Shown: positions 1-45,926 of the stretch, piece after piece
Numbering within the stretch: position 1 is the stretch's first letter
How the letters are laid out: each line of letters opens with the position of its first letter
UHGV virus genome: UHGV-0253013
Length of the DNA: 45,926 nucleotides
DNA from: a virus
Reading direction: 5' to 3' (one strand)
The notes under the pieces: model-generated
What the model was told of the DNA's origin: nothing
Seen by the model: only the letters and a program-made list of their open reading frames with translations
Databases searched by the model: none
Position numbers and translations under genes: made by a program

Positions 1-1273
1 CGACCGTCGTCGTGGTTGCTTGCAGTACGGCGGGGCAAAACGCACTTTGCGGTGGGCGGGTAAAGGCTTCCAACCACAGAACCTGGCGCGCGGGTACTAT
101 CACGATGATGAACTGGATAAAGGCATTTCAGCGTTACTTAAAGGCCGGGCACACCGCCGTTTTGATGTAGCCAAGCTAACGGCATCGACGGTACGTAGCT
201 GCATCATACCGGAAGTGGGGCATAAGTTTGTTGTTGCCGATTACTCTAACGTTGAGGGTCGTGGGCTTGCGTGGTTGGCAGGCGAAGAAACCGCGCTTGA
301 TACTTTCCGCGCCGGGTTGGATATTTATTGCGTAACTGCAGGTAAGATGTTTGGCATGGACCCCGACGATATTAAGAAAAACTTTAAGGAAATCAGACAG
401 ATAGGCAAAGCATGCGAACTGGGCCTCGGCTACGAGGGAGGCGTCGGAGCATTCGTTACGTTCGCCAAAAACTTAGGCCTCGACCTTATTGAGATGGCTA
501 AAACAATGGACGGTACATTCCCGGACCACATCTGGTCAGCCACCGCGAGAGGATATGAATGGGCGCGCATCCAGGAAGCCAAGCGCCCCCCGCATCCAGG
601 TGAGAAGGATGACCGACCATCGTATATTCTGGACAAGAAAGTGTGGCGCACCTGCGACGCAATCAAGCGTATGTGGCGCGAGTCACACCCGGAAACAGTA
701 GCGTTCTGGCGCGACCTCAAAGACGGTATTTTAGCCGCTGTAAGAAATCCGGGTCGTGAATTTTGGGCGGGGGCGCATCTGCGCAAGAATGGCGAGCGCG
801 CTATCCGAATCTGGAGAACAGTAGAAACCGATTCATCCGGTAGGAAGGTTCCCGGTTGGTGGTTGTGTATGGAGTTGCCGTCGGGCCGTATCCTCTCGTA
901 TCCAGGAATCGGCGTTAGCGTGACAAAAGAAACAGACGAAGACGGACGGGTAAACACGAATGTGCGAATCAAGTACCAAGGTGAAAACCAGTTAACCCGC
1001 CAATGGACTACCCTGTACACACACGGCGGCAAAGCCTGCGAAAACATTGTTCAGGCGCTGTGCCGTGATTTACTCGCATATGCGATGATTAATGTTGAGG
1101 GTGGCGGGTATCCCATCGTGCTTTCGGTACACGATGAACTGGTATGTGAAACTCCAGATACGCCGGATTACACGGTGCCTGAGCTGGAAAAATTAATGTG
1201 CGCGTTGCCTGAGTGGGCAGAAGGCTTCCCTCTTGTCGCGGAAGGTAGCGAAATGTACAGATATGCTAAATGA
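1..1273 (+). CDS. DNA polymerase, family A (Pol I/T7-like), C-terminal polymerase domain; 5' end lies outside the window
   Basis: Frame is open from window position 2. Palm motifs visible: VVADYSNVEGR (motif A-like), RQIGKACELGLGYEGG (motif B-like), SVHDELV (motif C). Confidence 0.85.
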   Translation, partial: DRRRGCLQYGGAKRTLRWAGKGFQPQNLARGYYHDDELDKGISALLKGRAHRRFDVAKLTASTVRSCIIPEVGHKFVVADYSNVEGRGLAWLAGEETALDTFRAGLDIYCVTAGKMFGMDPDDIKKNFKEIRQIGKACELGLGYEGGVGAFVTFAKNLGLDLIEMAKTMDGTFPDHIWSATARGYEWARIQEAKRPPHPGEKDDRPSYILDKKVWRTCDAIKRMWRESHPETVAFWRDLKDGILAAVRNPGREFWAGAHLRKNGERAIRIWRTVETDSSGRKVPGWWLCMELPSGRILSYPGIGVSVTKETDEDGRVNTNVRIKYQGENQLTRQWTTLYTHGGKACENIVQALCRDLLAYAMINVEGGGYPIVLSVHDELVCETPDTPDYTVPELEKLMCALPEWAEGFPLVAEGSEMYRYAK

Positions 1274-1788
1274 TGATGATGGGGTGGTTTATGAGAGATT
1301 TAATTAATTGGCATGACCATTTCTACTACGAACCTGACACGGGGAAGATACGATGGAAGTATTCCCCGAGACACAGTATAAACGCCGGAGACGAAGCCGG
1401 TAGCCCGAGTAAGAGGGGCTACATCTGTATCGTCGTCATAGGGGTTAGTTACAGGGCTAATCGTATCGCGTGGGAGATGTATAACAATGACCGTTTAGGT
1501 CCTGATGATGAAGTAGACCATATAAATCACATCCTGGATGATAATCGTGCATGCAACCTTCGGAAAGTATCGCGTACTGATAACAACCGAAACGCATCTC
1601 GGAGAAAAGATAACAAGTCGGGTCTCACAGGTGTGCACTGGAACGCACGGGCAGCTAAATGGAAAGCATGTATATTTGTTGGCGGTAAACTTATATTCCT
1701 AGGCCATTATGGCAATATATTTGACGCTGCTTGTGCACGGAAATCCGCGATTGTTCGCTACGGCTTTCATGAGAATCACGGAGGTTAG
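1270..1788 (+). CDS. HNH homing endonuclease with C-terminal AP2-like DNA-binding domain (paralog 1 of 3)
   Basis: EVDHINHILDDNRACNLRKV HNH motif; C-terminal SGLTGVHW...KWKA...LG.Y...AA.AR AP2-like fold. Start codon uncertain (run of Met at 1270; MRDL at 1291). Confidence 0.75.
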   Translation: MMMMGWFMRDLINWHDHFYYEPDTGKIRWKYSPRHSINAGDEAGSPSKRGYICIVVIGVSYRANRIAWEMYNNDRLGPDDEVDHINHILDDNRACNLRKVSRTDNNRNASRRKDNKSGLTGVHWNARAAKWKACIFVGGKLIFLGHYGNIFDAACARKSAIVRYGFHENHGG

Positions 1789-1789
1789 A

Positions 1790-1921
1790 ATGCTAGGTAA
1801 ACTGATTATCGCAGTACTGGCGGGATTTGCCGCCGGTGTCTACTGTCACGAGGGTCAATACGGCATGATGGTCGCCGTATTGTGTATGTTAGTAGCAATT
1901 TATCTGTGGGTGTTGGAATGA
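1790..1921 (+). CDS. small hydrophobic (2-TM) protein
   Basis: Internal ATG at 1790 preceded by GGAGG; product MLGKLIIAVLAGFAAGV... is strongly hydrophobic. Upstream part of the track ORF overlaps the HNH gene. Confidence 0.4.
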   Translation: MLGKLIIAVLAGFAAGVYCHEGQYGMMVAVLCMLVAIYLWVLE

Positions 1922-2002
1922 AAATTTACTGGTTCTACGAAGAAGACTGCCGAATCTGTCCGCGCTGCGGGATTGAGCACACGAAACGAGAGGGGTGCGT
2001 AG

Positions 2003-2290
2003 ATGAGTACGCCTGAGGGGCGCATCCAGAAATACGCAAAAGAGAGATTTGAGGTCATGGGGGGCCTTGTACGCAAATTGTCGTACGAAAATAGAGTGGG
2101 AGCCCCTGACCTGCTGGTAATTCTCCCCGGCGGCATCGTCTGGTTCGTGGAGGTTAAGAAAGACGAAAACACGAAGCCTGACCCGCACCAGTTACGTGAG
2201 CATGAGCGGATGCGTAAACGCGGTGCAAATGTTTTTGTCGTTGGGTCGTTTAAACAGGTTGACGACCTAATAGCGAACTATTATAGTTAG
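2003..2290 (+). CDS. VRR-NUC domain nuclease
   Basis: GAPDLLVILPGGIVWFVEVKKDE...HQ pattern typical of VRR-NUC (PD-(D/E)xK) nucleases; sits in the replication cluster. Confidence 0.7.
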   Translation: MSTPEGRIQKYAKERFEVMGGLVRKLSYENRVGAPDLLVILPGGIVWFVEVKKDENTKPDPHQLREHERMRKRGANVFVVGSFKQVDDLIANYYS

Positions 2291-2320
2291 ACATACACCA
2301 ACAATATAAGGAATTGAGAA

Positions 2321-2512
2321 ATGAAACATGAATATGACCGCAAACCAGCACGCGACATCGTACCTGGCGATATGATTTTCAACGTCAAGACGCGCCAGCC
2401 TGTTGCCGTTGATACGGTGTTCGTAGAGTCGAACGGTAAACTGGTTATCGAAGACGTAACAGGAAACGTTACCGCGTTCGGGCGTAAAGAGCTGGTTCTG
2501 GTGGCCAAATGA
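2321..2512 (+). CDS. hypothetical protein
   Basis: ORF with AGGAATTGAG upstream; stop overlaps the helicase start (ATGA). Confidence 0.4.
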   Translation: MKHEYDRKPARDIVPGDMIFNVKTRQPVAVDTVFVESNGKLVIEDVTGNVTAFGRKELVLVAK

Positions 2513-4974
2513 ATAAATTCACTAGAAGGCCTTATCAAAAGCTCATGACCTCGTTCATGCTGCAACACCCGCGCTGTAATATCTGGGCCAGTATGGGCAG
2601 CGGCAAGTGCCTGAAACGCGGGACTGAAGTTATTATGTTTGACGGTACGACCAAGAAAGTAGAAGACGTCATCGTCGGTGACGTGCTTATGGGGCCGGAT
2701 TCAACGCCTAGAAATGTACTGTCTCTCGGTAGAGGCCGGGAGATGATGTACGAGGTTAAACCGCGAAAAGGAGAGTCGTATACGGTCAACGAAAGCCATA
2801 TATTATCCCTGCGAACTACTACAGGGATCGCAAAAGGTTCATGGCCAGATGATACCGTTTTCGACATAAGCGTCCGCGACTGGCTTAAGTTGCCGAAATA
2901 TGTAACCGGGCCTAATGGGTATCTTAAGGGTTGGCGGGTACCTGTCGATTTTACAAGGAAAGAGCAGGACGAGGCTTTATTGCCTCCGTACCTTATGGGG
3001 TTATGGCTGGGCGACGGTACTTCGTCGTCTGGGGCCATAACATCAGGAGAGAACGAAAAGGAAATAAGGGCGTATCTTGAGTCGTACGCAGCACGTAATG
3101 GGATGCAAATACGAAAAGAAGGACTTACATGGAGTATATCTTACGGCAACACAGGTCATAAGAAGCACGGGTTTACACACGCGCTGAAATCGGCGGGTGT
3201 CCTGAACAATAAGCATATACCGCATAATTACAAATGCGGCGACCGGCGACAGCGTTTAGAATTGCTGGCGGGGCTTCTGGATAGTGATGGTTACTGCGAT
3301 TTGTCTAAAGCAGGTTTTGACTGGATTTCGGTAAGCGAGCGACTCGCTGATGATTTTTGCTATCTATGCCGTTCTCTTGGTTTCGCCGCTTACAAGAAGA
3401 AAACTCGTAAGCGTTGCGCAAACACTGATGTTTGGGGTGACTACTTTAGCGTATCAGTATCGGGCGATTTTTCTGAGGTACCTTTCGTGCGCGGACGCCA
3501 CCAGAATTTACCGAAGCGTAATATTAATAAGAACGTGCTTAACGTTGGGATAGAATCCATAACCCCGGTCGGCGTAGATGACTATTTTGGCTTCACTATC
3601 GACGGTGACAGTCGGTTTTTATTGGGGGACTTCACTGTCACGCACAATACAAGCTCAACGTTGTGGGCTCTCAACAGACTGTTCCGTAATGGGCAACTTA
3701 ATGACGACGACCGAGTGTTAATTCTGGCTCCTTTACGTGTTGCGTCCGGCACGTGGCCCGCGGAACAGGCACGTTGGAACTTCCCGTGTTTGCATGTTGT
3801 AGACGCAACTGGTTCAGAGAAGCGCCGCATCGCGGCGCTGGAGTCAGATGCCAACGTGGTGTGCACGAACTACGAAGTTATTGAGTGGCTGATTGACTAC
3901 TACGGCAAAGACGACTGGCCTTTTACGGTTATCGTTGCCGATGAAAGCACGAAGCTCAAATCATTCCGTAGCCGTTCCGGCGGCAGCAAGCGTGCAAAGG
4001 CGCTTAGCAAAGTGGCGTTCGGTAAGGTTAAGCGTTTCATCAACCTTACCGGTACGCCGTCGCCGAACGGCCTCAAAGACTTGTGGGGGCAGAACTGGTT
4101 TATCGACGGCGGAGAGCGCCTGGGGTCATCGTACACCGCATTCACAGACCGCTGGTTTAACTCGGTACAGAAAGGCAAATCAGCGATGGCACGTGAATAT
4201 CACGCACGCCCGGGCGCAGATAACGAGATTCACCAGAAGATGAAGGACATTAGTCTCACGATTGACGCCGCCGAGTGGTTTGGGTGTGAAGCGCCGATTA
4301 TCGTACCGGTCGAAATCGACCTGCCGAAGAAAGCGCGGCAGGCGTACATCGATATGGAGGAGAAGCTATTCGCGGAACTGGAGAGCGGAGAAGTTGAAGC
4401 GGCTAACGCCGCGGCGAAGACCTCAAAGTGCTTGCAGATTGCTTCCGGTGCCGTATATGTATCGGGGCCGGACGGCGAAGCAACGAAAGACTGGGAGAAA
4501 GTGCACGACACGAAACTTGATGCGCTCGAGTCGATTGTTGAGGAGTTACAGGGTGCGCCGTTACTGGTAGCCTATCAGTTCAAGCATGAACTGGAGCGCA
4601 TCCTTAAGCGATTCCCGCAAGCACAGGCATTTGCCAAAGGTGCTAAGGGTAATAAGCAGATGGAAGCGTGGAACCGTAGGGAGATACCTATGCTCCTGAT
4701 ACACCCAGCCTCCGCAGGCCACGGACTGTCGCTACAACACGGCGGACACCACATGGCCTTTATGAGTCAGGGGTGGAACCTGGAACATTATCTGCAGGTT
4801 ATCGAGCGTATAGGCCCAGTAAGGCAGATGCAATCCGGATACAAACGGTCTGTATTCATTTATCAAATAATAGCACGAGATACTCTTGATGAAGTTGTCG
4901 CCTCTCGTACAGACGAGAAAAGGTCTGTACAGGACGAACTACTTAATTATATGAAGCGCAGAGGTAAGAAATGA
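2509..4974 (+). CDS. SNF2/DEAD-like helicase, intein-containing
   Basis: Walker A MGSGK|...|TSS is split by the insert; downstream VIVADEST (DExx-like) and INLTGTPSPNGL (motif III-like). Confidence 0.8.
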   Translation: MNKFTRRPYQKLMTSFMLQHPRCNIWASMGSGKCLKRGTEVIMFDGTTKKVEDVIVGDVLMGPDSTPRNVLSLGRGREMMYEVKPRKGESYTVNESHILSLRTTTGIAKGSWPDDTVFDISVRDWLKLPKYVTGPNGYLKGWRVPVDFTRKEQDEALLPPYLMGLWLGDGTSSSGAITSGENEKEIRAYLESYAARNGMQIRKEGLTWSISYGNTGHKKHGFTHALKSAGVLNNKHIPHNYKCGDRRQRLELLAGLLDSDGYCDLSKAGFDWISVSERLADDFCYLCRSLGFAAYKKKTRKRCANTDVWGDYFSVSVSGDFSEVPFVRGRHQNLPKRNINKNVLNVGIESITPVGVDDYFGFTIDGDSRFLLGDFTVTHNTSSTLWALNRLFRNGQLNDDDRVLILAPLRVASGTWPAEQARWNFPCLHVVDATGSEKRRIAALESDANVVCTNYEVIEWLIDYYGKDDWPFTVIVADESTKLKSFRSRSGGSKRAKALSKVAFGKVKRFINLTGTPSPNGLKDLWGQNWFIDGGERLGSSYTAFTDRWFNSVQKGKSAMAREYHARPGADNEIHQKMKDISLTIDAAEWFGCEAPIIVPVEIDLPKKARQAYIDMEEKLFAELESGEVEAANAAAKTSKCLQIASGAVYVSGPDGEATKDWEKVHDTKLDALESIVEELQGAPLLVAYQFKHELERILKRFPQAQAFAKGAKGNKQMEAWNRREIPMLLIHPASAGHGLSLQHGGHHMAFMSQGWNLEHYLQVIERIGPVRQMQSGYKRSVFIYQIIARDTLDEVVASRTDEKRSVQDELLNYMKRRGKK
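2608..3648 (+). mobile_element. intein (347 aa) with LAGLIDADG homing endonuclease domain, inserted in the helicase P-loop
   Basis: Starts with Cys directly after GSGK; ends ...VTHN followed by Thr (+1 nucleophile). Block B-like NESHILSL. Two LAGLIDADG motifs: LMGLWLGDG and LAGLLDSDG. Excision restores GSGKTSS. Confidence 0.8.
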
Positions 4975-5156
4975 AACTTAATGTTGGCGATGAAATATAC
5001 AGCGTACATTCATTCAATACTTTCACCATCGAGTACATATCAAAAGACGGCAACAGCTTTGTTTTGGTAAGCACGGACGGTAAATACGAAAAGTCGCGAT
5101 GCTACACGCTGCCGGATATAAAGCGCAGTTTCAAGAAAAGTGAAGGTAAGAAATGA
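4971..5156 (+). CDS. hypothetical protein
   Basis: ORF overlapping the helicase stop (ATGA); no recognisable motif. Confidence 0.4.
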   Translation: MKLNVGDEIYSVHSFNTFTIEYISKDGNSFVLVSTDGKYEKSRCYTLPDIKRSFKKSEGKK

Positions 5157-5290
5157 ACATCATAGCCCCGATTCCAGCATTGCAAAAACGTATCAAGGAA
5201 CTCGAAGAGGAGGTTCTACGACTACGTCAGCAGAGAGACGCCGCTAATGCGCAACTTGCTTTCATACTGGAGAAGCTATCAGAAGAGTAG
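5153..5290 (+). CDS. small coiled-coil protein (45 aa)
   Basis: ATG at 5153 overlapping the upstream stop; MNIIAPIPALQKRIKELEEEVLRLRQQRD...; below the ORF-track size cut-off. Confidence 0.3.
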   Translation: MNIIAPIPALQKRIKELEEEVLRLRQQRDAANAQLAFILEKLSEE

Positions 5291-5294
5291 AGAA

Positions 5295-5320
5295 AAGGCC
5301 CCGTTTGGGGCCTTGTTTAT
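5295..5320. terminator. bidirectional rho-independent terminator between convergent genes
   Basis: AAGGCCCC-GTTT-GGGGCCTT hairpin followed by TTGTTTATTT; sits between the rightward early genes and the leftward tailspike gene. Confidence 0.6.
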
Positions 5321-7657
5321 TTAACTGTTTGTCAGGGTAGCCACTAATGTCTCAAGCGCTATAATCCTTTTCTCTAACTGAGCTGCTTTACGTCGCTGTA
5401 ACGCAGCCTCTAATATCAATACCTCATCATAACGAATACCATACCGCTCCCCTGCCGCCGTAGCTTTTGTTAATACTTCCCCAGATTCCTCATCAATAAT
5501 TTCCGGAGACGCTTCCCACTTATCGTAGCACAGGAAACCGTACTTAGTCGCGTCCAACCCGTGCCGGGTAAACGCCTCAATTGCTCGTTGGGCTACTACT
5601 CCAAAGTGCCACCTAGCTGCATCCTCCCCCTTCTCTGCAACCCTATCCAGGTACTTATATTGAACTAAATTAACTTCAGCCCAAGCGTCTAACATAGCGT
5701 CAGTTAATTCCAGGGGTAGTGTCTTGGTTCTCTCGTCAGACGTAACCGTAAACGCTGTTTGAGTGAATCCGCCGGACAAAGCGCGACTTGCCGACCCGAT
5801 AGCGACGGTGTTTGCACTGGATGGTGTAATAGCCGTCGGGGCTATTTGAATATGCGCCGATGCGTCAGAGGCTAAGCGTAAATTACCCCCAACCAGAGAA
5901 ATAGTTCGAAAAGTACCATCAGATGTGAGTAATTTTATCTGAGAGGTCGTACCTCCACCAATAGCCAAAGATGTAGCCTCATCGGAAATTAGTCTGAATT
6001 TATCAGCTGACACAAAAGGCAATGCAGAAGTATCTATATACTTAGTGAACCACTCAAACCTACCGGACATGGACCCTATGTATTGTCCTATAGCGGGGGC
6101 GTGTACCACGTTACTGGTGGTAGTACCATCAATGCTAGAGGCCCCGGTTATAGTAGATAGTGAACTAAGAAGACTGTTCTTGGGTCCAGGGTGCTTTACT
6201 TCCACAAAGTTACGGGTAGTCCCTGTCTCTAGTGTAACAACCCCGGAAGCACTATACATAGGGAAAACCGATGCGTAGTTATTACTAGCTCCGTCTAAAA
6301 ACCTAATAGAAGTCGCGGTTTGCGTTTGCCCTAAACTATTAGTTCCGCTGCACCCAACCATTAGAATATTATCAGCGGCATTATAGTTGCCTTGTAATGT
6401 AACGCCGTGTGCTTGCGTGGCCTCGGAGGAGGAGTAATCAGCTAAAACATTTGTCACCAGATTACCTGAACCCTTGCCGGTGACCACAGCGGCATACTTA
6501 GCGTTATTAGCAACAACATTACTGATAATATTACTGCTAGGGGCATTGGTCGTCTTGGTGCCATTATAAACAACGTGCTGACAGCTTTGCCCAATGACGC
6601 CACTAACAACATTACATTTAGCATCTGTTTTCAACTCAACCGCCCCGAATTGGGGGTAGTTTCGGGCGATAACATCGTTGATTATAGTATTACTTGCGGA
6701 CTCAAACAGCACGCACCCCGCTGTTTTATTTGTAGCATACCCGGAGTAGTCGCCCCGTATGCCGCTTACAATGTATCCAGACGGACCCCCATCACTAGGG
6801 TATGCCATTAAACTAAATCCAGTTCCCTTTGCATTTTTAAAATCAATACCTTTAATAGTAACGTCCTGCCCACCGGCGAAGGAAACCTGCTGACCCTGTG
6901 TGGAGTCCGTTGCCTTATTTCCTACAATACTCAGGGTGCTAAGTAGCCCTCCTGCAGGTTTATCAAAGATTAAGTGGTTTCCAGAATCGTTTGATTGTTT
7001 TAAAACCCCACCCCCTGTTCCGAATAGAGAGCATGTCGGGTGGGAGAGTAGCGACGTACTATACTCCCCTTGCGGTACAAGCACCCCGTTACTAGCTGTA
7101 AGCGCTCGGTTAAGGGCGTTTGTGTAATCAGGGTCAGTACCTAAATAGAAGTCCAGAACGGAAACTACTTCTCTATTTTTATCGTGTTGCGTCCTGCCGA
7201 CAGCGTCGGTAAATGGTTGTCGGACGCCGACCATGGCATCACCTAATGTCGCATTGTCTGTGCTGGATAAATCATTGCGCAAATCCGGGTCAGTCTGCGG
7301 CTTCCAGTTAGCGCTACCAACCGGGTTAAACGATGCGGGGACAACAACCGGCAGAGTCCCGGTATACGAGTACCACGTCTTGCTTACAGGGTCATACACC
7401 ACTTTGTCGCGGTCATTAGCGGTTAACGTACCACCAGTGGAAAAGTCCCATGACACCGGAGAAAAACCAGCGTCACGCAACACGGCTGGTAACGTCTTTT
7501 GGGTCTGTCCAGTAACCTGATTTGTCGCGTAATCGATATCAGCGCCACCAGCAACACCGCCGGATTTGCCGGTGATAACCTCGGCTTCGAAAATCTGGTG
7601 TTTCTTGGCGGTCTGTAAATCCACCAGGCTTAAAACGTCACCGCATCCGCTTGACAT
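5321..7657 (-). CDS. tailspike / tail fibre with beta-helix body and C-terminal intramolecular chaperone (peptidase S74-like) domain
   Basis: 778 aa; Gly/Asn/Thr/Ser-rich repetitive middle; C-terminal region has an SDERTK (Ser...Lys dyad) motif and a terminal coiled coil; last gene of the tail module. Confidence 0.75.
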   Translation of the reverse strand: MSSGCGDVLSLVDLQTAKKHQIFEAEVITGKSGGVAGGADIDYATNQVTGQTQKTLPAVLRDAGFSPVSWDFSTGGTLTANDRDKVVYDPVSKTWYSYTGTLPVVVPASFNPVGSANWKPQTDPDLRNDLSSTDNATLGDAMVGVRQPFTDAVGRTQHDKNREVVSVLDFYLGTDPDYTNALNRALTASNGVLVPQGEYSTSLLSHPTCSLFGTGGGVLKQSNDSGNHLIFDKPAGGLLSTLSIVGNKATDSTQGQQVSFAGGQDVTIKGIDFKNAKGTGFSLMAYPSDGGPSGYIVSGIRGDYSGYATNKTAGCVLFESASNTIINDVIARNYPQFGAVELKTDAKCNVVSGVIGQSCQHVVYNGTKTTNAPSSNIISNVVANNAKYAAVVTGKGSGNLVTNVLADYSSSEATQAHGVTLQGNYNAADNILMVGCSGTNSLGQTQTATSIRFLDGASNNYASVFPMYSASGVVTLETGTTRNFVEVKHPGPKNSLLSSLSTITGASSIDGTTTSNVVHAPAIGQYIGSMSGRFEWFTKYIDTSALPFVSADKFRLISDEATSLAIGGGTTSQIKLLTSDGTFRTISLVGGNLRLASDASAHIQIAPTAITPSSANTVAIGSASRALSGGFTQTAFTVTSDERTKTLPLELTDAMLDAWAEVNLVQYKYLDRVAEKGEDAARWHFGVVAQRAIEAFTRHGLDATKYGFLCYDKWEASPEIIDEESGEVLTKATAAGERYGIRYDEVLILEAALQRRKAAQLEKRIIALETLVATLTNS

Positions 7658-7669
7658 ATAGAGTCCTCT

Positions 7670-10225
7670 TTAATTAAAACCATTGCTGAATCCGTCGGAG
7701 AAACCGCTGCCGTATGGCGCGACGCCGTCGTATTTATAGAATCCGTCGTCATAGTTGTAGCCAGTAATCTTGACCGTGCGGTCGTCGCCGGGGTCGATTG
7801 AAGAAACAACTATCTTCTGAGCATTATGCCTTGCTTCGTTGCCGAATGAAAACTCAGTTTTCAGCGCACTATTCCCTGTGTAGATTGCTTCCTCCGGCGC
7901 GGAGAGCATAATCACCTCGCGGTCGTGGCTTCCTTTGATGACAGAGATACTCTGCACCGAGCCGTCGCGCTTCTTGAGGATGATTGAGTGGTCGTCACCG
8001 GGGGTGAACGTAACCGGCTGCGACAGAGTTAGCGTAAGCCCATTAACGGCAACAACATAGCCGTCCTGTGGCGCGATACGTGAGCCTTTAACCACGCTGA
8101 TAACCCCGCCGGGGGTAGCGAGAGCACCTTCCTCGGTAGCTTCGAACTCAACGACAACTTTGCTTAACGCGTTGCGCTGGTAGCGACGCCATGCCAGCCA
8201 GTACGCCTGCTGATAATTGCGCACACCCTTAGATTCGTATTCCTCAGTGTTTGCGCCGAGTTCTTCCGGGATATAAATCGTTTCCGGTACGTTTGTATCT
8301 GGGTCAATGTACGAGAATGACAGGCTATCGTAGGTTGTAGAATCGTTGAACGTGCGTGTCCATTTCTCTGTACCGGTAGTTTTGCTGCGGTGGGTGAACA
8401 CCATTTCAGGCCCTGCAACCGGACGGTCGAAACGCAGCATAATGTCTGCACCTTTACGGTACGCAGTACAAAACACGGCTTCCGCTATGGTCTGAACGAT
8501 GTCCTGCATCGTGGTGTCGTAGTCGTCGAATGTGAAGCAGAACTGACCTGCTAATTCACTGCCGAAATATGACTCAATTTCATCCTGCACAGCGAGTAAC
8601 TTATCCATATTTGCCGTTGTCAGTTGCAGGTTACCTACTGCGGGGTCACGCGCCAGTCGGATTAGTGACTGCACAGCCTGAGTATTTGGCGACATTACTG
8701 TATCGAATACCCCATTTCCGAGGTATTTGTAACACATCTCAGTCGCAATCATGCGCAGTTCAGGGTTGTCAATACTAGCGGCCCGCGGTGTCTGTTTACG
8801 GGCACAATGTACGGTGGTTCTGTTGCCGTAATGTGGGGTAGTGTCCAGAGACTGCCCGTACAGGTTGATGAATGTTATCTCGTCGCTTACTGTGCCGTCG
8901 TAGTCCTTATCGAAATTCGTTACGCGGCGCATACGGGCGCGGAAACGGGACGCGGTCGGCAGTTGACCGTAGATAGACGTGCCGACGTAGTCCGTGTTGT
9001 TTCCTGTAATCGTCGCCCGTACCGTGTAAATATCGCTCAACGGGTTGCGCTGAGAGTCAATCATCTGGTACTGGAGTTCTACCGTTACGCTGGTGCGATT
9101 ATAGCCGCCGTCGTATTTGTAGAGGCCGTTCTGCCCCGCGACGTTAGCTAATACACGGTCAACTTCTCCGCGCACCATGTAATACCAGTCGGTCAGGGAT
9201 ACGTCATAGGTGTTGCTCGGGCCAATAAACGTATCTGAACGCTCCGTAAGTGCGTAAGTCTCTCCGTTATTAAGGTTGCCCCAGTTACCTATATTCCCGA
9301 CGTACAACCGAACCTCGAAGTCGTCGACATATAAAACCTCAAATGAGCCGTTCAGGTTAGTGACGTCCTTAACGTCAAAATTGCTCAGCACTGCGACGTC
9401 ACCAACACTAAGAAACTCAGAAAAAGCAGAGCCACCCGACGGGTCGTAGAGGTAGCCGGTGGTTGAAATACGTTTGGCGGTACCACCGGCGCTTGGGTTA
9501 GCCCCAATATCGTTTGGTGCTTTGAGTACAATACCGTCAACGTCGTCGTTGGAGTATGTTACATAGAGTTTCTGATCAATGACGTCGCCGATTTGTAGCT
9601 GCGGCGATGTGGTGTTGTTCGGTGACGTATACGGCGCATACACGGCAACAGAGGAGCCAGTGATGTCGCTTATCAGGGTGTCGCCCTCTGTTACGCCATC
9701 CGCCTCGATATGTAGATGCCCGCGCCCCGCGTCATAGTACGAATACTCCAGCAAAGCACCAGTGGAGTTGAACGCCTTATACGTCTGCATCAGGTCATTA
9801 GGGATTGTCTGCACAGTCCCGCAGATGTCATAGGAGCGCTCGTAAGGGCGTGGTTTGTTTGAGCGGTCTGTGAGGCTGTTATTTGGTGATGTTGTCTGGT
9901 TGTTAGTCGCCGTATAGTTGGCGTTTGCGGACATGTTCAGGCCAAACAACTTAGCGATTGGCTTAAGGATAAAACCAAATACCTTACTAACCGCACCGAG
10001 CGCCCCGCTACCCGCACTCTCAATAATGTGGTACACAGCGTCTTTGTCTTTAAGCGCGTCGAAGTCGTCCGTTACATCTGTATCGTCACCAATCTCGCCG
10101 AGGTAGACGCGTACAGGTGTGCCGTCAGGAATACGGTTAACGACAAACTCCATCGGCATCCCGACGTGTTTTGTACGGTCGAAAGCGCCCTCAGCGTTTC
10201 GCGTGTAGTGCAGGATTATCGCCAA
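7670..10225 (-). CDS. central tail fibre / tip attachment protein (lambda J-like)
   Basis: 851 aa ORF immediately downstream of a K-like gene in the distal tail module; call by size and synteny only. Confidence 0.55.
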   Translation of the reverse strand: MAIILHYTRNAEGAFDRTKHVGMPMEFVVNRIPDGTPVRVYLGEIGDDTDVTDDFDALKDKDAVYHIIESAGSGALGAVSKVFGFILKPIAKLFGLNMSANANYTATNNQTTSPNNSLTDRSNKPRPYERSYDICGTVQTIPNDLMQTYKAFNSTGALLEYSYYDAGRGHLHIEADGVTEGDTLISDITGSSVAVYAPYTSPNNTTSPQLQIGDVIDQKLYVTYSNDDVDGIVLKAPNDIGANPSAGGTAKRISTTGYLYDPSGGSAFSEFLSVGDVAVLSNFDVKDVTNLNGSFEVLYVDDFEVRLYVGNIGNWGNLNNGETYALTERSDTFIGPSNTYDVSLTDWYYMVRGEVDRVLANVAGQNGLYKYDGGYNRTSVTVELQYQMIDSQRNPLSDIYTVRATITGNNTDYVGTSIYGQLPTASRFRARMRRVTNFDKDYDGTVSDEITFINLYGQSLDTTPHYGNRTTVHCARKQTPRAASIDNPELRMIATEMCYKYLGNGVFDTVMSPNTQAVQSLIRLARDPAVGNLQLTTANMDKLLAVQDEIESYFGSELAGQFCFTFDDYDTTMQDIVQTIAEAVFCTAYRKGADIMLRFDRPVAGPEMVFTHRSKTTGTEKWTRTFNDSTTYDSLSFSYIDPDTNVPETIYIPEELGANTEEYESKGVRNYQQAYWLAWRRYQRNALSKVVVEFEATEEGALATPGGVISVVKGSRIAPQDGYVVAVNGLTLTLSQPVTFTPGDDHSIILKKRDGSVQSISVIKGSHDREVIMLSAPEEAIYTGNSALKTEFSFGNEARHNAQKIVVSSIDPGDDRTVKITGYNYDDGFYKYDGVAPYGSGFSDGFSNGFN

Positions 10226-10581
10226 AATTCAATCTCCGTGTACGTGTCTCTGAGGTCCGCCAGCCGGTCCAGACGTACTTGACGGGACGCAAGCTCGCAA
10301 TGACTCACCATCCCGTCGAAGTAGACTCCTGCGTGCCACACGATACGACCCCCACGGCGATACCCCATAAGCACCGCACAGAAGTTTTCAGGCTTATTAA
10401 TTTTCGTAAGCCCCTTCGTGTTGCGGTGGCCTTCGTCAAACGCTTCGTTAATTGCCGTTGGGCTTGTAACGTCGAACGCAGGGGTTTCTAACCCGGCATC
10501 CGCGCGGACAATGCGCACGTGATGCCAGCAATTGCGTTTTCGAAAGTCGTAAGGTATGCCCGTGTAGTCATTAATATTCAT
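10216..10581 (-). CDS. tail assembly protein (lambda K-like, NlpC/P60-type)
   Basis: 121 aa with Cys/His pattern (NCWHHVRIV...HAGVYFDG...SHCE); position between L-like and J-like genes. Confidence 0.5.
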   Translation of the reverse strand: MNINDYTGIPYDFRKRNCWHHVRIVRADAGLETPAFDVTSPTAINEAFDEGHRNTKGLTKINKPENFCAVLMGYRRGGRIVWHAGVYFDGMVSHCELASRQVRLDRLADLRDTYTEIEFWR

Positions 10582-11093
10582 GTGGTCAACAGGCCGCGTA
10601 ATAACGGTATCTCTTTAGGTGTCATCAGTATACCAGTGCTTCGTTGGTTAAGCATAGGTGTGCCGACATCCGCGGAAAACTCGCCTTTCTCCTGGTTGAT
10701 GGCCTGCAACTCATACACGACTGGGCCGTCAGCCGGATAAGACAGGTCGGTGCTGACGTAACGGCGGAAGACGAACTTAGGCAACTCAGTATTGCTCATC
10801 GGGATTTTATCCATCTCATCGTCCAGTTGATTGAGGATGTCCGGTAGAGTAAACGTTGTCGTCTGGTCCATATCACTATTGTTCGAAGCACCCGACGCTT
10901 CCATCGGTGTTGGCCCGAACGTGATTGTTTCGCCTGTCTCCAGTGTTGCCGTAAGTTCCTGTAGCCCGCGCACAAGATAATACGTCTTCGACAACAACGG
11001 ATGGCTGATTTGCAACGTGATGTAGTCCATCTCGCCGTCGGGATTTGAGGCCAGCTTACGGCGATAGGCTGCTTCTACAGATTCCTGGCTCAT
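10578..11093 (-). CDS. minor tail protein (L-like position)
   Basis: Synteny only. Start placed at the internal ATG giving an ATGA overlap with the upstream gene. Confidence 0.4.
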   Translation of the reverse strand: MSQESVEAAYRRKLASNPDGEMDYITLQISHPLLSKTYYLVRGLQELTATLETGETITFGPTPMEASGASNNSDMDQTTTFTLPDILNQLDDEMDKIPMSNTELPKFVFRRYVSTDLSYPADGPVVYELQAINQEKGEFSADVGTPMLNQRSTGILMTPKEIPLLRGLLTT

Positions 11094-11590
11094 TGCATCG
11101 GGTCCCAAATTCGTGGAAACGTAGTTTCGTAGTTCGCGTATATTTTCAGGAAACTATCCAGACAATCCCCGTAACAACCGTACAAATCTGGAAGATTGTT
11201 AATCAGGCACTGGTTCTCTTGGTCCTGGAACGGCGATTTCTCGGCGGTTGCCGTGAAGGTAATCGTCCAGTTAATGCCGTCTTCGGTGGACTCCGCGATG
11301 GTGGATGTAATTGTTACCTGGTAATCCTCAATACCCATGCCGAAGTCGTGCGCCATCCAGAAACTCGACGCACCACCGTCGACTTTCTCAAGGAACGACA
11401 GAAACGCCTGCCGACCCAGCGCCGATGTAATCAGGGTTACGCTTATCGGGAACACGTCGTAATACGTGTCACGGCCCTGACGCACCCCGCCACCGGCTAA
11501 ATCTACACTCCAGACGTTGTTACGTCTGGTCATTGAGTAGCCTTTTGATACCACCGGCTTTAAACTTGCTGGAAATTTCAAAGAAGACAT
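11090..11590 (-). CDS. minor/distal tail protein (M-like position)
   Basis: Synteny only: follows the tape measure gene on the same strand. Confidence 0.4.
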   Translation of the reverse strand: MSSLKFPASLKPVVSKGYSMTRRNNVWSVDLAGGGVRQGRDTYYDVFPISVTLITSALGRQAFLSFLEKVDGGASSFWMAHDFGMGIEDYQVTITSTIAESTEDGINWTITFTATAEKSPFQDQENQCLINNLPDLYGCYGDCLDSFLKIYANYETTFPRIWDPMQ

Positions 11591-11625
11591 GGCAAGATAC
11601 TCCTATTAGTTTAGGAGATACTAAC

Positions 11626-12276
11626 ATGATGCCAACCGAAAAAGTAGCCAAGAGCATGTGGCTGCGTGCGAATTATCCTGCGAACAAAAGCAGCAAAACT
11701 AAGCGTGCAACTATATGCGATTTTGGCATAAATGACGCCGATTATGTGGTTAGCCCCAAGATAAACGGCAAACGTGAGACGTGTCTGGCGTACGCTACAT
11801 GGAGAGGGATGATCCAACGTTGTGTGGACGCCGAGTATAAAAACAAAAGGCCTGCGTACAGGGATGTAACTGTGTGGCATGGGTGGCAAAGGTTTATGTC
11901 CTTCCGTGGATGGTGGATTTGTAATTATGTGGAGGGATGGGAGCTAGATAAGGACATATTCTCTGGTATTAATAAGGAATACAGCCCTACCACTTGCGTT
12001 TTCATCCCGAAGTGGTTGAATGTTTTCCTGCAGGAAAAGAAAAATAGTGGAACACCTACAGGTGTTTTTTATGAAGAATCTAGAGGTAAATTTAAAGCCT
12101 CAGTTAGCTATGGTAAAAAAACTATTAATCTAGGACGTTTTGAAACTCAGGAAGAAGCGCTAGATGCCTACATTGCTGAAAAGATAAGGGTGGCGGAATC
12201 AAGAAGATGTGAGATAGAGGCGATAAGGGAAGGTATGTTCGACCGCGTTATCGCCCTGATAAAAGAGGGACGTTAG
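11626..12276 (+). CDS. AP2-domain homing-endonuclease-like protein, opposite strand inside the tail module
   Basis: ATG ATG at 11626 preceded by AGGAG; C-terminal GVFYEESRGKFKASVSYGKKTINLGRFETQEEALDAYIAEK is AP2-like; N-terminal domain not assigned. Confidence 0.5.
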   Translation: MMPTEKVAKSMWLRANYPANKSSKTKRATICDFGINDADYVVSPKINGKRETCLAYATWRGMIQRCVDAEYKNKRPAYRDVTVWHGWQRFMSFRGWWICNYVEGWELDKDIFSGINKEYSPTTCVFIPKWLNVFLQEKKNSGTPTGVFYEESRGKFKASVSYGKKTINLGRFETQEEALDAYIAEKIRVAESRRCEIEAIREGMFDRVIALIKEGR

Positions 12277-12289
12277 CTCATAGGCTGGA

Positions 12290-12320
12290 AAAAAATAAAG
12301 GCCCCTCAGGGCCTTTCTGT
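12290..12320. terminator. bidirectional terminator
   Basis: A-run, GGCCCCTCAGGGCC hairpin, then TTTCTGTT; between the rightward AP2 gene stop (12276) and the leftward tape measure stop (12323). Confidence 0.55.
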
Positions 12321-12322
12321 TA

Positions 12323-14326
12323 TCACTTAAAACCAGGTGCGTTTCTTGTAGCTTTCCTCGCTTTCGAAATTCTGCTGTTGCTGTTCTGCAAAGAGGCAGC
12401 CACCTGCTCTTCTATGATGATGCGCAAACGGCCTTCGTCATCCTGTTCGGTGGATACATTGCCGATTTGCGCGCTGGTATTATTTATGATGCTGATATTA
12501 GCTGGGCCACTATTTCCGCTATTATTACCGTTTAACTGCTGCCGTGTTTGGCTTGCATTGGTCGCCCTGCCAGAACCCGCCATCTTGATAATCTCAGGGC
12601 CGCGTTCACCAACCAGGTAACTACCACCAGCGTTCATTTGTCCGCCTTGCTCACGCGCGCCGCTAATCTTGGCGATGTTCGCCACCCCTGCCGCGACAGC
12701 CAGACCTGCGGCAACTGGAGCGAGTGCCGGACCGACAATAGGAATGGCAGCAGTTGATTTATAGGCTTCGATAGCGGCCGTGTAAGTGGCAATAGTCGCT
12801 TGCGTTATGGCGAACGCTTTGTACGCAGCGGACGTCTCCCCTAGTGCGGATTTAGCATCTGCTGCCATGCTGCCGAATGCGTCGGCGGTGGCGTTGGCCT
12901 GTGCAATATTGCTCTGTTCGTTCAGGTTACGCACCGCATTAGCGTATTCTTCTTCACTGATTAGTTTCTGTTTAAGGAAATCGTCCAGTTGCTTAAGTTT
13001 GGCGTCATTCTGCCGTTGGATTTCCTCAAACTCTGTGCCACCCAGCGCCTGTAGTTTCTCCAGATATGCATCAGCATTGTTATACAGTGCATCTCGTTGC
13101 GCCTGAAACTCCGCCATGATGTCACTTTTCGACTTCTCGTAGTCAGCATCGCTTACAAGTTGCTTGTCGTGGAACTCCTGTAACTTAGCCAGTTTCTGTT
13201 TCTCTTTGGCGTCTATCCGTTCTAACTCCGTTCCGGTGTTTGTGTCAATTTGAGCTATAAACTGGTCTGCGGCTTTCTGTGCGCTTTGCTGCGCGCGGGC
13301 GTCGGCACGGGCTTGCGCATCTGCGCGTTTCTTAGCTGCGGTAGCAATACGATTCTGCCTGTCTATCTCCTTCTGTGCTCTATCAGCCTTATCCTTTTCA
13401 TATGTCTTCTCGGATTGCTCCACCCCTTTCCGCTCGGCTGCGCGGGTCTTTTCCTCCACACCAAGGTAGTTAAGTTCATTTCGCAGTTTATTTATTTCCA
13501 TCTGCGCTTCTGGCGTTTTGGCCTTTATGCTGTCTAGGTAGGCAACCAGCCCCTCTCTAGCACCAGGAACCCCAGCAGCGATTGCTTTCTGAGCAACTTC
13601 AATGCTGCGTAACTCTTTGGCGGTCAACCCCGCAGCTTCCGCAGCAGATTCGTACTGGAAAGCCACGGCCCCGGCAGCGTCCCCGCCTTGGGCTATTTGT
13701 GATGCGGCAAGGTTGGTAGTCAACTTCTGAAACAGAGACTGGGCTTTCGTTACCTTATCAATAGCTTCAACAATCTTATCCGCGGTGGAGTTAGCCTGTA
13801 CGGCGGTTGCTTCTAGTGCCTTATTAAGAAATGCCATCTTCTCTGCTGTTGTCGCCCCAACAGCGTCCAGTTTTTCCAGTGCGTCATTCATGTCATACAC
13901 ACCGGGTGTGGCCTCGTTGAGAGCGTCATCAAGGAACTTAGTCGCTTCCTCCAGCTGTTTAGCGGTATCTGTCGAGTTACTCAAAGACGCATACAGCGCT
14001 CCGCCGATTACTGTGGCGATAGTCAATACCGTTCCCGCAATTGGATTGAATGCGGACACCAACTGACTACCTTGTTGCGTGAAAGCCGTGAGGGCTGACT
14101 GCCCCCCTTGGATTTGCACGATAAAGTCCTGTACCTGATACCCGGCGTTACCTATGGACGCCCGCATCGCGTTCATCTTCGGCGTTGCCGCGGAGGTGGT
14201 ATCCGTTAGTTTCTTTGTACTAGAATCCGCTTTCCCGGCGGAACTACTAAGGTTATCTAACTGCTTTGCTGCTTGCTCCGCTCCAGTTGCCTGGACTCGT
14301 ACCATTAAACTCGCGGTGTCAGCCAT
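12323..14326 (-). CDS. tail tape measure protein
   Basis: 667 aa; long Ala/Gln/Lys/Glu-rich coiled-coil region, hydrophobic segments, Gly-rich C-terminus; follows the chaperone pair. Confidence 0.75.
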   Translation of the reverse strand: MADTASLMVRVQATGAEQAAKQLDNLSSSAGKADSSTKKLTDTTSAATPKMNAMRASIGNAGYQVQDFIVQIQGGQSALTAFTQQGSQLVSAFNPIAGTVLTIATVIGGALYASLSNSTDTAKQLEEATKFLDDALNEATPGVYDMNDALEKLDAVGATTAEKMAFLNKALEATAVQANSTADKIVEAIDKVTKAQSLFQKLTTNLAASQIAQGGDAAGAVAFQYESAAEAAGLTAKELRSIEVAQKAIAAGVPGAREGLVAYLDSIKAKTPEAQMEINKLRNELNYLGVEEKTRAAERKGVEQSEKTYEKDKADRAQKEIDRQNRIATAAKKRADAQARADARAQQSAQKAADQFIAQIDTNTGTELERIDAKEKQKLAKLQEFHDKQLVSDADYEKSKSDIMAEFQAQRDALYNNADAYLEKLQALGGTEFEEIQRQNDAKLKQLDDFLKQKLISEEEYANAVRNLNEQSNIAQANATADAFGSMAADAKSALGETSAAYKAFAITQATIATYTAAIEAYKSTAAIPIVGPALAPVAAGLAVAAGVANIAKISGAREQGGQMNAGGSYLVGERGPEIIKMAGSGRATNASQTRQQLNGNNSGNSGPANISIINNTSAQIGNVSTEQDDEGRLRIIIEEQVAASLQNSNSRISKARKATRNAPGFK

Positions 14327-14327
14327 T

Positions 14328-14588
14328 CTAATCGTCCTCGTTACGGCCTTCGAACAGTGCGTCGAGGCCCATTATTAAGTCTACCTCAAGCAACGAGAAC
14401 GGCTGTTTATGCAACTCTGCGTACGCTGTAAGGTGGTGATATTGGAGCATTTCCCTTGGTATTAGCACATTATTGCGACTTACAAACTTCAATGCGTAGT
14501 ATTTATCCATTATTTTCATCATATCACTCGGGCATTCCGGCGGGGTTTCCTCCGGCTCCTTCGGTACGGGCAACCCCATAGCCACCAT
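14328..14588 (-). CDS. tail assembly chaperone, T-like part (possible -1 frameshift extension of the upstream gene)
   Basis: By my hand translation this frame is open upstream to about 14705, overlaps the end of the 14678..15094 gene by about 28 nt and is offset by -1. Confidence 0.4.
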   Translation of the reverse strand: MVAMGLPVPKEPEETPPECPSDMMKIMDKYYALKFVSRNNVLIPREMLQYHHLTAYAELHKQPFSLLEVDLIMGLDALFEGRNEDD

Positions 14589-14677
14589 AGCAGCCTTGTG
14601 CCCGTCGGCGATGGAGTCGAACTCACGTCTCCTTTGCCGTATAACCCAGCGATACCTAGCATATTCGTAAAGCGCTT

Positions 14678-15094
14678 CTACTTTACAGATAAAGCTTTGC
14701 GGCTCTCAGCATGGTGTTGAGCGACGGCCCCTCCCAGCCCTTTATACTCCTTCAACAGCTTGACCAACGCTTTCTTAGTGAACTTCTCCTCGAAGGACCA
14801 CCCTACAACAACAACGGCAGCAAGTGCATCGTTAAGTTTAGCCAATTCACTGTTTAATTCCGTGTTATAGCGCGCCCAGTCTCCCTTCTCTCGGCACTCC
14901 GCGTCTAGGGGTTTCAGACGGTCAAGGATGTCGCGGTAAGCAGAGATAAAATCCTTAGCTGCTGCGATTGAGTCGTCGCAGTCTGGCCCCATCACCTGCA
15001 ACCACTCCCCGGAGTCACTGCCGTCAGGTAGCAGGATAGGCATCTTAGTTCCCGCAGCGTGGCGGGACGCGAAATAAAAATCAGAAAGTTTCAT
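14678..15094 (-). CDS. tail assembly chaperone (G-like)
   Basis: 138 aa acidic protein directly upstream of the tape measure gene; synteny-based. Confidence 0.5.
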   Translation of the reverse strand: MKLSDFYFASRHAAGTKMPILLPDGSDSGEWLQVMGPDCDDSIAAAKDFISAYRDILDRLKPLDAECREKGDWARYNTELNSELAKLNDALAAVVVVGWSFEEKFTKKALVKLLKEYKGLGGAVAQHHAESRKALSVK

Positions 15095-15202
15095 TCTTTA
15101 ATCCTTTGGTTAAGAGGTTGTTGGTTAAAGAGAAATGCACCAGGCGGTAACCAACCGCTTTTCGTGCGCGACACTAGGTGCAAAATTATTCTAACACACT
15201 AC

Positions 15203-15231
15203 TTGCACACCCCAATATAATAGGGTACTAT
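15203..15231 (+). promoter_or_regulatory. sigma70-like promoter, class A (TTGCAC-N17-TACTAT) with embedded AATAGGGTACTATT inverted repeat
   Basis: TTGCAC at 15203-15208, 17-nt spacer, TACTAT at 15226-15231; about 40 nt upstream of the ATG at 15272. Near-identical copies at 25976, 36521 (-) and 37566 (-). Confidence 0.5.
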
Positions 15232-15271
15232 TCACTTACACCAACGTTATTAACTTAAATAAGGAATTAAA

Positions 15272-15598
15272 ATGCGTAAATTAATCATAGCCCTGGGTCT
15301 TATTTCTTTTTGCGCGGTAGGGTCCCAGTGTGAGCAAGTATATAGCGAAACCCCTTTAGTAACTTCCGGGGCGCTTGATTCAGCGCCTCCTGCTGCCGTT
15401 AGTGCGTTTAAAACCGCTGCTATTCGCGAGTGTAATGCGGCCCTGCGGGCTGGCAGGTCTGGCCTGGGTCTTGAATTGATGACATCCCTTGTTGTTGAGT
15501 CTGTAGATGTTAGCAGCCCTGCTTTCAGCAGCCTACTGTTAGCCACTCGTTTGCAAATGGTTACAACCGGATGGGCAATAGGCGCAGAAAGTAAATAG
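15272..15598 (+). CDS. small secreted protein (signal peptide), moron-like
   Basis: N-terminal MRKLIIALGLISFCAVGSQC looks like a signal peptide; AAGGA RBS; own promoter; opposite strand to the flanking tail genes. Confidence 0.5.
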   Translation: MRKLIIALGLISFCAVGSQCEQVYSETPLVTSGALDSAPPAAVSAFKTAAIRECNAALRAGRSGLGLELMTSLVVESVDVSSPAFSSLLLATRLQMVTTGWAIGAESK

Positions 15599-15663
15599 TT
15601 GCCTTTATTTAAAGGAATGCACTGTGGTTAAATAAGACAAATCCTAAACACGAGGAAGTAAGC

Positions 15664-16794
15664 ATGGCCCAGAAGAAAATAACCGACGAACAGTTACAGG
15701 AAGAATTGAACGCCGGGATGAAGAATGTAGACATCGCCCGTAAATACGGCATCTCAGACCGCGTTATTCGTATCCGTAAAGCAAAACTAGCTAAGAAAGG
15801 CGTAGGCCACGGACGCGACGTTAGCCACCTCGTACCAGACGGCTACAAGATTAAGGGCACGTCGTCACTTGTGGACGAGTTCGGCAACACTAAGTTGCAA
15901 TGGGTTAAGACCGACACCGACGCCGAACGTCAGGTCGAGTTGATGAAAGCCGTAATAGAAGGTATGAAGTCAGAGATTACGCCGGTTGCGCCTGTTAAAG
16001 CGACTCGCGCCAAACGCAACGATAAACTACTCAATCTTTACACGGTATCTGATTTTCATCTCGGTATGCTGGCTTGGGCCGACGAGAGCGGCGACGACTG
16101 GGATATGAAGATTGCGGAAGACCTGTTCTCCCGTTGGTTCGATGCTGCATTTCAGAAAGCACCAGATGCAGCAACTGGGGTTATTAACCTGCTGGGTGAT
16201 TTCGCGCACTTCGATAGTCTGGTTGCCGTTACACCCGCAAGCGGTCACGCCCTTGACGCTGACACTCGCTATCAGAAACTGGTGCGCTACATGATTCGTA
16301 TGGTCCGCCGTGTGGTGGATATGGCTCTGGTTAAGCATAAAAATGTTCGCTTGCTTATCGTACAAGGGAACCACGACGAAAGCGGAATGATTTGGTTGGC
16401 GGAGATGTTCAGTACGCTGTACGACAACGAGCCGCGTGTGTTCGTAGATACGTCGCCGGATGTCTACAAGATGGTGCAACATGGCAAAACGACTCTGTTC
16501 TTTACACACGGGCATAAATGCCGGTTTGAGGTGGTCGAACCCATTATGATAGCTAAGTTCAGAAAAGCATTTGGCGAAAGCGAGTACAGTTACGCGCATG
16601 TAGGACATCTCCACCATCAAAAGATTGTAGAAAGTAGGAATATGGTAGTGGAACAGCATCGCACTCTCGCGGCGAAAGATGCATATGCTTCTCGCGGCGG
16701 GTGGATGTCTAAGAGGTCCGCTAATGTCATAACCTATAGTTCAGAGTTCGGGGAAGTAGGTAGGCTTTCAATCTCACCGGAGATGCTAAGATGA
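15664..16794 (+). CDS. HTH domain fused to a calcineurin-like metallophosphoesterase (SbcD/Mre11-like or class III phosphodiesterase-like)
   Basis: N-terminal DIARKYGISDRVIRIRKAKL HTH-like; MPE motifs SDFHLG, GDFAHFD, QGNHDE, FTHGH, HVGHLHH in canonical order. Confidence 0.65.
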   Translation: MAQKKITDEQLQEELNAGMKNVDIARKYGISDRVIRIRKAKLAKKGVGHGRDVSHLVPDGYKIKGTSSLVDEFGNTKLQWVKTDTDAERQVELMKAVIEGMKSEITPVAPVKATRAKRNDKLLNLYTVSDFHLGMLAWADESGDDWDMKIAEDLFSRWFDAAFQKAPDAATGVINLLGDFAHFDSLVAVTPASGHALDADTRYQKLVRYMIRMVRRVVDMALVKHKNVRLLIVQGNHDESGMIWLAEMFSTLYDNEPRVFVDTSPDVYKMVQHGKTTLFFTHGHKCRFEVVEPIMIAKFRKAFGESEYSYAHVGHLHHQKIVESRNMVVEQHRTLAAKDAYASRGGWMSKRSANVITYSSEFGEVGRLSISPEMLR

Positions 16795-17261
16795 AGTATC
16801 TTGATGTTTCAAAACAATTTAAATACTGCCCTGAGACGGGGCAGGTTACCAGGATATCTACTGGTGCTGAGGTTGGTACGGTTGGTGTAAGAGGTTATTT
16901 GTGCTGCGGTATGGGTGGTAAAACAGTGTATGTCCACCGCATAGCATGGTGTCTTTATAATAAATGCAACTTAGACAGGAAAACTCAAATAGACCACATA
17001 AACCATAACAGGCTAGACAATAGGATAGAAAATCTACGCGCCACCGACAATACAGGGAACAGTAAAAATAAAACTATGCGAAAGATAAATAAATCCGGGG
17101 CCACAGGTGTAAGTTTCCACAAAGCCGCGGGTAAGTGGCGCGCGTTTATAAAAGTTAACTACAAACAAGTACATTTAGGGCTTTACGACGATTTTGATGT
17201 AGCGGTTGCCGCGCGTAAAGCCGCTGAAAGTAAATACGGTTTCCATGAAAACCATGAGTAG
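16791..17261 (+). CDS. HNH homing endonuclease with AP2-like domain (paralog 2 of 3)
   Basis: QIDHINHNRLDNRIENLRAT HNH motif; C-terminal SGATGVSFHKAAGKWRAFIKV...YGFHENHE closely parallels the 1270..1788 and 41257..41757 products. Confidence 0.8.
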   Translation: MKYLDVSKQFKYCPETGQVTRISTGAEVGTVGVRGYLCCGMGGKTVYVHRIAWCLYNKCNLDRKTQIDHINHNRLDNRIENLRATDNTGNSKNKTMRKINKSGATGVSFHKAAGKWRAFIKVNYKQVHLGLYDDFDVAVAARKAAESKYGFHENHE

Positions 17262-17274
17262 GGGAAAGTGATTT

Positions 17275-17505
17275 ATGACTTCAAAATACAACCGCACAAT
17301 GACAAACGCTCACGGCAGCACTATGACAGTAGACGTTTATGATGTGCTACGTGCTTTCGACATCCGCGACCCTGCGTTACAGCACGCATTGAAGAAGCTA
17401 TTGTGTATGGGCCTTCGCGGACACAAGGACACCGGAACAGACTTAGCGGAAGCAATTGAAAGCCTGGAGAAGTTACGGGAGTATAGAAGCAATATCGACG
17501 AGTAA
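17275..17505 (+). CDS. hypothetical protein
   Basis: ORF after the HNH gene, followed by a terminator. Confidence 0.4.
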   Translation: MTSKYNRTMTNAHGSTMTVDVYDVLRAFDIRDPALQHALKKLLCMGLRGHKDTGTDLAEAIESLEKLREYRSNIDE

Positions 17506-17506
17506 G

Positions 17507-17530
17507 AAAAGGCCCCGAAAGGGGCCTTAG
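17507..17530. terminator. bidirectional rho-independent terminator
   Basis: AAAAGGCCCC-GAAA-GGGGCCTT hairpin then TTTTA; between the rightward island and the leftward major tail gene stop (17533). Confidence 0.6.
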
Positions 17531-17532
17531 TT

Positions 17533-18705
17533 TTATACGTAACTAATACGTTGAATTACGATAGACGACTGATACTGATTGCCTGTGGACTGTCCTTCTA
17601 TGCTCTGAGTGATTGACTCAGGCCCGCCAATCTCTGGCGTAACCGCCGTAAGTTCCGCACGTTTCAAACTGAAAGACATAGCCCCGTTTACCCCCGCCAG
17701 AATAGAGTTAATCTCTACCTGCTGTTCGTTGATAAACTTCTGAATCATCGCCATGTCGTACAGCTTGCCGGAGATGGAGAATGTGTTAGCTGCGCGGCCG
17801 CGTTCCACGAACGCGACGCTACTGTTGCCAAGTTCAAACTGCGCGGAAGCACCGTTGTCGTTGGTGATGGTCAGAGTATCGCAACGCAACGGCGTAGAAC
17901 CGTCGAACACAGACACATCTACGGATGAGAACGGCTCGTCACCAAACGTAACAGAGGAGAAGTCGGAACCAGACGGCGCCGCGGTAAGAATCTCCTGGCT
18001 GCGACCGATGAATGGGAAGCTGCCAGTTACCATCGCGTTAACAGCCTGTTCGATGGTAAAACCAGAAACTTCCACGCCTTTGGTTAACGTGTACGCGTTA
18101 GTACCGCCGCACTGGCCTTTGTACCAGGTAAGGATAGAGAACGTCTTACACGTGTTACCGGTTTCCAGCGTGTCGCCGGTTTTAGCCTTACTAGTTTTTG
18201 TCTCGGTGGTCAGGGTGTGTTGGATGCCTGCACCAGTAACAACCGTAGCCGTTACTGCAGTAACAATAAATGGTTTTGCGTTATCTCCTGTTAAATCGGT
18301 AAACGCAATCAGGTCGCCTACCTCAACTCCGTCAGTGATAAAACTGCCGGTAGCGCGTGTGAACGTCTTGCCCGCCGGTGCGACCGTAATCGACAGACTG
18401 GACAGGGAAACACCGGATTGCCACGTAGAGCCTAAAGCACCAGCCAGCCAGTCATCCTGGCTTTTCGAGCTAAGCTCGATCGCGTATTCACCGCTAACCT
18501 GTTTGTTACCGGTGCGGATGGATGTAGTTTCACGGCTGCCGTCCAGTTCGTTGGAGGTCAGCGTGTCGCGGGTGATAGCAGGAACACCGCCAGTGTTACG
18601 CAACGGTGACCAGACCGGGTTAGTCGGTGTTACGCCCGGGGTGACTTCCGCCACATAGAATTGCGCGGTATTCGCGCCCTTAAAAGGAGTTGTAGCCATA
18701 TTCAC
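17533..18705 (-). CDS. major tail protein
   Basis: 390 aa Thr/Ser/Gly-rich structural protein between the neck genes and the tail chaperones; synteny. Confidence 0.6.
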   Translation of the reverse strand: MNMATTPFKGANTAQFYVAEVTPGVTPTNPVWSPLRNTGGVPAITRDTLTSNELDGSRETTSIRTGNKQVSGEYAIELSSKSQDDWLAGALGSTWQSGVSLSSLSITVAPAGKTFTRATGSFITDGVEVGDLIAFTDLTGDNAKPFIVTAVTATVVTGAGIQHTLTTETKTSKAKTGDTLETGNTCKTFSILTWYKGQCGGTNAYTLTKGVEVSGFTIEQAVNAMVTGSFPFIGRSQEILTAAPSGSDFSSVTFGDEPFSSVDVSVFDGSTPLRCDTLTITNDNGASAQFELGNSSVAFVERGRAANTFSISGKLYDMAMIQKFINEQQVEINSILAGVNGAMSFSLKRAELTAVTPEIGGPESITQSIEGQSTGNQYQSSIVIQRISYV

Positions 18706-19118
18706 AGCCTCTTGGTGAATGCAATAAAGTTAATTGACAATGGCCGTTTGGCCCATCCGTTTTCTACAATCAGCGGCCCCAGGCTAACCGATTGAACCTC
18801 GGCGCAGATGTCGTTACGTGAAAATGACTTACCTGCTTTAAACGCCGTGTTAAGTAAGTCTGCCATTTTATTGATTTCCGCGCTACCTTTCGCCGATGCG
18901 TAGTTAATGTCTACCTGATAAATACCTGAGCGTTGTTCCGTGAAGAACAAATCCGCCTGTTCCGTATCAGCCAGCAACATGTAACTTGCCAGATACGGCG
19001 TATCGGTTGACGTCGGCGCGTCGATGTTTTCAAGTGCTACCTTGATGCCGTTGGTTGTTCCGAAGGCTACCAGCGGCACATCAAATGCTTTGGTTAAGTC
19101 CTCAAAGTAGCCCATCAT
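18702..19118 (-). CDS. neck / tail completion protein
   Basis: ATGA-overlapped small structural ORF between connector and major tail genes. Confidence 0.4.
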   Translation of the reverse strand: MMGYFEDLTKAFDVPLVAFGTTNGIKVALENIDAPTSTDTPYLASYMLLADTEQADLFFTEQRSGIYQVDINYASAKGSAEINKMADLLNTAFKAGKSFSRNDICAEVQSVSLGPLIVENGWAKRPLSINFIAFTKRL

Positions 19119-19510
19119 TTCACCTTGTTGGCTTCTTCGTTAATGAGTTGCTGGAAGCGGGACACATTCACCCGGACAAATCCTTGTGGCGCTTGCTGCG
19201 ACCAGCCATACTCCAGCCGTTGTGCATACGGCAGATTATTTGTCAGCGTGAACTCGTGCCAGTCTGCGGCTTTCAGCACGAAACTCGTAGCGTTTCCGGT
19301 TGCCGTGTTTCCTGATTTATCCGTAGCATCTGTAACCCTGGAAGCAGGAGTACCGCCAGATGCCATCCAGTTCATACGAAAGCGGCCTGTATCTACCGGA
19401 CTCGCCTTTATAATAGCGGAAAACAGCTTGATAGACACCTGACGCATTACCTTCTCGGGATTCTTCTTCGCCTTTTCCACAAACTTAGAGACATCAAGCG
19501 CGAAACTCAT
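19115..19510 (-). CDS. neck / tail terminator-like protein
   Basis: Translationally coupled small ORF in the head-tail joining block. Confidence 0.4.
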   Translation of the reverse strand: MSFALDVSKFVEKAKKNPEKVMRQVSIKLFSAIIKASPVDTGRFRMNWMASGGTPASRVTDATDKSGNTATGNATSFVLKAADWHEFTLTNNLPYAQRLEYGWSQQAPQGFVRVNVSRFQQLINEEANKVK

Positions 19511-19866
19511 TTTCTCACCTGAATAAAGTAGGCCACGACATCATCGTTAACCATCTTCTTCTCGATGGCTACAACAGACCATTGCTCGCCGCCGAATTGC
19601 ACCTTGTCTTCCATCTTCGGAACGACGCTGTAATCGGCTTTAACAATCATGTCACCCGCCTTAATCGTCGTACCGTTTACCAGTCCCGCGTTTACCGGAA
19701 CAGGAACGGCCTTCAACGGCAACACTTCATCCGCAGACCAGACATACTCACCGAGAACTTCATCCCACACTTTCGATCCAGCGCGAACAAGATATACCGT
19801 ACTACCGAATTTGGTTAGCAGGCGCGTACCCACGCCTTGCATACGTTTACTGAAAGCTGTGCCCAT
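19507..19866 (-). CDS. neck / head completion protein
   Basis: Start placed at the internal Met giving a 1-nt overlap with the upstream stop; synteny. Confidence 0.4.
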   Translation of the reverse strand: MGTAFSKRMQGVGTRLLTKFGSTVYLVRAGSKVWDEVLGEYVWSADEVLPLKAVPVPVNAGLVNGTTIKAGDMIVKADYSVVPKMEDKVQFGGEQWSVVAIEKKMVNDDVVAYFIQVRK

Positions 19867-20480
19867 TACGCGGCCTCCAGTCTCGAAATAACCAGTAGTG
19901 CTGACGGGGCGGTACCCCATGCGGTTACCGTAGCTGCTTGCGGGTATACGCCGCCGAAGTTAGTCCCGGCGCTATCCCGCATAATCTGAACGGAAAACGT
20001 CTGGCCTGCGGTTGCGTTAATAACGACGCGAGATTCAATCGGGATTGTAGTATCAGCATTTACCAGTTTAGTAGCTGCTGGCGAGCCGTACTGTGCGCCG
20101 TTAAGAAGAATGCGCGATAACAGGACGGACGTCCCGCTCGCTCCAGAGCGACCGGCCTGTAACTTGATGCGAACGGTGTAGTTGCCCGCAGTGTTGAACG
20201 TAACCAGACCCGCTGCATTAATCATTACCGGGTCAGATGCGCTACCATGCGCGGGACCGAAAGTTAACTGCAATGCTGTGTCCACTGCGGATGGTGCTTG
20301 TATTACAGCGGACGCGGCACGGAGAACTTCAACCTCTTTAACGCCAGGAGTGGCGTAAATAGGTGAGTCAGCCATCTGCGTAAGAACACCGCGCAGCTTG
20401 GCCGGGGTGATAAGCCCCGTCGTATTGTCGGGTAACTCCTGCCCTATAAGGGTAAATATCTCAGATTTAGTCTTCACCAT
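19866..20480 (-). CDS. structural protein of the head-tail joining region
   Basis: 204 aa ORF in the neck block; no motif recognised. Confidence 0.4.
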   Translation of the reverse strand: MVKTKSEIFTLIGQELPDNTTGLITPAKLRGVLTQMADSPIYATPGVKEVEVLRAASAVIQAPSAVDTALQLTFGPAHGSASDPVMINAAGLVTFNTAGNYTVRIKLQAGRSGASGTSVLLSRILLNGAQYGSPAATKLVNADTTIPIESRVVINATAGQTFSVQIMRDSAGTNFGGVYPQAATVTAWGTAPSALLVISRLEAA

Positions 20481-20482
20481 TT

Positions 20483-20995
20483 TTAACCCCGGTACACGTT
20501 AAACGAGAAGCCATTGTTAAGACCGCCACACAGTAACGGGCGTAAGGCGTCGTCGGCAGCGGTAATGGCAGTTGTAGCGCCACTGTTACCGTTGTTGAAG
20601 TATGTCACCGTCACCGCACCCTCCACACGCTCGGTCTGCACAGAGCGCCCATCGGAGTTAGCCCGCACTTCCGTACCTGCGCCATAAGTAGTGGCGGCGA
20701 TCACCTGCGCAAGAATCACCGGCTTCGGGATTACATTGTTCGATACAGGGAAACCATTCAACGTTACACCAGTGCGAGGATACGCTAGTGACTGTTCGGC
20801 GGATACACGACGTCCGCACATCTGCGATTCTGCAAGCCCAACATAAGTAACACCGTTGCGCAGAGCTACTTCCGCAGCGGTATCGTCTGCCGGTAGCTCA
20901 AGACCGTAATTAGCCGCTAACGCGCGGGCGTCAGCCAGGCTAACGTAACTGTCAGCATTCGGGACTATTTCCCCCGTTTCCACGATTAGCGGCAT
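20483..20995 (-). CDS. head-tail connector/adaptor protein (gp6-like)
   Basis: N-terminal LADARALAANYGLELPADD resembles the conserved start of gp6-type adaptors; position after the capsid block. Confidence 0.5.
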   Translation of the reverse strand: MPLIVETGEIVPNADSYVSLADARALAANYGLELPADDTAAEVALRNGVTYVGLAESQMCGRRVSAEQSLAYPRTGVTLNGFPVSNNVIPKPVILAQVIAATTYGAGTEVRANSDGRSVQTERVEGAVTVTYFNNGNSGATTAITAADDALRPLLCGGLNNGFSFNVYRG

Positions 20996-20998
20996 AAA

Positions 20999-21178
20999 TT
21001 ATTCCTCAGACTTACGGCGACGACGTTTAGTACCACCGCCGTTGTTGTGCGCTTCTTCATTGTCCGGTCGGGCCGCTACCAGTTCGCCATCTTCCACCAC
21101 ACCGCGAACAGGCATCACCTGACCGTCAACAATATCAACGTGGGTGTATTTTTCGCGGATTACATAATTATCTGCCAT
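20999..21178 (-). CDS. small basic protein (59 aa)
   Basis: ATG preceded by AAGGAAAGG; MADNYVIREK...GGGTKRRRRKSEE; below the ORF-track size cut-off. Confidence 0.35.
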   Translation of the reverse strand: MADNYVIREKYTHVDIVDGQVMPVRGVVEDGELVAARPDNEEAHNNGGGTKRRRRKSEE

Positions 21179-21214
21179 AACCTTTCCTTATTACGGCCCC
21201 GAAGGGCCGTTGTA

Positions 21215-21556
21215 TTAAGACACAGTTGCTACGGTGCTGCTGGAGATAATATTACCATACACATCGTGAACAACCACTTTATACGTACCGGAGTCGGTAG
21301 TAGCGAGTGAAGTTTTCTCGTAGGTGGCGGCGTTAGCGCCAGGGATAGCGTTGTTATCCTTGTACCACTGGTAAGAGTACGGCGCAAGGCCGCCAGTTAC
21401 AACTACGGTAAGGGTCATCGTCTGCCCGGTATACTGGGTAGTGGTGGCCGCAAGGGGGGTAGAGAAAGACGCTGGAGAGATATTTGCCATGTCGATTTTA
21501 GCACCCACGGTATCGACGGACACACCAGTAATACGACGTTTAATTACATCAACCAT
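21215..21556 (-). CDS. Ig-like domain protein (head decoration-like)
   Basis: LAPYSYQWYKDNNAIPGA...DSGTYKVVV is an Ig-like signature; immediately downstream of the capsid gene. Confidence 0.55.
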   Translation of the reverse strand: MVDVIKRRITGVSVDTVGAKIDMANISPASFSTPLAATTTQYTGQTMTLTVVVTGGLAPYSYQWYKDNNAIPGANAATYEKTSLATTDSGTYKVVVHDVYGNIISSSTVATVS

Positions 21557-21715
21557 TTTTAAGCTCCTCAGGATGCGATGATTTTAGCGGCACGAAGTTG
21601 TGCCGGTAAGGCGTTAAGTTGAGTGCCTACCGCGTTAACCGCAGTCTGTGCGGACGTAGCAACCGCGGCAAGCCTTTTCCGGTCTTAGACATAATTTACC
21701 TCTTAGTAAATGAAA

Positions 21716-21735
21716 AGAGGGACCGAAGTCCCTCT
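21716..21735 (-). terminator. terminator hairpin downstream of the capsid gene
   Basis: AGAGGGAC-CGAA-GTCCCTCT hairpin; on the minus strand it is followed by TTTCATTT; 17 nt below the capsid stop. Confidence 0.5.
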
Positions 21736-21751
21736 CGATTATAGCTTAACC

Positions 21752-22801
21752 TTAAGACCCGACACCAGTTACCAGGAAGGCGATCGGTACGTGCTTACGC
21801 TCAACCACACGGTTCCAGTTGGAGGCGTTCGCCAGGTCCTGCCAGGAAGCAGAGCGCGGGGTAGTCTCGGTGCCGTTGCCGGTGATTACTGCGCTGGTGA
21901 AGCTGTAGCCCAGTGGGTGCAGCAACCAGGTCTTACGGGTCCACAGGGTTTCTACGCCGCCGCCGTTACCACGGGACGCTTCGCGCTCGTATTCCAGCGG
22001 GTTGGACGGAGAACCTTCGCCATAACCGATAGCGCCGTTACCGAAGATAATGGAGATGAACTTACGGCTCGTGGCAGTGCCGACTACGGTCATGCTGTCG
22101 TCAACAATCACGCGGTAGCCCTGGTAGGTGGCAAACATGGTGTTGTTGTCAGCGTCTTTGATGAAGTCAATAAGCTGCTGCTTACGCGCCTGTGCATAAA
22201 CGAAGCTGTGCATGGCGATAGCGCCCAGCACTTCACCGCCGTTGCCCATCAATGCATCGCCCATAGTCTGGGTAGCGTCGATGAACGCACCTGCGTCGAA
22301 ACCAAGAGTAGCGGACACGTCGATTACCATGTCGTTCTGCTCGTGGTACGCGTCGGTAGCGGCTACGTTGTCATTGTACAGACCAAGCGCAGTAGCAATC
22401 AGACGGCGTTGTGCCTGACGCTGCCAGAAGTTATCCAGGCGAGAAGCCACGGATTGCAGCGGATTCTGACTGGTCAGTTCGACAGTCAAATCCGCCTGAC
22501 CAAAACCTTCGTTCAGGTACGCAACGCGCGCCATCATCTCACCAGTCTGAACGTTACGAGGGGTTGCGATGTCCTGGTACACGTCGTTCGAGTAGTTAGG
22601 CTCGATGGAGGTGTCAATCGCTTTCCAGAAAGGAATATTAGCGATGTTGGACGGACCACGAGCAATCTCAGCAGCGTATGGAGTCGGGGTCAGAATACCG
22701 GACTGGAAGAACGCGGTTTTTTCTACCGGGTCCTCTGTCATATAAGACGCCAGGACCGGGATGTTGCCAGTTACGATATCGCCGATAGTGGTAATTGCCA
22801 T
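21752..22801 (-). CDS. major capsid protein
   Basis: 349 aa; GAGGAAA RBS; follows the scaffold gene and precedes the decoration and connector genes; terminator directly downstream. Confidence 0.7.
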   Translation of the reverse strand: MAITTIGDIVTGNIPVLASYMTEDPVEKTAFFQSGILTPTPYAAEIARGPSNIANIPFWKAIDTSIEPNYSNDVYQDIATPRNVQTGEMMARVAYLNEGFGQADLTVELTSQNPLQSVASRLDNFWQRQAQRRLIATALGLYNDNVAATDAYHEQNDMVIDVSATLGFDAGAFIDATQTMGDALMGNGGEVLGAIAMHSFVYAQARKQQLIDFIKDADNNTMFATYQGYRVIVDDSMTVVGTATSRKFISIIFGNGAIGYGEGSPSNPLEYEREASRGNGGGVETLWTRKTWLLHPLGYSFTSAVITGNGTETTPRSASWQDLANASNWNRVVERKHVPIAFLVTGVGS

Positions 22802-22803
22802 TA

Positions 22804-23505
22804 TTATTTCCTCAGGGCTTTAAGTTGCCGTTCAAATTCGGCAGGGTTCGATTTATACAGGGCTAAACGCTCTGCTTCACTCATGTCTTTAAACGCTGGT
22901 GCGGCCCCGCCGCCTTTGCTACCGGAAGCCCCGCCGCCGGAAGCTGCATTTGCTTTAATCAAATGCGAAAACGCTTTGTGTTCGCGCAGGTATTTGCGGA
23001 ACTGTTCCGGGTCAGTCGTGATTACGTTACCGTCTGCGCCGACAAACTTAGTAACCACGTCATCGCCTTCGAACTCAGTCTTAACGAACGGCGCAAGAAT
23101 GTCCACTGCTTCCGGGGTAATAAAGTCACCTGCGAAAGAGCCTAACACCGCTTTACGTTCGCTGCCGAGGATGCGCTCTGCCATTCTGGAGATGCGACCA
23201 TCTTTCTCGGCCAGCACCGGGTCATACTGGCTACGAATCGTTTTTTCGAACTCGTCCATCTTACCGGCGGCTTTTAACGCCTCCTGGTGTGCGCGCTGCC
23301 GTTCTTCTTCGGCCTCTTTTGCTTTACGGGCGGCTTCTTTCTTCTCCGCCAGCAATGCTTCCTGATTGGCCTTAAGCCCGGCAACTTCTTTCGCAATCAG
23401 CGCCTGAACTTCTTCAGCGGTGAACATTTTTGGCGCATCACCGCCGCCAGATTTATCTTCTGCTCCAGCTTCTTCCTGGAACGGATAGCGTAAAAAACGA
23501 TTCAT
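22804..23505 (-). CDS. scaffolding protein
   Basis: Ala/Glu/Lys-rich helical protein (EEERQRAHQEALKAAGK) upstream of the capsid gene. Start uncertain: track start 23559 is TTG; internal ATGs at 23505 and 23427. Confidence 0.55.
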   Translation of the reverse strand: MNRFLRYPFQEEAGAEDKSGGGDAPKMFTAEEVQALIAKEVAGLKANQEALLAEKKEAARKAKEAEEERQRAHQEALKAAGKMDEFEKTIRSQYDPVLAEKDGRISRMAERILGSERKAVLGSFAGDFITPEAVDILAPFVKTEFEGDDVVTKFVGADGNVITTDPEQFRKYLREHKAFSHLIKANAASGGGASGSKGGGAAPAFKDMSEAERLALYKSNPAEFERQLKALRK

Positions 23506-23587
23506 AGTCAGTATGTCCCCTGGACGTTTGAATCCGGGCCACCCGGATTTACATGTCAAGAATAAATTATTCCAACATGCAAGGCAA

Positions 23588-23851
23588 CTATTCCAGAATA
23601 TTCCTCACGTAATCCTGCAACATGAACACTTTCAGTCTCAGTTGCCGTACACATTCGGCATTCTGAACGTCGATAGCTAAATCCTCGTCAGCGTCACTAC
23701 TTGGCGGTGCCAGTTTGCACGGAGGCTGCATCATCGTCGTATCCGGGGATGGAATTGGCGTTTGCGACGGCGCGGGACTTGAGCAGGACGCGAGCATCGT
23801 CGAAAGTGCACACGCTGCGACCAGGCGTTTTAATGTACTTAACGACTTCAC
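23588..23851 (-). CDS. o-spanin (outer-membrane lipoprotein, Rz1-like)
   Basis: Signal peptide with lipobox LASC, Pro-rich mature region; starts inside the i-spanin gene in another frame and extends past its stop. Confidence 0.55.
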   Translation of the reverse strand: MKSLSTLKRLVAACALSTMLASCSSPAPSQTPIPSPDTTMMQPPCKLAPPSSDADEDLAIDVQNAECVRQLRLKVFMLQDYVRNILE

Positions 23852-24083
23852 GGGTAATCACCTCTGATTTCGTCTTGCCTTCGTTGTCAGCGGCGGCGGC
23901 CTTCGATTCATCCTGCTGCTGCCGTTGTGTTTTCTTCACTAACTCAGCCTGTGCTTTCTGCTGTTGCTGCGAAACTAGATTCGCCCGGCCTTCGTTCCAG
24001 CCGCTGCGATACTGGTATATGCCGTGGGCGTAAGCCAGGATGGTGAAACATGCCCACGCTACGAAAGTTGCTTTAAGATTCAT
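23697..24083 (-). CDS. i-spanin (Rz-like)
   Basis: N-terminal TM segment ATFVAWACFTILAYAHGIY followed by a Gln/Lys-rich coiled coil. Confidence 0.6.
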   Translation of the reverse strand: MNLKATFVAWACFTILAYAHGIYQYRSGWNEGRANLVSQQQQKAQAELVKKTQRQQQDESKAAAADNEGKTKSEVITREVVKYIKTPGRSVCTFDDARVLLKSRAVANANSIPGYDDDAASVQTGTAK

Positions 24084-24307
24084 GTTTCCCCTTTCTCGAT
24101 AAGTAAAGCCCCGCCATAAAGCGGGGCGCTAGTCCTTATCATTTAAACATAGAAACGGCGTAATCTCAGTAAACCAGTTACTTTTTACACAAGCAATAGA
24201 CTATGGCCCTTCCGAACGCGTCAGCGTAACTACACTCAGGACTTACGTCCCGCTCCGTTACCTGCCCGCGCCGCGGTCGCTTGTTCATACTTCACAAGCT
24301 CAGGTGG

Positions 24308-24350
24308 AGCTTAGCACATTTTTAGTGAAAAGTCAACTATTCGAATAGTT
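24308..24350 (-). promoter_or_regulatory. candidate promoter (TTGACT-N17-TAAGCT, minus strand) with a perfect 16-bp palindrome over the -35
   Basis: Plus-strand AACTATTCGAATAGTT (24335-24350) is a perfect palindrome of GAATAGTT half-sites; reverse complement gives TTGACT, 17 nt, TAAGCT. Confidence 0.35.
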
Positions 24351-24398
24351 TATTCCAACATTTACAATTGAGCGGAATAACTGGAATAATCACAGACA

Positions 24399-24424
24399 TT
24401 AAAAAAGCCCCTTTCGGGGCCTCT
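24399..24424 (-). terminator. rho-independent terminator after the Ig-like gene
   Basis: Minus-strand GCCCCGAAAGGGGC hairpin followed by TTTTTT; just below the stop at 24427. Confidence 0.6.
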
Positions 24425-24426
24425 TA

Positions 24427-24888
24427 TCATTCTGGCTTAGTGACCTTCGCCGCTTTACTCACAGCCTCCACTCCACCGGCATCGGTGACTTTAACAAAGT
24501 ATTCACCTACCGCATTATCCATCAGAGACAAAGCCTCTTCGGGTGCGTTTACTACTTCCTTCCCGTCTTTGTACCAGGTCAGCGTATATGGTGCTTTACC
24601 AGCCTTAACTTCGACAGTGATAGTTGCGCTGCCGTCAGTGAGTTCAGTGTCTTTCGGTTGCACAGAGAAATACACATCGCCTGCGTCCGCCAGATACGGA
24701 ATTTCATAAAGCATGCCCGCCACCGGTAGCGCAATACCGGTTTTATCTGCAAACGGCATATCGTCTACTGGTGTACCGAGTACACTCTCATCTTCAATAA
24801 ACACCACGTTCTCGCCAGAGCCAGACACGCGGGCGTACTGGACTACGCGACGCGACGGTACATCAGTAACTTTGAAAAAGCCCATCAT
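24427..24888 (-). CDS. Ig-like domain protein (paralog of 21215..21556)
   Basis: C-terminal KAPYTLTWYKDGKEVVNA...GEYFVKV shares the APY..WYKD Ig-like signature. Confidence 0.5.
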   Translation of the reverse strand: MMGFFKVTDVPSRRVVQYARVSGSGENVVFIEDESVLGTPVDDMPFADKTGIALPVAGMLYEIPYLADAGDVYFSVQPKDTELTDGSATITVEVKAGKAPYTLTWYKDGKEVVNAPEEALSLMDNAVGEYFVKVTDAGGVEAVSKAAKVTKPE

Positions 24889-25931
24889 TATTCCCCTTTC
24901 AGATAATCAGCAACACGTTTATCGAGTTCCGCCATCTGCTTAAGCGTGAGCGGATTCCCGAAACCATCTACAGATATTACGCGAAACTCTTCCGGTGATA
25001 TACCGCTGTTACGGAAAATCTTACCGCGAACAGGGCCGAGCGCCTGGTCCTGGAACCACGCCGGTTGTTGTTTCAGGAACTCGTAATAAGTGGTGTCAGC
25101 GCTTACCTGAGTACCGCCGTCCGCACCTTTAGCCGCTCGTTTTGCGCCCTTATCGAGGAAGTCGAACTCCGAACTGATTACAGGCGCAGTGGTGCTTCTG
25201 CACCCAAAATGGGCCGGTGGCATCGGCCCCTTACCGATTTCCCACGTCATTCCATCTCGGGCCCTGCAAATCGTGCTCGTACGGCTGTCCAGCGTCGACA
25301 CCCACTCGTACTTCTCGATGATGTCGTCGTTCTGGCGGTATGTCTCGTTGCGTGCTTCGTTGGATACGTGGGACAGCGCGGTGCGGATTACCGTCGCAGC
25401 GTTACGCTCAGAGATGTCCGCCAGCCCACCAGCGCCTACGACATTCTTAACAATCTGCCGTGTTGTCTGGCCTTGTACAAAACCCATCTTAACGCCGGTT
25501 ACAAGGCGCGATACTTCTGTTTCACCCCAACCTGACATCAGTTTAGTGAAGTCAACGGGCTTGTCACTTGGCGATAAGGGTTGAAACTCGGCTGCAGCCC
25601 ACACCTGTTCGGCGGTAGGCGTAACAAATTCCGCGTTAACGTTAGCGGTCAGTGTCTTTACGTTCCACTCGGCCTCATACGCCGCCAGTTCCTTAAGGTC
25701 TTCTGTCAGCTTTGTTTGCCAGTCACCTGTAAGCCCTGTCAATGCTTCTTCCAGGTCACGTAACAGTTTATTCAGCCGCGCAGTGCTGCGGCCGTCGTCG
25801 CCGAACAACAGCACCCGCCGTTTGATTTCGTCCCGCATCTCCTGAATGAACGGCATGAGGTCTTTCACTTCGCCGGATGCGGCGCGTTGCAACCATATCT
25901 GGTGGCTGATTAGTGATGTCAGTAAGCTCAT
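24888..25931 (-). CDS. head morphogenesis protein (SPP1 gp7 / Mu F-like)
   Basis: Position directly after the portal region. Start moved to the ATG at 25931 preceded by AGGAGGA (track start 25991). Confidence 0.6.
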   Translation of the reverse strand: MSLLTSLISHQIWLQRAASGEVKDLMPFIQEMRDEIKRRVLLFGDDGRSTARLNKLLRDLEEALTGLTGDWQTKLTEDLKELAAYEAEWNVKTLTANVNAEFVTPTAEQVWAAAEFQPLSPSDKPVDFTKLMSGWGETEVSRLVTGVKMGFVQGQTTRQIVKNVVGAGGLADISERNAATVIRTALSHVSNEARNETYRQNDDIIEKYEWVSTLDSRTSTICRARDGMTWEIGKGPMPPAHFGCRSTTAPVISSEFDFLDKGAKRAAKGADGGTQVSADTTYYEFLKQQPAWFQDQALGPVRGKIFRNSGISPEEFRVISVDGFGNPLTLKQMAELDKRVADYLKGE

Positions 25932-25975
25932 AAGTCCTCCTGTAGTATCGCCAGTGTACCGCATAAAAATAATAT

Positions 25976-26004
25976 TTGCAGACACCAACATAATAGGGTA
26001 CTAT
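25976..26004 (+). promoter_or_regulatory. sigma70-like promoter, class A (TTGCAG-N17-TACTAT)
   Basis: TTGCAG at 25976-25981, 17-nt spacer containing ATAATAGGG, TACTAT at 25999-26004; upstream of the ATG at 26032. Confidence 0.5.
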
Positions 26005-26031
26005 TCAGTTAACTTAAACAGGAGACGAAAG

Positions 26032-26193
26032 ATGAAATTAGTAAAAAGAATTACCGTAAACATTAACACAAGTTCGAAAAACGGAGACAAACGTAAGTTC
26101 CGCCGTAAAATGCGCCAAATCGCTAAACTCGACTACATCTTCGGGGAAACGATTGCACTCGCAGTAGGCGCCGCACGCAACTGGAGGCGTTAA
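26032..26193 (+). CDS. small basic protein (53 aa)
   Basis: ATG at 26032 preceded by GGAG; first gene of the rightward insert upstream of the YhhQ-like gene. Confidence 0.4.
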   Translation: MKLVKRITVNINTSSKNGDKRKFRRKMRQIAKLDYIFGETIALAVGAARNWRR

Positions 26194-26194
26194 T

Positions 26195-26659
26195 ATGATG
26201 TACTTTGTGTACATAGGCGCGATATGCGCCGCCAACTTTTCGGTATCCGTTTTCGGTCCGTGGGCAACTCCTATAAACGCTTTTGTTCTTATCGGTCTTG
26301 ATTTTGTGATAAGAGATAAGTTGCATGAAAGAATCGGTGTGCGAAAAATATTTATACTCATAGTTGTTGCGGGGGTAATAAGTTACGCCATTAACCCTGC
26401 AACGGGTAAGATTGCCTCTGCAAGTGTGGTGGCATTCGCATTTGCTGCGTTGGTAGACGCGATTGTGTACCAGTTGCTTATTAACCAAAAGTGGCTAGTA
26501 AAGTCTAACGTCAGTAACACAGCGGCATCCGCTGTTGATTCGTTTATTTTTCCTTTAATCGCCTTTGGGGCTTTCATGCCGCTTGTAGTTCTCGGGCAAT
26601 TCGCCGCTAAAGTTATCGGGGGCGCTACCTGGTCACTCCTGTTGAGGAAAGTTAAATGA
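26195..26659 (+). CDS. yhhQ: YhhQ-like membrane protein (7-deazaguanine precursor transporter family), short form
   Basis: Multi-TM protein; segments KSNVSNTAASAVDSFIFPLIAFG and ASVVAFAFAALVDAIVYQLL resemble remembered E. coli YhhQ motifs (no alignment run); adjacent to a DpdA-like gene. Confidence 0.55.
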   Translation: MMYFVYIGAICAANFSVSVFGPWATPINAFVLIGLDFVIRDKLHERIGVRKIFILIVVAGVISYAINPATGKIASASVVAFAFAALVDAIVYQLLINQKWLVKSNVSNTAASAVDSFIFPLIAFGAFMPLVVLGQFAAKVIGGATWSLLLRKVK

Positions 26660-27390
26660 CAGTACACTACCACGGCGGCCCTATTTGGGGTGGGGGTGAA
26701 CTTATAAAAGCGTTGTACAGAGGGGGAGGTGCTCTGGTGTCCTATGCGCGTCCAGACCAGATACGAAAGATAGCCGCCATGAGATGTAAATTAGTACTGG
26801 ATAACGGTGCTTTTTCAACGTGGAAGAAAGCCCCGGAAAACATAGACTGGAGTGCACACTGGGCAGGATATTATGATTTTGTTGGTGAGTGGTTCAGCCG
26901 TATTGAGTGGTTCATAATACCTGACGTTATCGAAGGTTCCGAGGAGGAAAACGACGCGTTAATAGAAACTGTGCCGGATTGGTTAATGCCCAAGGCTGTC
27001 CCGGTGTGGCATAGTGACGAGAGTATAAGAAGACTGATAAAACTATGCAGGAAGTTCCCTCGAGTTGCTATAGGCTGCTGCGGCCCACACAGGGCTATAC
27101 GTTCTAAGTCGTGGGAAAAAAGAATGGATCAGGCGTTTAATGCGGTTTACAGAAACCGGAAACTAGATGTAAAACTACACGGACTTAGAATGCTGGATGG
27201 AAGGGCGTTAAGCCGCTACCCTTTTGATAGCGCAGACAGCACAAACGTAGCTATAAATGTACCAAAAACGAAGGCAAGACTGCCTAACATAACCGATAAA
27301 CTACACCGCACAGCTATAATGCGGCACACGATAGAAATGGTGAAACCACCCTCGGTTGGTGAATGGTTATTTAAAACTAAGGCCCCATAA
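26656..27390 (+). CDS. dpdA: DpdA-like transglycosylase (candidate 7-deazaguanine DNA-modifying enzyme)
   Basis: 244 aa, translationally coupled to the YhhQ-like gene. Call rests on a remembered resemblance to short phage DpdA/TGT-like proteins (YHGGPIWGG, LVLDNGAFS, FIIPDVIEGSEEEND) and on context. Confidence 0.5.
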   Translation: MTVHYHGGPIWGGGELIKALYRGGGALVSYARPDQIRKIAAMRCKLVLDNGAFSTWKKAPENIDWSAHWAGYYDFVGEWFSRIEWFIIPDVIEGSEEENDALIETVPDWLMPKAVPVWHSDESIRRLIKLCRKFPRVAIGCCGPHRAIRSKSWEKRMDQAFNAVYRNRKLDVKLHGLRMLDGRALSRYPFDSADSTNVAINVPKTKARLPNITDKLHRTAIMRHTIEMVKPPSVGEWLFKTKAP

Positions 27391-27406
27391 CGGGGCCTTT
27401 TTCTTT
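27379..27406. terminator. bidirectional terminator between the DpdA-like and portal genes
   Basis: AAGGCCCC-ATAA-CGGGGCCTT hairpin followed by TTTCTTT; both convergent stops lie in or beside it. Confidence 0.55.
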
Positions 27407-28874
27407 ACTCCTGCTGTTGTGCCGACTGCGGAATCTCCCCCTCAACCTGAGTAACAGCACCTAACGGCATCGGCGCGTCTTCGATAGCGTTCTGAATGTC
27501 CTCGTCAGTCCAGTCAATTACACCTGCCTTGCGCAACGCAGCATAATAAGCGGTCGCTGGCAGCAGACCGGCGTTAATATCTGCCATCCACTGAGCACGG
27601 TCCTGCGCTGTCATCGGTTGCAGGAAGAACTCCATATTCAGCTTGAACTCAATCTCTGTGTCTCCACGCAATCCTAGCATCGCCGCTACCCAGCGCAACG
27701 CATCAGTATACGCCATGCTTACGTTACGTGCGATTGTCGCCATAACGGATGTATCAGCACCGCGTTGCAGACGGGCTGATTCGGCGGTGATTTGCTGCGT
27801 CGGGGTGATAAGCTGAGCGCCAATCTGAATGGCCTGATTCTCTTTATCCAGCATGTTCTGTTTGGCGAGGTTATTTTCTCCCGCCTGAACCAGAAACGCA
27901 TTGCCGCCGTAGCCAATGTTATGGCCTGAGCGCGACCCCATGCGCACGCCGTGAGGGTTGGCTTCTTTCCACTGTTCCATGCTCATGTTCTCGCCGGGGG
28001 CTATGAACAGAGTGGGCTGGCCTACAACGAAGCTGGACTCCTCATTGTCTGCGCTGTTGCGGAAATGCCCAATATTAAGCTCAGCCAACGGCAGCAAAGG
28101 TGCATCGTCAATGGTTGCATCGTTGTTGCTTGCACCAATGAACGTGAACGGGATTTTGCCGCGTAACTGTTCGCCAAGTTCCGGGAATATTTCGATTACT
28201 TCACCCTGAGCGCAACCTTCAGCGTCGAAGCGGTAAATGCGCTGGCGGTAGCGCCCGTCAATCAAATCTAGAACGCGGTATTGCTCACCGAACTTTGTTT
28301 CGAACTCTGCACCCGGTTCTGAGTATTCCCATACCTCACGCAACACAACCATAGTCACGCGGTTAACTGAACCGACGCGAGTCAGTCGCCAGTTGATGAT
28401 GTTCTCTGCGGTATAGAATACGATGACCGGGTTTAATAATCCCGCGTTCTGTTCGGCTGCCGTTGCTGCGGCGGTCTCTGGCGCATCAACCAGCAATCCA
28501 CCACGACCAACCGAGTCAATCTCCATTAGCGTATCCTGCGCGTGCTGCCACAGCCCGACACCGGAACCGTCCGTATTGCGCAACAGGTATTCCAGTTCAG
28601 GAGGGATAATCTGTTCAGGGTCTTTGCGCATCACTGACCCCACCACCCCCGCCAGGGTACGTTTAGTGAAGTTGTAGCAGATAGCACCATTCTCGTATTC
28701 TTCCTGTCGCTGTGCTGCGTAGGTCGGGTCAGGCTCGTTCTTCCCGACGTTGCGCAGGTAGCGAATAAGGTCGCCCTCCAGCGAGTGGCGTACCTTCTGC
28801 CATTTATCGAAGTGGTGCAGCCATTCCCGGTGTTTTGTCTTAACACCCTGATTCTGACCGTTCATAGTTAACAT
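27405..28874 (-). CDS. portal protein
   Basis: 489 aa ORF on the structural strand directly after the terminase region; size and synteny. Confidence 0.65.
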   Translation of the reverse strand: MLTMNGQNQGVKTKHREWLHHFDKWQKVRHSLEGDLIRYLRNVGKNEPDPTYAAQRQEEYENGAICYNFTKRTLAGVVGSVMRKDPEQIIPPELEYLLRNTDGSGVGLWQHAQDTLMEIDSVGRGGLLVDAPETAAATAAEQNAGLLNPVIVFYTAENIINWRLTRVGSVNRVTMVVLREVWEYSEPGAEFETKFGEQYRVLDLIDGRYRQRIYRFDAEGCAQGEVIEIFPELGEQLRGKIPFTFIGASNNDATIDDAPLLPLAELNIGHFRNSADNEESSFVVGQPTLFIAPGENMSMEQWKEANPHGVRMGSRSGHNIGYGGNAFLVQAGENNLAKQNMLDKENQAIQIGAQLITPTQQITAESARLQRGADTSVMATIARNVSMAYTDALRWVAAMLGLRGDTEIEFKLNMEFFLQPMTAQDRAQWMADINAGLLPATAYYAALRKAGVIDWTDEDIQNAIEDAPMPLGAVTQVEGEIPQSAQQQE

Positions 28875-29029
28875 AGATATAGACCCTCGGGTATGGGTGT
28901 CAAAAGCCTAATAAAAATTAGGTTGCAAGTCACCAGAAACTCGCTACTGCGAGTTTTACTTGCACCGGGCTGGCGGTCAATATATCTTATCATTAAGCAG
29001 ATAAAAATGAATTGTTGGAGGGGATACGT

Positions 29030-30409
29030 ATGGGCAGAAGAATAACTGAAGAAGAAATCAAAAACCGGTTAGCTATGTTTGGGTTTAAATTGGTTGAATA
29101 TGGCGGGTCGCAAGTAGCAAAATCCGTTATAAAATGCCCCAATGGACACGAGGAATTGAAGTCGCTTAACACCTTCACGGCTAATGGTGTGCGCTGTAAA
29201 TCTTGCGCTGCTGCTGAAAGGAGTCTGGCGTACAGCACCGACGAGACCGAAGCGAGAAGGATAGTCGAGGACATGGGGTATTCGCTGATAAAATACGGCG
29301 GCAATTTGTACCGCAAAAAATCTACCGTCCAATGTGCAAACGGTCATGTGCGCGAAGTTCGCATAGGAAATATGGTTAAGGGTCATCGCTGCAAAAAGTG
29401 CGTGGCGGAAGCAATGTGTTTGGCGGAAGACGTGGTTAACACCAGACTACCAGATGGGGTCAAGATGGATTTTTACTGCGGCAACACGCGGGGGCTTAGT
29501 CTATTTTCTTGCGAAAAAGGGCACTCGTGGTCCGCATCCGTGAATAACGTAGTGTCTCAACAAACGAAATGTCCTAAATGCTCTAATAACGTAAGTGGTA
29601 TGGAAAAAGAAGTTCTGTCGTTTATCCGCGGAGTATACCCAGGTGTTGTCAATACGTCCGTACGGTCGCTTATCTCGCCGTTTGAGCTGGACATAGTATT
29701 GCCGGAGATTAAGGTGGCCATAGAATTTAACGGCATCTATTGGCATTCCGAGGCGAATGGTAAACACCGTAACTACCACATAAATAAGAGATTAGCGTGT
29801 GAGAAACTTGGGTACAGGCTGATAAGCGTACGAAGCGACCTTTGGTTAGAGAAGCGAGAGCATGTTGAGCGCATTTTGAAGAACGCGGTAGGGGTACGTA
29901 CTGTGTCTATTTTTGCCAGAAAATGTCGTGTGGTAGAGATAGCCAACAAAGACGCATTCCAGTTCTGTGAGGACAATCACATCCAGGGTGGGACAAAGGC
30001 TACAAAAGCGTATGCATTACTTCACGCTGGTGAGGTGGTTGCGGTAATGACTTTGGTACATTGGCGCCGCAAGGACTCATGGGAACTGGTGCGATATTGC
30101 ACCAGTACGTCCGTGCCCGGTGGCCTAAGTAAGCTGTGGAAACATGTGACGCAAGAAAACAACATTAAGCAAGCGTTCACTTATACCGACCGTGACCTTT
30201 TCACCGGTGCATCTTACGCAGAAGCTGGGTTTATATTTGATAGCTGCTCCGTAGGGTTTCGCGTTGTCGTAGGAACTCGTACAGAATCCCGCCAGAAATG
30301 GGGCAAAGCTCCCGAGGGTCTTACCCAAACAGAGTGGTACGAACGAGAAAAAGTGTCGCGCATATGGGATAGCGGTCAGGATAAGTGGGAATGGGTTAAA
30401 GGGGCATAA
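29030..30409 (+). CDS. putative homing endonuclease: three Zn-ribbon-like repeats plus DUF559/Vsr-like nuclease domain
   Basis: ATG at 29030 after GGAGGGG. Repeats CPNGHEELKS...CKSC, CANGHVREV...CKKC, CEKGHSWS...CPKC; then ELDIVLPEIKVAIEFNGIYWHSE; opposite strand between portal and terminase. Confidence 0.5.
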   Translation: MGRRITEEEIKNRLAMFGFKLVEYGGSQVAKSVIKCPNGHEELKSLNTFTANGVRCKSCAAAERSLAYSTDETEARRIVEDMGYSLIKYGGNLYRKKSTVQCANGHVREVRIGNMVKGHRCKKCVAEAMCLAEDVVNTRLPDGVKMDFYCGNTRGLSLFSCEKGHSWSASVNNVVSQQTKCPKCSNNVSGMEKEVLSFIRGVYPGVVNTSVRSLISPFELDIVLPEIKVAIEFNGIYWHSEANGKHRNYHINKRLACEKLGYRLISVRSDLWLEKREHVERILKNAVGVRTVSIFARKCRVVEIANKDAFQFCEDNHIQGGTKATKAYALLHAGEVVAVMTLVHWRRKDSWELVRYCTSTSVPGGLSKLWKHVTQENNIKQAFTYTDRDLFTGASYAEAGFIFDSCSVGFRVVVGTRTESRQKWGKAPEGLTQTEWYEREKVSRIWDSGQDKWEWVKGA

Positions 30410-30420
30410 GCCCCTTTTTA
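30399..30420. terminator. bidirectional terminator
   Basis: AAAGGGGC-ATAA-GCCCCTTT hairpin then TTTACTT; between the rightward gene stop (30409) and the large terminase stop (30422). Confidence 0.55.
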
Positions 30421-30421
30421 C

Positions 30422-31672
30422 TTAAAGTGCGAAAGTCACCGGGATGTTGATTACTGGTTTAACCACCGGCATCTCGTAAACTACAGGATAGCCGAGAGCA
30501 TCCGCCATATGGTCAATGATGCCATCTTTAGCGGGCTCCCCGTTATCGTCGTATGCCTGCTGCTCCAGCGTCTTGGCTATCTCAGGACATAAGTGGTCGT
30601 TAACCCACAGCTTACCTTTTTCCAGCGCGGTATTCACTGCTAAAACACGGTCTTTAACCGGGGGGTTGGCGGATTTAGCGCGAACATCGAACCCGGCCTG
30701 CTGGAGTAAGGCGATGTCAGAGATTGACGCCGAGTTGGTTTTGCGGTTCTTGCCGCTGGCGTCCGGGTAAACGACGATGCGGTGGCCTTGCGACTTCCAC
30801 TTCTCAGTAATTACGCGCACGGTATCCGGCGTATCGAACAAGCCTTTCAGTTCTGCTACCGCGTGCCAGCCGTCTTTACGCTGCACATACACAGCGCTGG
30901 CGTTCTTCGTAACGTTGAAGTCCTGCCCGATGTACAGTGTGTCGCCTGGCTGGATTGTCTCTTTGCTGCGGTGCTTGTGGCGGTCGTAGGCGTAATACAC
31001 GCTGCCGGAGGTCAGGTTGACGAACTCACCGTTAAGGTACGCGTTAATCAGTTGCGCCGGGTAAGTCTCAGTCAGCGAGCTAATGTAATCCGGCGGCAGG
31101 AATCGCGCGTTCTCGTGTGTGGAGGCCTGCACCATCGAGTAACTCGGTGTCGGGTTCTCTTTGAACTTGGCGTAGACGAACTTGAACCCTTCAGGTGTCG
31201 TGGTGACGGAGATGTGGTTGGTTACTCCGGGGATAACCAGACGCATACGGGCGACGATTTTGTTCCATGCCAGTTCAGCTTTTTCTCGGCTCAGTACGTC
31301 CAGTTCATCCACGACCGCGGCGGCGATTTTGAAACCCACAATCGAACCGGGGTTATCCATAGAACGACAGATAACCGTTCCGAGCACCGTCTTACCGCGA
31401 GTAACCACGACCTCTTTGTCTCCGGATTTAACCAGCACATCGAGGCCGAGGAGGTTAGCCGCCTCTTCGAATGTCGGGTAGAAGATGTCGCGGATAGCTG
31501 GGTATGTCGGGCCGAAGTAGCCGAGGCGCGTACCGGGGTGCTTGAGCATAAACGTAAGCAGGTCCAGACAGCCGACAAATGTCTTGCCGCTGCCGAAACC
31601 GCCGACATAGGCTTTGTATTTGTTATCGCAATTCAGAAACAATGCCTGAGGGGCCGATAGCTGAATACTCAT
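30422..31672 (-). CDS. terminase large subunit
   Basis: Walker A GGFGSGKT near the N-terminus, 416 aa, directly downstream of the small-subunit gene. Confidence 0.8.
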   Translation of the reverse strand: MSIQLSAPQALFLNCDNKYKAYVGGFGSGKTFVGCLDLLTFMLKHPGTRLGYFGPTYPAIRDIFYPTFEEAANLLGLDVLVKSGDKEVVVTRGKTVLGTVICRSMDNPGSIVGFKIAAAVVDELDVLSREKAELAWNKIVARMRLVIPGVTNHISVTTTPEGFKFVYAKFKENPTPSYSMVQASTHENARFLPPDYISSLTETYPAQLINAYLNGEFVNLTSGSVYYAYDRHKHRSKETIQPGDTLYIGQDFNVTKNASAVYVQRKDGWHAVAELKGLFDTPDTVRVITEKWKSQGHRIVVYPDASGKNRKTNSASISDIALLQQAGFDVRAKSANPPVKDRVLAVNTALEKGKLWVNDHLCPEIAKTLEQQAYDDNGEPAKDGIIDHMADALGYPVVYEMPVVKPVINIPVTFAL

Positions 31673-32214
31673 TCCTCTACCTCGCCCATGTTCGTTGTTA
31701 CGATTTTACCTACAGGCTCCGCAACACTGAAAACAATCTCGGTCGGTGCTATTTCTTCGGTGGATTCAACCGGTTTCTCTTTGCTAAGGCCAAGCTTAGC
31801 TGCGGCAAACGTAGCAGAGATACCCGCAGCCCCTGTCTCTGTGAAGTACGCCTCTTCCAGCGCCTGCGCCGTTTCATAGGCTTCTGCAAATGCGGGAATC
31901 TCGCGCAGCCACAGCTTAATAATTGGGATAGTGACGCCGATGTGTAAGGCGAAGCGGGCCAGTGACGGCGGTTTATCCTGAATCAGCGGGCGTTCGTCAC
32001 CCTTGGATGTAGGCACGAGTTCCCACGACGAGCGGTCGAAGAAGCGAATCAGTTCGTCGCAATAGTCCGGGTCCCACAACGCGGCGGAATTACGGGATGA
32101 TTGATAAAGGCTCTGTTTACCGCGCGGTCGTTTACGGCGACGGTTTGCGCTAACAGCTTCTTCATGTGCAGCTTGCACCACCTCTGGCGATGGCTGCTTG
32201 AGTTTCAGCTTCAT
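31669..32214 (-). CDS. terminase small subunit
   Basis: Basic N-terminal region; ATGA-coupled to the large subunit. Start moved to the ATG at 32214 preceded by AAGGGGA. Confidence 0.5.
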   Translation of the reverse strand: MKLKLKQPSPEVVQAAHEEAVSANRRRKRPRGKQSLYQSSRNSAALWDPDYCDELIRFFDRSSWELVPTSKGDERPLIQDKPPSLARFALHIGVTIPIIKLWLREIPAFAEAYETAQALEEAYFTETGAAGISATFAAAKLGLSKEKPVESTEEIAPTEIVFSVAEPVGKIVTTNMGEVEE

Positions 32215-32386
32215 AGAATCCCCTTGCATATGCGTCTGACCATCAGAGCGCACCAGACGCGCCCTACGCGTCTAAAGGGATTATATAAGGGGATTGGGCG
32301 GGATGTACAGAAAAGCCCTCAGTAGAGGGCTTGTATCAGTTATATAGGCCGTGTCGTGGTGCTCTTTTACCGTCTCCGCCGTAATG

Positions 32387-32402
32387 GCCGTTAGCTAACG
32401 GC
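32387..32402. repeat. perfect 16-bp palindrome GCCGTTAGCTAACGGC upstream of the terminase genes
   Basis: Exact self-complementary 16-mer in the 275-nt non-coding stretch between the early genes and the small terminase gene. Confidence 0.6.
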
Positions 32403-32528
32403 AATAGCCCGGGCGTACATGAAATGATAAAGTTTCATAGTTATAATACTGCCTGTATAGTTTTAAGAAGGCCGTAGGAGTGCAAAATTACCGCTGTCAT
32501 AAACCCGAATGCAGCGCCCCACATAAAT

Positions 32529-32792
32529 TTATTCATCCCCGCTCCCCTCTTTAGCAATGCGTTGCTCAGTTTTAGTGATACCACGGCGCGTGAATAACAC
32601 CGGGCTTGTCTTAACGTGCGTCATGAGACGATTGTTATAAATTACGTGGCGCTCGCAGTTCACGTCTTTGCTGTACTTCGCAATCGTCATTTCGTTGATG
32701 CCGGTTTGTCGGCACGTCTCCGCCATCGTGCCAAATTCTTTAATCAGGTTCGGAATGCTGGTAATCATCCTAAGAAATTCCTCGTTGTCCAC
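32529..32792 (-). CDS. small HTH-like protein
   Basis: 87 aa; ETCRQTGINEMTIAKYSK resembles a helix-turn-helix. Confidence 0.35.
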   Translation of the reverse strand: MDNEEFLRMITSIPNLIKEFGTMAETCRQTGINEMTIAKYSKDVNCERHVIYNNRLMTHVKTSPVLFTRRGITKTEQRIAKEGSGDE

Positions 32793-32937
32793 ATCGCATT
32801 CGTATATTTGTTATCGCGGTCCTGCACTACGGCAATCATGTTACCGCGTTGCACGAGGCAGAAGTGCCGTTGTTGCTCGCCGTTGTAACGACGCCAGATT
32901 GCTTCTTCGATTGCCGCGTTAATGTCACTGAACATAA

Positions 32938-33129
32938 TCACCCCACCATCTCATCACCAAGCCGCGCCGTCTCACGTATATCGTCGACCACACAGGCGGC
33001 GTGCTCGCGGCTAATTGCAAAAATGTAGAAGCTAAACTTCTTCCCGTCGGCGTCGATGTGGTTAACCGAGTATGGTTTCCACAGGACGCCGTCAATAACT
33101 ACTGGTTCAGGCGCTTTCATCGTCAACAC
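32938..33129 (-). CDS. hypothetical small protein
   Basis: One of a chain of overlapping small leftward ORFs downstream of the promoter at 33824-33852. Confidence 0.35.
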   Translation of the reverse strand: MLTMKAPEPVVIDGVLWKPYSVNHIDADGKKFSFYIFAISREHAACVVDDIRETARLGDEMVG

Positions 33130-33319
33130 CGTAATCGAACTCAGGGGAAAGGAGTAGCTTCTGTTCTTCTTCCTTCAACTTATTGAGCAACAACTTAAAT
33201 GCCTCCAGTTGAAACTCACCGTTAATTGACAGTTGCCCGCCTAGCGTCTGTTTCTCTGACTCAAGCACCATAATACGGCGCTCGAGCGATGCGATTGTGA
33301 TTTTAGGCATTGGTATCAC
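33107..33319 (-). CDS. hypothetical small coiled-coil protein
   Basis: Small ORF in the early gene chain. Confidence 0.35.
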   Translation of the reverse strand: MIPMPKITIASLERRIMVLESEKQTLGGQLSINGEFQLEAFKLLLNKLKEEEQKLLLSPEFDYGVDDESA

Positions 33320-33488
33320 CTTTGTTCAGGTTGAAGCGGTTAATCAGTTCACGGCGAGTCTCGTAAAGCGACTCTACCATTTGCTCCGCTACTGCGATTT
33401 TAGTATTCAGGACGTGCATCACGTGGCTTATGTCTACGCCGCCGTTAACGGCCTCTACCATCATCTTTTCGTATTCACGGTCAGTCAT
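33303..33488 (-). CDS. hypothetical small protein
   Basis: Small ORF in the early gene chain. Confidence 0.35.
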   Translation of the reverse strand: MTDREYEKMMVEAVNGGVDISHVMHVLNTKIAVAEQMVESLYETRRELINRFNLNKGDTNA

Positions 33489-33643
33489 TCTTTACGCTCT
33501 CCCCACATGCGATTGAGATACTTGTTCTTGTCCGGCCCCGGGAAACTGTTACGTTTCATCAGCTCCTCGCATGTCGGGAACGGGGTGTGACTGACTTTAC
33601 GGCCTACTCGTAACGGTTGGCTTACTTGACCTTGTTCGCTCAT
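33485..33643 (-). CDS. hypothetical small protein (52 aa)
   Basis: ATGA-coupled ORF (MSEQGQVSQPLRVGRK...) below the track size cut-off. Confidence 0.3.
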   Translation of the reverse strand: MSEQGQVSQPLRVGRKVSHTPFPTCEELMKRNSFPGPDKNKYLNRMWGERKE

Positions 33644-33789
33644 TTCTTCTCTCCCGCATAAGCTGCTTTCAGTGTCTGCATCGCGGCGAACCAGAACGCG
33701 TCCGCTGGAATACTGCTGCTCAGGTTACTAACGGCGATACGTGCCATCAGTTGTGCGTCTTTGAATGCTTCGATATCTGTGATTTTCAT
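33640..33789 (-). CDS. hypothetical small protein (49 aa)
   Basis: First ORF after the promoter (MKITDIEAFKDAQLMARIAV...). Confidence 0.3.
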   Translation of the reverse strand: MKITDIEAFKDAQLMARIAVSNLSSSIPADAFWFAAMQTLKAAYAGEKK

Positions 33790-33823
33790 TTCTCTCTACT
33801 CCGTTCTCGTTGTCGATGGAGTA

Positions 33824-33852
33824 AATATAATAGGGTCGATGGTAATAGTCAA
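33824..33852 (-). promoter_or_regulatory. sigma70-like promoter (TTGACT-N17-TATATT, minus strand)
   Basis: Minus-strand read GTTGACT, 17 nt, TATATT; about 35 nt upstream of the ATG at 33789. Confidence 0.5.
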
Positions 33853-34059
33853 CTAGTCATCGCAGAAAATAGATAAAAAAAATCCCGGCTGGGTCAGGGC
33901 CGGGATAAAACTGGAGAGCAGAGGGATGGAACAGGAGGTGATTTAAGTATCGTCGGATTGGTCTTAGGTGTCAACCTTTTCGACTCCCGCCAATCATACC
34001 CCAAATCACGCCAACTACCGCACCAGCTCCAATAGCCAGGAAAATGAAGTCAAACTCTG

Positions 34060-34545
34060 TCATTTAACAGCCCTCCCGATAGCCTCAGCCTCTTGCCACG
34101 GTTTACCGTCGAACAGCGCCAGACGCCCGGCGGTCCGGCGACGCAGACCAAGTAATGGTTTGCCGTTCTGGTTGATGAACAGCGCCAGCTTAGCCCGCAG
34201 TGTCGCGATATCACCAGAACGCAGCGCCTTACCGGTGCCTGTAGTAGCTGCAATCACACCAGAACCCGCGTTATAGACCAGGTCGCAAACAGCGTCGAAC
34301 TGCGCCTGTGTCAGTGAATGGTGAGCTGCTGCGTCAACCGCAGCTACGGCTTTAGCCATATCGCGATTCAGTAACAGGAGGCCCTGCCCCGGGGTGATGG
34401 TCTGGCCCGCCTTAACGTGCGGACCATAGCTCCCGTAGCCGATGGTCAGATACTTCTCGTTCGGCGTAGCACGATACGCAGTACCACGGAATCCCTCGAA
34501 CGCAGCGGTAAAATGCAACCCATTATCTGAAATGTTTCGAGACAC
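34060..34545 (-). CDS. endolysin, lysozyme-type (GH24-like)
   Basis: ISDNGLHFTAAFEGFRGTAYRA...TIGYG matches the T4/lambda-R lysozyme N-terminal signature. Start placed at GTG (34545) with GGAGGA 8 nt upstream; the track's TTG start at 34596 has no RBS. Confidence 0.7.
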   Translation of the reverse strand: MSRNISDNGLHFTAAFEGFRGTAYRATPNEKYLTIGYGSYGPHVKAGQTITPGQGLLLLNRDMAKAVAAVDAAAHHSLTQAQFDAVCDLVYNAGSGVIAATTGTGKALRSGDIATLRAKLALFINQNGKPLLGLRRRTAGRLALFDGKPWQEAEAIGRAVK

Positions 34546-34795
34546 GCTTATGTCCTCCGTATGACAGCCACGCCTGACGAATCTGGCGCAGCGCAACTAA
34601 TGTGATTAATGTCCCAGGCAGCGTTGGCGACATACTGCCCTGTAACAGGTGGATGCATCCGGCAGCGCAAACGATAGCAGTCAGGATGTAGAGCACCCGA
34701 CCAAATAACCCATCGTCAACACTGGGGTGGTATACATTAAACAGCGATGTGCCACCGATTGCCAGCATACCGCCGAACCAGAATAACTCATTCAT
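34523..34795 (-). CDS. second lysis membrane protein (holin/antiholin-like, 2 TM)
   Basis: Start at the internal Met (MNELFWFGGMLAIGG...); two hydrophobic segments; overlaps both neighbours. Confidence 0.4.
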   Translation of the reverse strand: MNELFWFGGMLAIGGTSLFNVYHPSVDDGLFGRVLYILTAIVCAAGCIHLLQGSMSPTLPGTLITLVALRQIRQAWLSYGGHKRVSKHFR

Positions 34796-35096
34796 CCGGG
34801 CCTCCTCGACGTGCGATGTATTCTCCGGCGACGATACCGGAGAGGCGGGAATAGATAGGCATCCAGAGAATAGCGATAATGAAGCCCAGGCCAGATATCT
34901 CGCGTTCGCCGGTAATACCAAACCATTGGGCCGCGAGAGGCGCACCAAATACGGCGCAGGTGAAGCCGGTAGCGATAAAGCAGAAGCCATCAATAGGGCC
35001 AGAAATAACGGACTTATGTTGCCGTAGGCCGATTATCCCTCCGGCTAGTGCGGCAGCGAGAAGCCACCCCGTCACTGTTTCAGTAAATTTATCCAA
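34788..35096 (-). CDS. holin-like membrane protein
   Basis: 102 aa with hydrophobic helices (WLLAAALAGGIIGL, FCFIATGFTCAVFGAPLA, GLGFIIAILWMPIY) and charged C-terminus; immediately upstream of the endolysin. Confidence 0.5.
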   Translation of the reverse strand: MDKFTETVTGWLLAAALAGGIIGLRQHKSVISGPIDGFCFIATGFTCAVFGAPLAAQWFGITGEREISGLGFIIAILWMPIYSRLSGIVAGEYIARRGGPDE

Positions 35097-35171
35097 GATG
35101 AATCCTCCAGGTGCGTATTAAGTATGCAGTAACTGGAGGATACCACGGGTAGGAATTATCCTAATAACGGT

Positions 35172-35465
35172 TTATTTATGTCTCCAGATGTATTGTCGTC
35201 TCTGAGGTTTCGTCGGAATATCATCGTATCCCAGCGATTTCCAGTAATTAAATAGCCGATTAGCGATAGCCGCGCGTTCCTTTGTCTTGAACTCACCGAG
35301 ATTCACTGCCTTCCCGTTCTGGAATCCGCAGGCGCGGACAGCTTTACGTCTGGCCTGAATCTCCTGGTACAGCGCATTACGGCGGCGCTTGTATATTCGT
35401 GTGTTCGCTCTCGGTGACAGCGGCGCAAGGCCGCTTCGTTTCAGGATGTCAGTTGCTAACGACAT
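35172..35465 (-). CDS. hypothetical basic protein
   Basis: Start at the internal ATG coupled (ATGA) to the upstream gene. Confidence 0.35.
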   Translation of the reverse strand: MSLATDILKRSGLAPLSPRANTRIYKRRRNALYQEIQARRKAVRACGFQNGKAVNLGEFKTKERAAIANRLFNYWKSLGYDDIPTKPQRRQYIWRHK

Positions 35466-35662
35466 CACTCCACCCCTTCCACATGTGTAAATGACCCACA
35501 GTTCGCGCACTCAACGTAATCCGGGAACTGGTCCTTGTATTTCTGTAACTCAGCTTCGAGTTCCTTGTAGTCTTCGTAACGGACCACCTCGACCCAATCC
35601 TCGTAGAACGCATCCCCGCCTAATTCAGTCCCTCGAACCTCATATTTACGAACCATAATCAC
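35465..35662 (-). CDS. hypothetical protein
   Basis: Small acidic ORF in the early leftward operon. Confidence 0.35.
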   Translation of the reverse strand: MIMVRKYEVRGTELGGDAFYEDWVEVVRYEDYKELEAELQKYKDQFPDYVECANCGSFTHVEGVE

Positions 35663-35880
35663 TTCTCCTGTTTACCAAGTCGCTTAGGTGAGCAGATAGC
35701 GCGTACCCCTGAATCGTTGGGCTTGTCGCCCTGAAACAGGAAGTGAGCGTTCTCTGCGGCGCGTGCCGCTGACTGGCACGCCTCCATCGAATAGAACGTT
35801 TCTGATGCCGCCAGGTGCATCTGGCCTGCGGACAATACCCATATAAATAAGATGCTGGTCATTCGTTTATTGCCCCGCAT
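35659..35880 (-). CDS. small secreted protein (signal peptide)
   Basis: Hydrophobic N-terminus MTSILFIWVLSAGQMHLAAS then a short soluble region with Cys residues. Confidence 0.4.
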   Translation of the reverse strand: MRGNKRMTSILFIWVLSAGQMHLAASETFYSMEACQSAARAAENAHFLFQGDKPNDSGVRAICSPKRLGKQEK

Positions 35881-36359
35881 TTAGCGCAACACCTAACCTC
35901 TTCACCGTTAGGGTAATAATATTCCCACTCATGTTTGCATTCCTGATTATCAGCTTTCGGTTTATACCCATCGTCGTCCCACTCACGGGCGCCGCATTCG
36001 CAGCAAAACCTACTACCCGGCACATTGCCCTTGTGGCCTTCAGCAATAAACAATCCGGGAGCGATAATCCAATTGTGGTCACACTCCTGAGTATCTTCCT
36101 TACGGCAACCAGATTGCTCAGTAACATCGATGTACTCCTGAGCGTTACCGGTAGACTTAGCTATCTCTTTACGTAAACGAACGACGGTGTTATTGGTTGT
36201 ATCAAGTTCCTTCTGCAACTCCTTAATCTGCGCCGAAGCATCACGTAACTGGTTCTTAAGTGACAACACCCCATGCGCCAGGTCTTCGCACTGGTTGTTA
36301 TTTACCTGCTGCCGTAGTTGGTCAATCAGGTACTCGAATACTTCGTTTTTGTTACTCAT
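35859..36359 (-). CDS. coiled-coil protein with duplicated Cys-rich Zn-ribbon-like module
   Basis: Start at ATG 36359 after AAGGGG; N-terminal coiled coil; repeats CDHNW...CCECGA and CKHEWEY...CCAKCGA. Confidence 0.45.
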   Translation of the reverse strand: MSNKNEVFEYLIDQLRQQVNNNQCEDLAHGVLSLKNQLRDASAQIKELQKELDTTNNTVVRLRKEIAKSTGNAQEYIDVTEQSGCRKEDTQECDHNWIIAPGLFIAEGHKGNVPGSRFCCECGAREWDDDGYKPKADNQECKHEWEYYYPNGEEVRCCAKCGAINE

Positions 36360-36520
36360 CAGCTTCACCCCTTTTCCCATCCACCCCGACTAGCAGCGAT
36401 TTAGTGTCGCCGTCGCACACCGAAGTGCTACCCATTATTTCGTAAGCGTCTACCAGTTCGCCTAAAGTCCAGCTACCGTACCAGCCCATCTTCTGTCTCT
36501 CCTCTCGTTTGTGTAAATGA

Positions 36521-36549
36521 ATAGTAGCCTATTCTATCTTAGTGTGCAA
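36521..36549 (-). promoter_or_regulatory. sigma70-like promoter, class A (TTGCAC-N17-TACTAT, minus strand)
   Basis: Minus-strand read CTTGCACACTAAGATAGAATAGGCTACTATTCA; the -10 overlaps an AATAGGCTACTATT inverted repeat. Confidence 0.5.
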
Positions 36550-36706
36550 GTAAATTTTATTGGTGTTTGTATTGTTGCATCTCCTGTAATAGTCGCTTCT
36601 ATTGTTGCGTTTGGTGGAAGTGTCGCTTTTTGACGACACTAATCTAAAGTTGTACGCTGCTACACAGCAGCGTAAGTCACTCAGTAAAATCTCAAACTAT
36701 TGAACA

Positions 36707-36892
36707 TCACACCTCCGGCGGCTCAGGTAACGGCATCCAGTGCGTTATATCACCGTGATATAAACTCTTTGCAGGCCCCCAGTAGCCATCTGAATTAACA
36801 CGCATAACCTCACAGCCAACAAAACAATCAGTTACAAGAACGTATTCATAAGGCTCCGGCATCCGCTCACTACACTTAATCCACTCACCCAT
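36707..36892 (-). CDS. DUF551-like protein
   Basis: C-terminal HWMPLPEPP and N-terminal WIKCSERMPE match the DUF551 small phage protein pattern. Confidence 0.5.
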   Translation of the reverse strand: MGEWIKCSERMPEPYEYVLVTDCFVGCEVMRVNSDGYWGPAKSLYHGDITHWMPLPEPPEV

Positions 36893-37042
36893 AAATCACC
36901 TCTGATTAGCGATAAACAACACACCAGCTTTCCACGCCCGCCACGCGAGACGCGTCTTAACGTTCAGGTACTCTTTCTTTGAACCCTTGTAAACCGGCAG
37001 ACCCTCGACGACGGCCCAACGTTCGAATGCTTCTCTCATAAC

Positions 37043-37309
37043 TTAGTCCTCATCATCTTCTAAGTCAGGGTACACTATGAAATCCCCAAGCCTTTGCAAC
37101 TCAGCACCCGCCATAAAGTAACCAAGTGCCTCGGCTCTTTCGGAATCTGTTTTAAACTCAGATAAAGGATATCTTTCATAGAACTTGTTAATTAACTTAG
37201 TCAAATCGTAATTATTCACGGCAACCTCCCTCAGAGTCGTCGGCACGAACATCACGATTCGATGCCGTTGTGTATCTCCCTGTCTTATTACAGGAATCCA
37301 GTACATCAC
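37043..37309 (-). CDS. hypothetical protein
   Basis: ORF in the early leftward operon with acidic C-terminus. Confidence 0.4.
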   Translation of the reverse strand: MMYWIPVIRQGDTQRHRIVMFVPTTLREVAVNNYDLTKLINKFYERYPLSEFKTDSERAEALGYFMAGAELQRLGDFIVYPDLEDDED

Positions 37310-37342
37310 CGATATTATCGTTAGCTGTAATTAGGATTGGCA

Positions 37343-37540
37343 TCAATTTGCTCCTTTGAATTTAAAATTGTTGCCGATGAGTTTTAACCCATTAGCTTCG
37401 TAATAAACCGAAGAATTTAATCCGCCCCGCCTGATATAACGGATGATATAGGACCCTGGGTATGCGACAGACTCTTTTACGACAACACCAAAGCCATATG
37501 CTGTTTTCACCAACTGACCCTTCTTAAACATAACCCTCAC
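37343..37540 (-). CDS. hypothetical protein
   Basis: First ORF downstream of the class A promoter at 37566-37594. Confidence 0.4.
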   Translation of the reverse strand: MRVMFKKGQLVKTAYGFGVVVKESVAYPGSYIIRYIRRGGLNSSVYYEANGLKLIGNNFKFKGAN

Positions 37541-37565
37541 TCCTCTGTCTCATTTCGATAAGTGA

Positions 37566-37594
37566 ATAGTACCCTATTATATTGGGGTGTGCAA
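37566..37594 (-). promoter_or_regulatory. sigma70-like promoter, class A (TTGCAC-N17-TACTAT, minus strand)
   Basis: Minus-strand read CTTGCACACCCCAATATAATAGGGTACTATTCACTTA, matching the 15203 copy over about 35 nt. Confidence 0.55.
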
Positions 37595-37821
37595 GAGAAT
37601 AGTTACGTTGCCGTTGTGATTCTTCGGGGAAGGTTGTGCCTTTATTCTTATTACTTGGTAACTAAAGGGCAGGCCTTAAGCCTGCCCAATAATCGTTACA
37701 TTTTTACGGTTGCGAATCTACGGCACATTAAGAAACAGTAGATATTTCAGCGGGTTACTTCTTTAAATGAGATTTAGATACACTTATCCTTAAACCCCAA
37801 GGCAAGCATCTCAGCTGTCTG

Positions 37822-37862
37822 GGAGGGGTTGACGAATCCCTCGGGGAGGGTTCGTCAACTCC
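37822..37862. repeat. imperfect inverted repeat centred on TTGACGAA / TTCGTCAA in the divergent control region
   Basis: GGAGGGGTTGACGAATCCCTC followed directly by GGGGAGGGTTCGTCAACTCC; arms pair over about 17 bp with small bulges. Confidence 0.5.
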
Positions 37863-37952
37863 GTAATATATACAAGTCCCAAAACCATTATACAAACATG
37901 TGTCAAGAACTTTCAATAACATTTTTGTAAAGATTAAATATTACAGAGATTG

Positions 37953-37981
37953 GTTGCTTTTACATTCCCGCTATCCTATAC
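37953..37981 (+). promoter_or_regulatory. sigma70-like promoter for the rightward replication genes (TTGCTT-N17-TATACT)
   Basis: TTGCTT at 37953-37958, 17-nt spacer, TATACT at 37976-37981; about 30 nt upstream of the ATG at 38014. Confidence 0.45.
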
Positions 37982-38013
37982 TCGGTTTCGCTAAACAAAC
38001 AGGAGATATAAAA

Positions 38014-38196
38014 ATGTCGCATTATATGACGCAGAATGAAGTAGCTGAACGTATCGGGGTGACACGTCAGACAATTAATAACTGGTTGCGCAGCGGCAAA
38101 TTCCCTGACTGCTGTATTAAGGTTATGGGCCGCCGTTTACCGGGAACATTTGACCGTAATAAAGTCGAAGCATGGATTAAGGAGAACGTGAAATGA
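38014..38196 (+). CDS. small HTH DNA-binding protein (AlpA/excisionase-like fold)
   Basis: ATG at 38014 after AGGAG; MSHYMTQNEVAERIGVTRQTINNWLRSGKFP is a typical small phage HTH regulator sequence. Confidence 0.55.
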   Translation: MSHYMTQNEVAERIGVTRQTINNWLRSGKFPDCCIKVMGRRLPGTFDRNKVEAWIKENVK

Positions 38197-38483
38197 AAGG
38201 CGTAATTTTCCACAATAAAGCAGAAAACGAAGTGTATATGGTTCACTCCGTGGCCGGAGAGTTCGCTTTATGCTTCAATATCTCTTGCCATCTTGATACC
38301 TACCGGCCTTTCTGCGTAGAAACAGAAATGAAGCTAATTAGCTTACGCCAACTAAGCACCATGTCGGCATCGCTTAACGTAAGAGATAATCTCGAGTATA
38401 TCGACTTCTATTTCGGCGATGATTTGGTCGAGGAATATTTTGAAGAGTATAAAAATTTGCTGGAAGGGTTGGCTAAACGGTAA
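38193..38483 (+). CDS. hypothetical protein
   Basis: ATGA-coupled ORF after the HTH gene. Confidence 0.4.
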   Translation: MKGVIFHNKAENEVYMVHSVAGEFALCFNISCHLDTYRPFCVETEMKLISLRQLSTMSASLNVRDNLEYIDFYFGDDLVEEYFEEYKNLLEGLAKR

Positions 38484-38552
38484 AAAGAAACCCCAACGCA
38501 AGAACGTCGGGGCCAAAGCACAAATCATCAAAGTAAGCACAAGGATTATACA

Positions 38553-38681
38553 ATGACGAAGTTAATAGTTCCACAGCTGCGCCGACAGAAACACGGCGCC
38601 GATTTCTTCGCGCCGGTAAAGATGAACCGCGCAATGCGCCGTATGCAGGAAGCCTTAGAACGTGCGGAGAAAAAGAAATGA
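38553..38681 (+). CDS. small basic protein (42 aa)
   Basis: ATG after AAGGA; stop overlaps the start of the primase/helicase gene; below the track size cut-off. Confidence 0.3.
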   Translation: MTKLIVPQLRRQKHGADFFAPVKMNRAMRRMQEALERAEKKK

Positions 38682-40900
38682 ATATTGTTTTTGCAACGCT
38701 GCGTAACACATTCGATAAAAACCCTGTAGCGCGTGAAATGCCGCTGGAGCAGTTTGTCGAGTATGTCTGCGATACATCGAAGCGTTTATCCGTGGACCCG
38801 TCATGGACTAAGGAAGAGTACGACGCTGCCAAGATTAAACAGAAAGCTATTGCGCCTGTTGGTGGTCGCCGTAAAAACGCTATCCTGGAAGACAGTGTGG
38901 TTAAGTTCGATTTCGACCATCTCAACCGTACTCAGTACCGCGACCTGACACGCAAATTCAAGAACGCGCCGTTCTTCAATATTCTGCACACAACGGCATC
39001 GCATCAGCACGCATGTAAAAACGGATATTACGCTTTCCGCGTTCTGGTTCCAGCTCGCACGCCGTTTAACTCTAACGACGCGTGGATGGTGCAACGTGCT
39101 ATTTGTGCAGAGTTAGAAATAGACGAAGCGTTGCGCGACCACTGCACAGAAGACGGCAACCGCCTTATCTACCTGCCGCATAAAGAGTCGAAGATAACGG
39201 TCACAGAAGGGCGCGTTATCCGCGCCGAGCGGTACATCAAGAAAGCCGAAGAGATGGGGTTGCGTAAGCGTGAGGCTAAAACACTTGCCGCTGATGAGCA
39301 TGGGCTTAACGCGGATATAGCACACTTCTGCGAAGCCGAGCTTGGCCTTGACGCTTTATCTTCCGGGCGCGGGTACGAAGTGCCATGCCCTAACGAACAT
39401 CTGCATACAGGCAAGGGCTCCACCAGCATAATGCTCGACGGTAAAGAAGTGCGCTTTGTCTGCCAGCATACAAACAACGGCGCTTGCACCGAGCTTAACC
39501 GTAGGCAGCATTTGGCCCTGCGTATGTGTGGCCTACCCGACGAGCTTAACGTAGATAAGCAACCTATCAGCATTAACAGCATTCGTGCGGCTCTGCCTGA
39601 TTTACCGGAAGAAGAGATTGAAGAACTACACCGCACAGAGAACGAGGACCCAGTAACTTGCAGCCTCGACGACCTGGAAGACGATGCGGAATCAGAGGAG
39701 GACGAGTTACCAGAACCGGTAAAGGCTGATTTCGTCGTTGAAGGGTACATGCCGTCGGATTGCATCTGGGATATCGTCGGGGAGTCGGGCACATACAAAT
39801 CGTTCTATACGCTGGGGATGATGTATCTTAGCGCCGCCGGATACCGGTTCGCCGGGGCGGACACCCAGCGTTGCCATCACTTCTATATTGATGGTGAAGG
39901 TGGTGCGGCTACACGTACACGTATCGATGCACTCGCGGCTAAATACGGCGAGGAAGGTAAAGATTATGTACATGTCATCGACATGGGTGAAGTCGGCAAA
40001 CTGAAAAACCTGATTAAGTTGATGCGTGAAACTGCTGGCGACGAGCCAATTGGGATGGTCGCGTTCGACACCCTTAACCAGACCCTGGCTCTGACGATTG
40101 ATAAGTTCGATGAGAACAGTTCATCGACGGCAATCGGCATGGGTAAAGTTATCGCCATCCTGAAAGAAGTACGCGACGCAACTAAAGCCGCGGTAGGCGT
40201 CGTCCACCATACCCCGAAGGGTGGAAAGAAAGCCCGTGGCAGTGGCGCGCTGTACGCAGGCGTCGATGTGGAACTGACAATTGAACGCGCAACCGACCGT
40301 CAGATAAATGTATACCACTCTAAATTTAAGCACGGGCCTCAACAGAAGACGGTTGGTATGGTGCTGGAGTCGGTACAGTTCCGTGAAGCCCCGCCGCCGA
40401 AAGAGTACCGTGCGGTTGAGTTCCTGGGTAGCACAGAGGAATACGGCACAATCGTAAACCTGGACCTTCCTGAGCCGCACAAGGCACTTGTGCTGATGCC
40501 GTGGGGATTCGAGCCGTTCAAGACCGACGAAGAGAAAGAGCGGGAAGAAGGGTTGACTAACGAAGGTAAGCAAAAAGTAAAGGAAGAAGTTAAACGCGGC
40601 AGGGATGAAGTAAGGAAGGAGTCAATACTTTCGGCACTGGAAGACCTGCAACAGTCAGATGACACAGGTCGCGGTTTTACTCAGCAGCAGATAGTTGCCC
40701 GTTCCGGTGACTTTTCTGTGACTAACACCCATCTTGATAAAATGCTGAAAGATGGCGAACTAATGCTAGGCTGTGACGTTAACGGCGAAGTAGTGCCGAG
40801 AACGTATCGTATACCTGAAAGAATAGGGGATAGACTAAGGCCGAAGACAATATACGAACCGAATGAAATGCTGGTGGTGACAGAGGAGGATTTGGAGTAG
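38678..40900 (+). CDS. primase/helicase-like replication protein with RecA-type ATPase domain
   Basis: 740 aa; Walker A GESGTYKS, Walker B-like GMVAFDTL, VGVVHHTPKGG; N-terminal domain with Cys/His cluster; acidic linker. Confidence 0.65.
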   Translation: MNIVFATLRNTFDKNPVAREMPLEQFVEYVCDTSKRLSVDPSWTKEEYDAAKIKQKAIAPVGGRRKNAILEDSVVKFDFDHLNRTQYRDLTRKFKNAPFFNILHTTASHQHACKNGYYAFRVLVPARTPFNSNDAWMVQRAICAELEIDEALRDHCTEDGNRLIYLPHKESKITVTEGRVIRAERYIKKAEEMGLRKREAKTLAADEHGLNADIAHFCEAELGLDALSSGRGYEVPCPNEHLHTGKGSTSIMLDGKEVRFVCQHTNNGACTELNRRQHLALRMCGLPDELNVDKQPISINSIRAALPDLPEEEIEELHRTENEDPVTCSLDDLEDDAESEEDELPEPVKADFVVEGYMPSDCIWDIVGESGTYKSFYTLGMMYLSAAGYRFAGADTQRCHHFYIDGEGGAATRTRIDALAAKYGEEGKDYVHVIDMGEVGKLKNLIKLMRETAGDEPIGMVAFDTLNQTLALTIDKFDENSSSTAIGMGKVIAILKEVRDATKAAVGVVHHTPKGGKKARGSGALYAGVDVELTIERATDRQINVYHSKFKHGPQQKTVGMVLESVQFREAPPPKEYRAVEFLGSTEEYGTIVNLDLPEPHKALVLMPWGFEPFKTDEEKEREEGLTNEGKQKVKEEVKRGRDEVRKESILSALEDLQQSDDTGRGFTQQQIVARSGDFSVTNTHLDKMLKDGELMLGCDVNGEVVPRTYRIPERIGDRLRPKTIYEPNEMLVVTEEDLE

Positions 40901-40909
40901 GTAAAAAGA

Positions 40910-40927
40910 AAGGGGCATTAAGCCCCT
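40910..40927. terminator. bidirectional terminator between convergent genes
   Basis: AAGGGGC-ATTA-GCCCCTT hairpin between the primase/helicase stop (40900) and the leftward XRE gene stop (40918). Confidence 0.5.
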
Positions 40928-41133
40928 TCACCTAGCGCCAGCCACTTGGCGTCTACCTCCAGCACTTCCGCCAGTTTAAACAGCGTTGCCGGGCGGACGT
41001 CCTGGGTTACCCCAAGTGCCAGCTGGTTAATTGCGCCCTGGGAAACCCCGGTCAGCACCGCCAGACGGCGCTGGGAAATACCGAGTTCTTTACGGCGCTG
41101 TTCTACACGGATGCCTAGTTCAGATGGTTGCAT
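40918..41133 (-). CDS. XRE-family HTH transcriptional regulator (Cro/CI-like)
   Basis: RRKELGISQRRLAVLTGVSQGAINQLALG is a canonical XRE helix-turn-helix; the only leftward gene in the rightward replication block. Confidence 0.7.
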   Translation of the reverse strand: MQPSELGIRVEQRRKELGISQRRLAVLTGVSQGAINQLALGVTQDVRPATLFKLAEVLEVDAKWLALGEGA

Positions 41134-41197
41134 GTCAATTACTCCTTAGTCAGTTGATATGTGAATAGTACCATATTAATTATTTTAGAAAAGCCCG

Positions 41198-41226
41198 TTG
41201 ACAAGTGAATAGTTCGCTATTATAGT
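41198..41226 (+). promoter_or_regulatory. sigma70-like promoter, class B (TTGACA-N17-TATAGT) with embedded operator-like inverted repeat
   Basis: TTGACA at 41198-41203, spacer AGTGAATAGTTCGCTAT, TATAGT at 41221-41226; a related GTGAATAGTACCATATTAAT element lies at 41161-41180. Confidence 0.55.
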
Positions 41227-41256
41227 TAGCCCATACCAAACGAGAGGGTACGCGAC

Positions 41257-41757
41257 ATGGATACCAAATACATTAAAACGTCTATGTTCAGTTATGAACC
41301 AGAAACTGGAGTACTTCGATGGGCTGTAAAGAGGGGCAAGGTTAAACCAGGAGACGAGGCCGGATGTTTGGCCAAAACATGCGGGTATAGAATGGTTAGA
41401 CTAGACGGTGTGTTAACCCCGGTACACAGGATAGTATGGGATATGCTTAATCCTACGGATAAACTACAAGAAGGTGACGAAATAGACCATATAGACCACG
41501 ATAAACTTAATAACCGAGCTTCTAATCTTAGAAAAGTTTGCCACCTATCAAATATGCACAACAGGTCAAAGCACAAGAACAACACATCAGGTGTAACCGG
41601 CGTGTCTTGGGTGGGGAAGCAAAATAAGTGGTATGCGTACATATACAAAAAAGGTACAAATTACAACTTAGGATACTTTTCAAAATTTGAAGATGCTGTT
41701 TTCGCAAGAAAAGAAGCAGAAATAAAACTCAACTTCCATAAAAATCACGGAGAATGA
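41257..41757 (+). CDS. HNH homing endonuclease with AP2-like domain (paralog 3 of 3)
   Basis: EIDHIDHDKLNNRASNLRKV HNH motif; C-terminal SGVTGVSW...YFSKFEDAVFARKEAE...NFHKNHGE parallels the other two paralogs. Confidence 0.8.
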   Translation: MDTKYIKTSMFSYEPETGVLRWAVKRGKVKPGDEAGCLAKTCGYRMVRLDGVLTPVHRIVWDMLNPTDKLQEGDEIDHIDHDKLNNRASNLRKVCHLSNMHNRSKHKNNTSGVTGVSWVGKQNKWYAYIYKKGTNYNLGYFSKFEDAVFARKEAEIKLNFHKNHGE

Positions 41758-41760
41758 ACC

Positions 41761-42243
41761 ATGTTAGAACAATTTATTAAATTACTGGAACGTTTCGTAG
41801 TCGCCCATGAACTGATTGCTGCGAATAGTGCGAAACAAGTTAATGTTGCAAAAACTGCATTAGTCGCAGAGGTCGTTGAACAAACCGCAACAATCGAGAC
41901 AGCAAAAGAAAGCCCGGTTGAAGGTGAAGACATCGTCGACACTAAACCGGCAGAAGAAGAGAAGCCAAAACGTAAGCCGCGTAAAGCTAAAGTAGAGGAG
42001 TCGACGCCAGAACCAGAAGAAGAGAAAGAAGAGGTCGATTACCAGTCTCTTCGTGACCAGATTCAGGCTATCGACGATGCAATTAACGAAGGTCCGAGTG
42101 ATGCCGCGTGCGACGATTCTGATGAACTGCTGGAAGAGTTTACCGGTAAGAAAATGAAGATTGCTGCGATTAAAGACGAAGACCTGGCTGAATACCTGGA
42201 ACGTCTGACGGCAATCAAGAACAAGTATTTCGAAGAAGAATAA
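41761..42243 (+). CDS. highly acidic protein
   Basis: 160 aa with long Glu/Asp-rich stretches (EPEEEKEEVDYQ, DDSDELLEEF). Confidence 0.45.
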   Translation: MLEQFIKLLERFVVAHELIAANSAKQVNVAKTALVAEVVEQTATIETAKESPVEGEDIVDTKPAEEEKPKRKPRKAKVEESTPEPEEEKEEVDYQSLRDQIQAIDDAINEGPSDAACDDSDELLEEFTGKKMKIAAIKDEDLAEYLERLTAIKNKYFEEE

Positions 42244-42286
42244 TTATCTCGCGGCCTTCGGGCCGCTTTAACTGAGGGTCGGAATA

Positions 42287-42502
42287 ATGAGTAACGTATA
42301 CAAAGTAATAAACGAACAAATAGTTGTAGAAATAAGTGACTCATATGTGGGTTGTCAGCGATTCTTTGTTTTGAATGGTGCGTGGCGCGGGACTCTTGAC
42401 TATGCCGCTGGCGAATATTGGGCGGACATGTACCCAACCGATAAAACGGCGGTACATACAATTCGTCCCGCCGTTAAAGGTGAATTTGCGCCGTACTACT
42501 GA
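42287..42502 (+). CDS. hypothetical protein
   Basis: ORF preceded by the conserved leader ACTGAGGGTCGGAATAATGA. Confidence 0.4.
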   Translation: MSNVYKVINEQIVVEISDSYVGCQRFFVLNGAWRGTLDYAAGEYWADMYPTDKTAVHTIRPAVKGEFAPYY

Positions 42503-42513
42503 GGGTCGGAATT

Positions 42514-42717
42514 ATGACTATTTTAGCTAAGAAAAGTGGTCTTATGATTTCTGGCAGTGTTGTCGCTGAAAATGATTTGGTTTACGTATTTCAGGCGGTA
42601 GACAACAAACACCCTACGACGGTCAAGAAGGCCAGCAAAGTTGAGAAGGTTTTCGACGGCGATTTTTCTATTGACGATGTTTTCACGTGGATTAATTCTG
42701 CGAGGGTAAGGAAATGA
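42514..42717 (+). CDS. hypothetical protein
   Basis: ORF preceded by a second copy of the conserved leader (ACTGAGGGTCGGAATTATGA). Confidence 0.4.
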   Translation: MTILAKKSGLMISGSVVAENDLVYVFQAVDNKHPTTVKKASKVEKVFDGDFSIDDVFTWINSARVRK

Positions 42718-42986
42718 TTTACCAACTCTACCGCGCCGTCGACAGGCGGGACAACACAGAGGCACTATGGCTGTTGCGTGCGCCGTCCGGAGCGCACCAG
42801 ATGGAAGAGATGGCTTACTTAGGCAAAGTACCGCGGCCTAAAGATATAGGCCGTCACGTGTCACAGATTAAGCGCACGACTTTCGCCAAACCTGACTTTT
42901 ATGTCTTCGAGTCTATGTATGGGTGGGCTATGCTTTGTGATCATAAGACACGACATTTAATCGACCAGTGGGAGAACAGGGTATGA
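42714..42986 (+). CDS. hypothetical protein
   Basis: ATGA-coupled ORF upstream of the DUF2800-like gene. Confidence 0.4.
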   Translation: MIYQLYRAVDRRDNTEALWLLRAPSGAHQMEEMAYLGKVPRPKDIGRHVSQIKRTTFAKPDFYVFESMYGWAMLCDHKTRHLIDQWENRV

Positions 42987-44224
42987 TTTTAAAAGAACGC
43001 GGTGGTAATAACGATGTGCACGCCCTGCTGTCGCCGTCTGGTGCTAAAAAGTGGCTGAGTTGTGCCGCGTCACTGGCCTGTGAAAAAGGTATTCCTAACA
43101 CATCCGGTAAATCCGCCGTTACAGGAACCGCGTGCCACACTATAGCTGAGGTCCATCTTAACCAGTACATCAAAGGCACTGCGTTGCCGTTAGAGCGTGA
43201 AGTCGGCGCTTACGTGCTGGATGAGGGCAGAGGCCAGATTAAGGCACTAATCGGTCCGATGAAAGGCGCGGTACTTATTACGGCGGACATGATTGAACAG
43301 GTGCGCAAGTACACCGACTACTGCAAAGCGATTATAGATGTAGCGACTTACGCTAAGCTGGAAATGCGCGTCAATCTTACTGAGGTATTGCATCCGGGGT
43401 ATGAAGGCGTTGAGACGTTCGGGACTGCTGACCTTGTTGCCGTACAGGAACTGGCTAACACAGACGAACATATTCTCATTATCGGCGACCTGAAAACAGG
43501 ACGGCATCGTGTCGAAGCGAAAGAAAACAAGCAGCTTATGCTTTACGCTCTCGGTGTTTATCGCCGACTCAAGAGGCGTTATAACATCACCGTGGTTCGT
43601 CTGGTAATTTTCCAGCCGTGCGCTGGTGGTGCGTCGGAGTGGGACATCTCGGTTGAAGGCCTTGAACTGTTCGCTAAGTTTGCACAAAAACGAGCACTGT
43701 TAGCGCTCGATGCCTATTCCCGCGGCAAGAAGAACCTGAAAGCGTCTGACTTTAAGCCGTCGGTCGATGGTTGTCAGTGGTGTCGGTTCTCTGAACAATG
43801 CGCCGCGCGTACAAAAACCGTTAACGCTGTACTGGCGGAAGAACTGGAGGACGACTTTGCGCTGGAACTGACGCCGGAGCAACTTGTAGCTGAGTATGAG
43901 AAGTTGCCGTTGTTGCGCCAGCACATCGACAAGGTTGAGAAAGCTATGGCTGCCGCGCTGCATTCCGGTAAGAAAGTGCCGGGGTACAAACTGGTAGAAG
44001 GACGCCCAGGTAATCGTGCGTGGAAAGACGCGGAGAAAGTTGCTGGCAAGTATGGCATAGCGCTAATGAAGCAAGTGCTCATGACGCCAACCGAAGCTGT
44101 TAAAGTCATACCGGAAGATGAACTGAAAGACTTCATTACCCGTAAGCCAGGAGCGCCATGTGTCGCAACGGCAAACGACAAACGTCCTGAGTGGAATCGG
44201 GTTAGTGAAGAAGATTTAGAATAA
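42968..44224 (+). CDS. PD-(D/E)xK nuclease, DUF2800/Cas4-like
   Basis: N-terminal HALLSPSGAKKWLSC is the DUF2800 signature; C-terminal Cys cluster CQWCRFSEQC; sits upstream of the DUF2815-like and polymerase genes. Confidence 0.65.
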   Translation: MGEQGMILKERGGNNDVHALLSPSGAKKWLSCAASLACEKGIPNTSGKSAVTGTACHTIAEVHLNQYIKGTALPLEREVGAYVLDEGRGQIKALIGPMKGAVLITADMIEQVRKYTDYCKAIIDVATYAKLEMRVNLTEVLHPGYEGVETFGTADLVAVQELANTDEHILIIGDLKTGRHRVEAKENKQLMLYALGVYRRLKRRYNITVVRLVIFQPCAGGASEWDISVEGLELFAKFAQKRALLALDAYSRGKKNLKASDFKPSVDGCQWCRFSEQCAARTKTVNAVLAEELEDDFALELTPEQLVAEYEKLPLLRQHIDKVEKAMAAALHSGKKVPGYKLVEGRPGNRAWKDAEKVAGKYGIALMKQVLMTPTEAVKVIPEDELKDFITRKPGAPCVATANDKRPEWNRVSEEDLE

Positions 44225-44228
44225 AGTG

Positions 44229-44257
44229 TTGACACCTGAATAGTTAGCTATTATAGT
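44229..44257 (+). promoter_or_regulatory. sigma70-like promoter, class B (TTGACA-N17-TATAGT) with embedded operator-like inverted repeat
   Basis: TTGACA at 44229-44234, spacer CCTGAATAGTTAGCTAT, TATAGT at 44252-44257; same architecture as the 41198 copy. Confidence 0.55.
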
Positions 44258-44311
44258 TCTAATCACTGGCCTGGCAGCTTCCAGGAGTAAACTGAAAAGC
44301 GAGAAATTAAG

Positions 44312-44938
44312 ATGGGAATTAAACTGAATCTGCGTAAAGTAAACACTGCATGGGTTAACGTATTCGAACGCGAAAAAGACCGTGAAAACGATGATGGCTC
44401 CATCACTAAAGGCCAGTATAGCGCGACTATCATCCTGCCGCCTGACCACGCTCAAATCGATGCACTCTACGACACTGTTTACGCTGTAGTTGAAGAAGCG
44501 TTAGGCGCAGCTGCTGCCGAGAAATGGATGAAGTCCAACTACGGCGAAGGTAAGCACATGGATAAATGCGCGATTAAAGACATTGCTGAGCGTGATAACC
44601 CGTTTGAAGACTTCCCAGAAGGCTTCTACTTCAAAGCGAAGGCGCAGAAGCAGCCGCTGATTGTAACCTCTAAAAAAGGTGAGACTCAGGTGGAGCAGGA
44701 CTTCAACGTAGACGGCGAACAGATTGAAGGCGAACAGGTTTACAGTGGCTGTGTCGCTAACGTAAGCGTCGAAATCTGGTTCAGCCAGAAATATAAAGTT
44801 CTCGGGGTTAACCTGCTGGCGATTAAGTACGTCGGTGAAGGTAAAGCGTTCGGCGGTTCTAAAGTCGCCGCAAGCGTCGACGACCTGGAAGACGACGAAG
44901 AAGATGAAGCACCGCGCCGCGAACGTCGCCGCCGTTAA
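44312..44938 (+). CDS. DUF2815-like protein (putative ssDNA-binding protein)
   Basis: 208 aa with acidic C-terminal tail (DDLEDDEEDEAPRRERRRR); placed between the DUF2800-like nuclease and the polymerase. Confidence 0.55.
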   Translation: MGIKLNLRKVNTAWVNVFEREKDRENDDGSITKGQYSATIILPPDHAQIDALYDTVYAVVEEALGAAAAEKWMKSNYGEGKHMDKCAIKDIAERDNPFEDFPEGFYFKAKAQKQPLIVTSKKGETQVEQDFNVDGEQIEGEQVYSGCVANVSVEIWFSQKYKVLGVNLLAIKYVGEGKAFGGSKVAASVDDLEDDEEDEAPRRERRRR

Positions 44939-44957
44939 TATCTGAATAAATTTAACT

Positions 44958-44981
44958 AAGGCCCTTCATTGGGCCTTTTTA
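44958..44981 (+). terminator. rho-independent terminator / attenuator
   Basis: AAGGCCC-TTCATT-GGGCCTT hairpin followed by TTTT; between the DUF2815-like and polymerase genes. Confidence 0.5.
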
Positions 44982-44997
44982 CTAAGGGTTGAAAATA

Positions 44998-45926
44998 ATG
45001 AGTTACCTGTTCTTAGACTTTGAAACATTCTCCGAAGCCGATTTAAAGAAAGTCGGCTCCTACGCTTACGCCGAACACCCGACTACCGAAGTGCTTATCT
45101 GCACATATGCTTTTGACGACGAGCCTGTGCGGGTATGGGATTGCACCGACGGCAGCGACATGCCGGGTGATTTGCACCGCGCACTGCGCCGCCTGGTTAA
45201 GCCGAACAGTCGTATTAAGATGGTGTGGCACAACGGCTCAATGTTCGACAGGCTCATCATGAAACACTGCTGGGGCTTTGATATTCCCGTAAGCAACACC
45301 ATTGATACGATGATTTGGGCGTTTCGTCACGCGCTGCCGGGTTCACTTGATGCGCTGTGTGAAGTGCTTGGCGTGTCTGCTGACAATGCAAAAGATAAAC
45401 GCGGCAAGGCGCTGATTCAGCGTTTCTCTAAACCGACACCGAAGAATTACAAAATCCGCCGCTACACCGCAGAAACACACCCGGACGAGTGGGCGCTGTT
45501 CATCAAGTACGCCGTGAGCGACATCACTGCGATGCGTGAAGTCTTCCATAAGCTGCCGCGTTGGGGTAACTCTGAGTTCGAAGACCGTGTACTGGAACTG
45601 GACCAGTTAATCAACGACCGCGGGTTTAAGGTTGACGTTGCACTGGCGGAAGCCGCTATTGAAGCCGTGGAGAAACACAAAGCGCAGTTACAGGAGGAAG
45701 CCCAACGCAAATACGGCGGCTCGCTTACTGGTAAGGACTTTCTGCCGATTCTTCGTGAACTCGCCCCTGCACACCGCATACACAACGCACAGAAGTCGAC
45801 GCTTAACGACCTGCTGGCGGACGATGATTTACCGGACGACGCACGCACAATTATCGAAATGCGCCTGGGGGCAGCGTCCACTGCATCAACGAAATATAAC
45901 CCGCTGCTGTTAGGTCGCTCTTCGGA
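44998..45926 (+). CDS. DNA polymerase, family A, N-terminal 3'-5' exonuclease domain; 3' end lies outside the window
   Basis: ATG at 44998 after the leader ACTAAGGGTTGAAAATAATGA; LFLDFETFSEADL is an Exo I-like motif; frame still open at the last base. Confidence 0.8.
   Translation, partial: MSYLFLDFETFSEADLKKVGSYAYAEHPTTEVLICTYAFDDEPVRVWDCTDGSDMPGDLHRALRRLVKPNSRIKMVWHNGSMFDRLIMKHCWGFDIPVSNTIDTMIWAFRHALPGSLDALCEVLGVSADNAKDKRGKALIQRFSKPTPKNYKIRRYTAETHPDEWALFIKYAVSDITAMREVFHKLPRWGNSEFEDRVLELDQLINDRGFKVDVALAEAAIEAVEKHKAQLQEEAQRKYGGSLTGKDFLPILRELAPAHRIHNAQKSTLNDLLADDDLPDDARTIIEMRLGAASTASTKYNPLLLGRSS

Follow-up and report, generated by a model that had tools for sequence, protein, structure and literature searches.

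A probable class 1 intein of the PI-SceI type in the P-loop of an SNF2-like helicase from a Kagunavirus-like phage genome

The precursor gene and its insertion point

The 45,926 nt stretch of viral DNA analyzed here (the window) represents the full, circularly permuted genome of a Kagunavirus-like member of the Guernseyvirinae; its nearest record shows about 91% identity across 78% of a 24-kb stretch. The gene at positions 2509–4974 codes for an SNF2-like helicase split by a putative intein; its parts and the motifs discussed below are as follows:

2509–4974, + strand: intein-containing SNF2-like helicase precursor gene; single ORF of 821 aa plus stop, with Pfam matches to SNF2-rel_dom, Hom_end_hint and LAGLIDADG_3
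2509–2607, + strand: N-extein, 33 aa, ending with the opening residues of Walker A (A-S-M-G-S-G-K), from alignment with intein-less orthologues and direct reading
2608–3648, + strand: predicted intein, 347 aa, PI-SceI-like, with a Hint splicing domain and a LAGLIDADG homing endonuclease, from profiles, PI-SceI and the gap against orthologues
2608–2610, + strand: block A nucleophile Cys1 (TGC)
2788–2799, + strand: block B, N61-E-S-H64, NxxH as in PI-SceI
2992–3018, + strand: LAGLIDADG motif 1, LMGLWLGDG, with catalytic Asp136; aligns with LLGLWIGDG from PI-SceI
3265–3291, + strand: LAGLIDADG motif 2, LAGLLDSDG, with catalytic Asp227; Pfam LAGLIDADG_3 spans intein residues 215–270
3574–3648, + strand: blocks F and G, VDDYFGFTIDGD ... 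FLLGDFTVTHN, ending in His346-Asn347; aligns with the PI-SceI C-terminus, DDYYGITL..FLLANQVVVHN
3649–4974, + strand: C-extein, 441 aa plus stop, from direct reading and alignment with intein-less orthologues

The ORF contains no internal stops across its 821-aa translation, and the precursor reads NIWASMGSGK(33) / C34 LKRGTEVIMFDG ... FLLGDFTVTHN380 / T381 SSTLWALNRL. The insert comprises exactly 1041 nt, or 347 in-frame codons, from the Cys1 codon to the terminal Asn (3646–3648), and the first residue of the C-extein, Thr+1 (3649–3651), is at once the splice nucleophile and the Thr of Walker A. Comparison with orthologues of 84–91% nucleotide identity showed that these same 347 codons are missing from them and that their P-loop is continuous, reading GSGKS or GGGKT in the intein-free alleles; their length of 474 aa equals that of the precursor minus the insert (821 − 347), and the alignment gap matches the insert exactly. 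A reading of the sequence alone had proposed that an insert at 2608–3648, beginning with Cys and ending in THN before a Thr, splits Walker A; reading of the codons bears out both ends, the position is right to the base (ASMGSGK / T), and the alignment with intein-free homologues that it suggested as a check places the 347-aa gap at the same point. Likewise, its expectation that removal of the insert restores the P-loop holds for the product spliced in silico, in which SNF2 motif I is contiguous.

Intein anatomy and the interrupted ATPase

The insert was recognized by Pfam profiles Hom_end_hint (PF05203; E = 2.8e-22, 80.3 bits, cut-off 32.1) and LAGLIDADG_3 (PF14528; E = 1e-7, 32.6 bits, cut-off 22.5), with Hom_end (PF05204) remaining marginally below threshold (20.8 bits, cut-off 21.1); a search of NCBIfam returned only matches far under threshold. 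Its top match in the PDB is PI-SceI (E = 4.8e-16), with an alignment extending over the endonuclease core as well as the ends involved in splicing, followed by Prp8 inteins at about 1e-11. Such matches go well past what chance would give. We compared residues among eight inteins, three of them from other hosts or sites (the SP-031 helicase, the SF2 helicase from Klebsiella phage RCIP0061 and the TerL from Segz_1), all three being inserted in P-loops. Residues C1, N61, H64, D136, D227, D332, H346, and N347 are invariant among the eight, with identities down to 40%, as are G131, W133, L134, and G135 in LAGLIDADG motif 1, L220 to D225 in motif 2, and G333 and D334 in the C-terminal blocks. Both LAGLIDADG motifs reported from the sequence alone were found, and the block B-like SHIL motif described there corresponds to N61-E-S-H64. 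One copy (F118P13) shows LGDS instead of LGDG in motif 1, and the translated intein contains several cysteines besides Cys1.

The in-frame insertion, blocks A and B, blocks F and G followed by Thr+1, and the match to a Hint profile and to a solved intein are those of a class 1 intein, while the presence of both catalytic Asp residues, with LAGLIDADG_3 scoring over its curated threshold, indicates a two-motif LAGLIDADG endonuclease. The insert is thus very probably a class 1 intein that carries a homing endonuclease of the PI-SceI LAGLIDADG type and is lodged in the P-loop of the SNF2-like helicase, and we infer that it is active both in splicing and in DNA cleavage. Translation would generate an 821-aa precursor with a broken ATP site, in which Cys1 would begin an N-S acyl shift and Thr+1 would attack the resulting thioester in a trans-esterification; cyclization of Asn347, assisted by His346, would then release the 347-aa intein, and an O-N shift would leave a normal K-T peptide bond, so that the resulting 474-aa helicase would have its ASMGSGKT P-loop intact. 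In mixed infections, the endonuclease of the free intein would cut the cognate site of an intein-free helicase allele, and repair templated by the genome that bears the intein would transfer it together with short flanks (homing).

Concerning the host protein, its score with SNF2-rel_dom increased from 35.6 bits with the intein to 46.1 bits after splicing in silico (cut-off 24.9), whereas the spliced product reached only 18.1 bits with Helicase_C, below its 23.5 cut-off. This product also matches PHROG 62 ("DNA helicase"; 1.2e-168) and structures of CHD1L and SNF2 (E = 2.6e-12 to 1e-8), with MGSGKT aligned without breaks to MGLGKT, and a DEST box is visible as motif II. These matches place the protein among the SNF2-family SF2 ATPases and uphold the SNF2-like identity given in the sequence-only reading. 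Its designation there as replicative found no support, because the window contains a separate gene (38678–40900, 740 aa) that matches AAA_25 (2.5e-17) and PHROG 3228 ("replicative helicase-primase"; E = 0), and whose counterparts in relatives are also labeled replicative helicase-primase. Replicative helicases are fork-unwinding ring helicases of the DnaB/RepA type, usually linked to a primase, and the SNF2-like protein showed no traits of such ring helicases or of primases. It is more likely an auxiliary helicase or translocase that belongs to the replication and repair module. The C-extein of the intein-bearing alleles is under strong purifying selection (dN/dS 0.025–0.079), and therefore the interrupted gene must still give a working protein, an indirect sign of splicing with ligation of the exteins.

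Distribution of the intein and signatures of homing

In the phage collection, the same intein occurs in 175 of the 453 records carrying the helicase, with 93–98% nucleotide and 95–99% amino-acid identity, and is absent from the other 278; among records of Escherichia phages, it was present in 4 of 103. The exact precursor protein was found only in one SRA-derived assembly. The intein shares 99.1% amino-acid identity (3 aa differ) with the one annotated in phage Shashou, and Shelanagig also has a GenBank intein annotation. In vB_SenS-Ent1, a GenBank mat_peptide with an identical start residue is described as "intein ... homing endonuclease of the LAGLIDADG type", the SETP3 record names the gene "putative intein containing helicase", and other members of the cluster are titled "intein containing helicase precursor" or "Hint domain-containing homing endonuclease". 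GenBank annotations thus already cover this family of inteins, the point of insertion and the LAGLIDADG endonuclease. A literature search retrieved no splicing or DNA-cleavage experiments on the Guernseyvirinae helicase intein; inteins in Jerseyvirus genomes are mentioned in passing, without experiments (PMC8425127).

No further inteins were found in the proteins of the window that were examined: the DNA polymerase, joined from the two ends of the window, comprises 733 aa with no interruption, and a Hint search of the terminase, portal and Mu-F-like proteins gave no match. vB_SenS-Ent1 carries an intein in its DNA polymerase. Phages dunkel, SF2, K22, fEg-Eco06, and RP180, devoid of the helicase intein, have a free-standing HNH or Toprim ORF by the helicase gene, and the window, Ent1, Shelanagig, and Shashou contain the intein and no such ORF. 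Strict exclusivity between the intein and an adjoining endonuclease was nevertheless rejected, since the intein-bearing ST1, ST3, and vB_StyS-sam have a homing endonuclease beside the helicase, and BUCT789 and EF2-1 have neither.

Nucleotide identity among intein-bearing alleles is 93–98% for the intein vs. 77–91% for the exteins, and dS is 4–10 times lower in the intein (0.09–0.28) than in the C-extein (0.7–1.15). For instance, Shashou and the window are 97.6% identical in the intein, 76.8% in the N-extein and 83.5% in the distal C-extein. The occurrence of near-identical inteins within divergent exteins, together with the low dS, argues for recent lateral movement, although part of the low intein dS could come from constraint at the DNA level and not from recent transfer. 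Within the endonuclease domain, dN/dS is 0.03–0.12, a purifying selection as strong as that on the splicing domain and the host gene.

Sequence variation around the insertion site was also unevenly distributed, because the 30-nt junction core differs in 0–2 positions among intein-bearing alleles and in 7–12 positions in all 11 empty alleles sampled. The cognate site in intein-bearing alleles is ...GCCAGTATGGGCAGCGGCAAG / ACAAGCTCAACGTTGTGG..., whereas it is ...TCGATGGGCAGCGGCAAG / TCGGGGGCAACG... in class A empty alleles (dunkel, K1ind) and ...TGCGGYATGGGNGGNGGCAAR / ACCTCNTC... in those of class B (fEg-Eco06, RP180). The recodings of empty sites include the change of the Ser codon AGT to TCG, K/T to K/S, and GGGK variants. 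No vacant cognate site turned up among 50,697 phage records, in which uninterrupted junctions reached at most 87.8% identity to it. The anatomy of the element, its exact insertion point, the conservation of its catalytic residues, these population signatures and its prior annotation are established.

The low intein dS, the purifying selection on the endonuclease and the recoded empty sites are consistent with recent homing, and we propose that homing in mixed infections caused the patchy and recent spread of the intein among Jerseyvirus and Kagunavirus phages. A stronger version, which we hold only tentatively and lean slightly against, is that homing of the intein is still active and recently took it from Jerseyviruses of Salmonella into Kagunavirus-like phages of E. 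coli, and that all surviving intein-free alleles are nuclease-resistant recodings of the P-loop; the recodings could instead stem from co-conversion. If true, lytic phages would offer a visible arms race, with a homing endonuclease on one side and an essential ATP-binding motif on the other.

As an alternative, the intein might have retained splicing while its endonuclease is inactive or has run out of targets, as in the late homing cycle, and now persist only through vertical inheritance and the usual recombination among phages. The lack of a vacant cognate site, the recoded core in every sampled empty allele, the LGDS motif of F118P13 and the slightly sub-threshold Hom_end score agree with this scenario. 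Against it, the endonuclease domain is as constrained as its surroundings, both catalytic Asp are invariant, intein dS is well below extein dS, and the nearest relatives of the intein reside in phages with divergent exteins (Shashou), all of which makes a dead endonuclease rather unlikely. Less probable still is the co-option of the intein as a conditional switch, with splicing and helicase activation tuned by redox state, metal ions or infection stage, as is reported for the DnaB and RecA inteins of mycobacteria. The location in the ATP-binding loop would make activity strictly dependent on splicing, the additional cysteines are compatible with such control, and conditional splicing is described for other P-loop inteins (e.g., PMC6195587, PMC7360933); however, any regulatory benefit must be dispensable, given the 278 of 453 records without the intein, and the distribution suits a selfish element. 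Finally, an ancestral or accessory helicase domain, or a non-splicing Hint/BIL-type insertion, has nothing but the in-frame translation in its favor and can be dismissed with hardly any doubt, because close orthologues have a continuous P-loop without these codons, related inteins occupy unrelated ATPases (TerL and another SF2 helicase), the complete signature of blocks A, B, F, and G is present with the terminal HN and a +1 Thr, the exteins are under purifying selection, and a permanent 347-aa insert in the Walker A loop of a P-loop NTPase is incompatible with ATP binding.

The intein among known systems

The discovery value of this intein is small: it is an ordinary element, because annotations of it already exist for numerous related phages of Salmonella and E. 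coli, and its site between the Lys and the Thr of the P-loop has been described as classic. It has, however, practical consequences for annotation. Pipelines often call the gene just "DNA helicase" or "hypothetical protein", and its proper annotation is a precursor with two mature peptides; additionally, the intein makes the helicase seem more similar to its Salmonella phage counterparts and can lead gene-based taxonomy of this otherwise Kagunavirus-like genome astray. The intein-bearing and intein-free alleles with recoded targets also constitute a handy natural data set on the homing cycle in lytic enterobacterial phages.

The helicase intein of Guernseyvirinae (SETP3, vB_SenS-Ent1, Shelanagig and the Escherichia phage Shashou) is the same element as that of the window, with the same insertion at residue 34 (GSGK / C...HN / T) and the same length of 347 aa; they differ by only a few substitutions, although the surrounding genome is distinct and Kagunavirus-like. 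The closest solved relative is PI-SceI, the VMA1 intein of Saccharomyces cerevisiae (PDB 1DFA/1LWS/1VDE), which shares the bipartite layout of a Hint splicing domain interrupted by a two-motif LAGLIDADG endonuclease and is also inserted in a P-loop ATPase. The two inteins hardly differ in block A (CFAKGT in PI-SceI and CLKRGT here), in both LAGLIDADG motifs and in the C-terminal FLL...V.HN. Conversely, PI-SceI has Cys instead of Thr at position +1, resides in V-ATPase subunit A and not in a phage SNF2 ATPase, and its splicing and cleavage are proven experimentally, whereas the intein of the window is known from its sequence. At 347 aa, the latter is also about 100 aa shorter than PI-SceI (454 aa); part of the DNA-recognition region is therefore probably absent, and the mode of target recognition is uncertain.

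Insertion between the Lys and the nucleophilic Thr is the "classic" P-loop intein site (Kelley et al., 2016, PMC5050341), also occupied by the mycobacteriophage TerL1-a intein, where the Walker A Thr likewise serves as the +1 residue. Inteins of the TerL1-a type are equally phage-borne, sporadic and endowed with a homing endonuclease, but their host is a terminase instead of an SNF2 helicase, and identity is about 27–32% over part of the intein. At the level of the host family, COG0553 SNF2 superfamily II helicases belong to the 15 bacterial proteins richest in inteins (Novikova et al., 2016, PMC4760082). The likeness to these HepA/SNF2-family inteins is drawn at that level; their carriers are cellular organisms (Actinobacteria, Cyanobacteria, Deinococcus, and others), whereas the intein described here is carried by a phage.

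Anatomy and insertion site of the helicase intein

The helicase precursor is a single uninterrupted ORF whose product, read off the DNA, starts with MNKFTRRPYQKLMTSFMLQHPRCNIWASMGSGK, followed by the Cys of the insert; both ends of the insert and the resumed host sequence were also read directly from the DNA.

Features of the helicase precursor
2509..4974 (+), precursor ORF, 821 aa
2608-2610 (+), TGC, Cys1, first residue of the insert
2788..2799, block B, N61-E-S-H64
2992..3018, LAGLIDADG motif LMGLWLGDG
3265..3291, LAGLIDADG motif LAGLLDSDG
3646-3648 (+), Asn347, end of the insert (...FLLGDFTVTHN)
3649-3651 (+), ACA, Thr+1, resumed host sequence (TSSTLWALNRL...)

The sequence-only reading had delimited an intein at 2608..3648, an interval of exactly 347 codons from Cys1 to Asn347, and the motifs it named (block B, given as SHIL, and both LAGLIDADG motifs) are all found in the translation. 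In Pfam, the insert matches Hom_end_hint, a PI-SceI-type Hint domain (E=2.8e-22; 80.3 bits, cut-off 32.1), and LAGLIDADG_3 (32.6 bits, cut-off 22.5). Its best solved relative is PI-SceI (E=4.8e-16), in an alignment that takes in the splicing block at the N-terminus, the two LAGLIDADG motifs and, at the C-terminus, ...FLL....VHN. At the level of sequence, these motif and profile matches are not due to chance.

The helicase gene was matched in 453 phage records, with full-length coverage in 169 of them, and the intein DNA alone in 175. Intein-free orthologues (dunkel, fEg-Eco06, Escherichia phage 26, SF2, BUCT789, Kenya-K22, LF7074P1, EF2-1, Ec1-ASingh and ST20) have 474 aa, or 478 aa in RP180 owing to a longer annotated start; 474 aa is 821 minus 347, and the gap in the orthologue alignment matches the insert, confirming the insertion point. 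Their P-loops read GSGKS(G/V)(A/S)T, GAGKSSAT or GGGKTSST. Upon in silico removal of the insert, the SNF2-rel_dom match, 35.6 bits for the precursor, reaches 46.1 bits and begins at residue 28, and the resulting 474-aa product matches PHROG 62 'DNA helicase' (1.2e-168) and aligns to the CHD1L and yeast Snf2 structures through motif I ('wasMGsGKTsst' versus 'gdeMGlGKTcqt'). These results uphold the SNF2-like nature of the host and, in silico, the recovery of a contiguous P-loop (SNF2 motif I) on removing the insert. The restored ASMGSGKT agrees with the Walker A consensus [AG]x4GK[ST], and the intein lies between the invariant Lys and Thr of this motif, the same Thr being the +1 splice nucleophile.

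Splicing residues and homologous inteins

The class 1 splicing residues are all present, namely Cys1, N61/H64 (block B), D332-G-D334 (block F), His346-Asn347 and Thr+1, and are invariant in eight inteins, down to 40% identity. A homologous intein occupies the identical insertion site in the helicase of Cornellvirus SP-031, and others split the P-loop of unrelated ATPases, namely another SF2 helicase from Klebsiella phage RCIP0061 (~50% identity; GGGK/C...HN/T, slashes marking the junctions; locus L007, 2501..3523) and the large terminase from Salmonella phage Segz_1 (~40% identity; GGRG/C...HN/SGKT; locus L008, 2001..3089). The RCIP0061 host helicase is annotated only as 'hypothetical protein', and the record carries no annotation of its intein.

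Splicing would proceed by an N-S acyl shift at Cys1, trans-esterification onto Thr+1, cyclisation of Asn347 and an O-N shift restoring the K-T bond. We infer that the precursor does splice, the best indirect argument being that the C-extein of intein-bearing alleles is under strong purifying selection (dN/dS 0.025-0.079), which would be unexpected with a permanently broken P-loop.

Signs of intein mobility, and empty sites

Nucleotide identity to the window is 93.0-97.8% for the intein, 77-97% for the N-extein and 82-90% for the C-extein; by this measure the host gene is less conserved than its intein, and synonymous divergence agrees (dS 0.09-0.28 in the intein, 0.7-1.15 in the C-extein). The phages with the nearest inteins are not those with the nearest exteins: the intein of Shashou is 97.6% identical to the window's (99.1% as protein), with an N-extein and a distal C-extein 76.8% and 83.5% identical. 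The endonuclease domain shows a dN/dS of 0.03-0.12 and both its catalytic Asp residues are invariant, so this domain has been under selection for function. Carriers make up 4 of 103 Escherichia phage records versus 168 of 331 from Salmonella phages.

The 30-nt junction core (-18 to +12 around the insertion point) differs at 0-2 positions among intein-bearing alleles and at 7-12 positions in all 11 sampled empty alleles, while divergence outside this core is similar for both. The changes include a switch of Ser codon family (AGT to TCG) and ACAAGCT to TCGGGGG just 3' of the junction. At the equivalents of 2590..2607 and 3649..3660, the empty alleles (loci L002, L003, L009-L014 and L017-L019) form two recoded classes, ASMGSGK/SG (...TCG ATG GGC AGC GGC AAG/TCR GGG...) and CGMGGGK/TSS (...TGC GGY ATG GGN GGN GGC AAR/ACC TCN...). 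A 99-nt vacant cognate site used as query against 50,697 phage records retrieved 193 uninterrupted junctions, none above 87.8% identity, and no empty allele with cognate flanks was found among these records. The recoded sites fit survivors resistant to the nuclease, and they also fit co-conversion of the flanks during homing.

Host helicase, genome context and known elements

The earlier interpretation stands except for the label 'replicative', since a separate gene encodes a helicase-primase candidate with an AAA_25 (DnaB/RepA-like) domain. Its product matches PHROG 3228 'replicative helicase-primase' end-to-end (E=0), relatives annotate the homologue likewise, and it is likely the fork helicase, distinct from the intein-bearing protein. 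For the latter, 'accessory dsDNA translocase or helicase' is the better description; it belongs to the replication and repair module, which comprises a DUF2800 PD-(D/E)XK nuclease, an Enc34-type SSB, PolA and VRR-NUC.

Other features of the window
38678..40900 (+), helicase-primase candidate, 740 aa
1270..1788 (+), free-standing HNH_3 endonuclease ORF between polA and the VRR-NUC gene, overlapping the polA stop
41257..41757 (+), free-standing HNH_3 endonuclease ORF
29012..30409 (+), 465-aa ORF between portal (27405..28874, -) and large terminase (30422..31672, -), on the opposite strand
5321..7657 (-), tailspike with a C-terminal Peptidase_S74 domain (endosialidase-type intramolecular chaperone)

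Joined in frame, the window ends (44998..45926 plus 1..1273) encode a family-A DNA polymerase that is intact at 733 aa, which indicates a complete circularly permuted genome of ~45.9 kb cut inside polA. This polymerase aligns without gaps to Shelanagig PolA (651/733 residues identical) and contains no intein across the reconstructed 733 aa, whereas that of vB_SenS-Ent1 is annotated with one. Among database records, E. coli phages of Kagunavirus type are the closest (~91% identity over 63-78% of a 24-kb stretch). The gene order around the helicase (PolA, VRR-NUC, 63-aa ORF, helicase, small ORF, converging tailspike) is standard for Guernseyvirinae. The position of the HNH_3 ORF at 1270..1788 is empty in Shelanagig, Ent1 and dunkel and occupied in Kenya-K22 and Shashou, so this is probably another mobile homing-endonuclease gene. 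The 465-aa ORF weakly matches CapR, the treble-clef zinc finger DUF4379 and MTES_1575, a restriction-endonuclease-like domain; it may be a moron or a nuclease gene that has been inserted. The tailspike counts as the second self-processing protein of the window; in Shashou, the closest donor of the intein, a K1 endosialidase tailspike occupies the equivalent position.

The exact precursor protein occurs only in an SRA-derived assembly, within a 317-member 90% cluster in which some members are named 'intein containing helicase precursor' and others 'Hint domain-containing homing endonuclease'. GenBank describes a 'putative intein containing helicase' in SETP3. The vB_SenS-Ent1 record has mat_peptides labelled 'helicase (extein)' for the host part and, for the insert, 'intein, encoding splicing domains and a homing endonuclease of the LAGLIDADG type', the latter starting at residue 34, as in the window. 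Shelanagig and Shashou have an 'intein-containing helicase' with intein mat_peptides, and T102, PIZ SAE-01E2 and 5sent1 are annotated likewise. The Shelanagig intein mat_peptide (locus L001, 3076..3852) stops at 259 aa, far ahead of the His-Asn that truly ends the intein at 347 aa, and is an annotation error in the public record. In the InBase registry, the helicase inteins of SETP3, SETP5 and SETP12 were entered as theoretical. The one mildly new angle is the clean signature that recent homing has left in the population, together with empty sites that are all recoded. Among bacterial proteins, SNF2/HepA helicases rank in the top 15 for intein richness (Novikova et al., 2016, PMC4760082), and the P-loop insertion termed 'classic' is the one that follows the invariant Lys and precedes the nucleophilic Thr (Kelley et al., 2016, PMC5050341). 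The window element is a textbook P-loop intein, already known and annotated in close relatives.

What the first reader, a model, noticed from the sequence alone, without database searches (positions are those of the whole stretch)
5324..5734. Tailspike carries a C-terminal self-cleaving chaperone domain with an S-x4-K dyad
The last about 137 residues begin SDERTK (Ser and Lys five residues apart, as in the catalytic dyad of intramolecular chaperone domains of endosialidase-type spikes) and end in a coiled coil. The mature spike would then lack this domain. The central domain is a Gly/Asn/Thr-rich probable beta-helix of unknown glycan specificity.
Basis: partly seen in the sequence, partly recalled or inferred. 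Interest (0 to 1): 0.4.

Follow-up and report, generated by a model that had tools for sequence, protein, structure and literature searches.

The report
K5-lyase tailspike with self-cleaving chaperone domain
The end of this phage tailspike gene does encode the well-known self-cleaving folding-helper domain, and the spike is a relative of the known enzymes that cut the E. coli K5 capsule, so the finding is right but ordinary.

Summary
The 778-aa tailspike ORF (5321..7657, minus strand) contains SDERTK once, at residues 640-645. The C-terminal domain is therefore 139 aa (5324..5740), which is 6 nt longer than the coordinates given.

- Pfam Peptidase_S74 matches from S640 exactly (E 9.8e-14, 51.8 bits against a cut-off of 22).
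- The solved chaperone domains of phage GA-1 gp12 and endosialidase F match by sequence (E about 1e-25 and 1e-22).
- An AlphaFold model superposes on GA-1 (TM 0.89, 1.9 A).
- S640 and K645 are invariant in 22 diverse homologues and align with endoNF S911 and K916.
- Residues 743-777 form one long amphipathic helix.

The motif alone means nothing: 3.2 S-x4-K are expected by composition and 2 are seen.

"Unknown glycan specificity" is not correct. Residues 176-640 are about 60% identical to K5 lyase KflA (PDB 2x3h, E 4e-176) and 64% to an ElmA-like E. coli protein. K5 lyases are one of the four founding families of this chaperone domain.

The window is a Kagunavirus genome. Eleven GenBank records (eight phages) carry the same spike at 97-99% identity, annotated only as "tailspike".

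Two points stay open: K5 specificity is inferred, and the stalk arginine that endoNF uses to trigger cleavage has no secure equivalent here.

The parts
5321..7657 (-). Tailspike gene, 778 codons plus the TAA stop at 5321-5323
   Evidence: ORF list. 97.0-98.7% nucleotide identity over its full length to the annotated 'tailspike' genes of 11 Kagunavirus records, for example fEg-Eco19 Gp52.
7664..7670 (-). Shine-Dalgarno-like AAGAGGA 6 nt upstream of the ATG, overlapping the stop codon of the upstream 851-aa J-like tail protein gene
   Evidence: Read directly from the sequence. The upstream ORF is 7670..10225.
7286..7657 (-). N-terminal virion-anchor module, residues 1-124, shared by Kagunavirus tailspikes
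   Evidence: About 200 further phage records match only a short piece at this end of the gene. In the rows listed, window 7215-7287 to 7657 (about the first 124-148 codons) matches at 79-93%. Many homologues with the same N-terminus MSSGCGDVLSL carry unrelated central domains. A weak Pfam Tail_spike_N hit falls below its cut-off.
7133..7285 (-). Neck or linker, residues 125-175
   Evidence: Short helices in the model. Local similarity to the neck of the Sf6 tailspike (residues 132-187, E about 1e-8).
6191..7132 (-). Right-handed parallel beta-helix of the K5-lyase family, residues 176-489
   Evidence: PDB 2x3h (K5 lyase KflA) E 3.8e-176 over residues 176-640. The full-length model matches 2x3h with Foldseek E 1.4e-36 and TM 0.77. 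tblastn gives about 61% identity to K5 lyase of phages K5 and K1-5. PHROG 14895 E 1e-232.
6566..6637 (-). Putative lyase catalytic positions: E341 (6635-6637), K343 (6629-6631) and Y364 (6566-6568)
   Evidence: These are invariant columns in alignment A1 and map to KflA E206, K208 and Y229. Their catalytic role in KflA is recalled from Thompson et al. 2010, which could not be read here.
5741..6190 (-). C-terminal trimerisation stalk, residues 490-639, an intertwined region that ends in ...GSASRALSGGFTQTAFTVT
   Evidence: Aligns with the C-terminal part of 2x3h up to its last residue. pLDDT is low in the monomer model, as expected for an inter-chain fold. KflA has a triple-stranded beta-helix or prism after its beta-helix.
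5723..5740 (-). Cleavage-site motif S640-D-E-R-T-K645 (Ser/Lys dyad)
   Evidence: Aligns with endoNF A911(S911A)...K916 in 3gw6 and with the first residues SDERHK of 3gud. S640 and K645 are invariant in 22 homologues.
5324..5740 (-). C-terminal intramolecular chaperone domain (Peptidase S74), residues 640-778, 15.7 kDa
   Evidence: Pfam PF13884 E 9.8e-14 over residues 640-701, covering profile positions 1-58 of 58. 3gud E 4e-26 and 3gw6 E 8e-24. The model has pLDDT 86-97 and superposes on 3gud with TM 0.89 and rmsd 1.9 A. Molecular weight.
5327..5431 (-). C-terminal 35-residue helix, residues 743-777, the presumed trimeric coiled coil
   Evidence: DSSP helix 743-777 in both models. Heptad-spaced leucines. 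The homologous helices form the trimeric coiled coil in T5 pb1 and MyRF.
5295..5314 (+). GC-rich hairpin AAGGCCCC-GTTT-GGGGCCTT between the converging tailspike gene and the 45-aa ORF 5153..5290; a likely terminator for both directions
   Evidence: Terminator scan and ORF layout. Use in both directions is inferred.

Best explanation
This is the tailspike of a Kagunavirus, a small siphovirus, built from four modules. (1) A genus-typical N-terminal anchor and neck (residues 1-175). (2) A beta-helix polysaccharide lyase of the K5 (N-acetylheparosan) lyase family (about 176-489). (3) an intertwined trimerisation stalk (490-639). (4) A 139-residue C-terminal intramolecular chaperone domain of the Peptidase S74 family (640-778). 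Inferred mechanism, by homology: three nascent chains are brought together by the chaperone domains, whose C-terminal helices form a trimeric coiled coil. This templates folding of the intertwined stalk. Once the stalk is folded, K645 activates S640 and the chain is cut at S640, most likely between T639 and S640. That releases a 15.7 kDa fragment and leaves a 66 kDa mature subunit (82 kDa precursor) that forms a very stable trimer on the virion. The mature spike then most likely degrades a K5-type capsule by beta-elimination, giving the phage access to the cell surface.
For: Shown here:
- Pfam PF13884 matches at full profile length, starting exactly at S640, 30 bits above its gathering score.
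- Sequence matches to solved chaperone domains: GA-1 gp12 3gud (E 4e-26) and endoNF 3gw6 (E 8e-24), plus weaker matches to 6eu4, 7y5s and T5 pb1 4uw8. S640 and K645 align with S911(A) and K916 of endoNF.
- An AlphaFold model of the domain (pLDDT 86-97) superposes on 3gud at TM 0.89 and 1.9 A, and also retrieves 3gw6, 4uw8 and the MyRF ICA domain 7dc3.
- S640, K645, K676, R682, H684, G686, C710, D712 and R742 are invariant across 22 homologues whose central domains differ.
- The sequence deposited for the KflA crystal structure 2x3h ends exactly at the residue aligned with S640.
- The lyase domain matches 2x3h at E 3.8e-176; identity is 60% to a KflA-like and 64% to an ElmA-like protein, and those two are themselves 60% identical. 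The fold match to 2x3h is TM 0.77.

From the literature:
- K1-5 K5 lyase is listed as 67 kDa with a 52 kDa mature form, which fits cleavage at the equivalent S505.
- K5 lyases are one of four phage protein families known to carry this domain. The Ser/Lys dyad is indispensable in endoNF, T5 pb1 and MyRF.
Against: - No experiment on this protein or its 97-99% identical relatives was found. The fEg-Eco19 paper says only 'tail spike protein'.
- The third element of the endoNF and T5 mechanism is a stalk Arg from a neighbouring chain, 14 residues before the Ser (R897, R1250). It has no secure equivalent here. The only nearby Arg, R625, is at -15. It is Leu in a 97%-identical relative and Tyr, Phe, Ala or Asn in other Kagunavirus spikes with the same WSGGFTQTAFT stalk type.
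- This clade also has L627 where nearly all homologues have Trp.
- The exact scissile bond is uncertain. The Ser leaves with the chaperone in K1F and T5 but was modelled as the last mature residue in phi29, and the 2x3h sequence ends with the Ser.
- K5 specificity rests on 60-64% identity, and no host capsule data were found.
- The models are monomers, so trimer geometry was not tested.
Confidence: 0.85

Rival explanations
1. The S74 chaperone part is as described, but the lyase has drifted to a substrate other than K5 heparosan, such as another glucuronic-acid-containing E. coli or E. fergusonii capsule or O-antigen.
For: Identity to characterised K5 lyases is only 60-64% in the beta-helix, and the protein forms a separate clade of 11 records. 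Recorded hosts are unspecified clinical E. coli and one E. fergusonii, with no capsule typing. Tailspike specificity can change with few substitutions (general knowledge).
Against: The KflA-like and ElmA-like proteins are just as far apart (60%), and KflA and ElmA are both listed as lyases of E. coli K5. The recalled catalytic positions and the QFGAVELK motif are invariant. Phages named PDP21P1, P3, P6 and P8, from Kayfunavirus, Vectrevirus and Kagunavirus, all carry K5-lyase homologues. If the name prefix is the isolation host (an inference from the naming), one strain is attacked through all of these lineages.
Confidence: 0.25
2. The S74-like domain folds and helps trimerisation but is not cleaved off, and stays on the mature spike as a distal knob.
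For: The stalk Arg that triggers cleavage in endoNF and T5 is not securely present: R625 is out of register and is Leu in a close relative. W627 is replaced by Leu.
Against: The Ser/Lys dyad and the other core residues are invariant, which would not be expected without catalysis. KflA has the same RAWSGGF-type stalk (Arg at -15, Ala at -14) and is reported to be processed from 67 to 52 kDa. MyRF cleaves without any stalk Arg.
Confidence: 0.07
3. SDERTK is a chance motif and the C-terminus is just a generic helical tail.
For: S-x4-K is expected 3.2 times in a protein of this composition.
Against: A full-length Pfam match above threshold, E about 1e-25 to solved chaperone domains, TM 0.89 fold agreement, and invariance of the dyad.
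Confidence: 0.01

Closest known systems
K5 lyase KflA of coliphages K5A and K1-5 (gp46), PDB 2x3h
   Same: The beta-helix lyase domain, the intertwined C-terminal stalk and the S74 chaperone domain follow in the same order. S505/K510 of KflA correspond to S640/K645 here. The E-x-K and Tyr positions are conserved. KflA is reported as 67 kDa with a 52 kDa mature form.
   Different: Identity is only about 60% (57% in the chaperone domain). KflA has a very short N-terminus that docks on an adapter protein of an SP6-like podovirus, whereas this spike has a 175-residue Kagunavirus (siphovirus) anchor and neck. L627 replaces the Trp.
ElmA-type K5 lyase of E. coli prophages (820-aa protein P0004; the equation with ElmA rests on length and my recollection)
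   Same: Closest in the beta-helix (64%), and the same stalk motif and dyad. ElmA is listed as a prophage K5 lyase and as a carrier of the chaperone domain.
   Different: The N-terminal part is different and much longer. Its chaperone domain is only 47% identical and has extra insertions.
Endosialidase F (endoNF) chaperone domain, PDB 3gw6
   Same: The same domain family and the same S-x4-K dyad register. The conserved core motif K-G-x-D-A-R-x-H-F-G-V-I-A-Q and a C-terminal helix are present.
   Different: About 30% identity. endoNF has long 'tentacle' insertions that are absent here, and its Arg897 at -14 has no positional equivalent (A626).
Bacillus phage GA-1 neck appendage gp12 chaperone domain, PDB 3gud
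   Same: The best structural match: a compact form of the domain at 46% identity, TM 0.89 and 1.9 A, beginning SDERHK against SDERTK here.
   Different: It is attached to a different enzyme and a different virion site in a Gram-positive podovirus.
Gp52 'tail spike protein' of Escherichia phage fEg-Eco19 and ten further records (eight phages in all), including fFiEco02, fPoEco01, KMB36, EF2-1, VIPECOMC04, VIPECOTPH05A and Kagunavirus PDP21P8
   Same: Essentially the same protein: 18 differences in 778 residues against fEg-Eco19, with the chaperone segment 99.0-99.8% identical at DNA level.
   Different: These are annotated only as tailspike. No lyase or chaperone assignment appears in the fEg-Eco19 paper.
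PDB 9vvr 'Tail spike protein' (843 aa, 18 chains)
   Same: The best PDB sequence match (E 6e-232, residues 94-765), covering neck, lyase, stalk and chaperone domain. 843-aa homologues (e.g. P0007) were found by the protein search and are encoded by Kayfunavirus-type phages; equating the 9vvr chain with them rests on its length.
   Different: It has a T7-type N-terminal tail-attachment domain. I could not determine whether the chaperone domain is present in the deposited model.

Membership tests
Peptidase S74 / C-terminal intramolecular chaperone domain (Pfam PF13884) | Profile match above the curated threshold | tested here: met
   51.8 bits against a cut-off of 22, E 9.8e-14, residues 640-701 covering profile positions 1-58 of 58.
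Peptidase S74 / C-terminal intramolecular chaperone domain (Pfam PF13884) | Located at the extreme C-terminus of a trimeric tailspike or fibre, directly after an intertwined stalk | tested here: met
   The domain is the last 139 residues. The preceding residues 490-639 align with the C-terminal stalk of KflA 2x3h.
Peptidase S74 / C-terminal intramolecular chaperone domain (Pfam PF13884) | Catalytic Ser at the domain boundary, aligned with endoNF S911 and T5 S1264 | tested here: met
   S640 aligns with A911 of the S911A structure 3gw6 and with the first residue of 3gud. It is invariant in 22 homologues.
Peptidase S74 / C-terminal intramolecular chaperone domain (Pfam PF13884) | Lys five residues downstream of the Ser (general base; endoNF K916) | tested here: met
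   K645 aligns with K916 and is invariant in 22 homologues.
Peptidase S74 / C-terminal intramolecular chaperone domain (Pfam PF13884) | Stalk Arg of a neighbouring chain acting as folding sensor and transition-state stabiliser (endoNF R897, T5 R1250, at -14) | tested here: inconclusive
   Position -14 is A626. R625 at -15 is conserved in the KflA-like and ElmA-like proteins but is Leu in the 97%-identical P0001 and Tyr, Phe, Ala or Asn in related stalks. MyRF shows that the Arg is not universal.
Peptidase S74 / C-terminal intramolecular chaperone domain (Pfam PF13884) | Alpha/beta fold ending in a long helix that forms a trimeric coiled coil | tested here: met
   The monomer model superposes on 3gud at TM 0.89, with a helix over residues 743-777. 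Trimer formation itself was not modelled.
Peptidase S74 / C-terminal intramolecular chaperone domain (Pfam PF13884) | Autoproteolytic release after trimer folding, blocked by Ser-to-Ala | not testable with these tools
   Needs expression and mutagenesis. Predicted products are 82 kDa going to 66.2 plus 15.7 kDa.
K5 (N-acetylheparosan) lyase tailspikes (KflA/ElmA) | Homology across the whole beta-helix to a characterised K5 lyase | tested here: met
   2x3h E 3.8e-176. About 61% identity to the annotated K5 lyases of phages K5 (Y10025) and K1-5. Fold TM 0.77.
K5 (N-acetylheparosan) lyase tailspikes (KflA/ElmA) | Conservation of the proposed catalytic residues (KflA E206, K208, Y229; numbering recalled from Thompson et al. 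2010, paper not readable here) | tested here: met
   E341, K343 and Y364 map to exactly those KflA positions and are invariant in alignment A1. The functional role of these residues is from memory.
K5 (N-acetylheparosan) lyase tailspikes (KflA/ElmA) | Beta-eliminative cleavage of K5 polysaccharide, and K5-dependent infection | not testable with these tools
   No host capsule data were found for this clade.
Kagunavirus (Guernseyvirinae) tailspike | Genus-typical N-terminal anchor, and a gene position directly downstream of the J-like tail tip protein | tested here: met
   A short piece at the start of the gene (about the first 124-148 codons in the rows listed) is shared at 79-93% DNA identity with many Kagunavirus records. 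The gene follows the 851-aa J-like protein, as described for the genus.

The most novel reading that the evidence does not exclude
This Kagunavirus clade could be a third, functionally distinct lineage of heparosan-lyase-type spikes. Its substrate might differ from K5. Alternatively, its chaperone domain might fire without the stalk-arginine 'folding sensor': R625 is replaced by Leu in a 97%-identical relative, and Trp627 is replaced by Leu across the clade. That would mean the coupling between stalk folding and self-cleavage works differently from the endoNF/T5 paradigm.
Probability: 0.15. Interest if true: 0.35.

Novelty: new member of a known kind. Interest (0 to 1): 0.15.

Why it matters
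The practical value is annotation. Eleven deposited Kagunavirus genome records (eight phages) label this gene only as "tailspike". It can now be annotated as a K5-lyase-family depolymerase with a self-cleaving S74 chaperone domain, with predicted cleavage at S640.

This helps in three ways:
- It helps predict host range, with K5-capsulated E. coli such as uropathogenic (UPEC) strains and Nissle 1917 as likely hosts.
- It guides design of recombinant depolymerase. The full-length gene should be expressed so that the chaperone domain can do its job, and a 66 kDa product should be expected.
- It adds another example of the same lyase-stalk-chaperone cassette mounted on different anchors: siphovirus, SP6-like, T7-like, N4-like and prophage.

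It does not change what is known about the mechanism.

Tried and rejected
- I tried to read the primary papers on KflA (PMC2911314 and its DOI), Clarke 2000 (PMC94548), Legoux 1996 (PMC178642) and Schwarzer 2009 (PMC2666599). None is held. The KflA catalytic residue numbers and the 820-aa length of ElmA therefore rest on my memory. They are cross-checked only by the fact that the recalled numbers land on invariant columns.
- I looked for capsule types of the hosts of the closest phages (fEg-Eco19, VIPECOMC04, the Guelin/Picard collection preprint, and a UPEC phage paper) and found nothing usable. One literature search on host-strain names returned only unrelated papers.
- I considered whether vB_EcoS-179_3 could be this window. 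I rejected it on genome length: 43,053 against 45,926 bp.
- I considered R625 as the equivalent of endoNF R897. I rejected this as a firm claim because of the one-residue register shift and the R625L variant.
- The monomer AlphaFold models cannot fold the intertwined stalk (pLDDT 28-56 over about residues 490-640). No conclusion about active-site geometry was drawn from them.
Full report
**1. What is at the coordinates.**
The finding lies in the 3' end of a 778-codon ORF on the minus strand (5321..7657).
- The ORF has a Shine-Dalgarno-like AAGAGGA just upstream.
- It follows directly after an 851-aa J-like tail protein gene (7670..10225).
- It is followed by a GC-rich hairpin at 5295-5314, which separates it from a converging small ORF.
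- SDERTK occurs once, at residues 640-645. The Ser codon is at 5738-5740 and the Lys codon at 5723-5725.
- The C-terminal domain is therefore 139 residues (5324..5740).
- The S-x4-K spacing is as described, but it is not informative by itself. 3.2 such motifs are expected from composition and two occur.

**2. Is it an S74 intramolecular chaperone domain?** Yes. Four independent lines agree.
- Profile. Pfam Peptidase_S74 (PF13884) matches residues 640-701 over the whole 58-position profile, starting exactly at S640. The score is 51.8 bits against a gathering score of 22 (E 9.8e-14).
- Sequence. The C-terminal 217 residues match the solved chaperone domains of Bacillus phage GA-1 gp12 (3gud, E 4e-26) and endosialidase F (3gw6, E 8e-24). 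They also match two further tailspike or fibre structures and, more weakly, T5 pb1 (4uw8). In the printed alignment S640 lies opposite A911 of the S911A mutant endoNF, and K645 lies opposite K916. 3gud begins SDERHK.
- Fold. An AlphaFold model of residues 546-778 has pLDDT 86-97 throughout the chaperone part. It superposes on 3gud with TM 0.89 and 1.9 A rmsd over 120 residues. It also retrieves 3gw6, 4uw8 and the human/mouse MyRF ICA domain 7dc3.
- Conservation. In an alignment of 22 homologues, many with unrelated central domains, the invariant residues are S640, K645, K676, A681, R682, H684, G686, A689, C710, D712 and R742.

The ending is a single 35-residue helix (743-777) with leucines at heptad spacing. 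In T5 pb1 and MyRF the equivalent helices form the trimeric coiled coil that drives trimerisation.

**3. What the rest of the protein is.**
It is a beta-helix, but its family is known.
- PDB 2x3h, the K5 lyase KflA of coliphage K5A, matches residues 176-640 with E 3.8e-176. Its deposited sequence ends exactly at the residue aligned with S640.
- The full-length model matches 2x3h with Foldseek E 1.4e-36 and TM 0.77.
- tblastn finds the domain in 67 phage records. Eleven records (eight phages) match at above 95% and all carry the same full-length Kagunavirus spike gene. The others match at about 60%. They include the annotated K5 lyases of phage K5 (Y10025), K1-5, several Vectrevirus and Kayfunavirus phages, and the UE-S5 phages, which a paper assigns to Schitoviridae.
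- In the beta-helix the window protein is 60% identical to a KflA-like protein and 64% to an 820-aa ElmA-like E. coli protein. Those two are themselves 60% identical. The window protein is thus a third lineage, roughly equidistant from two lineages that I take to be the K5 lyases KflA and ElmA. ElmA is listed as an E. coli K5 prophage lyase; equating P0004 with ElmA is my inference.
- The KflA catalytic positions I recall from Thompson et al. 2010 (E206, K208, Y229) map onto E341, K343 and Y364. These are invariant columns within the invariant motif QFGAVELK. The paper itself could not be read here.

**4. Genomic and evolutionary context.**
- The window is a Kagunavirus (Guernseyvirinae) genome. 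The tailspike gene is 97.0-98.7% identical to those of fEg-Eco19, fFiEco02, fPoEco01, KMB36, EF2-1, VIPECOMC04, VIPECOTPH05A and Kagunavirus PDP21P8.
- About 200 other records share only a short piece at the N-terminal end of the gene. In the rows listed it spans about the first 124-148 codons, at 79-93%.
- The protein search shows the same MSSGCGDVLSL anchor joined to many different central domains. About a quarter of these also end in PF13884.
- Conversely, the lyase-stalk-chaperone cassette occurs behind at least five other N-termini: the 632-aa SP6-like form, the 843-aa T7-like form, the 784-aa form of the UE-S5-type (Schitoviridae) phages, a 755-aa form, and the 820-aa prophage form.
- The picture is the usual modular exchange of receptor-binding cassettes.
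- The literature already lists K5 lyases among the four phage protein families that carry this chaperone domain. A review table gives the K1-5 K5 lyase as 67 kDa with a 52 kDa mature form. That is what cleavage at KflA S505, the residue aligned with S640, would give.

**5. Mechanism: what is shown and what is inferred.**
- Shown here: domain identity, register of the dyad, fold, conservation, and family of the catalytic domain.
- Inferred from endoNF, T5 pb1 and MyRF: the chaperone domains trimerise through their C-terminal helices and template the intertwined stalk. Once the stalk is folded, K645 activates S640 and the chain is cut at S640. This releases a 15.7 kDa fragment from an 81.9 kDa precursor and leaves a 66.2 kDa mature subunit.
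- The exact bond is uncertain. In K1F and T5 the Ser leaves with the chaperone, which would mean T639|S640 here. In phi29 the Ser was modelled as the last mature residue, and the 2x3h sequence ends with the Ser.

**6. A caveat worth recording.**
In endoNF and T5 a stalk arginine of a neighbouring chain, 14 residues before the Ser, couples cleavage to correct stalk folding. Here position -14 is A626.
- The nearby R625, at -15, is shared with the KflA-like and ElmA-like proteins. It is Leu in a 97%-identical relative (P0001, a cluster of 130 sequences). It is Tyr, Phe, Ala or Asn in other Kagunavirus spikes with the same ...WSGGFTQTAFT-V/I-TSD stalk type.
- The clade also has Leu627 where nearly all others have Trp.
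- Because KflA has the same stalk type and is reported as processed, and because MyRF cleaves without a stalk Arg, this does not argue strongly against cleavage. It does mean the 'Arg sensor' part of the textbook mechanism cannot be transferred with confidence.

**7. Verdict.**
The 'unknown specificity' statement should be replaced by 'K5-lyase family, K5 specificity probable but untested'.

This is a new member of a well-known kind. Essentially identical genes are already in GenBank, although they are annotated only as tailspike, and the fEg-Eco19 paper says no more than that. Interest is low. The value lies mainly in annotation and in practical use for depolymerase expression and host-range prediction.

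Noticed in passing
window 2608-3648 (+), inside the helicase gene 2509..4974: The SNF2-type helicase carries a 347-residue intein (C34 ... THN|T381) with Hint and LAGLIDADG homing-endonuclease domains. It is inserted in the Walker A motif GSGK|(S/T). fEg-Eco19 has the intein-free 474-aa helicase, with flanks 93-94% identical. The intein DNA is 90-98% identical in 175 phage records, 168 of them Salmonella phages (e.g. SETP3, annotated as an intein-containing helicase) and only 4 Escherichia phages.
   Followed up: yes
window 5295-5314: A perfect 8-bp GC-rich hairpin (AAGGCCCC GTTT GGGGCCTT) sits between the converging tailspike gene and the small + strand ORF 5153..5290. It is a likely terminator for both directions.
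   Followed up: partly
window 5783-5785 (R625) and 5777-5779 (L627): The stalk residue R625 is Leu in a 97%-identical relative (P0001). L627 replaces a Trp that is otherwise nearly invariant in the ...R-A-W-S-G-G-F... motif upstream of the cleavage site. Both positions lie where endoNF and T5 place the Arg that triggers cleavage.
   Followed up: partly
window 5321-5740 compared with 5321-7657: Among the 11 closest phage records the chaperone-domain DNA is 99.0-99.8% identical, whereas the whole gene is 97.0-98.7% identical. The part that is discarded from the mature spike is therefore the most conserved part of the gene.
   Followed up: no
phage records OZ035783 (Kagunavirus PDP21P8), OZ035821 (Kayfunavirus PDP21P1), OZ035769 and OZ035822 (Vectrevirus PDP21P3 and P6): Four phages from three genera share the name prefix PDP21, presumably the isolation host, and all encode K5-lyase-family spikes. 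If the prefix is the host, the Kagunavirus lineage targets the same capsule as classical K5 lyases. No paper describing the host was found.
   Followed up: partly
window 4971-5290 compared with L001 5351-5970 (fEg-Eco19): Between the helicase and the tailspike, fEg-Eco19 has an HNH homing endonuclease gene (486 nt) followed by a 45-codon ORF. The window has a 61-codon ORF with no Pfam match followed by a 45-codon ORF. This is a second difference in mobile-element content between the two genomes, opposite in direction to the intein.
   Followed up: no
window 7133-7285 (residues 125-175): The neck between anchor and beta-helix has local sequence similarity (E about 1e-8) to the neck of the Sf6 tailspike (PDB 2vbe, 4urr, 7sg7). 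The usual DFGAxGDG cap motif at the start of the beta-helix is degenerate here (LDFYLGTDPD).
   Followed up: no

Follow-up and report, generated by a model that had tools for sequence, protein, structure and literature searches.

A conserved A_AAG tetramer abutting the stop codon as the probable -1 frameshift site between the tail assembly chaperone genes of a Guernseyvirinae-like siphophage

The window analysed here is the whole 45,926-nucleotide stretch of UHGV virus genome UHGV-0253013. On its minus strand, two overlapping reading frames precede the gene for the tape measure protein. The features of the locus, all on the minus strand, are as follows.

17533..18705, minus strand: tail tube gene (Pfam Phage_tube_2, E=1.7e-36), the next structural gene upstream of G
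15094..14678, minus strand: gene G, putative tail assembly chaperone; ATG at 15094, TAG at 14680-14678; 138 aa, 15.3 kDa
14708-14706, minus strand: TGA that closes the -1 frame upstream; the frame is open from 14705
14705..14681, minus strand: open stretch shared by the 0 and -1 frames, 25 nt of G sense codons
14681..14328, minus strand: T segment in the -1 frame; Val139 is GTA 14681-14679, the stop is TAG 14330-14328; adds 117 aa
14586..14588, minus strand: first ATG in the -1 frame, 39 codons into conserved T and the start chosen by the ORF finder
15094..14681 then 14681..14328, minus strand: predicted joined coding sequence GT; 255 aa, 29.0 kDa
12323..14326, minus strand: tape measure protein gene; 667 aa, phrog_1538 (E=3e-104), Pfam TMP_2

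Along the direction of transcription, the ORF 14588..14328 is in -1 relative to G (on the minus strand, 15094 mod 3 = 1 and 14588 mod 3 = 2). A preliminary description of this DNA held that the frame of the ORF stays open up to 14705 and overlaps the last codons of the 14678..15094 gene with a -1 offset. Both statements are confirmed: the frame is closed by the TGA at 14708-14706, and the 25-nt overlap has the sequence quoted there, reading GAGCCGCAAAGCTTTATCTGTAAAG on the minus strand (14705..14681). Translation of the window gives ...TCT GTA AAG TAG as the 3' end of gene G. Between 14705 and the ATG at 14588, a distance of 39 codons, the -1 frame contains no ATG, GTG or TTG. The tape measure gene begins 2 nt past the T stop. 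Upstream, a plus-strand cassette at 15272..17505 (unknown, exonuclease, HNH and a fragment) lies between the tube gene and G, and the tube gene and G are likewise interrupted in Kagunavirus relatives. The window holds no tRNA genes, and a promoter scan of 14200..15700 returned no sigma-70-like site.

Profile searches match both frames to families of tail assembly chaperones. In Pfam, G matches Phage_TAC_4 (PF08748; E=3.5e-6, 27.7 bits against a cut-off of 21.1) and the -1 ORF matches Phage_TAC_18 (PF23812; E=1.2e-10, 41.7 bits against a cut-off of 27). The profile phrog_15027 ('tail assembly chaperone', 259 positions) aligns with G over positions 1-138 (E=1e-50) and with residues 7-123 of the -1 frame over positions 137-258. 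As this profile spans both ORFs without a break, it must derive from fused proteins, and its alignment puts the junction at Lys138-Val139; phrog_313 is also matched by the pair. An alignment of fused G-T proteins is free of gaps, K138, V139, A141 and L142 are invariant in it, and protein conservation of the -1 frame begins at the codon that overlaps the G stop. With the fused G-T protein as query, 501 phage records were matched, and in 487 of them at least 80% of the query was covered by a pair of segments lying in different frames. Escherichia phage MirsaeidiM_Esher4 is the nearest record (78.6% nucleotide identity, 94.9% identity of the fused protein); more distant relatives belong to Kagunavirus, Jerseyvirus and Cornellvirus (Guernseyvirinae), and the hosts of the closest relatives are E. 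coli and Salmonella, in both of which one tRNA-Lys (mnm5s2UUU) reads AAA and AAG (PMC5009743). Within the window, A_AAG followed by a stop terminates one of 57 crudely called genes, namely G. This single occurrence, together with the recurrence of the two-frame layout in the 487 records, puts the arrangement beyond chance. A search for homologues of solved structure yielded noise, the best match (E=0.006) being to the unrelated TNFAIP8.

Taken together, G and T are very probably the tail assembly chaperone pair of a Guernseyvirinae-like siphophage, an assignment made jointly with that of a low-level -1 slip at A_AAG. The preliminary description had proposed the G/GT geometry that is conserved upstream of tape measure genes, and this proposal is borne out by the TAC-family matches, the tape measure neighbour, the fused PHROG profile and conservation throughout the subfamily. 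Judged from the sequences, membership in the G/GT class rests on position, geometry, homology and conservation; what the predicted pair lacks is the canonical heptamer, which is typical of the class and not required by it.

No X_XXY_YYZ heptamer occurs in 14705..14681, as had been correctly noted before. Two Z_ZZN tetramers are present in the 0-frame register of the overlap, T_TTA (14693..14690) and A_AAG (14684..14681), and the second of these lies on the last sense codon of G. The elements at this junction are:

14681..14687, minus strand: proposed shift site T_GTA_AAG, core A_AAG at 14684..14681
14678..14680, minus strand: 0-frame stop TAG directly 3' of AAG, proposed to act as a 'shifty stop' pause; the next base is A
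14670..14675, minus strand: conserved 3' block GCGCTT (GCGYTG in relatives), 5 nt past the stop

Related loci, 96 in all, were drawn from GenBank phages and from IMG/VR, and we analysed the 85 distinct junction contexts among them. Alignment with related phages had been suggested as a check, and it shows the same arrangement to be kept: NNA_AAG is followed immediately by TAG or TAA in 83 of the 85 distinct junctions, a count that, like those below, overstates the number of independent observations, the sampled phages being of shared ancestry. A_AAG itself is invariant in all 85 aligned relatives. The codon 5' of AAG may be GAA, GCA, GTA, AAA, TCA or GGA, so that the amino acid is E, A, V, K, S or G and the third base is always A. 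Retention of this third-position A under a varying amino acid points to a slip site rather than to a protein constraint, for the -1 frame is not read there. The commonest form is G_GAA_AAG (57 of 81 contexts). At the same position, three relatives carry a canonical heptamer, A_AAA_AAG (L017 and L018), which is the heptamer of dnaX, or G_GGA_AAG (L070), and T_GTA_AAG, the least canonical member, is seen in the window alone among the sampled sequences. At the site, most relatives have a run of four A residues (AAAA), and the window has one of three (AAA). The overlap of the 0 and -1 frames shrinks to as little as 7 nt, C_GCA_AAG, in two relatives (L067, L068) and is 16-22 nt in many others; intersecting the shortest overlaps confines the shift to the last two sense codons. 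Two junctions depart from the common pattern. In one (L060), A_AAG and the downstream spacing are kept and the TAA/TAG has become TTA, which moves the stop one codon later; adjacency of the stop is thus not absolute. The other, from the outgroup Serratia phage Opt-155 (L016), is a different junction, with CGA_AAG two codons before the stop. The geometry of the frames, the homology and the family-wide nucleotide conservation of the site can all be read directly from the sequences. They indicate that A_AAG on the last sense codon is, in all likelihood, the slip site. The preliminary description expected a non-canonical site, which holds in that the site is not a heptamer; it is, however, a familiar one, since A_AAG, here within T_GTA_AAG, is a recognised minimal -1 motif.

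Nucleotide constraint at the junction is sharply localized. In a scan of pairwise synonymous differences across 85 fused ORFs, the ratio of observed to expected differences is about 1 across both ORFs, and its persistence through the -1 frame marks this frame as protein-coding from the junction on. A sharp drop, to 0.04-0.34, occurs at fusion codons 137-141 only (7-codon window). Codon entropy is zero in 3 of 59 conserved amino-acid columns: Lys138 (AAG in 85/85), Val139 (GTA in 85/85) and Ala141 (GCG in 84/84). The other conserved Lys column, by comparison, is split between AAA (57) and AAG (28), and all four codons occur in each of the two remaining Val columns and in each of four further conserved Ala columns. 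Conservation of GTA at codon 139 follows automatically from AAG and TAR and is not independent evidence. The triplet GCG (14675..14673) encodes Ala141 in the -1 frame, and its synonymous site never varies (84/84). In the stacked junctions, positions +8 to +13 are near-invariant. Gene overlap does not account for conservation of the GCG triplet. Judging by this pattern, the GCG block is possibly a linear 3' context element.

The identity of the stop codon is likewise restricted. Across 81 contexts, the junction stop is TAG in 55, TAA in 26 and TGA in none, whereas the whole window uses TAA 26, TGA 22 and TAG 9 times; TGA is avoided although it would keep Val139 (as GTG). The base following the junction stop is A in 66 contexts, C in 14, T in 1 and G in 0, that is, A or C in 80 of 81. 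A or C after a stop reportedly makes for weak termination contexts in E. coli. This base doubles as position two of -1 codon 140, and a protein constraint is therefore a possible cause of this preference.

We found no conserved 3' RNA structure: RNAalifold, applied to the 81 stacked junctions in five windows, returned -0.37 kcal/mol and a single 3-bp helix. Single-sequence folds compared with shuffles gave z-scores of -2.2 to +0.6, and windows of 30, 45 and 60 nt starting from GCG fall in the 42nd-59th percentile of the background of their own locus. Upstream, column counts over -25 to -8, which include the 10-17 nt interval, revealed no conserved GGAGG-like or purine-rich block that could serve as a Shine-Dalgarno-like stimulator. 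A perfect 6-bp inverted repeat, GUAAAG (14686..14681) with CUUUAC (14672..14667), was considered as a stimulator and rejected; it contains the slip site itself, and it is not conserved, being imperfect already in the closest relative. The annotation of phage Snoke cites a Jerseyvirinae paper (PMID 25663216) for a 'predicted secondary structure' at this place.

How else might T be expressed? It could be made separately, by independent or re-initiated translation, with the overlap reflecting compact gene packing only; the candidate starts are the ATG at 14588, which would give a product of 86 aa and 9.95 kDa, and a non-canonical codon near the G stop. In several GenBank annotations, as in the output of ORF finders, T does stand as a gene of its own, with CTG, TTG or GTG starts, and Jerseyvirus-type relatives have, 8 nt beyond the stop, a TTG preceded by AGGA; the ATG at 14588 of the window is itself preceded, at a distance of 5 nt, by AAGG. 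That ATG is nevertheless specific to the window, the relatives encoding Leu there (column 211: CTT, TTG, CTA, TTA or CTG), and a start at this point would forfeit 31 conserved residues (V139 to A169), among them the invariant F159, D160, I162, G165 and H166. Near the G stop, codon 142, which gene callers take as a CTG or TTG start in relatives, reads CTT in the window and CTC in its closest relative, neither of them a start, and in several relatives (L024, L029, L047) the first canonical start in the -1 frame comes 281-323 nt past the stop. Separate translation would, moreover, leave unexplained both the invariance of A_AAG and the constancy of the A that ends the preceding codon, whatever amino acid that codon encodes. 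With either candidate start, we consider it improbable.

A -1 shift at the T_TTA tetramer (14693..14690), yielding ...RKAFICKVEAL..., is less probable still. It is the sole other Z_ZZN tetramer in the 0-frame register of the overlap, and U_UUA shifts 1.8 to 3.6-fold above background when followed by a pseudoknot (PMC4066793); the same work, however, finds the motif to be much weaker than A_AAG. The site is also not conserved, in that Leu135 is encoded by TTA, TTG, CTG, CTC or CTT after variable preceding bases, and in relatives whose overlaps measure 7-22 nt the position lies behind the stop of the -1 frame. Least probable of all, to the point of being negligible, is a change of frame at the RNA level through transcriptional slippage of RNA polymerase. 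A short run of A is indeed present, three residues in the window and four in most relatives, yet this falls far short of the length needed. Polymerase slippage becomes productive on homopolymers of some 7 residues or longer. The G that is conserved behind the A residues and the adjacent stop suit tRNA re-pairing instead. A hop within the 0 frame, from AAG to AAG past the stop, was also rejected: it would not lead out of the 0 frame into the conserved frame.

The best reading of the locus, and to us a highly probable one on sequence grounds, has tRNA-Lys at the stop codon slip in the -1 direction, at low frequency, from AAG to AAA, which would produce a 29 kDa GT protein beside the 15 kDa G protein. 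Most ribosomes would terminate at the UAG (14680-14678) and release the 15.3 kDa G. A small fraction would slip one base back on A_AAG (14684..14681), where the single enterobacterial tRNA-Lys (anticodon mnm5s2UUU) that decodes AAG could re-pair with the overlapping AAA. The GUA codon 5' of the slip cannot re-pair, which argues for slippage of a single tRNA on Z_ZZN (an NNA_AAG hexamer) as opposed to tandem slippage. The next codon would then be GUA (Val139) in place of UAG, and reading onward in the -1 frame would give GT, with the junction ...ALSVK-VEALYEYAR.... At the moment of decision, peptidyl-tRNA-Lys would occupy the P site, and RF1 acting on UAG would compete with decoding of the -1 GUA by tRNA-Val. 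Alternatively, the slip might take place in the course of translocation, while AAG occupies the A site. The pause that RNA structure provides elsewhere probably comes from the adjacent UAG-A stop. We infer this slow-termination pause from three observations, namely that the stop is adjacent in nearly all junctions, that it is always UAG or UAA, and that no structure is conserved. The occurrence of the slip and its efficiency are likewise inferred, as are the role of the stop codon and the functions of the proteins. Without stimulation by the stop codon or the GCG block, the shift could be very inefficient. On the lambda model, binding of the tape measure protein would fall to G and to the G portion of GT, and the T portion would serve to bring in tube subunits.

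This proposal can be set against well-studied systems. In lambda, the tape measure protein is the binding partner of G, and tube subunits are brought in by T (PMC5009743). The two loci share a pair of overlapping ORFs before the tape measure gene, the second in -1 and without a start of its own, and low-level shifting into -1 close to the 3' end of G that yields a G-T fusion (here predicted). The A_AAG half of the site is identical, and the exact lambda heptamer G_GGA_AAG is found in one relative (L070) at the position of the slip site in the window. In lambda, however, the full G_GGA_AAG allows tandem re-pairing of tRNAs, whereas on T_GTA_AAG tRNA-Lys alone can re-pair. The window further differs from lambda in the position of the slip codon, which is the final sense codon and abuts the stop, in the Pfam families of its proteins (Phage_TAC_4 and Phage_TAC_18), and in the separation of the tube gene from G by an inverted 2.3 kb cassette.

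Closer counterparts of the slip itself are found among tetramer sites. No other tetramer in E. coli comes close to A_AA.G in its tendency to shift (PMC4066793). In combination with the IS3 pseudoknot, the six active tetramers shifted at 0.26-5.6%; in reporters without a stimulator, tetramer motifs averaged 0.147%, against a no-motif background of 0.112% (PMC4066793). NNA_AAG sites are productive in IS1222 and incidental in B. subtilis cdd, and E. coli has one tRNA-Lys for both AAA and AAG (PMC5009743). With IS1222 (G_CGA_AAG), cdd (A_CGA_AAG) and the synthetic A_AA.G sites, the window shares the slip of a single tRNA-Lys from AAG to AAA (PMC4066793), here as a prediction, and with NNA_AAG sites it shares a 5' codon that ends in A and does not re-pair, and a probably low intrinsic efficiency. 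Unlike in IS1222 and cdd, the 5' codon is GUA in the window, and GAA, GCA or others in relatives, and not CGA. IS1222 and the reporter constructs need a downstream structure, in contrast to the junction in the window, where none is conserved, and in the window a stop codon directly follows the slip site, which sets it apart from IS1222, cdd and the synthetic A_AA.G. In this last respect the site resembles shifty stops, such as prfB (CUU_UGA), antizyme and the tail shaft gene of Listeria phage PSA, where a slip-prone P-site codon abuts the stop (PMC5009743); in both cases, tardy reading of the stop would allow the tRNA to re-pair. Those three shift +1, however, whereas the shift in the window would be -1, with a role for the stop suggested by conservation only.

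In two homologous phages, Kagunavirus fFiEco02 (MT711523, QNO11587) and Jerseyvirus Shelanagig (MK931446, QEG07365), a joined 'tail assembly chaperone frameshift product' is annotated. Their G proteins are about 40-56% identical to G of the window, and they share its geometry and the A_AAG_TAR junction. Both carry G_GAA_AAG, whereas the window is alone among the sampled sequences both in having T_GTA_AAG and in having CTT at codon 142. The genome note on phage Shashou mentions 'no canonical slippery sequence' (PMC6776780). In the literature searched, we found no experimental evidence for a GT fusion in Guernseyvirinae-like phages and nothing relevant on Kagunavirus or Jerseyvirus in connection with 'frameshift'. 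The A_AAG type of site and the annotated frameshift in relatives are thus already known, and the accepted picture of G/GT is unchanged. What we could not find described are the exact site, its invariance throughout the family next to a UAG or UAA stop, and the unvarying GCG downstream. As A_AAG by a stop is the minimal known motif, the locus amounts to an ordinary feature with an unusual signal.

The family provides a natural series of variants at one site, from the bare tetramer in T_GTA_AAG up to A_AAA_AAG and G_GGA_AAG, the best known heptamers. This series lacks a stimulatory structure and stands almost always against UAG or UAA, and is hence suited to studying the tuning of low-level -1 frameshifting by a stop codon and by linear 3' context. 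A more speculative notion, which we regard as rather doubtful, is that A_AAG_UAR_NN_GCG_YUG as a whole constitutes a structure-free recoding signal in which the RF1-read stop in a weak context and the linear GCG set the ratio of G to GT. The GCG, at +8 to +10 from AAG, might act through the ribosomal mRNA entry channel or through a contact with rRNA. If true, this would be a -1 'shifty stop' with a 3' stimulator that is sequence-specific, not structural, and undescribed for tail chaperone genes.

These findings also bear on annotation. Search tools that look for heptamers only will miss the A_AAG sites of such chaperone pairs. The T ORF is called inconsistently in this phage and in hundreds of Guernseyvirinae-like genomes, internal ATG codons being among the starts chosen ad hoc, and should be given as a joined coding sequence with the predicted slip at A_AAG. 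GenBank records other than the two with a joined product list T as a separate 'hypothetical protein', with inconsistent CTG, TTG or GTG starts.

At the homologous position, a full canonical heptamer is found in three of the related loci, L017 and L018 (IMG/VR 3300027985) and L070 (IMG/VR 2974654489), where the junctions read A_AAA_AAG_TAG and G_GGA_AAG_TAG and lie at about 1010-1020 within each locus. Family members therefore range from those with only the tetramer to those with the heptamers that are best known. Two further loci depart from the usual pattern in other ways. The junction in L060 (IMG/VR 2162886012_000023, about 1026-1045) reads GCA_AAG_TTA_TAG, such that the stop is shifted one codon 3' while A_AAG and the GCGCTG spacing are retained; either the adjacent stop has been lost in a natural variant, or the 5.7-kb metagenome contig contains a sequencing error. 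In L035 (IMG/VR 638275545_000001), a frame change and internal stops at about 880-1010 disrupt the first chaperone gene, G, yet the junction, G_GAA_AAG_TAG, and the frame of the second, T, are undamaged. The record is an older one, and faulty assembly or sequencing is the probable cause of this disruption.

Within the 57 crudely called genes of the whole window, only 41 of 343 AAG codons (12%) occur as in-frame A_AAG, a share below the roughly 25% expected with a random preceding base and consistent with avoidance of the shift-prone tetramer elsewhere in the window. Two features lie at or near the proposed slip site:

14667..14686, minus strand: inverted repeat GUAAAG...CUUUAC, 6 bp without a mismatch, loop of 8 nt
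14670..14675, minus strand: GCG-containing block, at the same position across the 96 related loci

The slip site itself falls inside the inverted repeat. The repeat is specific to the window and owes its existence to the CTT codon of Leu142, unique to the window at this position; one mismatch interrupts the repeat in the closest relative, and it is absent from the others. Read in the -1 frame, the GCG that lies 5 nt past the stop of G encodes Ala141; it shows an unvarying synonymous site (84/84) and sits in a GCGYTG block that is near-invariant among the relatives. Neither RNA structure nor an overlapping ORF nor a start codon explains the invariant GCG.

The outgroup, Serratia phage vB_SmaS_Opt-155 (NC_074758, 1312-1335), shares with the window the order and geometry of G, -1 ORF and tape measure gene, but its junction differs: CGA_AAG, the hexamer of IS1222/cdd, lies two codons ahead of CGG_AAG_TAA. 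Its downstream ORF has AAGGAG and GTG of its own, and its T part shows no kinship at the sequence level.

Annotation of the T ORF in GenBank is inconsistent systematically throughout the subfamily. Across records PQ579973, PQ850596, MT588083, MK931441, NC_073209 and PP856717, its start is given at no fewer than four different positions and codon types, with CTG, TTG, GTG or an internal ATG as start codon, or the ORF is left unannotated (PhiSTP1).

Upstream of the chaperone genes, the window carries an inverted cassette:

15272..17505, plus strand: whole cassette, between tail tube gene and chaperone genes
within 15272..17505, plus strand: phrog_14165, unknown function
15664..16794, plus strand: DNA repair exonuclease/metallophosphoesterase
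16791..17261, plus strand: HNH endonuclease
17275..17505, plus strand: 76-aa ORF matching phrog_2452 / 'ATPase' PHROG

At the position of phrog_14165, relatives are annotated with a T4 Imm-like superinfection immunity gene. Because its match is confined to the C-terminal third of the profile, the 76-aa ORF may be a gene fragment beside the homing endonuclease.

Follow-up and report, generated by a model that had tools for sequence, protein, structure and literature searches.

About ten promoters that would be read by the host RNA polymerase, each bearing a single palindromic operator (AATAG-N4-CTATT) over its core, are probably, on balance, turned down by a dimer of one small phage protein of the XRE type. 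The original prediction had placed four transcription units under the control of one DNA-binding protein. Judging from comparative evidence, the palindrome does look like the site of a single protein, while the set that carries it consists of about ten promoters and not four.

The window, which is the whole stretch of DNA that was analysed, belongs to Kagunavirus (Guernseyvirinae) and shares ~88-92% identity with many E. coli siphophages in megablast searches, with several hundred further megablast matches coming from Salmonella phages of the genus Jerseyvirus. The open reading frame of the DNA polymerase starts at 44998, crosses the window end and stops at 1273. As this reading frame spans the two ends, the window, at 45,926 bp, represents a genome that is complete and circularly permuted, with a gene order that is reversed relative to that of phage Bas75. 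The source is a lytic E. coli phage. Neither a CI-length repressor nor an integrase is annotated in the relatives Bas75 and Shelanagig, and a search of 5,426 complete E. coli genomes and 185,579 species-representative genomes yielded no copy as a prophage or episome, apart from one 6-kb MAG contig. Three small HTH proteins are encoded, namely XRE (HTH_3), HTH_17 and a NinH-like protein. Intrinsic terminators are numerous between co-oriented genes, and no Rfam match at the gathering threshold occurs anywhere in the window.

Four near-identical elements of the form TTGCAC-N17-TACTAT (class A) had been predicted, and all four were found with the right spacing at the following coordinates and strands, two of them at the head of short gene cassettes:

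15203..15231, plus strand: P1, candidate class A promoter with the -35 TTGCAC at 15203-15208, the -10 TACTAT at 15226-15231 and the palindrome AATAGGGTACTATT at 15219-15232.
15272..15598, 15664..16794 and 16791..17261, plus strand: P1 cassette, encoding a putative lipoprotein, a metallophosphoesterase and an HNH endonuclease, respectively, followed by a 76-aa ORF.
25976..26004, plus strand: P2, candidate class A promoter with the -35 TTGCAG, the -10 TACTAT and the palindrome at 25992-26005.
26032..26193, 26195..26659 and 26656..27390, plus strand: P2 cassette, encoding a 53-aa ORF, a Vut_1/YhhQ-like protein and a queuine tRNA-ribosyltransferase-like protein, respectively.
36521..36549, minus strand: P3, candidate class A internal early promoter with the palindrome AATAGGCTACTATT at 36520-36533; ATG of the first gene at 36489.
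37566..37594, minus strand: P4, candidate class A promoter with the palindrome at 37565-37578; ATG of the first gene at 37531.

Site 1 reads TTGCACACCCCAATATAATAGGGTACTATTCA over 15203-15234 (+). Site 4 (37594-37563, -) is identical to it over 37 nt (CTTGCAC...CACTTA), site 2 (25976-26007, +) departs from it at 3 of 32 positions and has TTGCAG instead of TTGCAC as its -35, and the mismatches of site 3 (36549-36518, -), 6 out of 32, all fall in the spacer or in the centre of the palindrome. A genome-wide scan with up to three mismatches gave 3 matches to the 32-mer, compared to 0.00 expected from shuffles, but the limit of four units did not hold for the palindrome, which has 11 copies. The inverted repeat AATAG-N4-CTATT, which had been placed in the spacer, is present and spans both the spacer and the -10, not the spacer alone: the class A -10 starts at the third of the four central bases and reaches four bases into the right arm.

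Comparative evidence agrees with the promoter reading of these elements, which have TTG at the -35, a 17-nt spacer, TAnnnT at the -10 and the right orientation 28-41 nt before a ribosome binding site and start codon. For sites 1-4, respectively, 41, 28, 32 and 35 nt separate the end of the -10 from the ATG (15272, 26032, 36489 and 37531). The class A hexamers agree with the consensus at only 7 of 12 positions (TTGCAC 3/6, TACTAT 4/6) and thus fall below the threshold of a promoter scanner. Altogether, the four class A elements are likely sigma-70-type promoters that would be read by the host RNA polymerase. P4 heads a long minus-strand unit of early genes followed by lysis, head and tail genes, and the short plus-strand cassettes headed by sites 1 and 2 are embedded among minus-strand late genes. 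The P1 cassette closes at a bidirectional terminator (17509-17528) and the P2 cassette at the terminator 27379-27399, both from a single bidirectional terminator family (AAGGCCCC-N4-GGGGCCTT, four copies). Between the window phage, Bas75 and Shelanagig the cassettes vary in both place and content, and they behave as movable accessory modules that bring a standard promoter and operator along.

Throughout the genome, the 14-bp palindrome occurs in 7 perfect copies and 4 copies with one mismatch, 11 in total against 1.14 expected, a number reached by 0 of 100 shuffles. By far, no other 5-N-5 inverted repeat of the genome is as over-represented as AATAG-N4-CTATT (7 copies compared to 3 for the runner-up). 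The perfect copies beyond the four class A sites start at 2269, 41208 and 44239, and those with one mismatch at 41164, 33844, 24328 and 38838. Under 10 of the 11 copies lies a promoter-like sequence that faces the downstream gene. The elements that add to the class A set, all putative promoters, are the following:

2259..2287, plus strand: class B promoter TTGACG-N17-TATAGT with the palindrome at 2269-2282.
41198..41226, plus strand: class B promoter TTGACA-N17-TATAGT (11/12 to consensus) with the palindrome at 41208-41221.
44229..44257, plus strand: class B promoter TTGACA-N17-TATAGT (11/12 to consensus) with the palindrome at 44239-44252.
37555..37583, plus strand: class-B-like promoter TCGATA-N17-TATATT on the opposite strand of P4, sharing the same palindrome.
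41164..41177, minus strand: the XRE gene's own promoter, with the one-mismatch palindrome AATATGGTACTATT over the -10 TACTAT at 41170-41165 and a poor -35.
33824..33857 (hexamers 33852-33824), minus strand: class C promoter TTGACT-N17-TATATT with a one-mismatch palindrome at 33844-33857 over the -35.
24308..24341 (hexamers 24336-24308), minus strand: class C promoter TTGACT-N17-TAAGCT with the one-mismatch palindrome AATAGTTGACTTTT at 24328-24341 over the -35.

Class B (TTGAC[A/G]-N17-TATAGT at 2259, 41198 and 44229, all on the plus strand) matches the consensus at 10-11 of 12 positions and holds the palindrome in the spacer. The promoter at 2259 overlaps the 3' end of the VRR-NUC gene and lies upstream of 2321..2512 and of an intein-containing SNF2 helicase gene (2509..4974). 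The one at 41198 is divergent from the XRE gene and would drive an HNH endonuclease gene (41257..41757) and later genes, and the one at 44229 would drive a Gp2.5-like gene for ssDNA binding and annealing (44312..44938) together with the DNA polymerase gene (44998 to 1273). The class-B-like promoter at 37555..37583 points to the genes of HTH_17 and of the helicase-primase. Both class C promoters follow a terminator: the one at 33852-33824, which has a half-site CCCTATTATA at its -10, heads small genes, the NinH-like gene and packaging genes, and the one at 24336-24308, after a terminator at ~24404-24424, heads the spanin, scaffold and capsid genes. The copy at 41164..41177 is a putative autoregulatory site of the XRE gene. 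The eleventh copy (38838) sits inside the helicase-primase gene and probably arose by chance.

The palindrome is centred at ~-12.5 in class A, at ~-18.5 in class B (replication genes) and at ~-33 in class C (late genes), and it is flipped relative to transcription between class A and class B. Because the offset varies and the orientation flips, the palindrome is not part of the recognition sequence of RNA polymerase, and the variation in helical phase is more in line with blocking than with an activator that makes a fixed contact. The perfect copies at 2269, 44239 and site 3 have genes of the same direction on both sides; thus, with no divergent gene at these places, transcription in two directions does not explain the symmetry. 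As single-stranded DNA the hairpin (5-bp stem, 4-nt loop) is unstable, with -1.9 kcal/mol and z values of -0.3 to -1.3 against shuffles. With arms that are kept, a central 4 nt that varies, and its presence in Jerseyvirus, the palindrome looks like a separate protein-binding site laid over sigma-70 promoters.

The same palindrome is the top 5-N-5 repeat in the four relatives examined as well (among them Bas75 with 7 copies, Shelanagig with 5 and LM02P1 with 8). Matching promoters are kept in Bas75 and LM02P1 (Kagunavirus), in Shelanagig (Jerseyvirus) and in ~45 metagenomic loci, with the palindrome in Jerseyvirus either centred at ~-15.5 or in a class A arrangement with an 18-nt spacer. Logos of the promoter classes are circular with regard to the arms, because the sites were picked by arm match, a circularity that is avoided in alignments anchored on a gene. 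Such alignments of the SSB promoter, anchored on the downstream gene and not on the motif, comprise 39 distinct Kagunavirus and Jerseyvirus sequences, in which TTGAC, AATAG, CTATT and the -10 are kept and the central 4 nt are free. Part of the conservation of the arms is owed to the promoter, since the right arm overlaps the -10 at many sites. The spacer positions that contain the arm AATAG are not known to be read by sigma-70, and this spacer-embedded arm is kept as tightly as the -35 across two genera while the centre drifts. At the XRE gene's own promoter only the right half-site is kept across the two genera.

Kagunavirus contributes 43 distinct perfect sites and Jerseyvirus 16. Immediately next to the arm on its outer side, T occurs in 32/32 Jerseyvirus half-sites, whereas in Kagunavirus this base is T in 41/86 and G in 33/86. 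This preference tracks the type of XRE and not the helix type of HTH_17, although the difference could stem from promoter constraints or shared descent and not from protein specificity. A third clade of Guernseyvirinae (STP-1 and vB_SenTO17, both Salmonella phages) is without AATAG-N4-CTATT and carries ATTA-N6-TAAT at the corresponding promoters of early genes and cassettes; its XRE is 41% identical and HTH_17 is absent. As this clade and Jerseyvirus have the same host and different palindromes, the host polymerase does not dictate the sequence and a host factor is unlikely as its reader. The palindrome follows the phage lineage, not the host. Another repeat, TAAC-N6-GTTA (8 copies in vB_SenTO17), was rejected as an operator of the STP-1 clade, its copies lying inside genes and having no common context. 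Inspection by eye also turned down several host identities: the element CTTGCAC-ACCCCAAT is similar to the sigma-32 sequence CTTGAAA...CCCCATNT but has a spacing of 1 nt instead of 13-15, the GG required by sigma-54 10 nt upstream of GC is absent, and the ARG box, NarL and marbox sites of host regulators do not fit.

Two proteins had been named as candidate binders:

40918..41133, minus strand: XRE/HTH_3 protein of 71 aa with likeness to 434 Cro and 434 repressor, the proposed binder of the palindrome.
38014..38196, plus strand: HTH_17 protein of 60 aa, a winged helix of the Xis/BldC/RacA type, the disfavoured rival binder.

The choice between them falls to XRE, which is favoured by its likeness to 434 Cro, its flanking sites and its recognition helix, and goes against HTH_17, as a contig that lacks it (L027) keeps its palindromes. 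XRE matches Pfam HTH_3 with E = 2e-12, and its best solved relatives by sequence (phmmer) are 434 Cro (8e-6) and 434 repressor (1.5e-5). Its AlphaFold2 model (pLDDT 77) has 1PRA, 2CRO and 3CRO as top Foldseek matches, with a TM of ~0.75 and 36-39% identity, in agreement with the five-helix fold of HTH_3 proteins. The operators of 434 and P22 share their 5-4-5 layout with the palindrome. Two copies of the palindrome, 44 bp apart, are found in the 124 bp that separate the XRE gene from the divergent gene next to it. The recognition helix of XRE, GVSQGAINQLALG, is the same in every Kagunavirus variant, even where overall identity falls to 77%. Jerseyvirus XRE is 48-49% identical, and its recognition helix differs at 4 of 8 positions (SQSLITHL vs SQGAINQL) while the five arm bases are the same, which weakens the link between XRE and the palindrome. 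Taken together, the sequence matches and the predicted fold suggest a dimer of XRE as the most likely reader of the palindrome.

Alternatively, HTH_17 and not XRE could read the palindrome, acting as a repressor, as an activator or as a factor like Q or AlpA that is loaded onto RNA polymerase from a site within the promoter and gives read-through of terminators. The distribution of the protein would agree with this, as it is 80-100% conserved in the palindrome-bearing Kagunavirus and Jerseyvirus, absent in the STP-1 clade that is free of the palindrome, and from a family confined to this phage group (16 clusters). So would the early position of its gene, the first of the helicase-primase operon, and the many intrinsic terminators between co-oriented genes, which would suit a role in read-through. 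The binding elements of Q and AlpA sit inside promoters, as the palindrome does. This explanation is nevertheless unlikely. In the Kagunavirus contig L027 an unrelated 149-aa ORF replaces HTH_17, yet 6 perfect palindromes occur in 20 kb, and in LM02P1, L008 and L029 the recognition helix of HTH_17 is altered (TRQTINN to SPMTLNR or STMTLNR) with palindromes unchanged. The base flanking the arms does not follow the HTH_17 helix type either. HTH_17 has no Pfam match to Phage_AlpA or Q, and a sequence search among solved structures gave only weak, generic HTH matches. Its nearest predicted folds are BldC, RacA, Pukovnik Xis, RdfS and the N-terminal domains of MerR; several domains of these types bind direct repeats head to tail. 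Finally, palindromes centred at -12.5, -15.5, -18.5 and -33 are a misfit for HTH_17 as a factor that needs a fixed geometry with RNA polymerase. Some database entries name the protein 'PrtN pyocin activator'.

It is also conceivable, if rather improbable, that the elements are plain constitutive sigma-70 promoters without any regulator, and that the palindrome and the close likeness of its copies result from common descent or gene conversion of a promoter module, together with -10-like elements lying back to back to serve both directions of transcription. Sites 1, 2 and 4 do lie in divergent intergenic regions, with TCGATA-N17-TATATT on the opposite strand of site 4, and in Shelanagig the site corresponding to site 1 bears a good promoter on either strand, with the palindrome shared by the two. 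The perfect symmetry of 2269, 44239 and site 3, where no gene diverges, is left unexplained by such an arrangement. Descent would be reflected in the identity of sites 1 and 4 over 37 nt, even at positions without an obvious role, and in the different placement of the class A cassettes in the window and Bas75, by which promoter modules evidently move. Descent alone, however, does not account for an AATAG arm that is kept like the -35 in two genera around a drifting centre, for a palindrome that occurs at four offsets and in both orientations, or for the use of another palindrome by the STP-1 clade in the host that it shares with Jerseyvirus.

A further possibility is that the repeats serve chiefly as boundaries at which accessory ('moron') cassettes recombine or move, comparable to the promoter-stem-loop cassettes by which genes are shuffled in phages of the T4 type, and that promoter activity is secondary. 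Both counter-oriented cassettes have a class A promoter at one end and a terminator of the common family at the other, and their variable position and content in the window phage, Bas75 and Shelanagig would be expected of mobile units. Most copies, however (those of classes B and C, those at sites 3 and 4 and those in the XRE region), have fixed, matching places ahead of core genes in two genera, and palindromic arms with a free centre are left unaccounted for, so that as an explanation of the palindrome this is very improbable. A role in mobility can coexist with the operator model.

The motif itself has already been published. In the genome paper of fBC-Eco01, a PHIRE consensus tgAATAGTa-ccTATTat-T with 7 copies was given and ascribed to a phage RNA polymerase (PMC9825357), in that of SGP-C the PHIRE consensus is TAATAGTACCCTATTATGTT (PMC8790156), and the Golestan genome paper gives 7 PHIRE promoters (PMC7203180). 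The fBC-Eco01 and SGP-C consensus sequences correspond to the reverse complement of the class A core element, with a similar copy number per genome. These two papers list the consensus only; in contrast to the present analysis, the palindrome is not split from the -35 and -10 and not linked to XRE, and no experiment is given. Neither binding nor transcription-start data for the motif, nor a transcriptome of any member of the Guernseyvirinae, were found in the searchable literature. Promoters of a phage-encoded RNA polymerase, or DNA-hairpin promoters of the N4 type, have next to no probability here and the former are effectively refuted by gene content: PHIRE is often used to find phage RNA polymerase promoters and recovers the motif, which PMC9825357 labels accordingly, and in principle a hairpin of 5-bp stem and 4-nt loop could fold from the palindrome, but neither the annotations of Bas75 and Shelanagig nor the window ORFs include an RNA polymerase gene, the large ORFs of the window are all assigned to replication, packaging and structural genes, the -35 and -10 hexamers are canonical with 17-nt spacing, and the hairpin, at -1.9 kcal/mol, is no better than shuffled sequence.

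Under the operator model with XRE as the reader, host RNA polymerase would use all of the palindrome-bearing promoters, and a dimer of XRE, by occupying the palindrome, would obstruct the polymerase and so turn them down. Perfect copies lie at the early promoters, those of the replication genes and those of the two counter-oriented cassettes, and copies with one mismatch at both late promoters and at the promoter of the XRE gene itself. With perfect sites at early and imperfect sites at late promoters, a build-up of XRE would lower transcription of the early, middle and accessory genes to a greater degree than that of the late genes. XRE would thereby play a Cro-like role as in lambdoid phages, without a partner for lysogeny. 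Perhaps the whole transcription programme of an obligately lytic phage is run by this one Cro-like protein of 71 aa, without CI, a sigma factor or an antiterminator, with promoters shut according to the quality of their operators and, as a by-product, with the promoters of related phages that later enter the same cell being silenced, which would give a lineage-specific exclusion; this extension is tentative and more doubtful than not. If true, the specificity of exclusion would differ between the clades of Guernseyvirinae (AATAG vs ATTA half-sites).

The arrangement is ordinary phage gene control, a further case of Cro-type operators over sigma-70 promoters, and as a Cro-like arrangement is conceptually standard, the gain is modest. 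What is unusual is that a lytic phage has one operator at nearly every promoter, and that the operator takes three different positions relative to the promoter. Phages of Kagunavirus and Jerseyvirus are widely isolated and have been suggested as agents of therapy and biocontrol directed at E. coli and Salmonella. Reading the elements as host-type promoters with Cro-type operators would correct their annotation as 'phage promoters' or as promoters of a phage polymerase, and it yields a short list of sites and one protein. It would also explain how accessory cassettes, with the putative lipoprotein and a possible DNA-modification module, come under common control with the other genes. A compact pair of promoter and repressor such as this might serve in engineering.

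Among known systems, the C1 repressor of phage P1 acts at dispersed operators that are asymmetric 17-mers; C1 is unrelated to HTH_3 and maintains lysogeny in a temperate phage. The likeness is that one small phage repressor is proposed here for many scattered promoters via single overlapping operators. The stoperators of mycobacteriophages L5 and Bxb1 are asymmetric, oriented with transcription, located within operons, and block elongation. They resemble the palindrome as many copies of a short repressor site throughout a genome, whereas the window sites are symmetric and lie on promoter cores. The Q (lambda, 21, 82) and AlpA elements are similar in sitting inside a sigma-70 promoter in genomes with many terminators between co-oriented genes; unlike them, the element here is palindromic, its offset varies by at least 6 bp between classes and genera, and no Q or AlpA homologue was detected in the window. 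Further likeness is found in phage 434, whose Cro and repressor, like XRE, are small all-helical HTH_3 proteins (the matched 434 Cro chain is also 71 aa long) and whose operators are 14-bp palindromes with conserved 5-bp arms and a variable 4-bp centre over promoter cores. The window phage differs from 434 and from the related P22 c2/Cro system in having no CI partner, integrase or prophage form. The 434 operators are clustered (OR1-3, OL1-3), whereas the window has single operators at about ten promoters and two only in the XRE region, and the half-site is AATAG in the window as opposed to ACAAG in 434.

Among the relatives of UHGV-0253013, both the proposed operator, the AATAG-N4-CTATT palindrome, and HTH_17, the less likely of the two candidates for its binding protein, vary. 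In the Kagunavirus contig L027, the HTH_17 gene has given way to two ORFs (12559-13144), one of 149 aa and the other, Cys-rich, of 47 aa, and the N-terminal half of the helicase-primase is also divergent, indicating a mosaic swap of this module. The counterpart of site 4, a class A promoter, in the Jerseyvirus Shelanagig (L002:36436-36470) is a perfect and much longer palindrome with 15-nt arms, AACCTGTAATAATAG-TACT-CTATTATTACAGGTT. In the STP-1 / vB_SenTO17 clade of Guernseyvirinae, HTH_17 and AATAG-N4-CTATT are both absent, the XRE gene heads the helicase-primase operon, and ATTA-N6-TAAT palindromes lie over the -10 (TAATAT) of the corresponding early and cassette promoters:

L005: 13478, 26311 and 33031, ATTA-N6-TAAT palindromes
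L082: 12635 and 35478, ATTA-N6-TAAT palindromes

One near-consensus promoter-like site in the window lacks the AATAG-N4-CTATT palindrome:

37887-37916 (-), TTGAAA-N18-TATAAT, 11/12 consensus matches

As this site faces a strong hairpin at 37667-37687, a short RNA might be made from it; the region has no evident conserved ORF.

The two counter-oriented cassettes, short plus-strand gene groups behind the class A promoters P1 and P2, end at two of the four copies of a single bidirectional terminator family, AAGGCCCC-N4-GGGGCCTT:

5295-5314, terminator copy
17509-17528, terminator copy
24404-24424, terminator copy
27379-27399, terminator copy

Behind P2, two genes lie within 26195-27390:

Vut_1/YhhQ-like membrane protein gene (Pfam Vut_1, E = 6e-9)
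queuine tRNA-ribosyltransferase-like gene (PHROG 887, E = 1e-83)

This pair suggests that the cassette is a 7-deazaguanine DNA-modification module, possibly with an anti-restriction role. The equivalent in Bas75 is only a single small gene located elsewhere in the genome.

A stem-loop (44266-44288) kept across Kagunavirus and Jerseyvirus lies in the SSB-like gene's 5' leader, directly downstream of the class B promoter there. Its stem reads CCTGG...CCAGG in the window but CCGGG...CCCGG in the other aligned Kagunavirus sequences, a compensatory double change, and the element may act in translation or stability.

Three free-standing HNH-type endonuclease ORFs are present:

1270-1788, HNH-type, assigned by eye only
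16791-17261, HNH-type, Pfam HNH_3 match
41257-41757, HNH-type, Pfam HNH_3 match

One of the two HNH_3-matching ORFs carries an extra AP2-like domain. An intein combining a Hint domain with a LAGLIDADG homing-endonuclease domain lies in the SNF2-type helicase gene (2509-4974); Shelanagig has the intein as well, while the Bas75 helicase is far shorter (474 aa). Finally, the 733-aa DNA polymerase ORF spans the window ends (44998-45926 joined to 1-1273), and the window is thus the entire, circularly permuted genome.

Follow-up and report, generated by a model that had tools for sequence, protein, structure and literature searches.

Why does the genome of an E. coli phage carry three related nuclease genes, each beside a conserved gene, and how did they come to be there? 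The window (i.e., the whole stretch of 45,926 nucleotides analyzed) is a complete, circularly permuted, Kagunavirus-like (Guernseyvirinae) genome. Within its 45.9 kb, three related HNH-AP2 nuclease genes occur together with three other homing-type elements, and this homing-type selfish DNA amounts to ~4.9 kb, roughly 10% of the genome. The initial annotation attributed the set to repeated invasion at conserved targets. The reading that we favor, with a probability of roughly 85%, is that the three ORFs are free-standing I-HmuI-like HNH (HNN)+AP2 homing endonuclease genes (HEGs) that were independently acquired by this Kagunavirus-like E. coli siphophage. All three of the ORFs called in that annotation are present:

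1270 to 1788, plus strand: HNH1, a 172-amino-acid (aa) HNH-AP2 endonuclease
16791 to 17261, plus strand: HNH2, the focal gene, a putative 156-aa I-HmuI-like HNH (HNN) + AP2 free-standing homing endonuclease
41257 to 41757, plus strand: HNH3, a 166-aa HNH-AP2 endonuclease

Pairwise alignment of the three proteins revealed a relationship far above chance (BLASTP identities of 43%, 38%, and 44%, with E values of 6e-38, 4e-31, and 6e-40), and the proposed HNH core, DHI[ND]H...N.R..NLR, was found in each of them as part of a common core, DHI[ND]H...NR..NLR...N. All three match Pfam HNH_3 (PF13392; 38.7, 30.4, and 38.7 bits; gathering cutoff, 24.8), and each belongs to phrog_99 "HNH endonuclease" (E values of 1e-55 to 2e-62). 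The proposed C-terminal motif FH[EK]NHG holds for two proteins (FHENHG and FHKNHG), but the focal protein ends in FHENHE. Pfam AP2 (PF00847) did not reach its gathering score of 33.3 in any of them, with 19.8 and 18.2 bits in two ORFs and no match, even below the threshold, in 41257-41757; the AP2-like domain claimed for the C terminus is nevertheless borne out by the model fold and the family profile. We relied on the family profile and the predicted structure because the focal protein alone gave no significant match to the PDB (phmmer). The profile matched I-HmuI (E value, 4.7e-8) and the AP2 domain of WRI1 (E value, 4.9e-7). For the AF2 model of the focal protein (pLDDT, 93.8), the top PDB match in Foldseek is I-HmuI (1u3e; E value, 2.9e-5; probability, 1.0; 91 columns), and the AP2 domains of WRI1, TEM1, and AtERF1 were also matched (probability, 0.98 to 1.0). 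This predicted structure contains the beta-beta-alpha-metal fold of the HNH_3/I-HmuI-like class and an AP2 region (strands E107-110, E115-122, and E125-132 and helix H135-148) in which, as in solved AP2 domains, a three-stranded sheet lies on one helix. In the profile alignment with 1u3e, focal residues D68/H69, N81, and N90 correspond to D74/H75, N87, and N96 of I-HmuI, and these D-H, N, and N residues are invariant in 66 homologs, including all three window proteins. We conclude that the three ORFs encode I-HmuI-like HNH (HNN) nucleases that end in an AP2 DNA-binding domain and whose catalytic residues are intact. Together with the predicted fold and purifying selection (dN/dS against orthologs, 0.04 for HNH2 and 0.11 for HNH3), these residues suggest that the proteins have nuclease activity.

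The three genes had been described as paralogous, and they are indeed members of one family, but they appear to have been acquired independently, without duplication inside this genome. Had they been born here as recent true paralogs, their common architecture, motifs, and PHROG would be expected; however, their protein identity is only 38 to 44%, no nucleotide similarity was detected among the three genes by blastn, and each has an ortholog of 94 to 97% nucleotide identity at the same locus in other phages. Independent acquisition follows from this contrast between close orthologs at the same sites elsewhere and distant siblings within the window, which effectively refutes intragenomic duplication, an origin that we regard as exceedingly improbable.

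Cassette junctions were derived from blastn HSP ends and the raw sequence. The three HNH-AP2 genes form discrete cassettes of 484 to 520 bp, each missing from four or five of the five complete relatives: one relative carries the HNH1 cassette (1270-1789), one carries the HNH2 cassette (16791-17274), and none carries the HNH3 cassette (41248-41760). The numbers for the other elements are similar, with one carrier each for the AP2-only cassette (11561-12326) and the intein and none for the Hef-like cassette (28878-30420). Relatives show clean junctions for all of the cassettes and the intein, and intact empty sites exist for all five cassettes. The cassettes are built to be harmless; they are placed exactly at gene junctions, where the upstream stop and Shine-Dalgarno (SD) sequence are used or overlapped and the downstream gene is given a new SD and start context. 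The neighbors are those originally named (DNA polymerase, tape measure, tail tube/minor tail, portal, and terminase). The combination of all six elements occurred in no other record among those examined. Presence/absence variation among the relatives is thus clear, whereas its absence had been named in the initial annotation as a refuting outcome, and repeated homing invasion at conserved targets is supported by this variation with its clean junctions, by identity islands, and by a co-converted flank at HNH2. The presence of six homing-type elements precisely between conserved genes is a well-supported, real, and ordinary feature of this phage group. Members of the HNH-AP2 family also occupy at least six further sites across the five relatives.

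The other elements that had been reported (i.e., an AP2-only protein, an endonuclease at 29030-30409, and an intein) are likewise present, and each is variable among relatives:

11626 to 12276, plus strand: AP2-only putative endonuclease, phrog_953-type, 216 aa, in a 766-bp cassette (11561-12326)
29030 to 30409, plus strand: "Hef-like" homing endonuclease, 459 to 465 aa, in a 1,543-bp cassette (28878-30420)
2608 to 3648, plus strand: LAGLIDADG intein, helicase residues C34 to N380, in an SNF2-type helicase gene (2509-4974)

The AP2-only cassette, which has its own SD and a terminator-like hairpin, is flanked by the tape-measure gene and, on the opposite strand, by the tail gene that comes next. 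The gene product matches Pfam AP2 below the threshold (23.3 bits) and phrog_953 "HNH endonuclease," and the D-H dyad is missing at the aligned position; the gene is found in 7 INPHARED records (dN/dS, 0.27). The Hef-like cassette lies in antisense orientation between the genes for the terminase large subunit and the portal; in empty sites, 8 to 12 bp separate these two genes. Its product matches a DUF4379 zinc finger in Pfam (31 bits; above the cutoff), CapR below the threshold, and, weakly, an MTES_1575 PD-(D/E)XK-type REase (23.7; cutoff, 38.2), and it carries the PHROG labels phrog_559/3339 (HNH/homing endonuclease). The earlier label "DUF559-type" has to be dropped, since DUF559 (PF04480) gave no Pfam match even at an E value of ≤5; relatives annotate the orthologs as "Hef-like homing endonuclease." Five INPHARED records contain this gene, including Salmonella phage Jersey (92.7%) and E. 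coli phage MC04 (99%). The intein endonuclease is real, with Hint and LAGLIDADG domains (Hom_end_hint, 2.4e-21; LAGLIDADG_3, 7e-7) and an in-frame absence from four relatives. It interrupts the Walker A motif of the SNF2 helicase between GSGK and T, its boundaries being C34 and H379-N380, followed by T381; in fEg-Eco19, phage 26, SCS92, and ORH_001, residue 33 is joined directly to residue 381, in frame. Of the 175 INPHARED records with this intein, 168 are Salmonella phages. The idea that an HNH-AP2 gene of fEg-Eco19 might split the helicase at the intein site was rejected, because tblastn placed this gene just upstream of an intact intein-less helicase.

The most informative locus is that of the focal gene:

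15664 to 16794, plus strand: calcineurin-like phosphoesterase/"DNA repair exonuclease" gene, phrog_704, the upstream neighbor of HNH2
16503 to 16794, plus strand: HEG-linked haplotype (co-conversion tract) of ~290 bp at the 3' end of the phosphoesterase gene
16795 to 17278 (or 16791 to 17274), plus strand: 484-bp HNH2 cassette, as defined by the empty site of phage 26
17275 to 17505, plus strand: conserved 76-aa ORF downstream of HNH2, directly following the phosphoesterase gene in empty-site genomes

The HNH2 ATG overlaps the TGA of the phosphoesterase gene (ATGA), and the placement of the cassette is ambiguous by 4 bp, with ATGA at both ends. In the empty site of phage 26 (MZ832314), the phosphoesterase stop directly overlaps the start of a 231-nt ORF; the cassette brings its own SD (GGGGAAAG) and ATG context for the 76-aa ORF. 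HNH2 is found in 39 phage records of INPHARED at 96.5 to 97.3% identity, 29 of which are Salmonella phages (Jerseyvirus where checked) with flanks of only ~60 to 85% identity. Compared with Salmonella phage S100, the cassette is 93 to 98% identical and the flanks are 43 to 85% identical. None of the 71 IMG/VR loci found via the phosphoesterase protein, which served as an HEG-negative panel, contained HNH2. Over the last 279 bp of the phosphoesterase gene, genomes with the HEG (SCS92 and S100) differ at 7 to 8 nt and 0 aa, and genomes lacking it differ at 65 to 82 nt and 8 to 14 aa, a split that is not present over the 5' 849 bp of the gene. The ~290-bp haplotype is strictly linked to HNH2: it occurs in the HEG-carrying genomes of both genera and in 0 of 57 HEG-negative loci, all of which have another common consensus at this 3' end. 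The phosphoesterase gene is probably the target gene of HNH2, and the position of the tract suggests that the nick or cut site lies in or near 16503-16794. In other relatives, the slot 3' of the phosphoesterase gene is occupied by a 201-nt ORF, by a kinase-phosphatase gene plus a 555-nt ORF, or by another AP2-type gene, and part of this turnover may come from ordinary recombination, either illegitimate or homologous.

HNH1 adjoins the DNA polymerase gene, which spans the ends of the window:

44998 to 45926, plus strand: 5' part of the DNA polymerase gene (upstream neighbor of HNH1), continuing at 1-1273 (circularly permuted)
1 to 1273, plus strand: 3' part of the DNA polymerase gene, with a stop that overlaps the HNH1 start

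The 520-bp HNH1 cassette lies between the polymerase stop and a small downstream ORF, the start of which (ATGCTA.) is duplicated at the right junction; translation of HNH1 may truly begin at the ATG near 1291. HNH1 was found in only 3 INPHARED records (94 to 95% identity), and in the comparison of cassette and flank identity all carriers are close relatives. The last 50 bp of the polymerase gene are 94 to 98% identical in HEG-carrying genomes versus 76 to 80% in HEG-negative genomes, and this divergent flank of only ~50 bp hints weakly at co-conversion. Because the polymerase of fEg-Eco19 has 1,051 aa and phrog_93 matched the polymerase C terminus, an intein was sought in the polymerase of the window, but none was found in its uninterrupted 733 aa.

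At the third locus, next to helicase-primase/phrog_3127, the HNH3 cassette (41248-41760; 513 bp) takes the place of 10 bp in the intergenic spacer that precedes the phrog_3127 gene. Among INPHARED records, it matches at the nucleotide level only Salmonella phage SETP7 (Jerseyvirus; 95.9%), and none of the E. coli phage records of that database; the cassette is 92 to 100% identical to that of SETP7, and the flanks are 55 to 79% identical. Neither co-conversion nor target-site divergence was seen upstream of HNH3, where HEG-negative genomes are 96% identical up to the junction. TPH05A has an unrelated 258-nt ORF at this junction.

The HNH2 and HNH3 cassettes are therefore islands of 92 to 100% identity in Salmonella Jerseyviruses, a different genus, where the flanks are 55 to 85% identical. 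The window genes show the features by which HEGs are recognized, namely, sporadic presence and absence, lateral transfer (HNH2 and HNH3), and a co-conversion tract (HNH2). The same loci bear on whether the HNH proteins instead serve the phage itself, as packaging proteins associated with the terminase, as nickases in replication or repair, or as regulators of the AP2 type. Packaging machines can include HNH proteins as required parts (Kala et al. 2014, cited in PMC9825357), a packaging role is suggested in one Kagunavirus paper for its HNH genes, and strong purifying selection would fit a host-phage function. However, the neighbors of the three genes are the polymerase, phosphoesterase, and helicase-primase/phrog_3127 genes and not the terminase gene, each HNH gene is absent from most close relatives, which are viable isolates, and the record of phage 26 gives its genome as circularly permuted. 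The family is, moreover, I-HmuI-like HNN + AP2 rather than HK97 gp74-type, and such a terminase-associated packaging HNH was rejected for want of terminase adjacency and for its absence from most relatives. A domesticated function is accordingly very improbable.

A further explanation is that the genes are inactive or decaying relics, the patchiness of which stems from ordinary recombination and from the shuffling of modules at hypervariable junctions, with no current nuclease-driven homing. The several unrelated inserts in the phosphoesterase slot, the ORF of TPH05A at the HNH3 junction, and the postinvasion degeneration model for Xanthomonas phage HNN-AP2 genes (PMC2248197) are in its favor. 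Yet none of the three ORFs is truncated, their catalytic residues are invariant, dN/dS is 0.04 to 0.11, and HNH2, at 96.5 to 97.3% identity in 39 genomes of two genera and with a linked co-converted flank, has the pattern of active or very recent homing. We consider relics unlikely. Some observations run against the homing reading: HNH3 has no visible tract, the HNH1 flank is only ~50 bp, the phosphoesterase slot also holds unrelated nonnuclease genes, and sequence alone leaves AP2 under its Pfam threshold.

Under the homing reading, the N-terminal beta-sheet and the AP2 domain at the C terminus would let the enzyme, during mixed infection with a related phage lacking the cassette, recognize a long site in or beside the conserved neighboring gene (for HNH2, the phosphoesterase gene at its 3' end). 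The His-Me finger would then nick or cut the recipient DNA, and recombinational repair on the HEG-carrying template would copy the cassette and some flank into the recipient. The carrier's own allele would be spared through the sequence divergence of the co-converted flank. A single-strand nick or a double-strand cut would each suit this scheme, and both the precise site that is targeted and the carrier allele's immunity are likewise presumed. More tentatively, at somewhat less than even odds, these HEGs are active at present and pass between the phage genera of Salmonella (Jerseyvirus) and E. coli (Kagunavirus); HNH2 would act at a site within the phosphoesterase gene, as far as ~290 bp from where it is inserted, and take a foreign gene segment along. 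If so, co-conversion driven by HEGs would promote cross-genus mosaicism to a measurable extent, and perhaps also interphage competition, in Guernseyvirinae.

Little of this is new at the level of gene identity, because GenBank already annotates these genes as homing endonucleases. Labeled orthologs, with 93 to 99% nucleotide identity at the same loci, include UTQ72495.1 ("HNH homing endonuclease"; SCS92), AXC39504.1 (Salmonella phage S100), AGX84715.1 (SETP7), and the "Hef-like homing endonuclease" of phage Jersey. The Kagunavirus and Jerseyvirus literature annotates the HNH genes only routinely, and we found no biochemical characterization or cleavage data in it. The main value of the present findings lies in annotation and comparative genomics, and they leave the current picture of phage homing endonucleases unchanged.

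Among known systems, I-HmuI of Bacillus phage SPO1 (PDB 1U3E) is the best structural and profile match to the window proteins. In both, an N-terminal beta-sheet region that binds DNA precedes a His-Me finger of the HNN type, and the aligned identity is ~25%, but I-HmuI is intron encoded with C-terminal helical/HTH DNA-binding modules, whereas the window proteins are free-standing with a C-terminal AP2 domain. I-HmuI reportedly nicks one strand of the intron-less polymerase gene, according to its 2004 structure paper. The defined empty and occupied sites are ready substrates for the uncharacterized HNH-AP2 enzymes as possible sequence-specific nickases. The free-standing HNN/HNH-AP2 genes of Xp10/OP1/Xop411, T5, T1, Rtp, RB16, and RB43 have the same two-domain architecture and the same conserved boxes (HR.AW, DNR, NLR, and N) as the window proteins. 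Several such genes can occur per phage genome, at different sites and variably between relatives (PMC2248197; PMC2993671, Table 5). In the Xanthomonas phages, conserved flanks were not found and a sequence-independent spread was suggested (PMC2248197). Those genes belong to other phage groups; for Guernseyvirinae, the present analysis defines the sites of insertion, their empty counterparts, and one co-conversion tract. SegF, SegG, and MobE of T4 are free-standing HEGs between conserved genes, as cited in PMC2993671. According to the same secondary account, T4 Seg/Mob genes spread in mixed infection as the HEG-less genome is cut and flanking markers are co-converted, the cut site sometimes being distant. 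Seg proteins are GIY-YIG and Mob proteins are HNH without AP2, in contrast to the HNH + AP2 products of the window, and homing is experimentally demonstrated for Seg/Mob and predicted for the window genes. The asymmetric 290-bp tract of HNH2 matches the intronless homing pattern described there for T4 Seg/Mob and, being HEG linked in two phage genera, represents a clean natural case of co-conversion.

The DNA polymerase open reading frame (ORF) begins at 44998, reaches the end of the 45,926-bp window, and resumes without a break at 1 to 1273; the window is thus a complete, circularly permuted siphophage genome. Its nearest relatives in megablast searches were the Kagunavirus/Guernseyvirinae group of Escherichia coli phages (~88 to 92% identity), with no record covering the window at full length. 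PHROG and Pfam scans revealed the expected arrangement, with genes for a DNA polymerase, SNF2-type helicase, tailspike and tail proteins, tape measure, phosphoesterase, tail tube/minor tail protein, head proteins, portal, terminase, helicase-primase, and exonuclease. The initial annotation had proposed three paralogous HNH-AP2 genes plus other homing-type nuclease genes, inserted next to the polymerase, tape measure, major tail, portal, and terminase genes. The three ORFs lie exactly where they had been placed, and the neighbors are as described. We recorded window segments without a counterpart in each of five complete relatives (TPH05A, fEg-Eco19, phage 26, SCS92, and ORH_001). The gaps in these genomes match the candidate elements with nearly base-level precision, and the comparison with relatives lacking each insertion yielded presence/absence variation for every element.

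Candidate homing elements: gene, window segment, presence among the five complete relatives, and INPHARED records (identity)
HNH1, ORF 1270-1788; segment 1270-1789; 1/5 (TPH05A); 3 records, E. coli phages (94-95%)
Intein, inside the helicase gene 2509-4974; segment 2609-3654; 1/5 (TPH05A); 175 records, 168 from Salmonella phages (90-98%)
AP2-only gene, 11626-12276; segment 11561-12326; 1/5 (fEg-Eco19); 7 records (91-96%)
HNH2 (focal gene), 16791-17261; segment 16796-17283; 1/5 (SCS92); 39 records, 29 Salmonella and 10 Escherichia phages (96.5-97.3%)
465-aa Hef-like gene, 29030-30409; segment 28878-30420; 0/5; 5 records, including phage Jersey ("Hef-like homing endonuclease") (92.7-99%)
HNH3, ORF 41257-41757; segment 41248-41760; 0/5; 2 records, both Salmonella phage SETP7 (GenBank and RefSeq) (95.9%)

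Pairwise alignments of the three HNH-AP2 proteins gave 38 to 44% identity (BLASTP E values of 4e-31 to 6e-40). All three match Pfam HNH_3 above the gathering score and belong to phrog_99; Pfam AP2 was below threshold in two and without a match in the third. The motifs originally reported are essentially right, except that the focal protein ends in FHENHE rather than FHENHG. A 66-member family alignment, drawn from a search of 5.8 billion proteins, showed no variation at D68, H69, N81, R83, N90, or N93 (focal numbering). The profile of this alignment matched I-HmuI (1u3e), a solved HNH homing endonuclease (E = 4.7e-8), pairing focal D68/H69, N81, and N90 with D74/H75, N87, and N96, and also matched the WRI1 AP2 domain (E = 4.9e-7). 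An AlphaFold2 model of the focal protein (pLDDT, 93.8) had I-HmuI as its top PDB match (E = 2.9e-5), with AP2 domains from plants and apicomplexans next in rank. Because profile and model both match I-HmuI and AP2 domains, the predicted architecture combines an I-HmuI-like HNN nuclease with an AP2 domain at the C terminus, a reading that had been made from motifs and is borne out by the predicted fold as well.

The intein is real: the helicase contains Hom_end_hint and LAGLIDADG_3 domains, and the element spans residues C34 to N380, inside the Walker A motif after GSGK. In four relatives, residue 33 is joined in frame to residue 381. The "DUF559-type" label given to the 465-aa gene was not reproduced in Pfam, which returned a DUF4379 zinc finger, a sub-threshold MTES_1575 restriction-endonuclease-like match, and CapR; PHROGs and GenBank relatives name this gene a (Hef-like) homing endonuclease. 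The AP2-only protein, a putative nuclease, matches phrog_953 ("HNH endonuclease"), has no HNH_3 match in Pfam, and reads ELDKD at the position of its siblings' D-H dyad.

At the empty HNH2 site of phage 26 (...GGGATGACTTCAAAATAC), the TGA stop of the phosphoesterase gene and the ATG of a 231-nt ORF overlap. In the window, the identical ATGA opens the HNH2 gene, and 484 bp further on, a new Shine-Dalgarno (SD) sequence (GGGGAAAG) and a second ATGA restart the 231-nt ORF. At empty sites of the polymerase locus, the downstream ORF start (ATGCTAAG...) overlaps the polymerase stop; in the window, a second copy of this start lies behind GGAGG at the right end of the HNH1 cassette. HNH3 occupies 513 bp in place of ten spacer bases; it relies on the resident SD sequence, and its cassette provides GGAGAA for the downstream gene. 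The AP2-only and 465-aa cassettes lie on the strand opposite to the structural operon around them and are transcribed against it. Both close with a terminator-like hairpin; GC-rich hairpins followed by T runs occur at 12290-12322 (AAAGGCCCCTCAGGGCCTTTCT) and 30395-30420 (AAAGGGGCATAAGCCCCTTTTT), respectively. Each cassette is organized in a way that would preserve the expression of both neighbors.

Other insertions were seen at these junctions. The interval from the phosphoesterase gene to the tail tube/minor tail gene (window 16795-17532 and its equivalent in the compared sequences L001, L004, L005, L008, and L012 to L075) is a hypervariable slot, ~255 bp long when empty and ~446, 740, 1068, or 1250 bp long in other genomes, with contents that include a 201-nt ORF, an AP2-only-type gene, or a kinase-phosphatase together with a 555-nt ORF. 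In TPH05A (L004, 11385-11641), an unrelated 258-nt ORF (phrog_34383) occupies the exact HNH3 junction, likewise using the resident SD sequence and giving a new one to the downstream gene; this junction may be a recurrent insertion point.

Sliding identity profiles showed high-identity islands at two of the genes. HNH3 is 92 to 100% identical to its SETP7 counterpart, with flanks at 55 to 79%, and HNH2 is 93 to 98% identical to that of Salmonella phage S100, with flanks at 43 to 85%. The HNH2 island takes in ~290 bp of the phosphoesterase gene upstream and ends sharply at the cassette 3' end, and the multigenome comparison linked this tract to the cassette. In the last 279 bp of the phosphoesterase gene, genomes with the homing endonuclease gene (HEG+; SCS92 and S100) differ from the window by 7 to 8 nt and 0 aa, versus 65 to 82 nt and 8 to 14 aa in five genomes without it (HEG-). 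This split is absent from the 5' 849 bp (78 nt in SCS92 and 211 nt in S100, versus 79 to 116 nt in the five HEG- genomes), which therefore follow genus rather than HEG status. The HNH2 cassette was missing from all 71 IMG/VR phosphoesterase loci; the Kagunavirus-like loci are 71 to 85% identical to the window in the 3' tract and 85 to 92% in the 5' part, and 57 HEG- loci share a consensus in which, from 16503 onward, most third codon positions depart from the HEG+ haplotype. The linked tract is the pattern expected from co-conversion during homing, which points to an HNH2 target in or near the phosphoesterase 3' end, with the carrier allele presumably protected by its divergence. HNH1 shows a much shorter equivalent (last 50 bp of the polymerase gene, 94 to 98% identity in carriers versus 76 to 80% in noncarriers), and no such tract was found upstream of HNH3. 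The dN/dS ratios of HNH2 (0.04), HNH3 (0.11), and the AP2-only gene (0.27) indicate purifying selection. That the HNH-AP2 genes are inactive relics shuffled by ordinary recombination is unlikely, given their intact catalytic residues, low dN/dS, and cassette-linked flank.

Approximately 440 records match the 6 kb around HNH2, so the gene is present in roughly 1 in 11 relatives. For each of the three HNH-AP2 genes, other genomes carry a near-identical orthologue at the matching locus, while identity to its siblings is only ~40%; the three therefore belong to one family and were acquired independently. Their origin by duplication within this genome is effectively refuted by the same comparison. 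Members of the family occupy six or more additional sites across the five relatives, including after the helicase gene, before it, before the polymerase gene, and in the early region. The TPH05A orthologue of HNH1 (PQ429079.1, 17784-18302; 94% identity) lies in an unannotated 516-bp gap after the DNA polymerase gene; because of four gap characters near its 5' end in alignment with the window, its start may be different or damaged. In phage 26 (MZ832314.1, 38992-39465), downstream of the helicase gene, the sole annotation is a 141-nt "HNH endonuclease" coding sequence (CDS), and tblastn detects full-length (155 aa) family similarity; this is either a misannotation or a frameshifted, decaying copy.

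Intronless homing is the best-supported reading of the HNH-AP2 genes (probability of roughly 0.85). The absences in relatives, the clean junctions, and the HNH2-linked tract agree with the repeated invasion initially proposed. The enzyme would nick or cut a cassette-less coinfecting genome site specifically, and recombinational repair off the carrier template would copy the cassette, along with the adjacent 290 bp in the case of HNH2. As I-HmuI is reportedly a nickase, according to its 2004 structure paper, we infer that nicking followed by replication-fork collapse is a plausible step here. A domesticated role in packaging or replication is very improbable, with both gene position and dispensability against it.

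Between the head-morphogenesis and portal genes lies a two-gene cassette (26035-27408; ORFs 26195-26659 and 26656-27390, + strand), one gene encoding a Vut_1/YhhQ-like transporter (Pfam, 5.8e-9) and the other, which resembles a DpdA-type 7-deazaguanine DNA-modification module, matching phrog_887, "queuine tRNA-ribosyltransferase" (E = 9.5e-84). None of the five relatives has this cassette, and 50,697 phage records contain no nucleotide match to it; at the protein level, the closest match (67%) is in Pectobacterium phage PEAT2, which has the same gene pair. This cassette may be the most unusual feature of the genome. Segment 42291-42711 (filled by two small ORFs, 42287-42502 and 42514-42717, one matching phrog_8602 and the other without a match) also has no nucleotide counterpart in the five relatives. 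For the center of the tape measure gene (12510-14658), blastn returned nothing in TPH05A or fEg-Eco19, and the protein has 667 aa versus ~757 to 778 aa in relatives, representing a divergent or shortened allele adjoining the AP2-only cassette. A 551-aa ORF (21710-23365, + strand), antisense to the major capsid (21752-22801, - strand) and scaffold (22804-23559, - strand) genes, has no match in Pfam or PHROG; it is probably spurious, though its length is conserved, and the ORH_001 annotation lists a matching 1656-nt ORF as a CDS instead of the capsid gene.

The homing elements are real and were interpreted correctly in the initial annotation, but they are ordinary. Kagunavirus and Jerseyvirus papers that we found mention HNH genes merely in passing, and orthologues of all six elements are annotated in GenBank as homing endonucleases or inteins. 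It is well established that a phage genome can carry several free-standing HNN/HNH-AP2 genes (PMC2248197; PMC2993671, Table 5): three Xanthomonas oryzae phages carry six to eight free-standing HNH-family endonuclease genes each, with intact HNN-AP2 as one group (PMC2248197), and T5, T1, Rtp, RB16, and RB43 carry genes with the same conserved boxes (PMC2248197; PMC2993671, Table 5). The "hef-like" genes are listed as a separate category (PMC2993671, Table 5). To these systems, our analysis adds base-level insertion sites, empty-site references, and a cross-genus co-conversion tract.

Follow-up and report, generated by a model that had tools for sequence, protein, structure and literature searches.

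A probable Jersey-family spanin pair in the head module of a Kagunavirus genome, away from the holin-endolysin cassette

The spanin genes and their neighbours

The window, that is, the whole stretch of DNA analysed here, is a viral sequence of 45,926 nt (UHGV-0253013) that groups with Kagunavirus (Guernseyvirinae). For a 2.2-kb query around the spanin locus, the best matches are the Escherichia phages KMB36, JSSK01, and K1ind1/2, with 94-95% identity over the full length of the query, and on these matches the sequence is identified as the genome of a virulent K1ind/K1G-like siphophage. It contains no tRNA or tmRNA genes. A preliminary description had located an i-spanin and an o-spanin gene, overlapping in different frames, at 23588-24083, between an Ig-like and a scaffold gene in the head-assembly block and about 10 kb from the holin-endolysin cassette. 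Both reading frames were recovered there on the minus strand, both neighbours have PHROG matches, and the distance from the endolysin stop (34060) to the i-spanin start (24083) is 9,977 nt. The features at the locus are listed in the direction of transcription.

24888..24427, minus strand: Hoc-like/Ig-like decoration gene (phrog_3945)
24401..24420, minus strand: predicted intrinsic terminator directly 3' of the Ig-like gene, GCCCC GAAA GGGGC (GCCCCGAAAGGGGC) followed by T6
24308..24336, minus strand: predicted sigma-70 promoter, TTGACT, 17 nt, TGn-TAAGCT (extended -10), called from sequence and conservation
24084..24302, minus strand: conserved non-coding leader of about 220 nt with a 5' hairpin, a three-helix hairpin (24277..24208), and a long hairpin (24141..24094)
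23697..24083, minus strand: i-spanin gene, an ORF of 128 aa with an ATG start (phrog_2536 "Rz-like spanin", E 2.9e-54 over the full length)
23857..23864, minus strand: Shine-Dalgarno (SD) sequence of the o-spanin gene, GAGGTGAT, read from the sequence and lying inside the i-spanin reading frame
23588..23851, minus strand: o-spanin gene, 87 aa, GTG start (phrog_5672, E 4.5e-30; phrog_1267, E 1.6e-18)
22804..23505, minus strand: head scaffolding protein gene (phrog_206, E 5e-55; synteny), 82 nt after the o-spanin gene
21752..22801, minus strand: major capsid protein gene, an ORF whose K1ind1 counterpart carries the annotation major head protein; it would be the final cistron of the unit
21715..21736, minus strand: terminator-like hairpin after the capsid gene, 9-bp stem and T-rich tail; predicted end of the unit

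According to PHROG matches, the pair is thus flanked by the Hoc-like/Ig-like gene and the scaffold gene, with a MuF-like gene further upstream and the capsid gene further downstream.

The i-spanin is a protein with a single N-terminal transmembrane domain (TMD), followed by a long alpha-helix, a linker, a second helix, and a periplasmic cysteine, Cys92. Residues 5-23 (ATFVAWACFTILAYAHGIY) are hydrophobic (KD19 1.35), are preceded by K4, and give way to a Gln/Lys/Ala-rich stretch. An AF2 model built from one sequence as input, with low overall confidence (pTM 0.30), contains a helix at residues 3-84 (pLDDT about 80 up to residue 60) and a low-confidence helix at 94-107. Hydropathy and the model agree with the single N-terminal TMD and largely helical periplasmic domain of an i-spanin, and we infer a type II inner-membrane protein with N-in, C-out topology. 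A Pfam search with this protein returned no family at E <= 0.1; its K1ind1 counterpart is annotated as an Rz-like spanin.

The o-spanin begins with a lipoprotein signal composed of an n-region with K2, K8, and R9, an h-region (LVAACALSTML), and the lipobox LASC with Cys23, and has Ser rather than Asp at the +2 position. The predicted mature part is small (65 aa), contains 14% proline, and carries Cys45 and Cys67, as would suit an outer-membrane lipoprotein. Its SD sequence ends 5 nt 5' of the GTG, and the form GAGGT[GA]AT is kept in all Kagunavirus loci. In Pfam, the o-spanin matched only the DUF4148 signal peptide, below threshold. A scan of the entire window for lipoprotein signals preceded by an SD sequence returned the o-spanin ORF and one antisense ORF inside the primase gene. 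The LASC lipobox and the proline-rich character attributed to the o-spanin at the outset were therefore confirmed, and the signal-peptide, lipobox, and TM predictions proposed with them located a TMD in the i-spanin and a lipobox in the o-spanin.

The o-spanin gene lies in the +1 frame relative to the i-spanin gene; 155 nt are shared, and 109 nt extend beyond the i-spanin ORF. Among the embedded, overlapped, and separated arrangements known for spanin genes, with the o-spanin gene downstream of or inside its partner, this is the overlapped type. In Cornellvirus relatives, the overlap is just 8 nt.

Conservation, family membership, and function of the pair

The spanin locus was extracted from 48 viral contigs and several GenBank phages, and a 2.2-kb query around it matched 484 phage records. 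Both ORFs, the o-spanin start, the SD sequence, and the lipobox cysteine are present in all Kagunavirus and Jerseyvirus loci examined. Residue conservation was compared across six lineages, namely Kagunavirus, Jerseyvirus, Cornellvirus, Serratia Tsm2, Klebsiella Kp4862-1, and Dhillonvirus. The i-spanin block ITxEVxKY..P.R..C.F is retained in all of them, as are the o-spanin residues P44, C45, D53, D55, D57, L58, D61, V62, C67, L71, and R72. Cysteines that could form homotypic intermolecular disulfides are present: judged from the alignments, Cys45 and Cys67 of the o-spanin occur in six lineages and Cys92 of the i-spanin in five of the six, the Cornellvirus i-spanin being without a periplasmic cysteine. 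The lipobox takes different forms among relatives (LASC, LSAC, LSGC, LNGC, ITGC, LTAC) around a constant cysteine.

Both spanin genes are under purifying selection, each in its own frame. In 41 distinct sequences, pN/pS was 0.30 in the part coding only for the i-spanin; in the part coding only for the o-spanin, it was 0.107 in the o-spanin frame versus 1.0-2.6 in the wrong frames. Within the 155-nt overlap, values were 0.40 in the i-spanin frame and 1.0 in the o-spanin frame, a dominance of the i-spanin frame that fits an overlap coding only for the o-spanin signal peptide and Pro-rich linker. The lack of a signal of its own in the overlap is what might be expected if the o-spanin ORF were an accidental frame and only the 128-aa protein were made. 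This explanation is almost certainly wrong, since past the overlap the constraint appears in the o-spanin frame only, and the start codon, the 8-nt SD sequence, and the lipobox cysteine are kept in all loci while the form of the lipobox varies.

Overlapped spanins of this kind have been described. Kongari et al. 2018 (PMC6139136) defined a "Jersey" family of overlapped spanins in 27 phages, including Jersey, SETP3, K1G, K1H, K1ind1-3, HK578, EK99P-1, and SO-1, with an overlap of 155 bp, Cys45 and Cys67 as constant residues, and a structured linker connecting two helices; the FSL_SP-031 variant has an 8-bp overlap (PMC6139136). The family corresponds to PHROG 2536 and 5672. Membership was judged by 40% or more identity across 40% or more of the periplasmic domain, or by a significant match to the profile; the pair in the window has both profile matches and 62-95% identity to listed members such as K1ind1, SETP3, and L13. 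It consists of the same proteins (91-95% identity to Kagunavirus members) with the same 155-nt overlap, the same Cys45 and Cys67, and the same two-helix i-spanin, and there is no substantive difference. The few substitutions relative to family members include F7, W10, and T14 in the TMD of the i-spanin and a small number in the o-spanin signal peptide. In GenBank, ORF5 and ORF6 of K1ind1 are annotated as spanins with the remark "overlapping gene", and both genes carry a spanin annotation in many relatives as well.

The pair resembles lambda Rz/Rz1 in general plan: a type II helical inner-membrane protein and a small Pro-rich outer-membrane lipoprotein, periplasmic cysteines in both, and an o-spanin gene in the +1 frame. 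It differs in that no sequence similarity is detectable (the Pfam Rz/Rz1 families are unmatched at the gathering threshold), the genes are overlapped rather than fully embedded, and they lie away from the holin and endolysin genes. A further difference is the linker of the Jersey-family i-spanin, which is reported to have beta character, unlike that of lambda (PMC6139136).

Spanins disrupt the outer membrane in the last step of phage infection. By analogy with lambda, the i-spanin would be anchored in the inner membrane, with its helical domain spanning the periplasm, and the o-spanin would sit in the outer membrane as a small lipoprotein. Their C-termini would bind each other, and the invariant periplasmic cysteines would give disulfide-linked dimers as in Rz/Rz1. 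The complex would wait threaded through the peptidoglycan until the holin triggers and the endolysin removes the murein, and would then fuse the inner and outer membranes.

Klebsiella phage Kp4862-1 (OK490415) offers the strongest independent support for a spanin function, albeit from sequence and gene context. It encodes homologues of both proteins (39-47% identity; phrog_2536, E 9e-47; phrog_5672, E 1.7e-22) in the same overlapped architecture, directly after a P21-type holin (PF04971) and a SAR-type PF00959 endolysin, in a contiguous four-gene cassette. The pair in the window, unlike that of Kp4862-1, is in the head module, behind its own predicted promoter and leader. Because the Kp4862-1 homologues follow holin and endolysin in a canonical cassette, PHROG 2536/5672 would represent spanins whose genes, in one large lineage, are located in the head module.

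The same context weighs against a role outside lysis. A membrane protein and a lipoprotein in the head block, with no Pfam match for either, could be imagined to act in head formation or in exclusion, for example as a Cor/Llp-like superinfection-exclusion lipoprotein. Our literature search also found no experiments on Jersey-family spanins; a functional study of lysis in Jerseyvirus S10 had the holin and two lysins as its sole test objects. We nevertheless regard such a role as very unlikely. Homologues of both proteins fill the spanin slot in Kp4862-1; no second spanin candidate was found in the window, and nothing spanin-like lies beside the endolysin gene, despite the Gram-negative host and an endolysin that is a soluble lysozyme. 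Moreover, the paired architecture, the invariant cysteines, and the acidic, helical C-terminal region match the published description of spanins (PMC6139136). The explanation that the two ORFs are a two-component i-spanin/o-spanin pair of the Jersey family, taken together with the late-unit model given below, is likely to be correct as a whole.

The position of the pair is a property of the lineage. With tblastn, the i-spanin was found in 633 phage records and the o-spanin in 667. The order MuF-like, (Ig-like), i-spanin, o-spanin, scaffold, capsid is common to several genera and was seen in the following phages.

Kagunavirus: K1ind1
Jerseyvirus: PVP-SE2
Cornellvirus: Shemara, CECAV_044
Serratia phage: Tsm2
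Dhillonvirus: TheodorHerzl, bob

The split of the lysis functions had been called uncommon, a view that does not hold. This arrangement occurs throughout the lineage, in over 600 genomes from the databases and in four genera, with spanins in the head module of Kagunavirus, Jerseyvirus, Cornellvirus, and Dhillonvirus. It is also in print. The genome note on the E. coli siphophage Schulenberg states that its spanins are genetically separate from holin and endolysin (PMC6763661), the same separation as in the window, although Schulenberg is more distantly related, its nucleotide similarity to Golestan being about 68% (PMC6763661). Phage T4 supplies a textbook precedent for dispersed lysis genes, as its spanin genes PseT.3/PseT.2 are distant from the holin (t) and endolysin (e) genes (PMC6139136, Fig. 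8 legend), but T4 is a large myovirus with all lysis genes dispersed, and its spanins have a separated architecture and unrelated sequences. No general account of how frequently spanin genes lie apart from the cassette was found in the literature. Because the pair and its position among head genes have already been annotated and published for this phage group, the finding is correct but ordinary, and this applies equally to the architecture and to the separation from the cassette. It does confirm an annotation point: Guernseyvirinae-type genomes carry their sole spanin pair in the head module, and pipelines that seek spanins beside the endolysin gene will miss it. Many database records label one or both genes "hypothetical".

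Lysis cassette, transcription units, and timing

The other lysis genes are situated upstream and share the strand of the packaging and head genes. They are listed here with the predicted signals between the two loci.

34788..35096, minus strand: holin, 102 aa, TTG start (phrog_2359, E 2e-29)
34523..34795, minus strand: second holin-like membrane protein, 90 aa from an internal ATG (phrog_2508, E 2.7e-32), the length of K1ind1 ORF41
about 34060..34545, minus strand: endolysin with a phage lysozyme fold (PF00959, E 8.8e-26; PHROG endolysin families)
33875..33905, minus strand: strong intrinsic terminator about 150 nt after the endolysin gene, 8-bp GC-rich stem and T8; predicted end of the cassette unit
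33852..33824, minus strand: conserved predicted promoter after the cassette terminator
27379..27399, both strands: predicted bidirectional terminator (consensus signal)

These PHROG and PF00959 matches confirm the holin, second membrane protein, and lysozyme that had been assigned to 34060-35096. The endolysin is without an N-terminal SAR domain or TMD; its start is uncertain, and a start at 34545 gives the length of K1ind1 ORF42. Downstream of it there is a 30-aa TM ORF only and no lipobox ORF. A tblastn search with this 30-aa peptide, a short query, gave no match, and the DNA was compared directly instead. The spanin genes therefore do not adjoin the holin and endolysin genes as in a canonical contiguous cassette; the interval holds the terminase, portal, MuF-like, and Ig-like genes. 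In K1ind1, the endolysin-spanin interval is 7.7 kb and is uninterrupted by opposite-strand genes, compared with about 10 kb in the window, where the larger distance is mostly due to plus-strand genes inserted at 29012..30409 and 26195..27390.

Very probably, the cassette is transcribed separately from the spanins, because predicted terminators, opposite-strand inserts, and a conserved promoter lie between the loci. The earlier proposal of two transcription units is thereby supported by three predicted terminators, the inserts, and the spanin promoter, at the level of consensus prediction, since the promoter, the terminators, and the unit boundaries were all called by consensus and the -10 element TAAGCT would be weak without its TG extension. 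The terminator at 33905..33875 is conserved in K1ind1, Bas75, and Jerseyvirus ER7. That at 24420..24401, which is predicted to close the upstream MuF-like/Ig-like unit, is conserved in Kagunavirus and Jerseyvirus and belongs to a repeated terminator family (D2). At the far end, the annotations of PVP-SE2 and Shemara likewise show a terminator following the capsid gene.

The late unit would start at the promoter at 24336..24308 and would comprise the leader of about 220 nt, the i-spanin, o-spanin, scaffold, and major capsid protein genes, and the terminator at 21736..21715. The spanin pair is thus placed, by inference from these predicted boundaries, as the first two cistrons of a late unit that would deliver the spanins together with the most strongly needed late proteins.

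In lambda, spanins build up during late infection and stay inactive as long as the murein is intact, and it is the holin alone that determines when lysis occurs. Since spanins are inert until the murein is gone, the time of their transcription does not set the time of lysis, and on this model unlinked late transcription of the spanins needs no separate timer. The separate timing control that had been read into the split genes is thus not called for under the lambda model. Timing would stay with the holin, whose translation would be limited by a weak start codon and by sequestration of its SD sequence. A 9-bp hairpin (35141..35133 / 35110..35102; -18.9 kcal/mol, z -2.7) includes the holin SD, GGAGGA, in its 3' arm, and in Jerseyvirus ER7 a different, stronger hairpin abuts the holin start. 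The TTG start, the sequestered SD, and the ER7 hairpin together point to translational throttling of the holin as a conserved control.

Two other arrangements of transcription were weighed against the late-unit model. The genes could be expressed on one long late transcript running through the packaging and head genes, so that the separation would be physical only. All of them are on one strand, and the 7.7-kb interval of K1ind1 has no opposite-strand genes. In the window, however, such a transcript would have to pass strong conserved terminators (33905..33875 and 24420..24401) and the bidirectional one at 27379..27399, as well as the plus-strand genes at 29012..30409 and 26195..27390, and conserved predicted promoters (33852..33824 and 24336..24308) are situated along the way; we consider it highly improbable. 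Somewhat more credible, though still unlikely, is a true split in timing, with holin and endolysin in an early operon, spanins expressed late, and the lysis steps timed separately by transcription. A leftward block starts in a divergent control region near 37.5-37.9 kb; the cassette forms the distal end of this block, about 2.5 kb downstream of the control region, and is preceded by small ORFs of unknown function and by promoter-like sites with the motif GAATAGT-N3-CTATTA, which also occurs before replication genes. The spanin promoter is of a different type with its own upstream repeats, and predicted terminators separate the two loci. Against early expression, holin and endolysin made early would need extra post-transcriptional restraint, and spanins in lambda do nothing until the murein is gone. 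The hairpin that sequesters the holin SD and the TTG start are compatible with such restraint, short of proof.

The assignment of the cassette to an early leftward operon, made in the preliminary description, is not supported by transcription data from a relative. K1B4, about 90% identical to the window, has the only transcriptome of a close relative, resolved into broad temporal classes; in this time course, the lysozyme gene (018), the MuF-like gene (028), and the capsid gene (033) are all in the "middle" class (PMC12645636). Just four K1B4 genes are early, and the one named is an HTH gene on the opposite strand (PMC12645636). The published classes include neither the holin nor the spanin genes, and no TSS is given (PMC12645636). 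The late-unit model, with lysis timing left to the holin, is preferred.

Predicted promoter and structured leader

The predicted spanin promoter is conserved in its -35 element and in the motif TGnTAnGCT, and the spacer differs between Kagunavirus and Jerseyvirus. Its distance to the i-spanin ATG is 223-225 nt in Kagunavirus and 197-198 nt in Jerseyvirus (all 47 loci). This distance is fixed even where 200-800 bp of extra DNA follows the Ig-like gene, and insertions in relatives are always upstream of the promoter. Between the terminator and the -35 element is a block that is invariant between the genera and contains ATTATTCCAGTTATTCC, TGTAAAT, GGAATAA, and the palindrome CTATTCGAATAG. Sites of the form GGAATA/TATTCC are clustered in just two places, 24351-24390 and 23568-23604, which flank the spanin pair.

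The leader is predicted to be strongly folded (MFE -76.6 kcal/mol, z -3.04). Its core, ACCGCGG...UUCGGAAGG (24277..24208), occurs in 15 distinct variants, each of which folds alone into the same three-helix hairpin. The 3' hairpin has its core at 24127..24108, with GAUAAG/CUUAUC as an extension (-29.5 kcal/mol, z -4.5); some 10 nt separate its end from the i-spanin SD sequence, and it shows compensatory changes in Jerseyvirus. As MAFFT misaligned the central helices between the two genera, a covariance model (R1) was built from Kagunavirus leaders only and then used to align the Jerseyvirus copies. R1 found one copy in the window, at 97.9 bits, and the Jerseyvirus copies scored 36-40 bits. In the R1 alignment, 92% of cells are paired and 9 of the 22 pairs have changed on both sides, counts that lean towards the model because R1 itself aligned the Jerseyvirus copies. 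The covariation score was 0.351, compared with 0.148 +/- 0.017 for shuffles and at most 0.077 for slid controls, in an alignment that is model-fitted and covers two or three clades. The compensatory evidence for the leader structure is thus suggestive.

A second copy of the leader, the upstream block, or the promoter would have argued for co-regulation. R1 detected no further leader copy in the window, for example before the lysis cassette, and no further copies of the block ATTATTCCAGTTATTCC or of the spanin promoter were found there. Searches with R1 at the Cornellvirus, Serratia, and Dhillonvirus loci gave no detection at E <= 1; by eye only, a resemblance to the leader can be seen in Cornellvirus and in the Serratia relative. 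A search of the whole window against Rfam gave no match at the gathering level, the best sub-threshold match being wcaG at 17.5 bits versus a threshold of 42.

The promoter and the structured leader may be the only new item at this locus. The leader could be an antitermination element, an element for RNase III processing or stability, or a translational switch, and transcription might also be attenuated by the hairpin immediately 5' of the i-spanin gene. It is a tentative idea, rather doubtful at present, that the leader is an undescribed cis-regulatory RNA that gates the spanin-scaffold-capsid unit and so couples the capacity to break the outer membrane to capsid production. The promoter and leader could show how virulent siphophages that depend on the host RNAP switch on their major late unit.

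A 36-aa ORF at 24288..24178 was considered as a product of the leader region and rejected, as it is interrupted in 6 Kagunavirus variants and no Jerseyvirus copy contains it. In PVP-SE2, a small CDS is annotated at the place of this ORF.

Predicted control sequences and variation at the spanin pair

The spanin pair (i-spanin 24083..23697, o-spanin 23851..23588, minus strand) is preceded by a predicted promoter and a leader, and is flanked by short repeated motifs.

24084-24420, minus strand: predicted terminator, invariant repeat block, extended -10 promoter and structured leader of about 220 nt, directly upstream of the i-spanin gene
24331-24357: direct repeat ATGTTGGAATAA..TATTC..TTGAC, before the spanin promoter
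23535-23562: second copy of this repeat, before the scaffold gene
24351-24390 and 23568-23604: clusters of GGAATA/TATTCC half-sites

The promoter and leader are locked in position across 47 Kagunavirus and Jerseyvirus loci, and compensatory changes are present in the core hairpin of the leader (24208-24277). A search of the leader against Rfam matched no family, and the ORF within it lacks conservation. Half-site clusters, defined as three within 150 nt, occur in the window only at the two listed positions, which flank the spanin pair. Each site is identical in Kagunavirus and Jerseyvirus, and the downstream one overlaps the final o-spanin codons (YVRNILE). These clusters and the ATGTTGGAATAA repeat may represent a regulator-binding site.

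Comparison of the extracted relative loci L006-L052 revealed a hot spot for insertions between the Ig-like gene and the spanin promoter. The Ig-like stop and the i-spanin start are 317-343 nt apart in the basal form and 500-1117 nt apart in others, with the extra DNA always upstream of the spanin promoter. The pair itself is chimeric in one of the relative loci (L041 3001-3589, from contig IMGVR_UViG_3300045988_013393). At 118 aa, its i-spanin is a shortened form with an N-terminus of the Kagunavirus type, and the o-spanin that follows 3' of it is of the Cornellvirus type in a nearly separated arrangement, which implies recombination within the spanin pair.

Holin start and the region after the endolysin

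The holin of the lysis cassette begins with a TTG codon (35088-35150 region, minus strand), and its Shine-Dalgarno (SD) sequence GGAGGA falls in the 3' arm of a hairpin of 9 bp, for which the folding energy is -18.9 kcal/mol (z -2.7). In Jerseyvirus ER7, a different and stronger hairpin with a T-run abuts the holin GTG start (L059 895-955; -20.6 kcal/mol, z -5.0). This suggests that throttling of holin expression is conserved between the two phages. Two further features were located at or just past the end of the endolysin gene.

33972-34064, minus strand: 30-aa ORF with a single transmembrane domain (MTEFDFIFLAIGAGAVVGVIWGMIGGSRKG) and the SD sequence GGGAGGG, overlapping the endolysin stop codon
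33868-33974, minus strand: sRNA-like unit just past the endolysin
33974..33946, minus strand: its conserved promoter, TTGACA-17-GATACT
33905..33875, minus strand: strong terminator with T8

The 30-aa ORF could encode an accessory membrane peptide of the lysis cassette. It is present in phage Bas75, where it is labelled hypothetical, K1ind1 has unrelated sequence in its place, and Jerseyvirus lacks the ORF. The sRNA-like unit contains a CU-rich sequence of about 35 nt that begins with CACCUCCUG, a start that resembles the anti-SD end of 16S rRNA. Its layout is kept in Jerseyvirus ER7, and its sRNA matches in Rfam were sub-threshold only.

Divergent control region, palindromes and inserts

37667-37916 region, minus strand: near-consensus promoter TTGAAA-18-TATAAT
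37857..37826, minus strand: perfect 13-bp hairpin 3' of this promoter
37687..37667, minus strand: strong terminator about 200 nt downstream

The stretch from promoter to terminator has no evident ORF. It may represent a short leader or an sRNA; alternatively, the leftward block may start here under the control of antitermination. A promoter sequence upstream of the spanins in Cornellvirus resembles the TTGAAA-18-TATAAT promoter.

A promoter- or operator-like palindrome, GAATAGT-N3-CTATTA, has 13 matches in the window against 0.84 expected. Sites at 2268, 15218, 25991, 33843, 36519, 37564, 41163, 41207 and 44238, some of ambiguous orientation, lie within sigma-70-like promoters ahead of replication, tail-side and moron genes.

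The packaging/head gene row is interrupted by two inserts on the opposite strand.

26195-27390, plus strand: Vut_1-like membrane protein and 244-aa ORF, inserted between portal and MuF-like gene
29012-30409, plus strand: 465-aa protein, encoded between terminase and portal; its matches are DUF4379 zinc-finger and REase-like

Both are absent from K1ind1, and they lengthen the distance from the lysis cassette to the spanins by about 2.3 kb.
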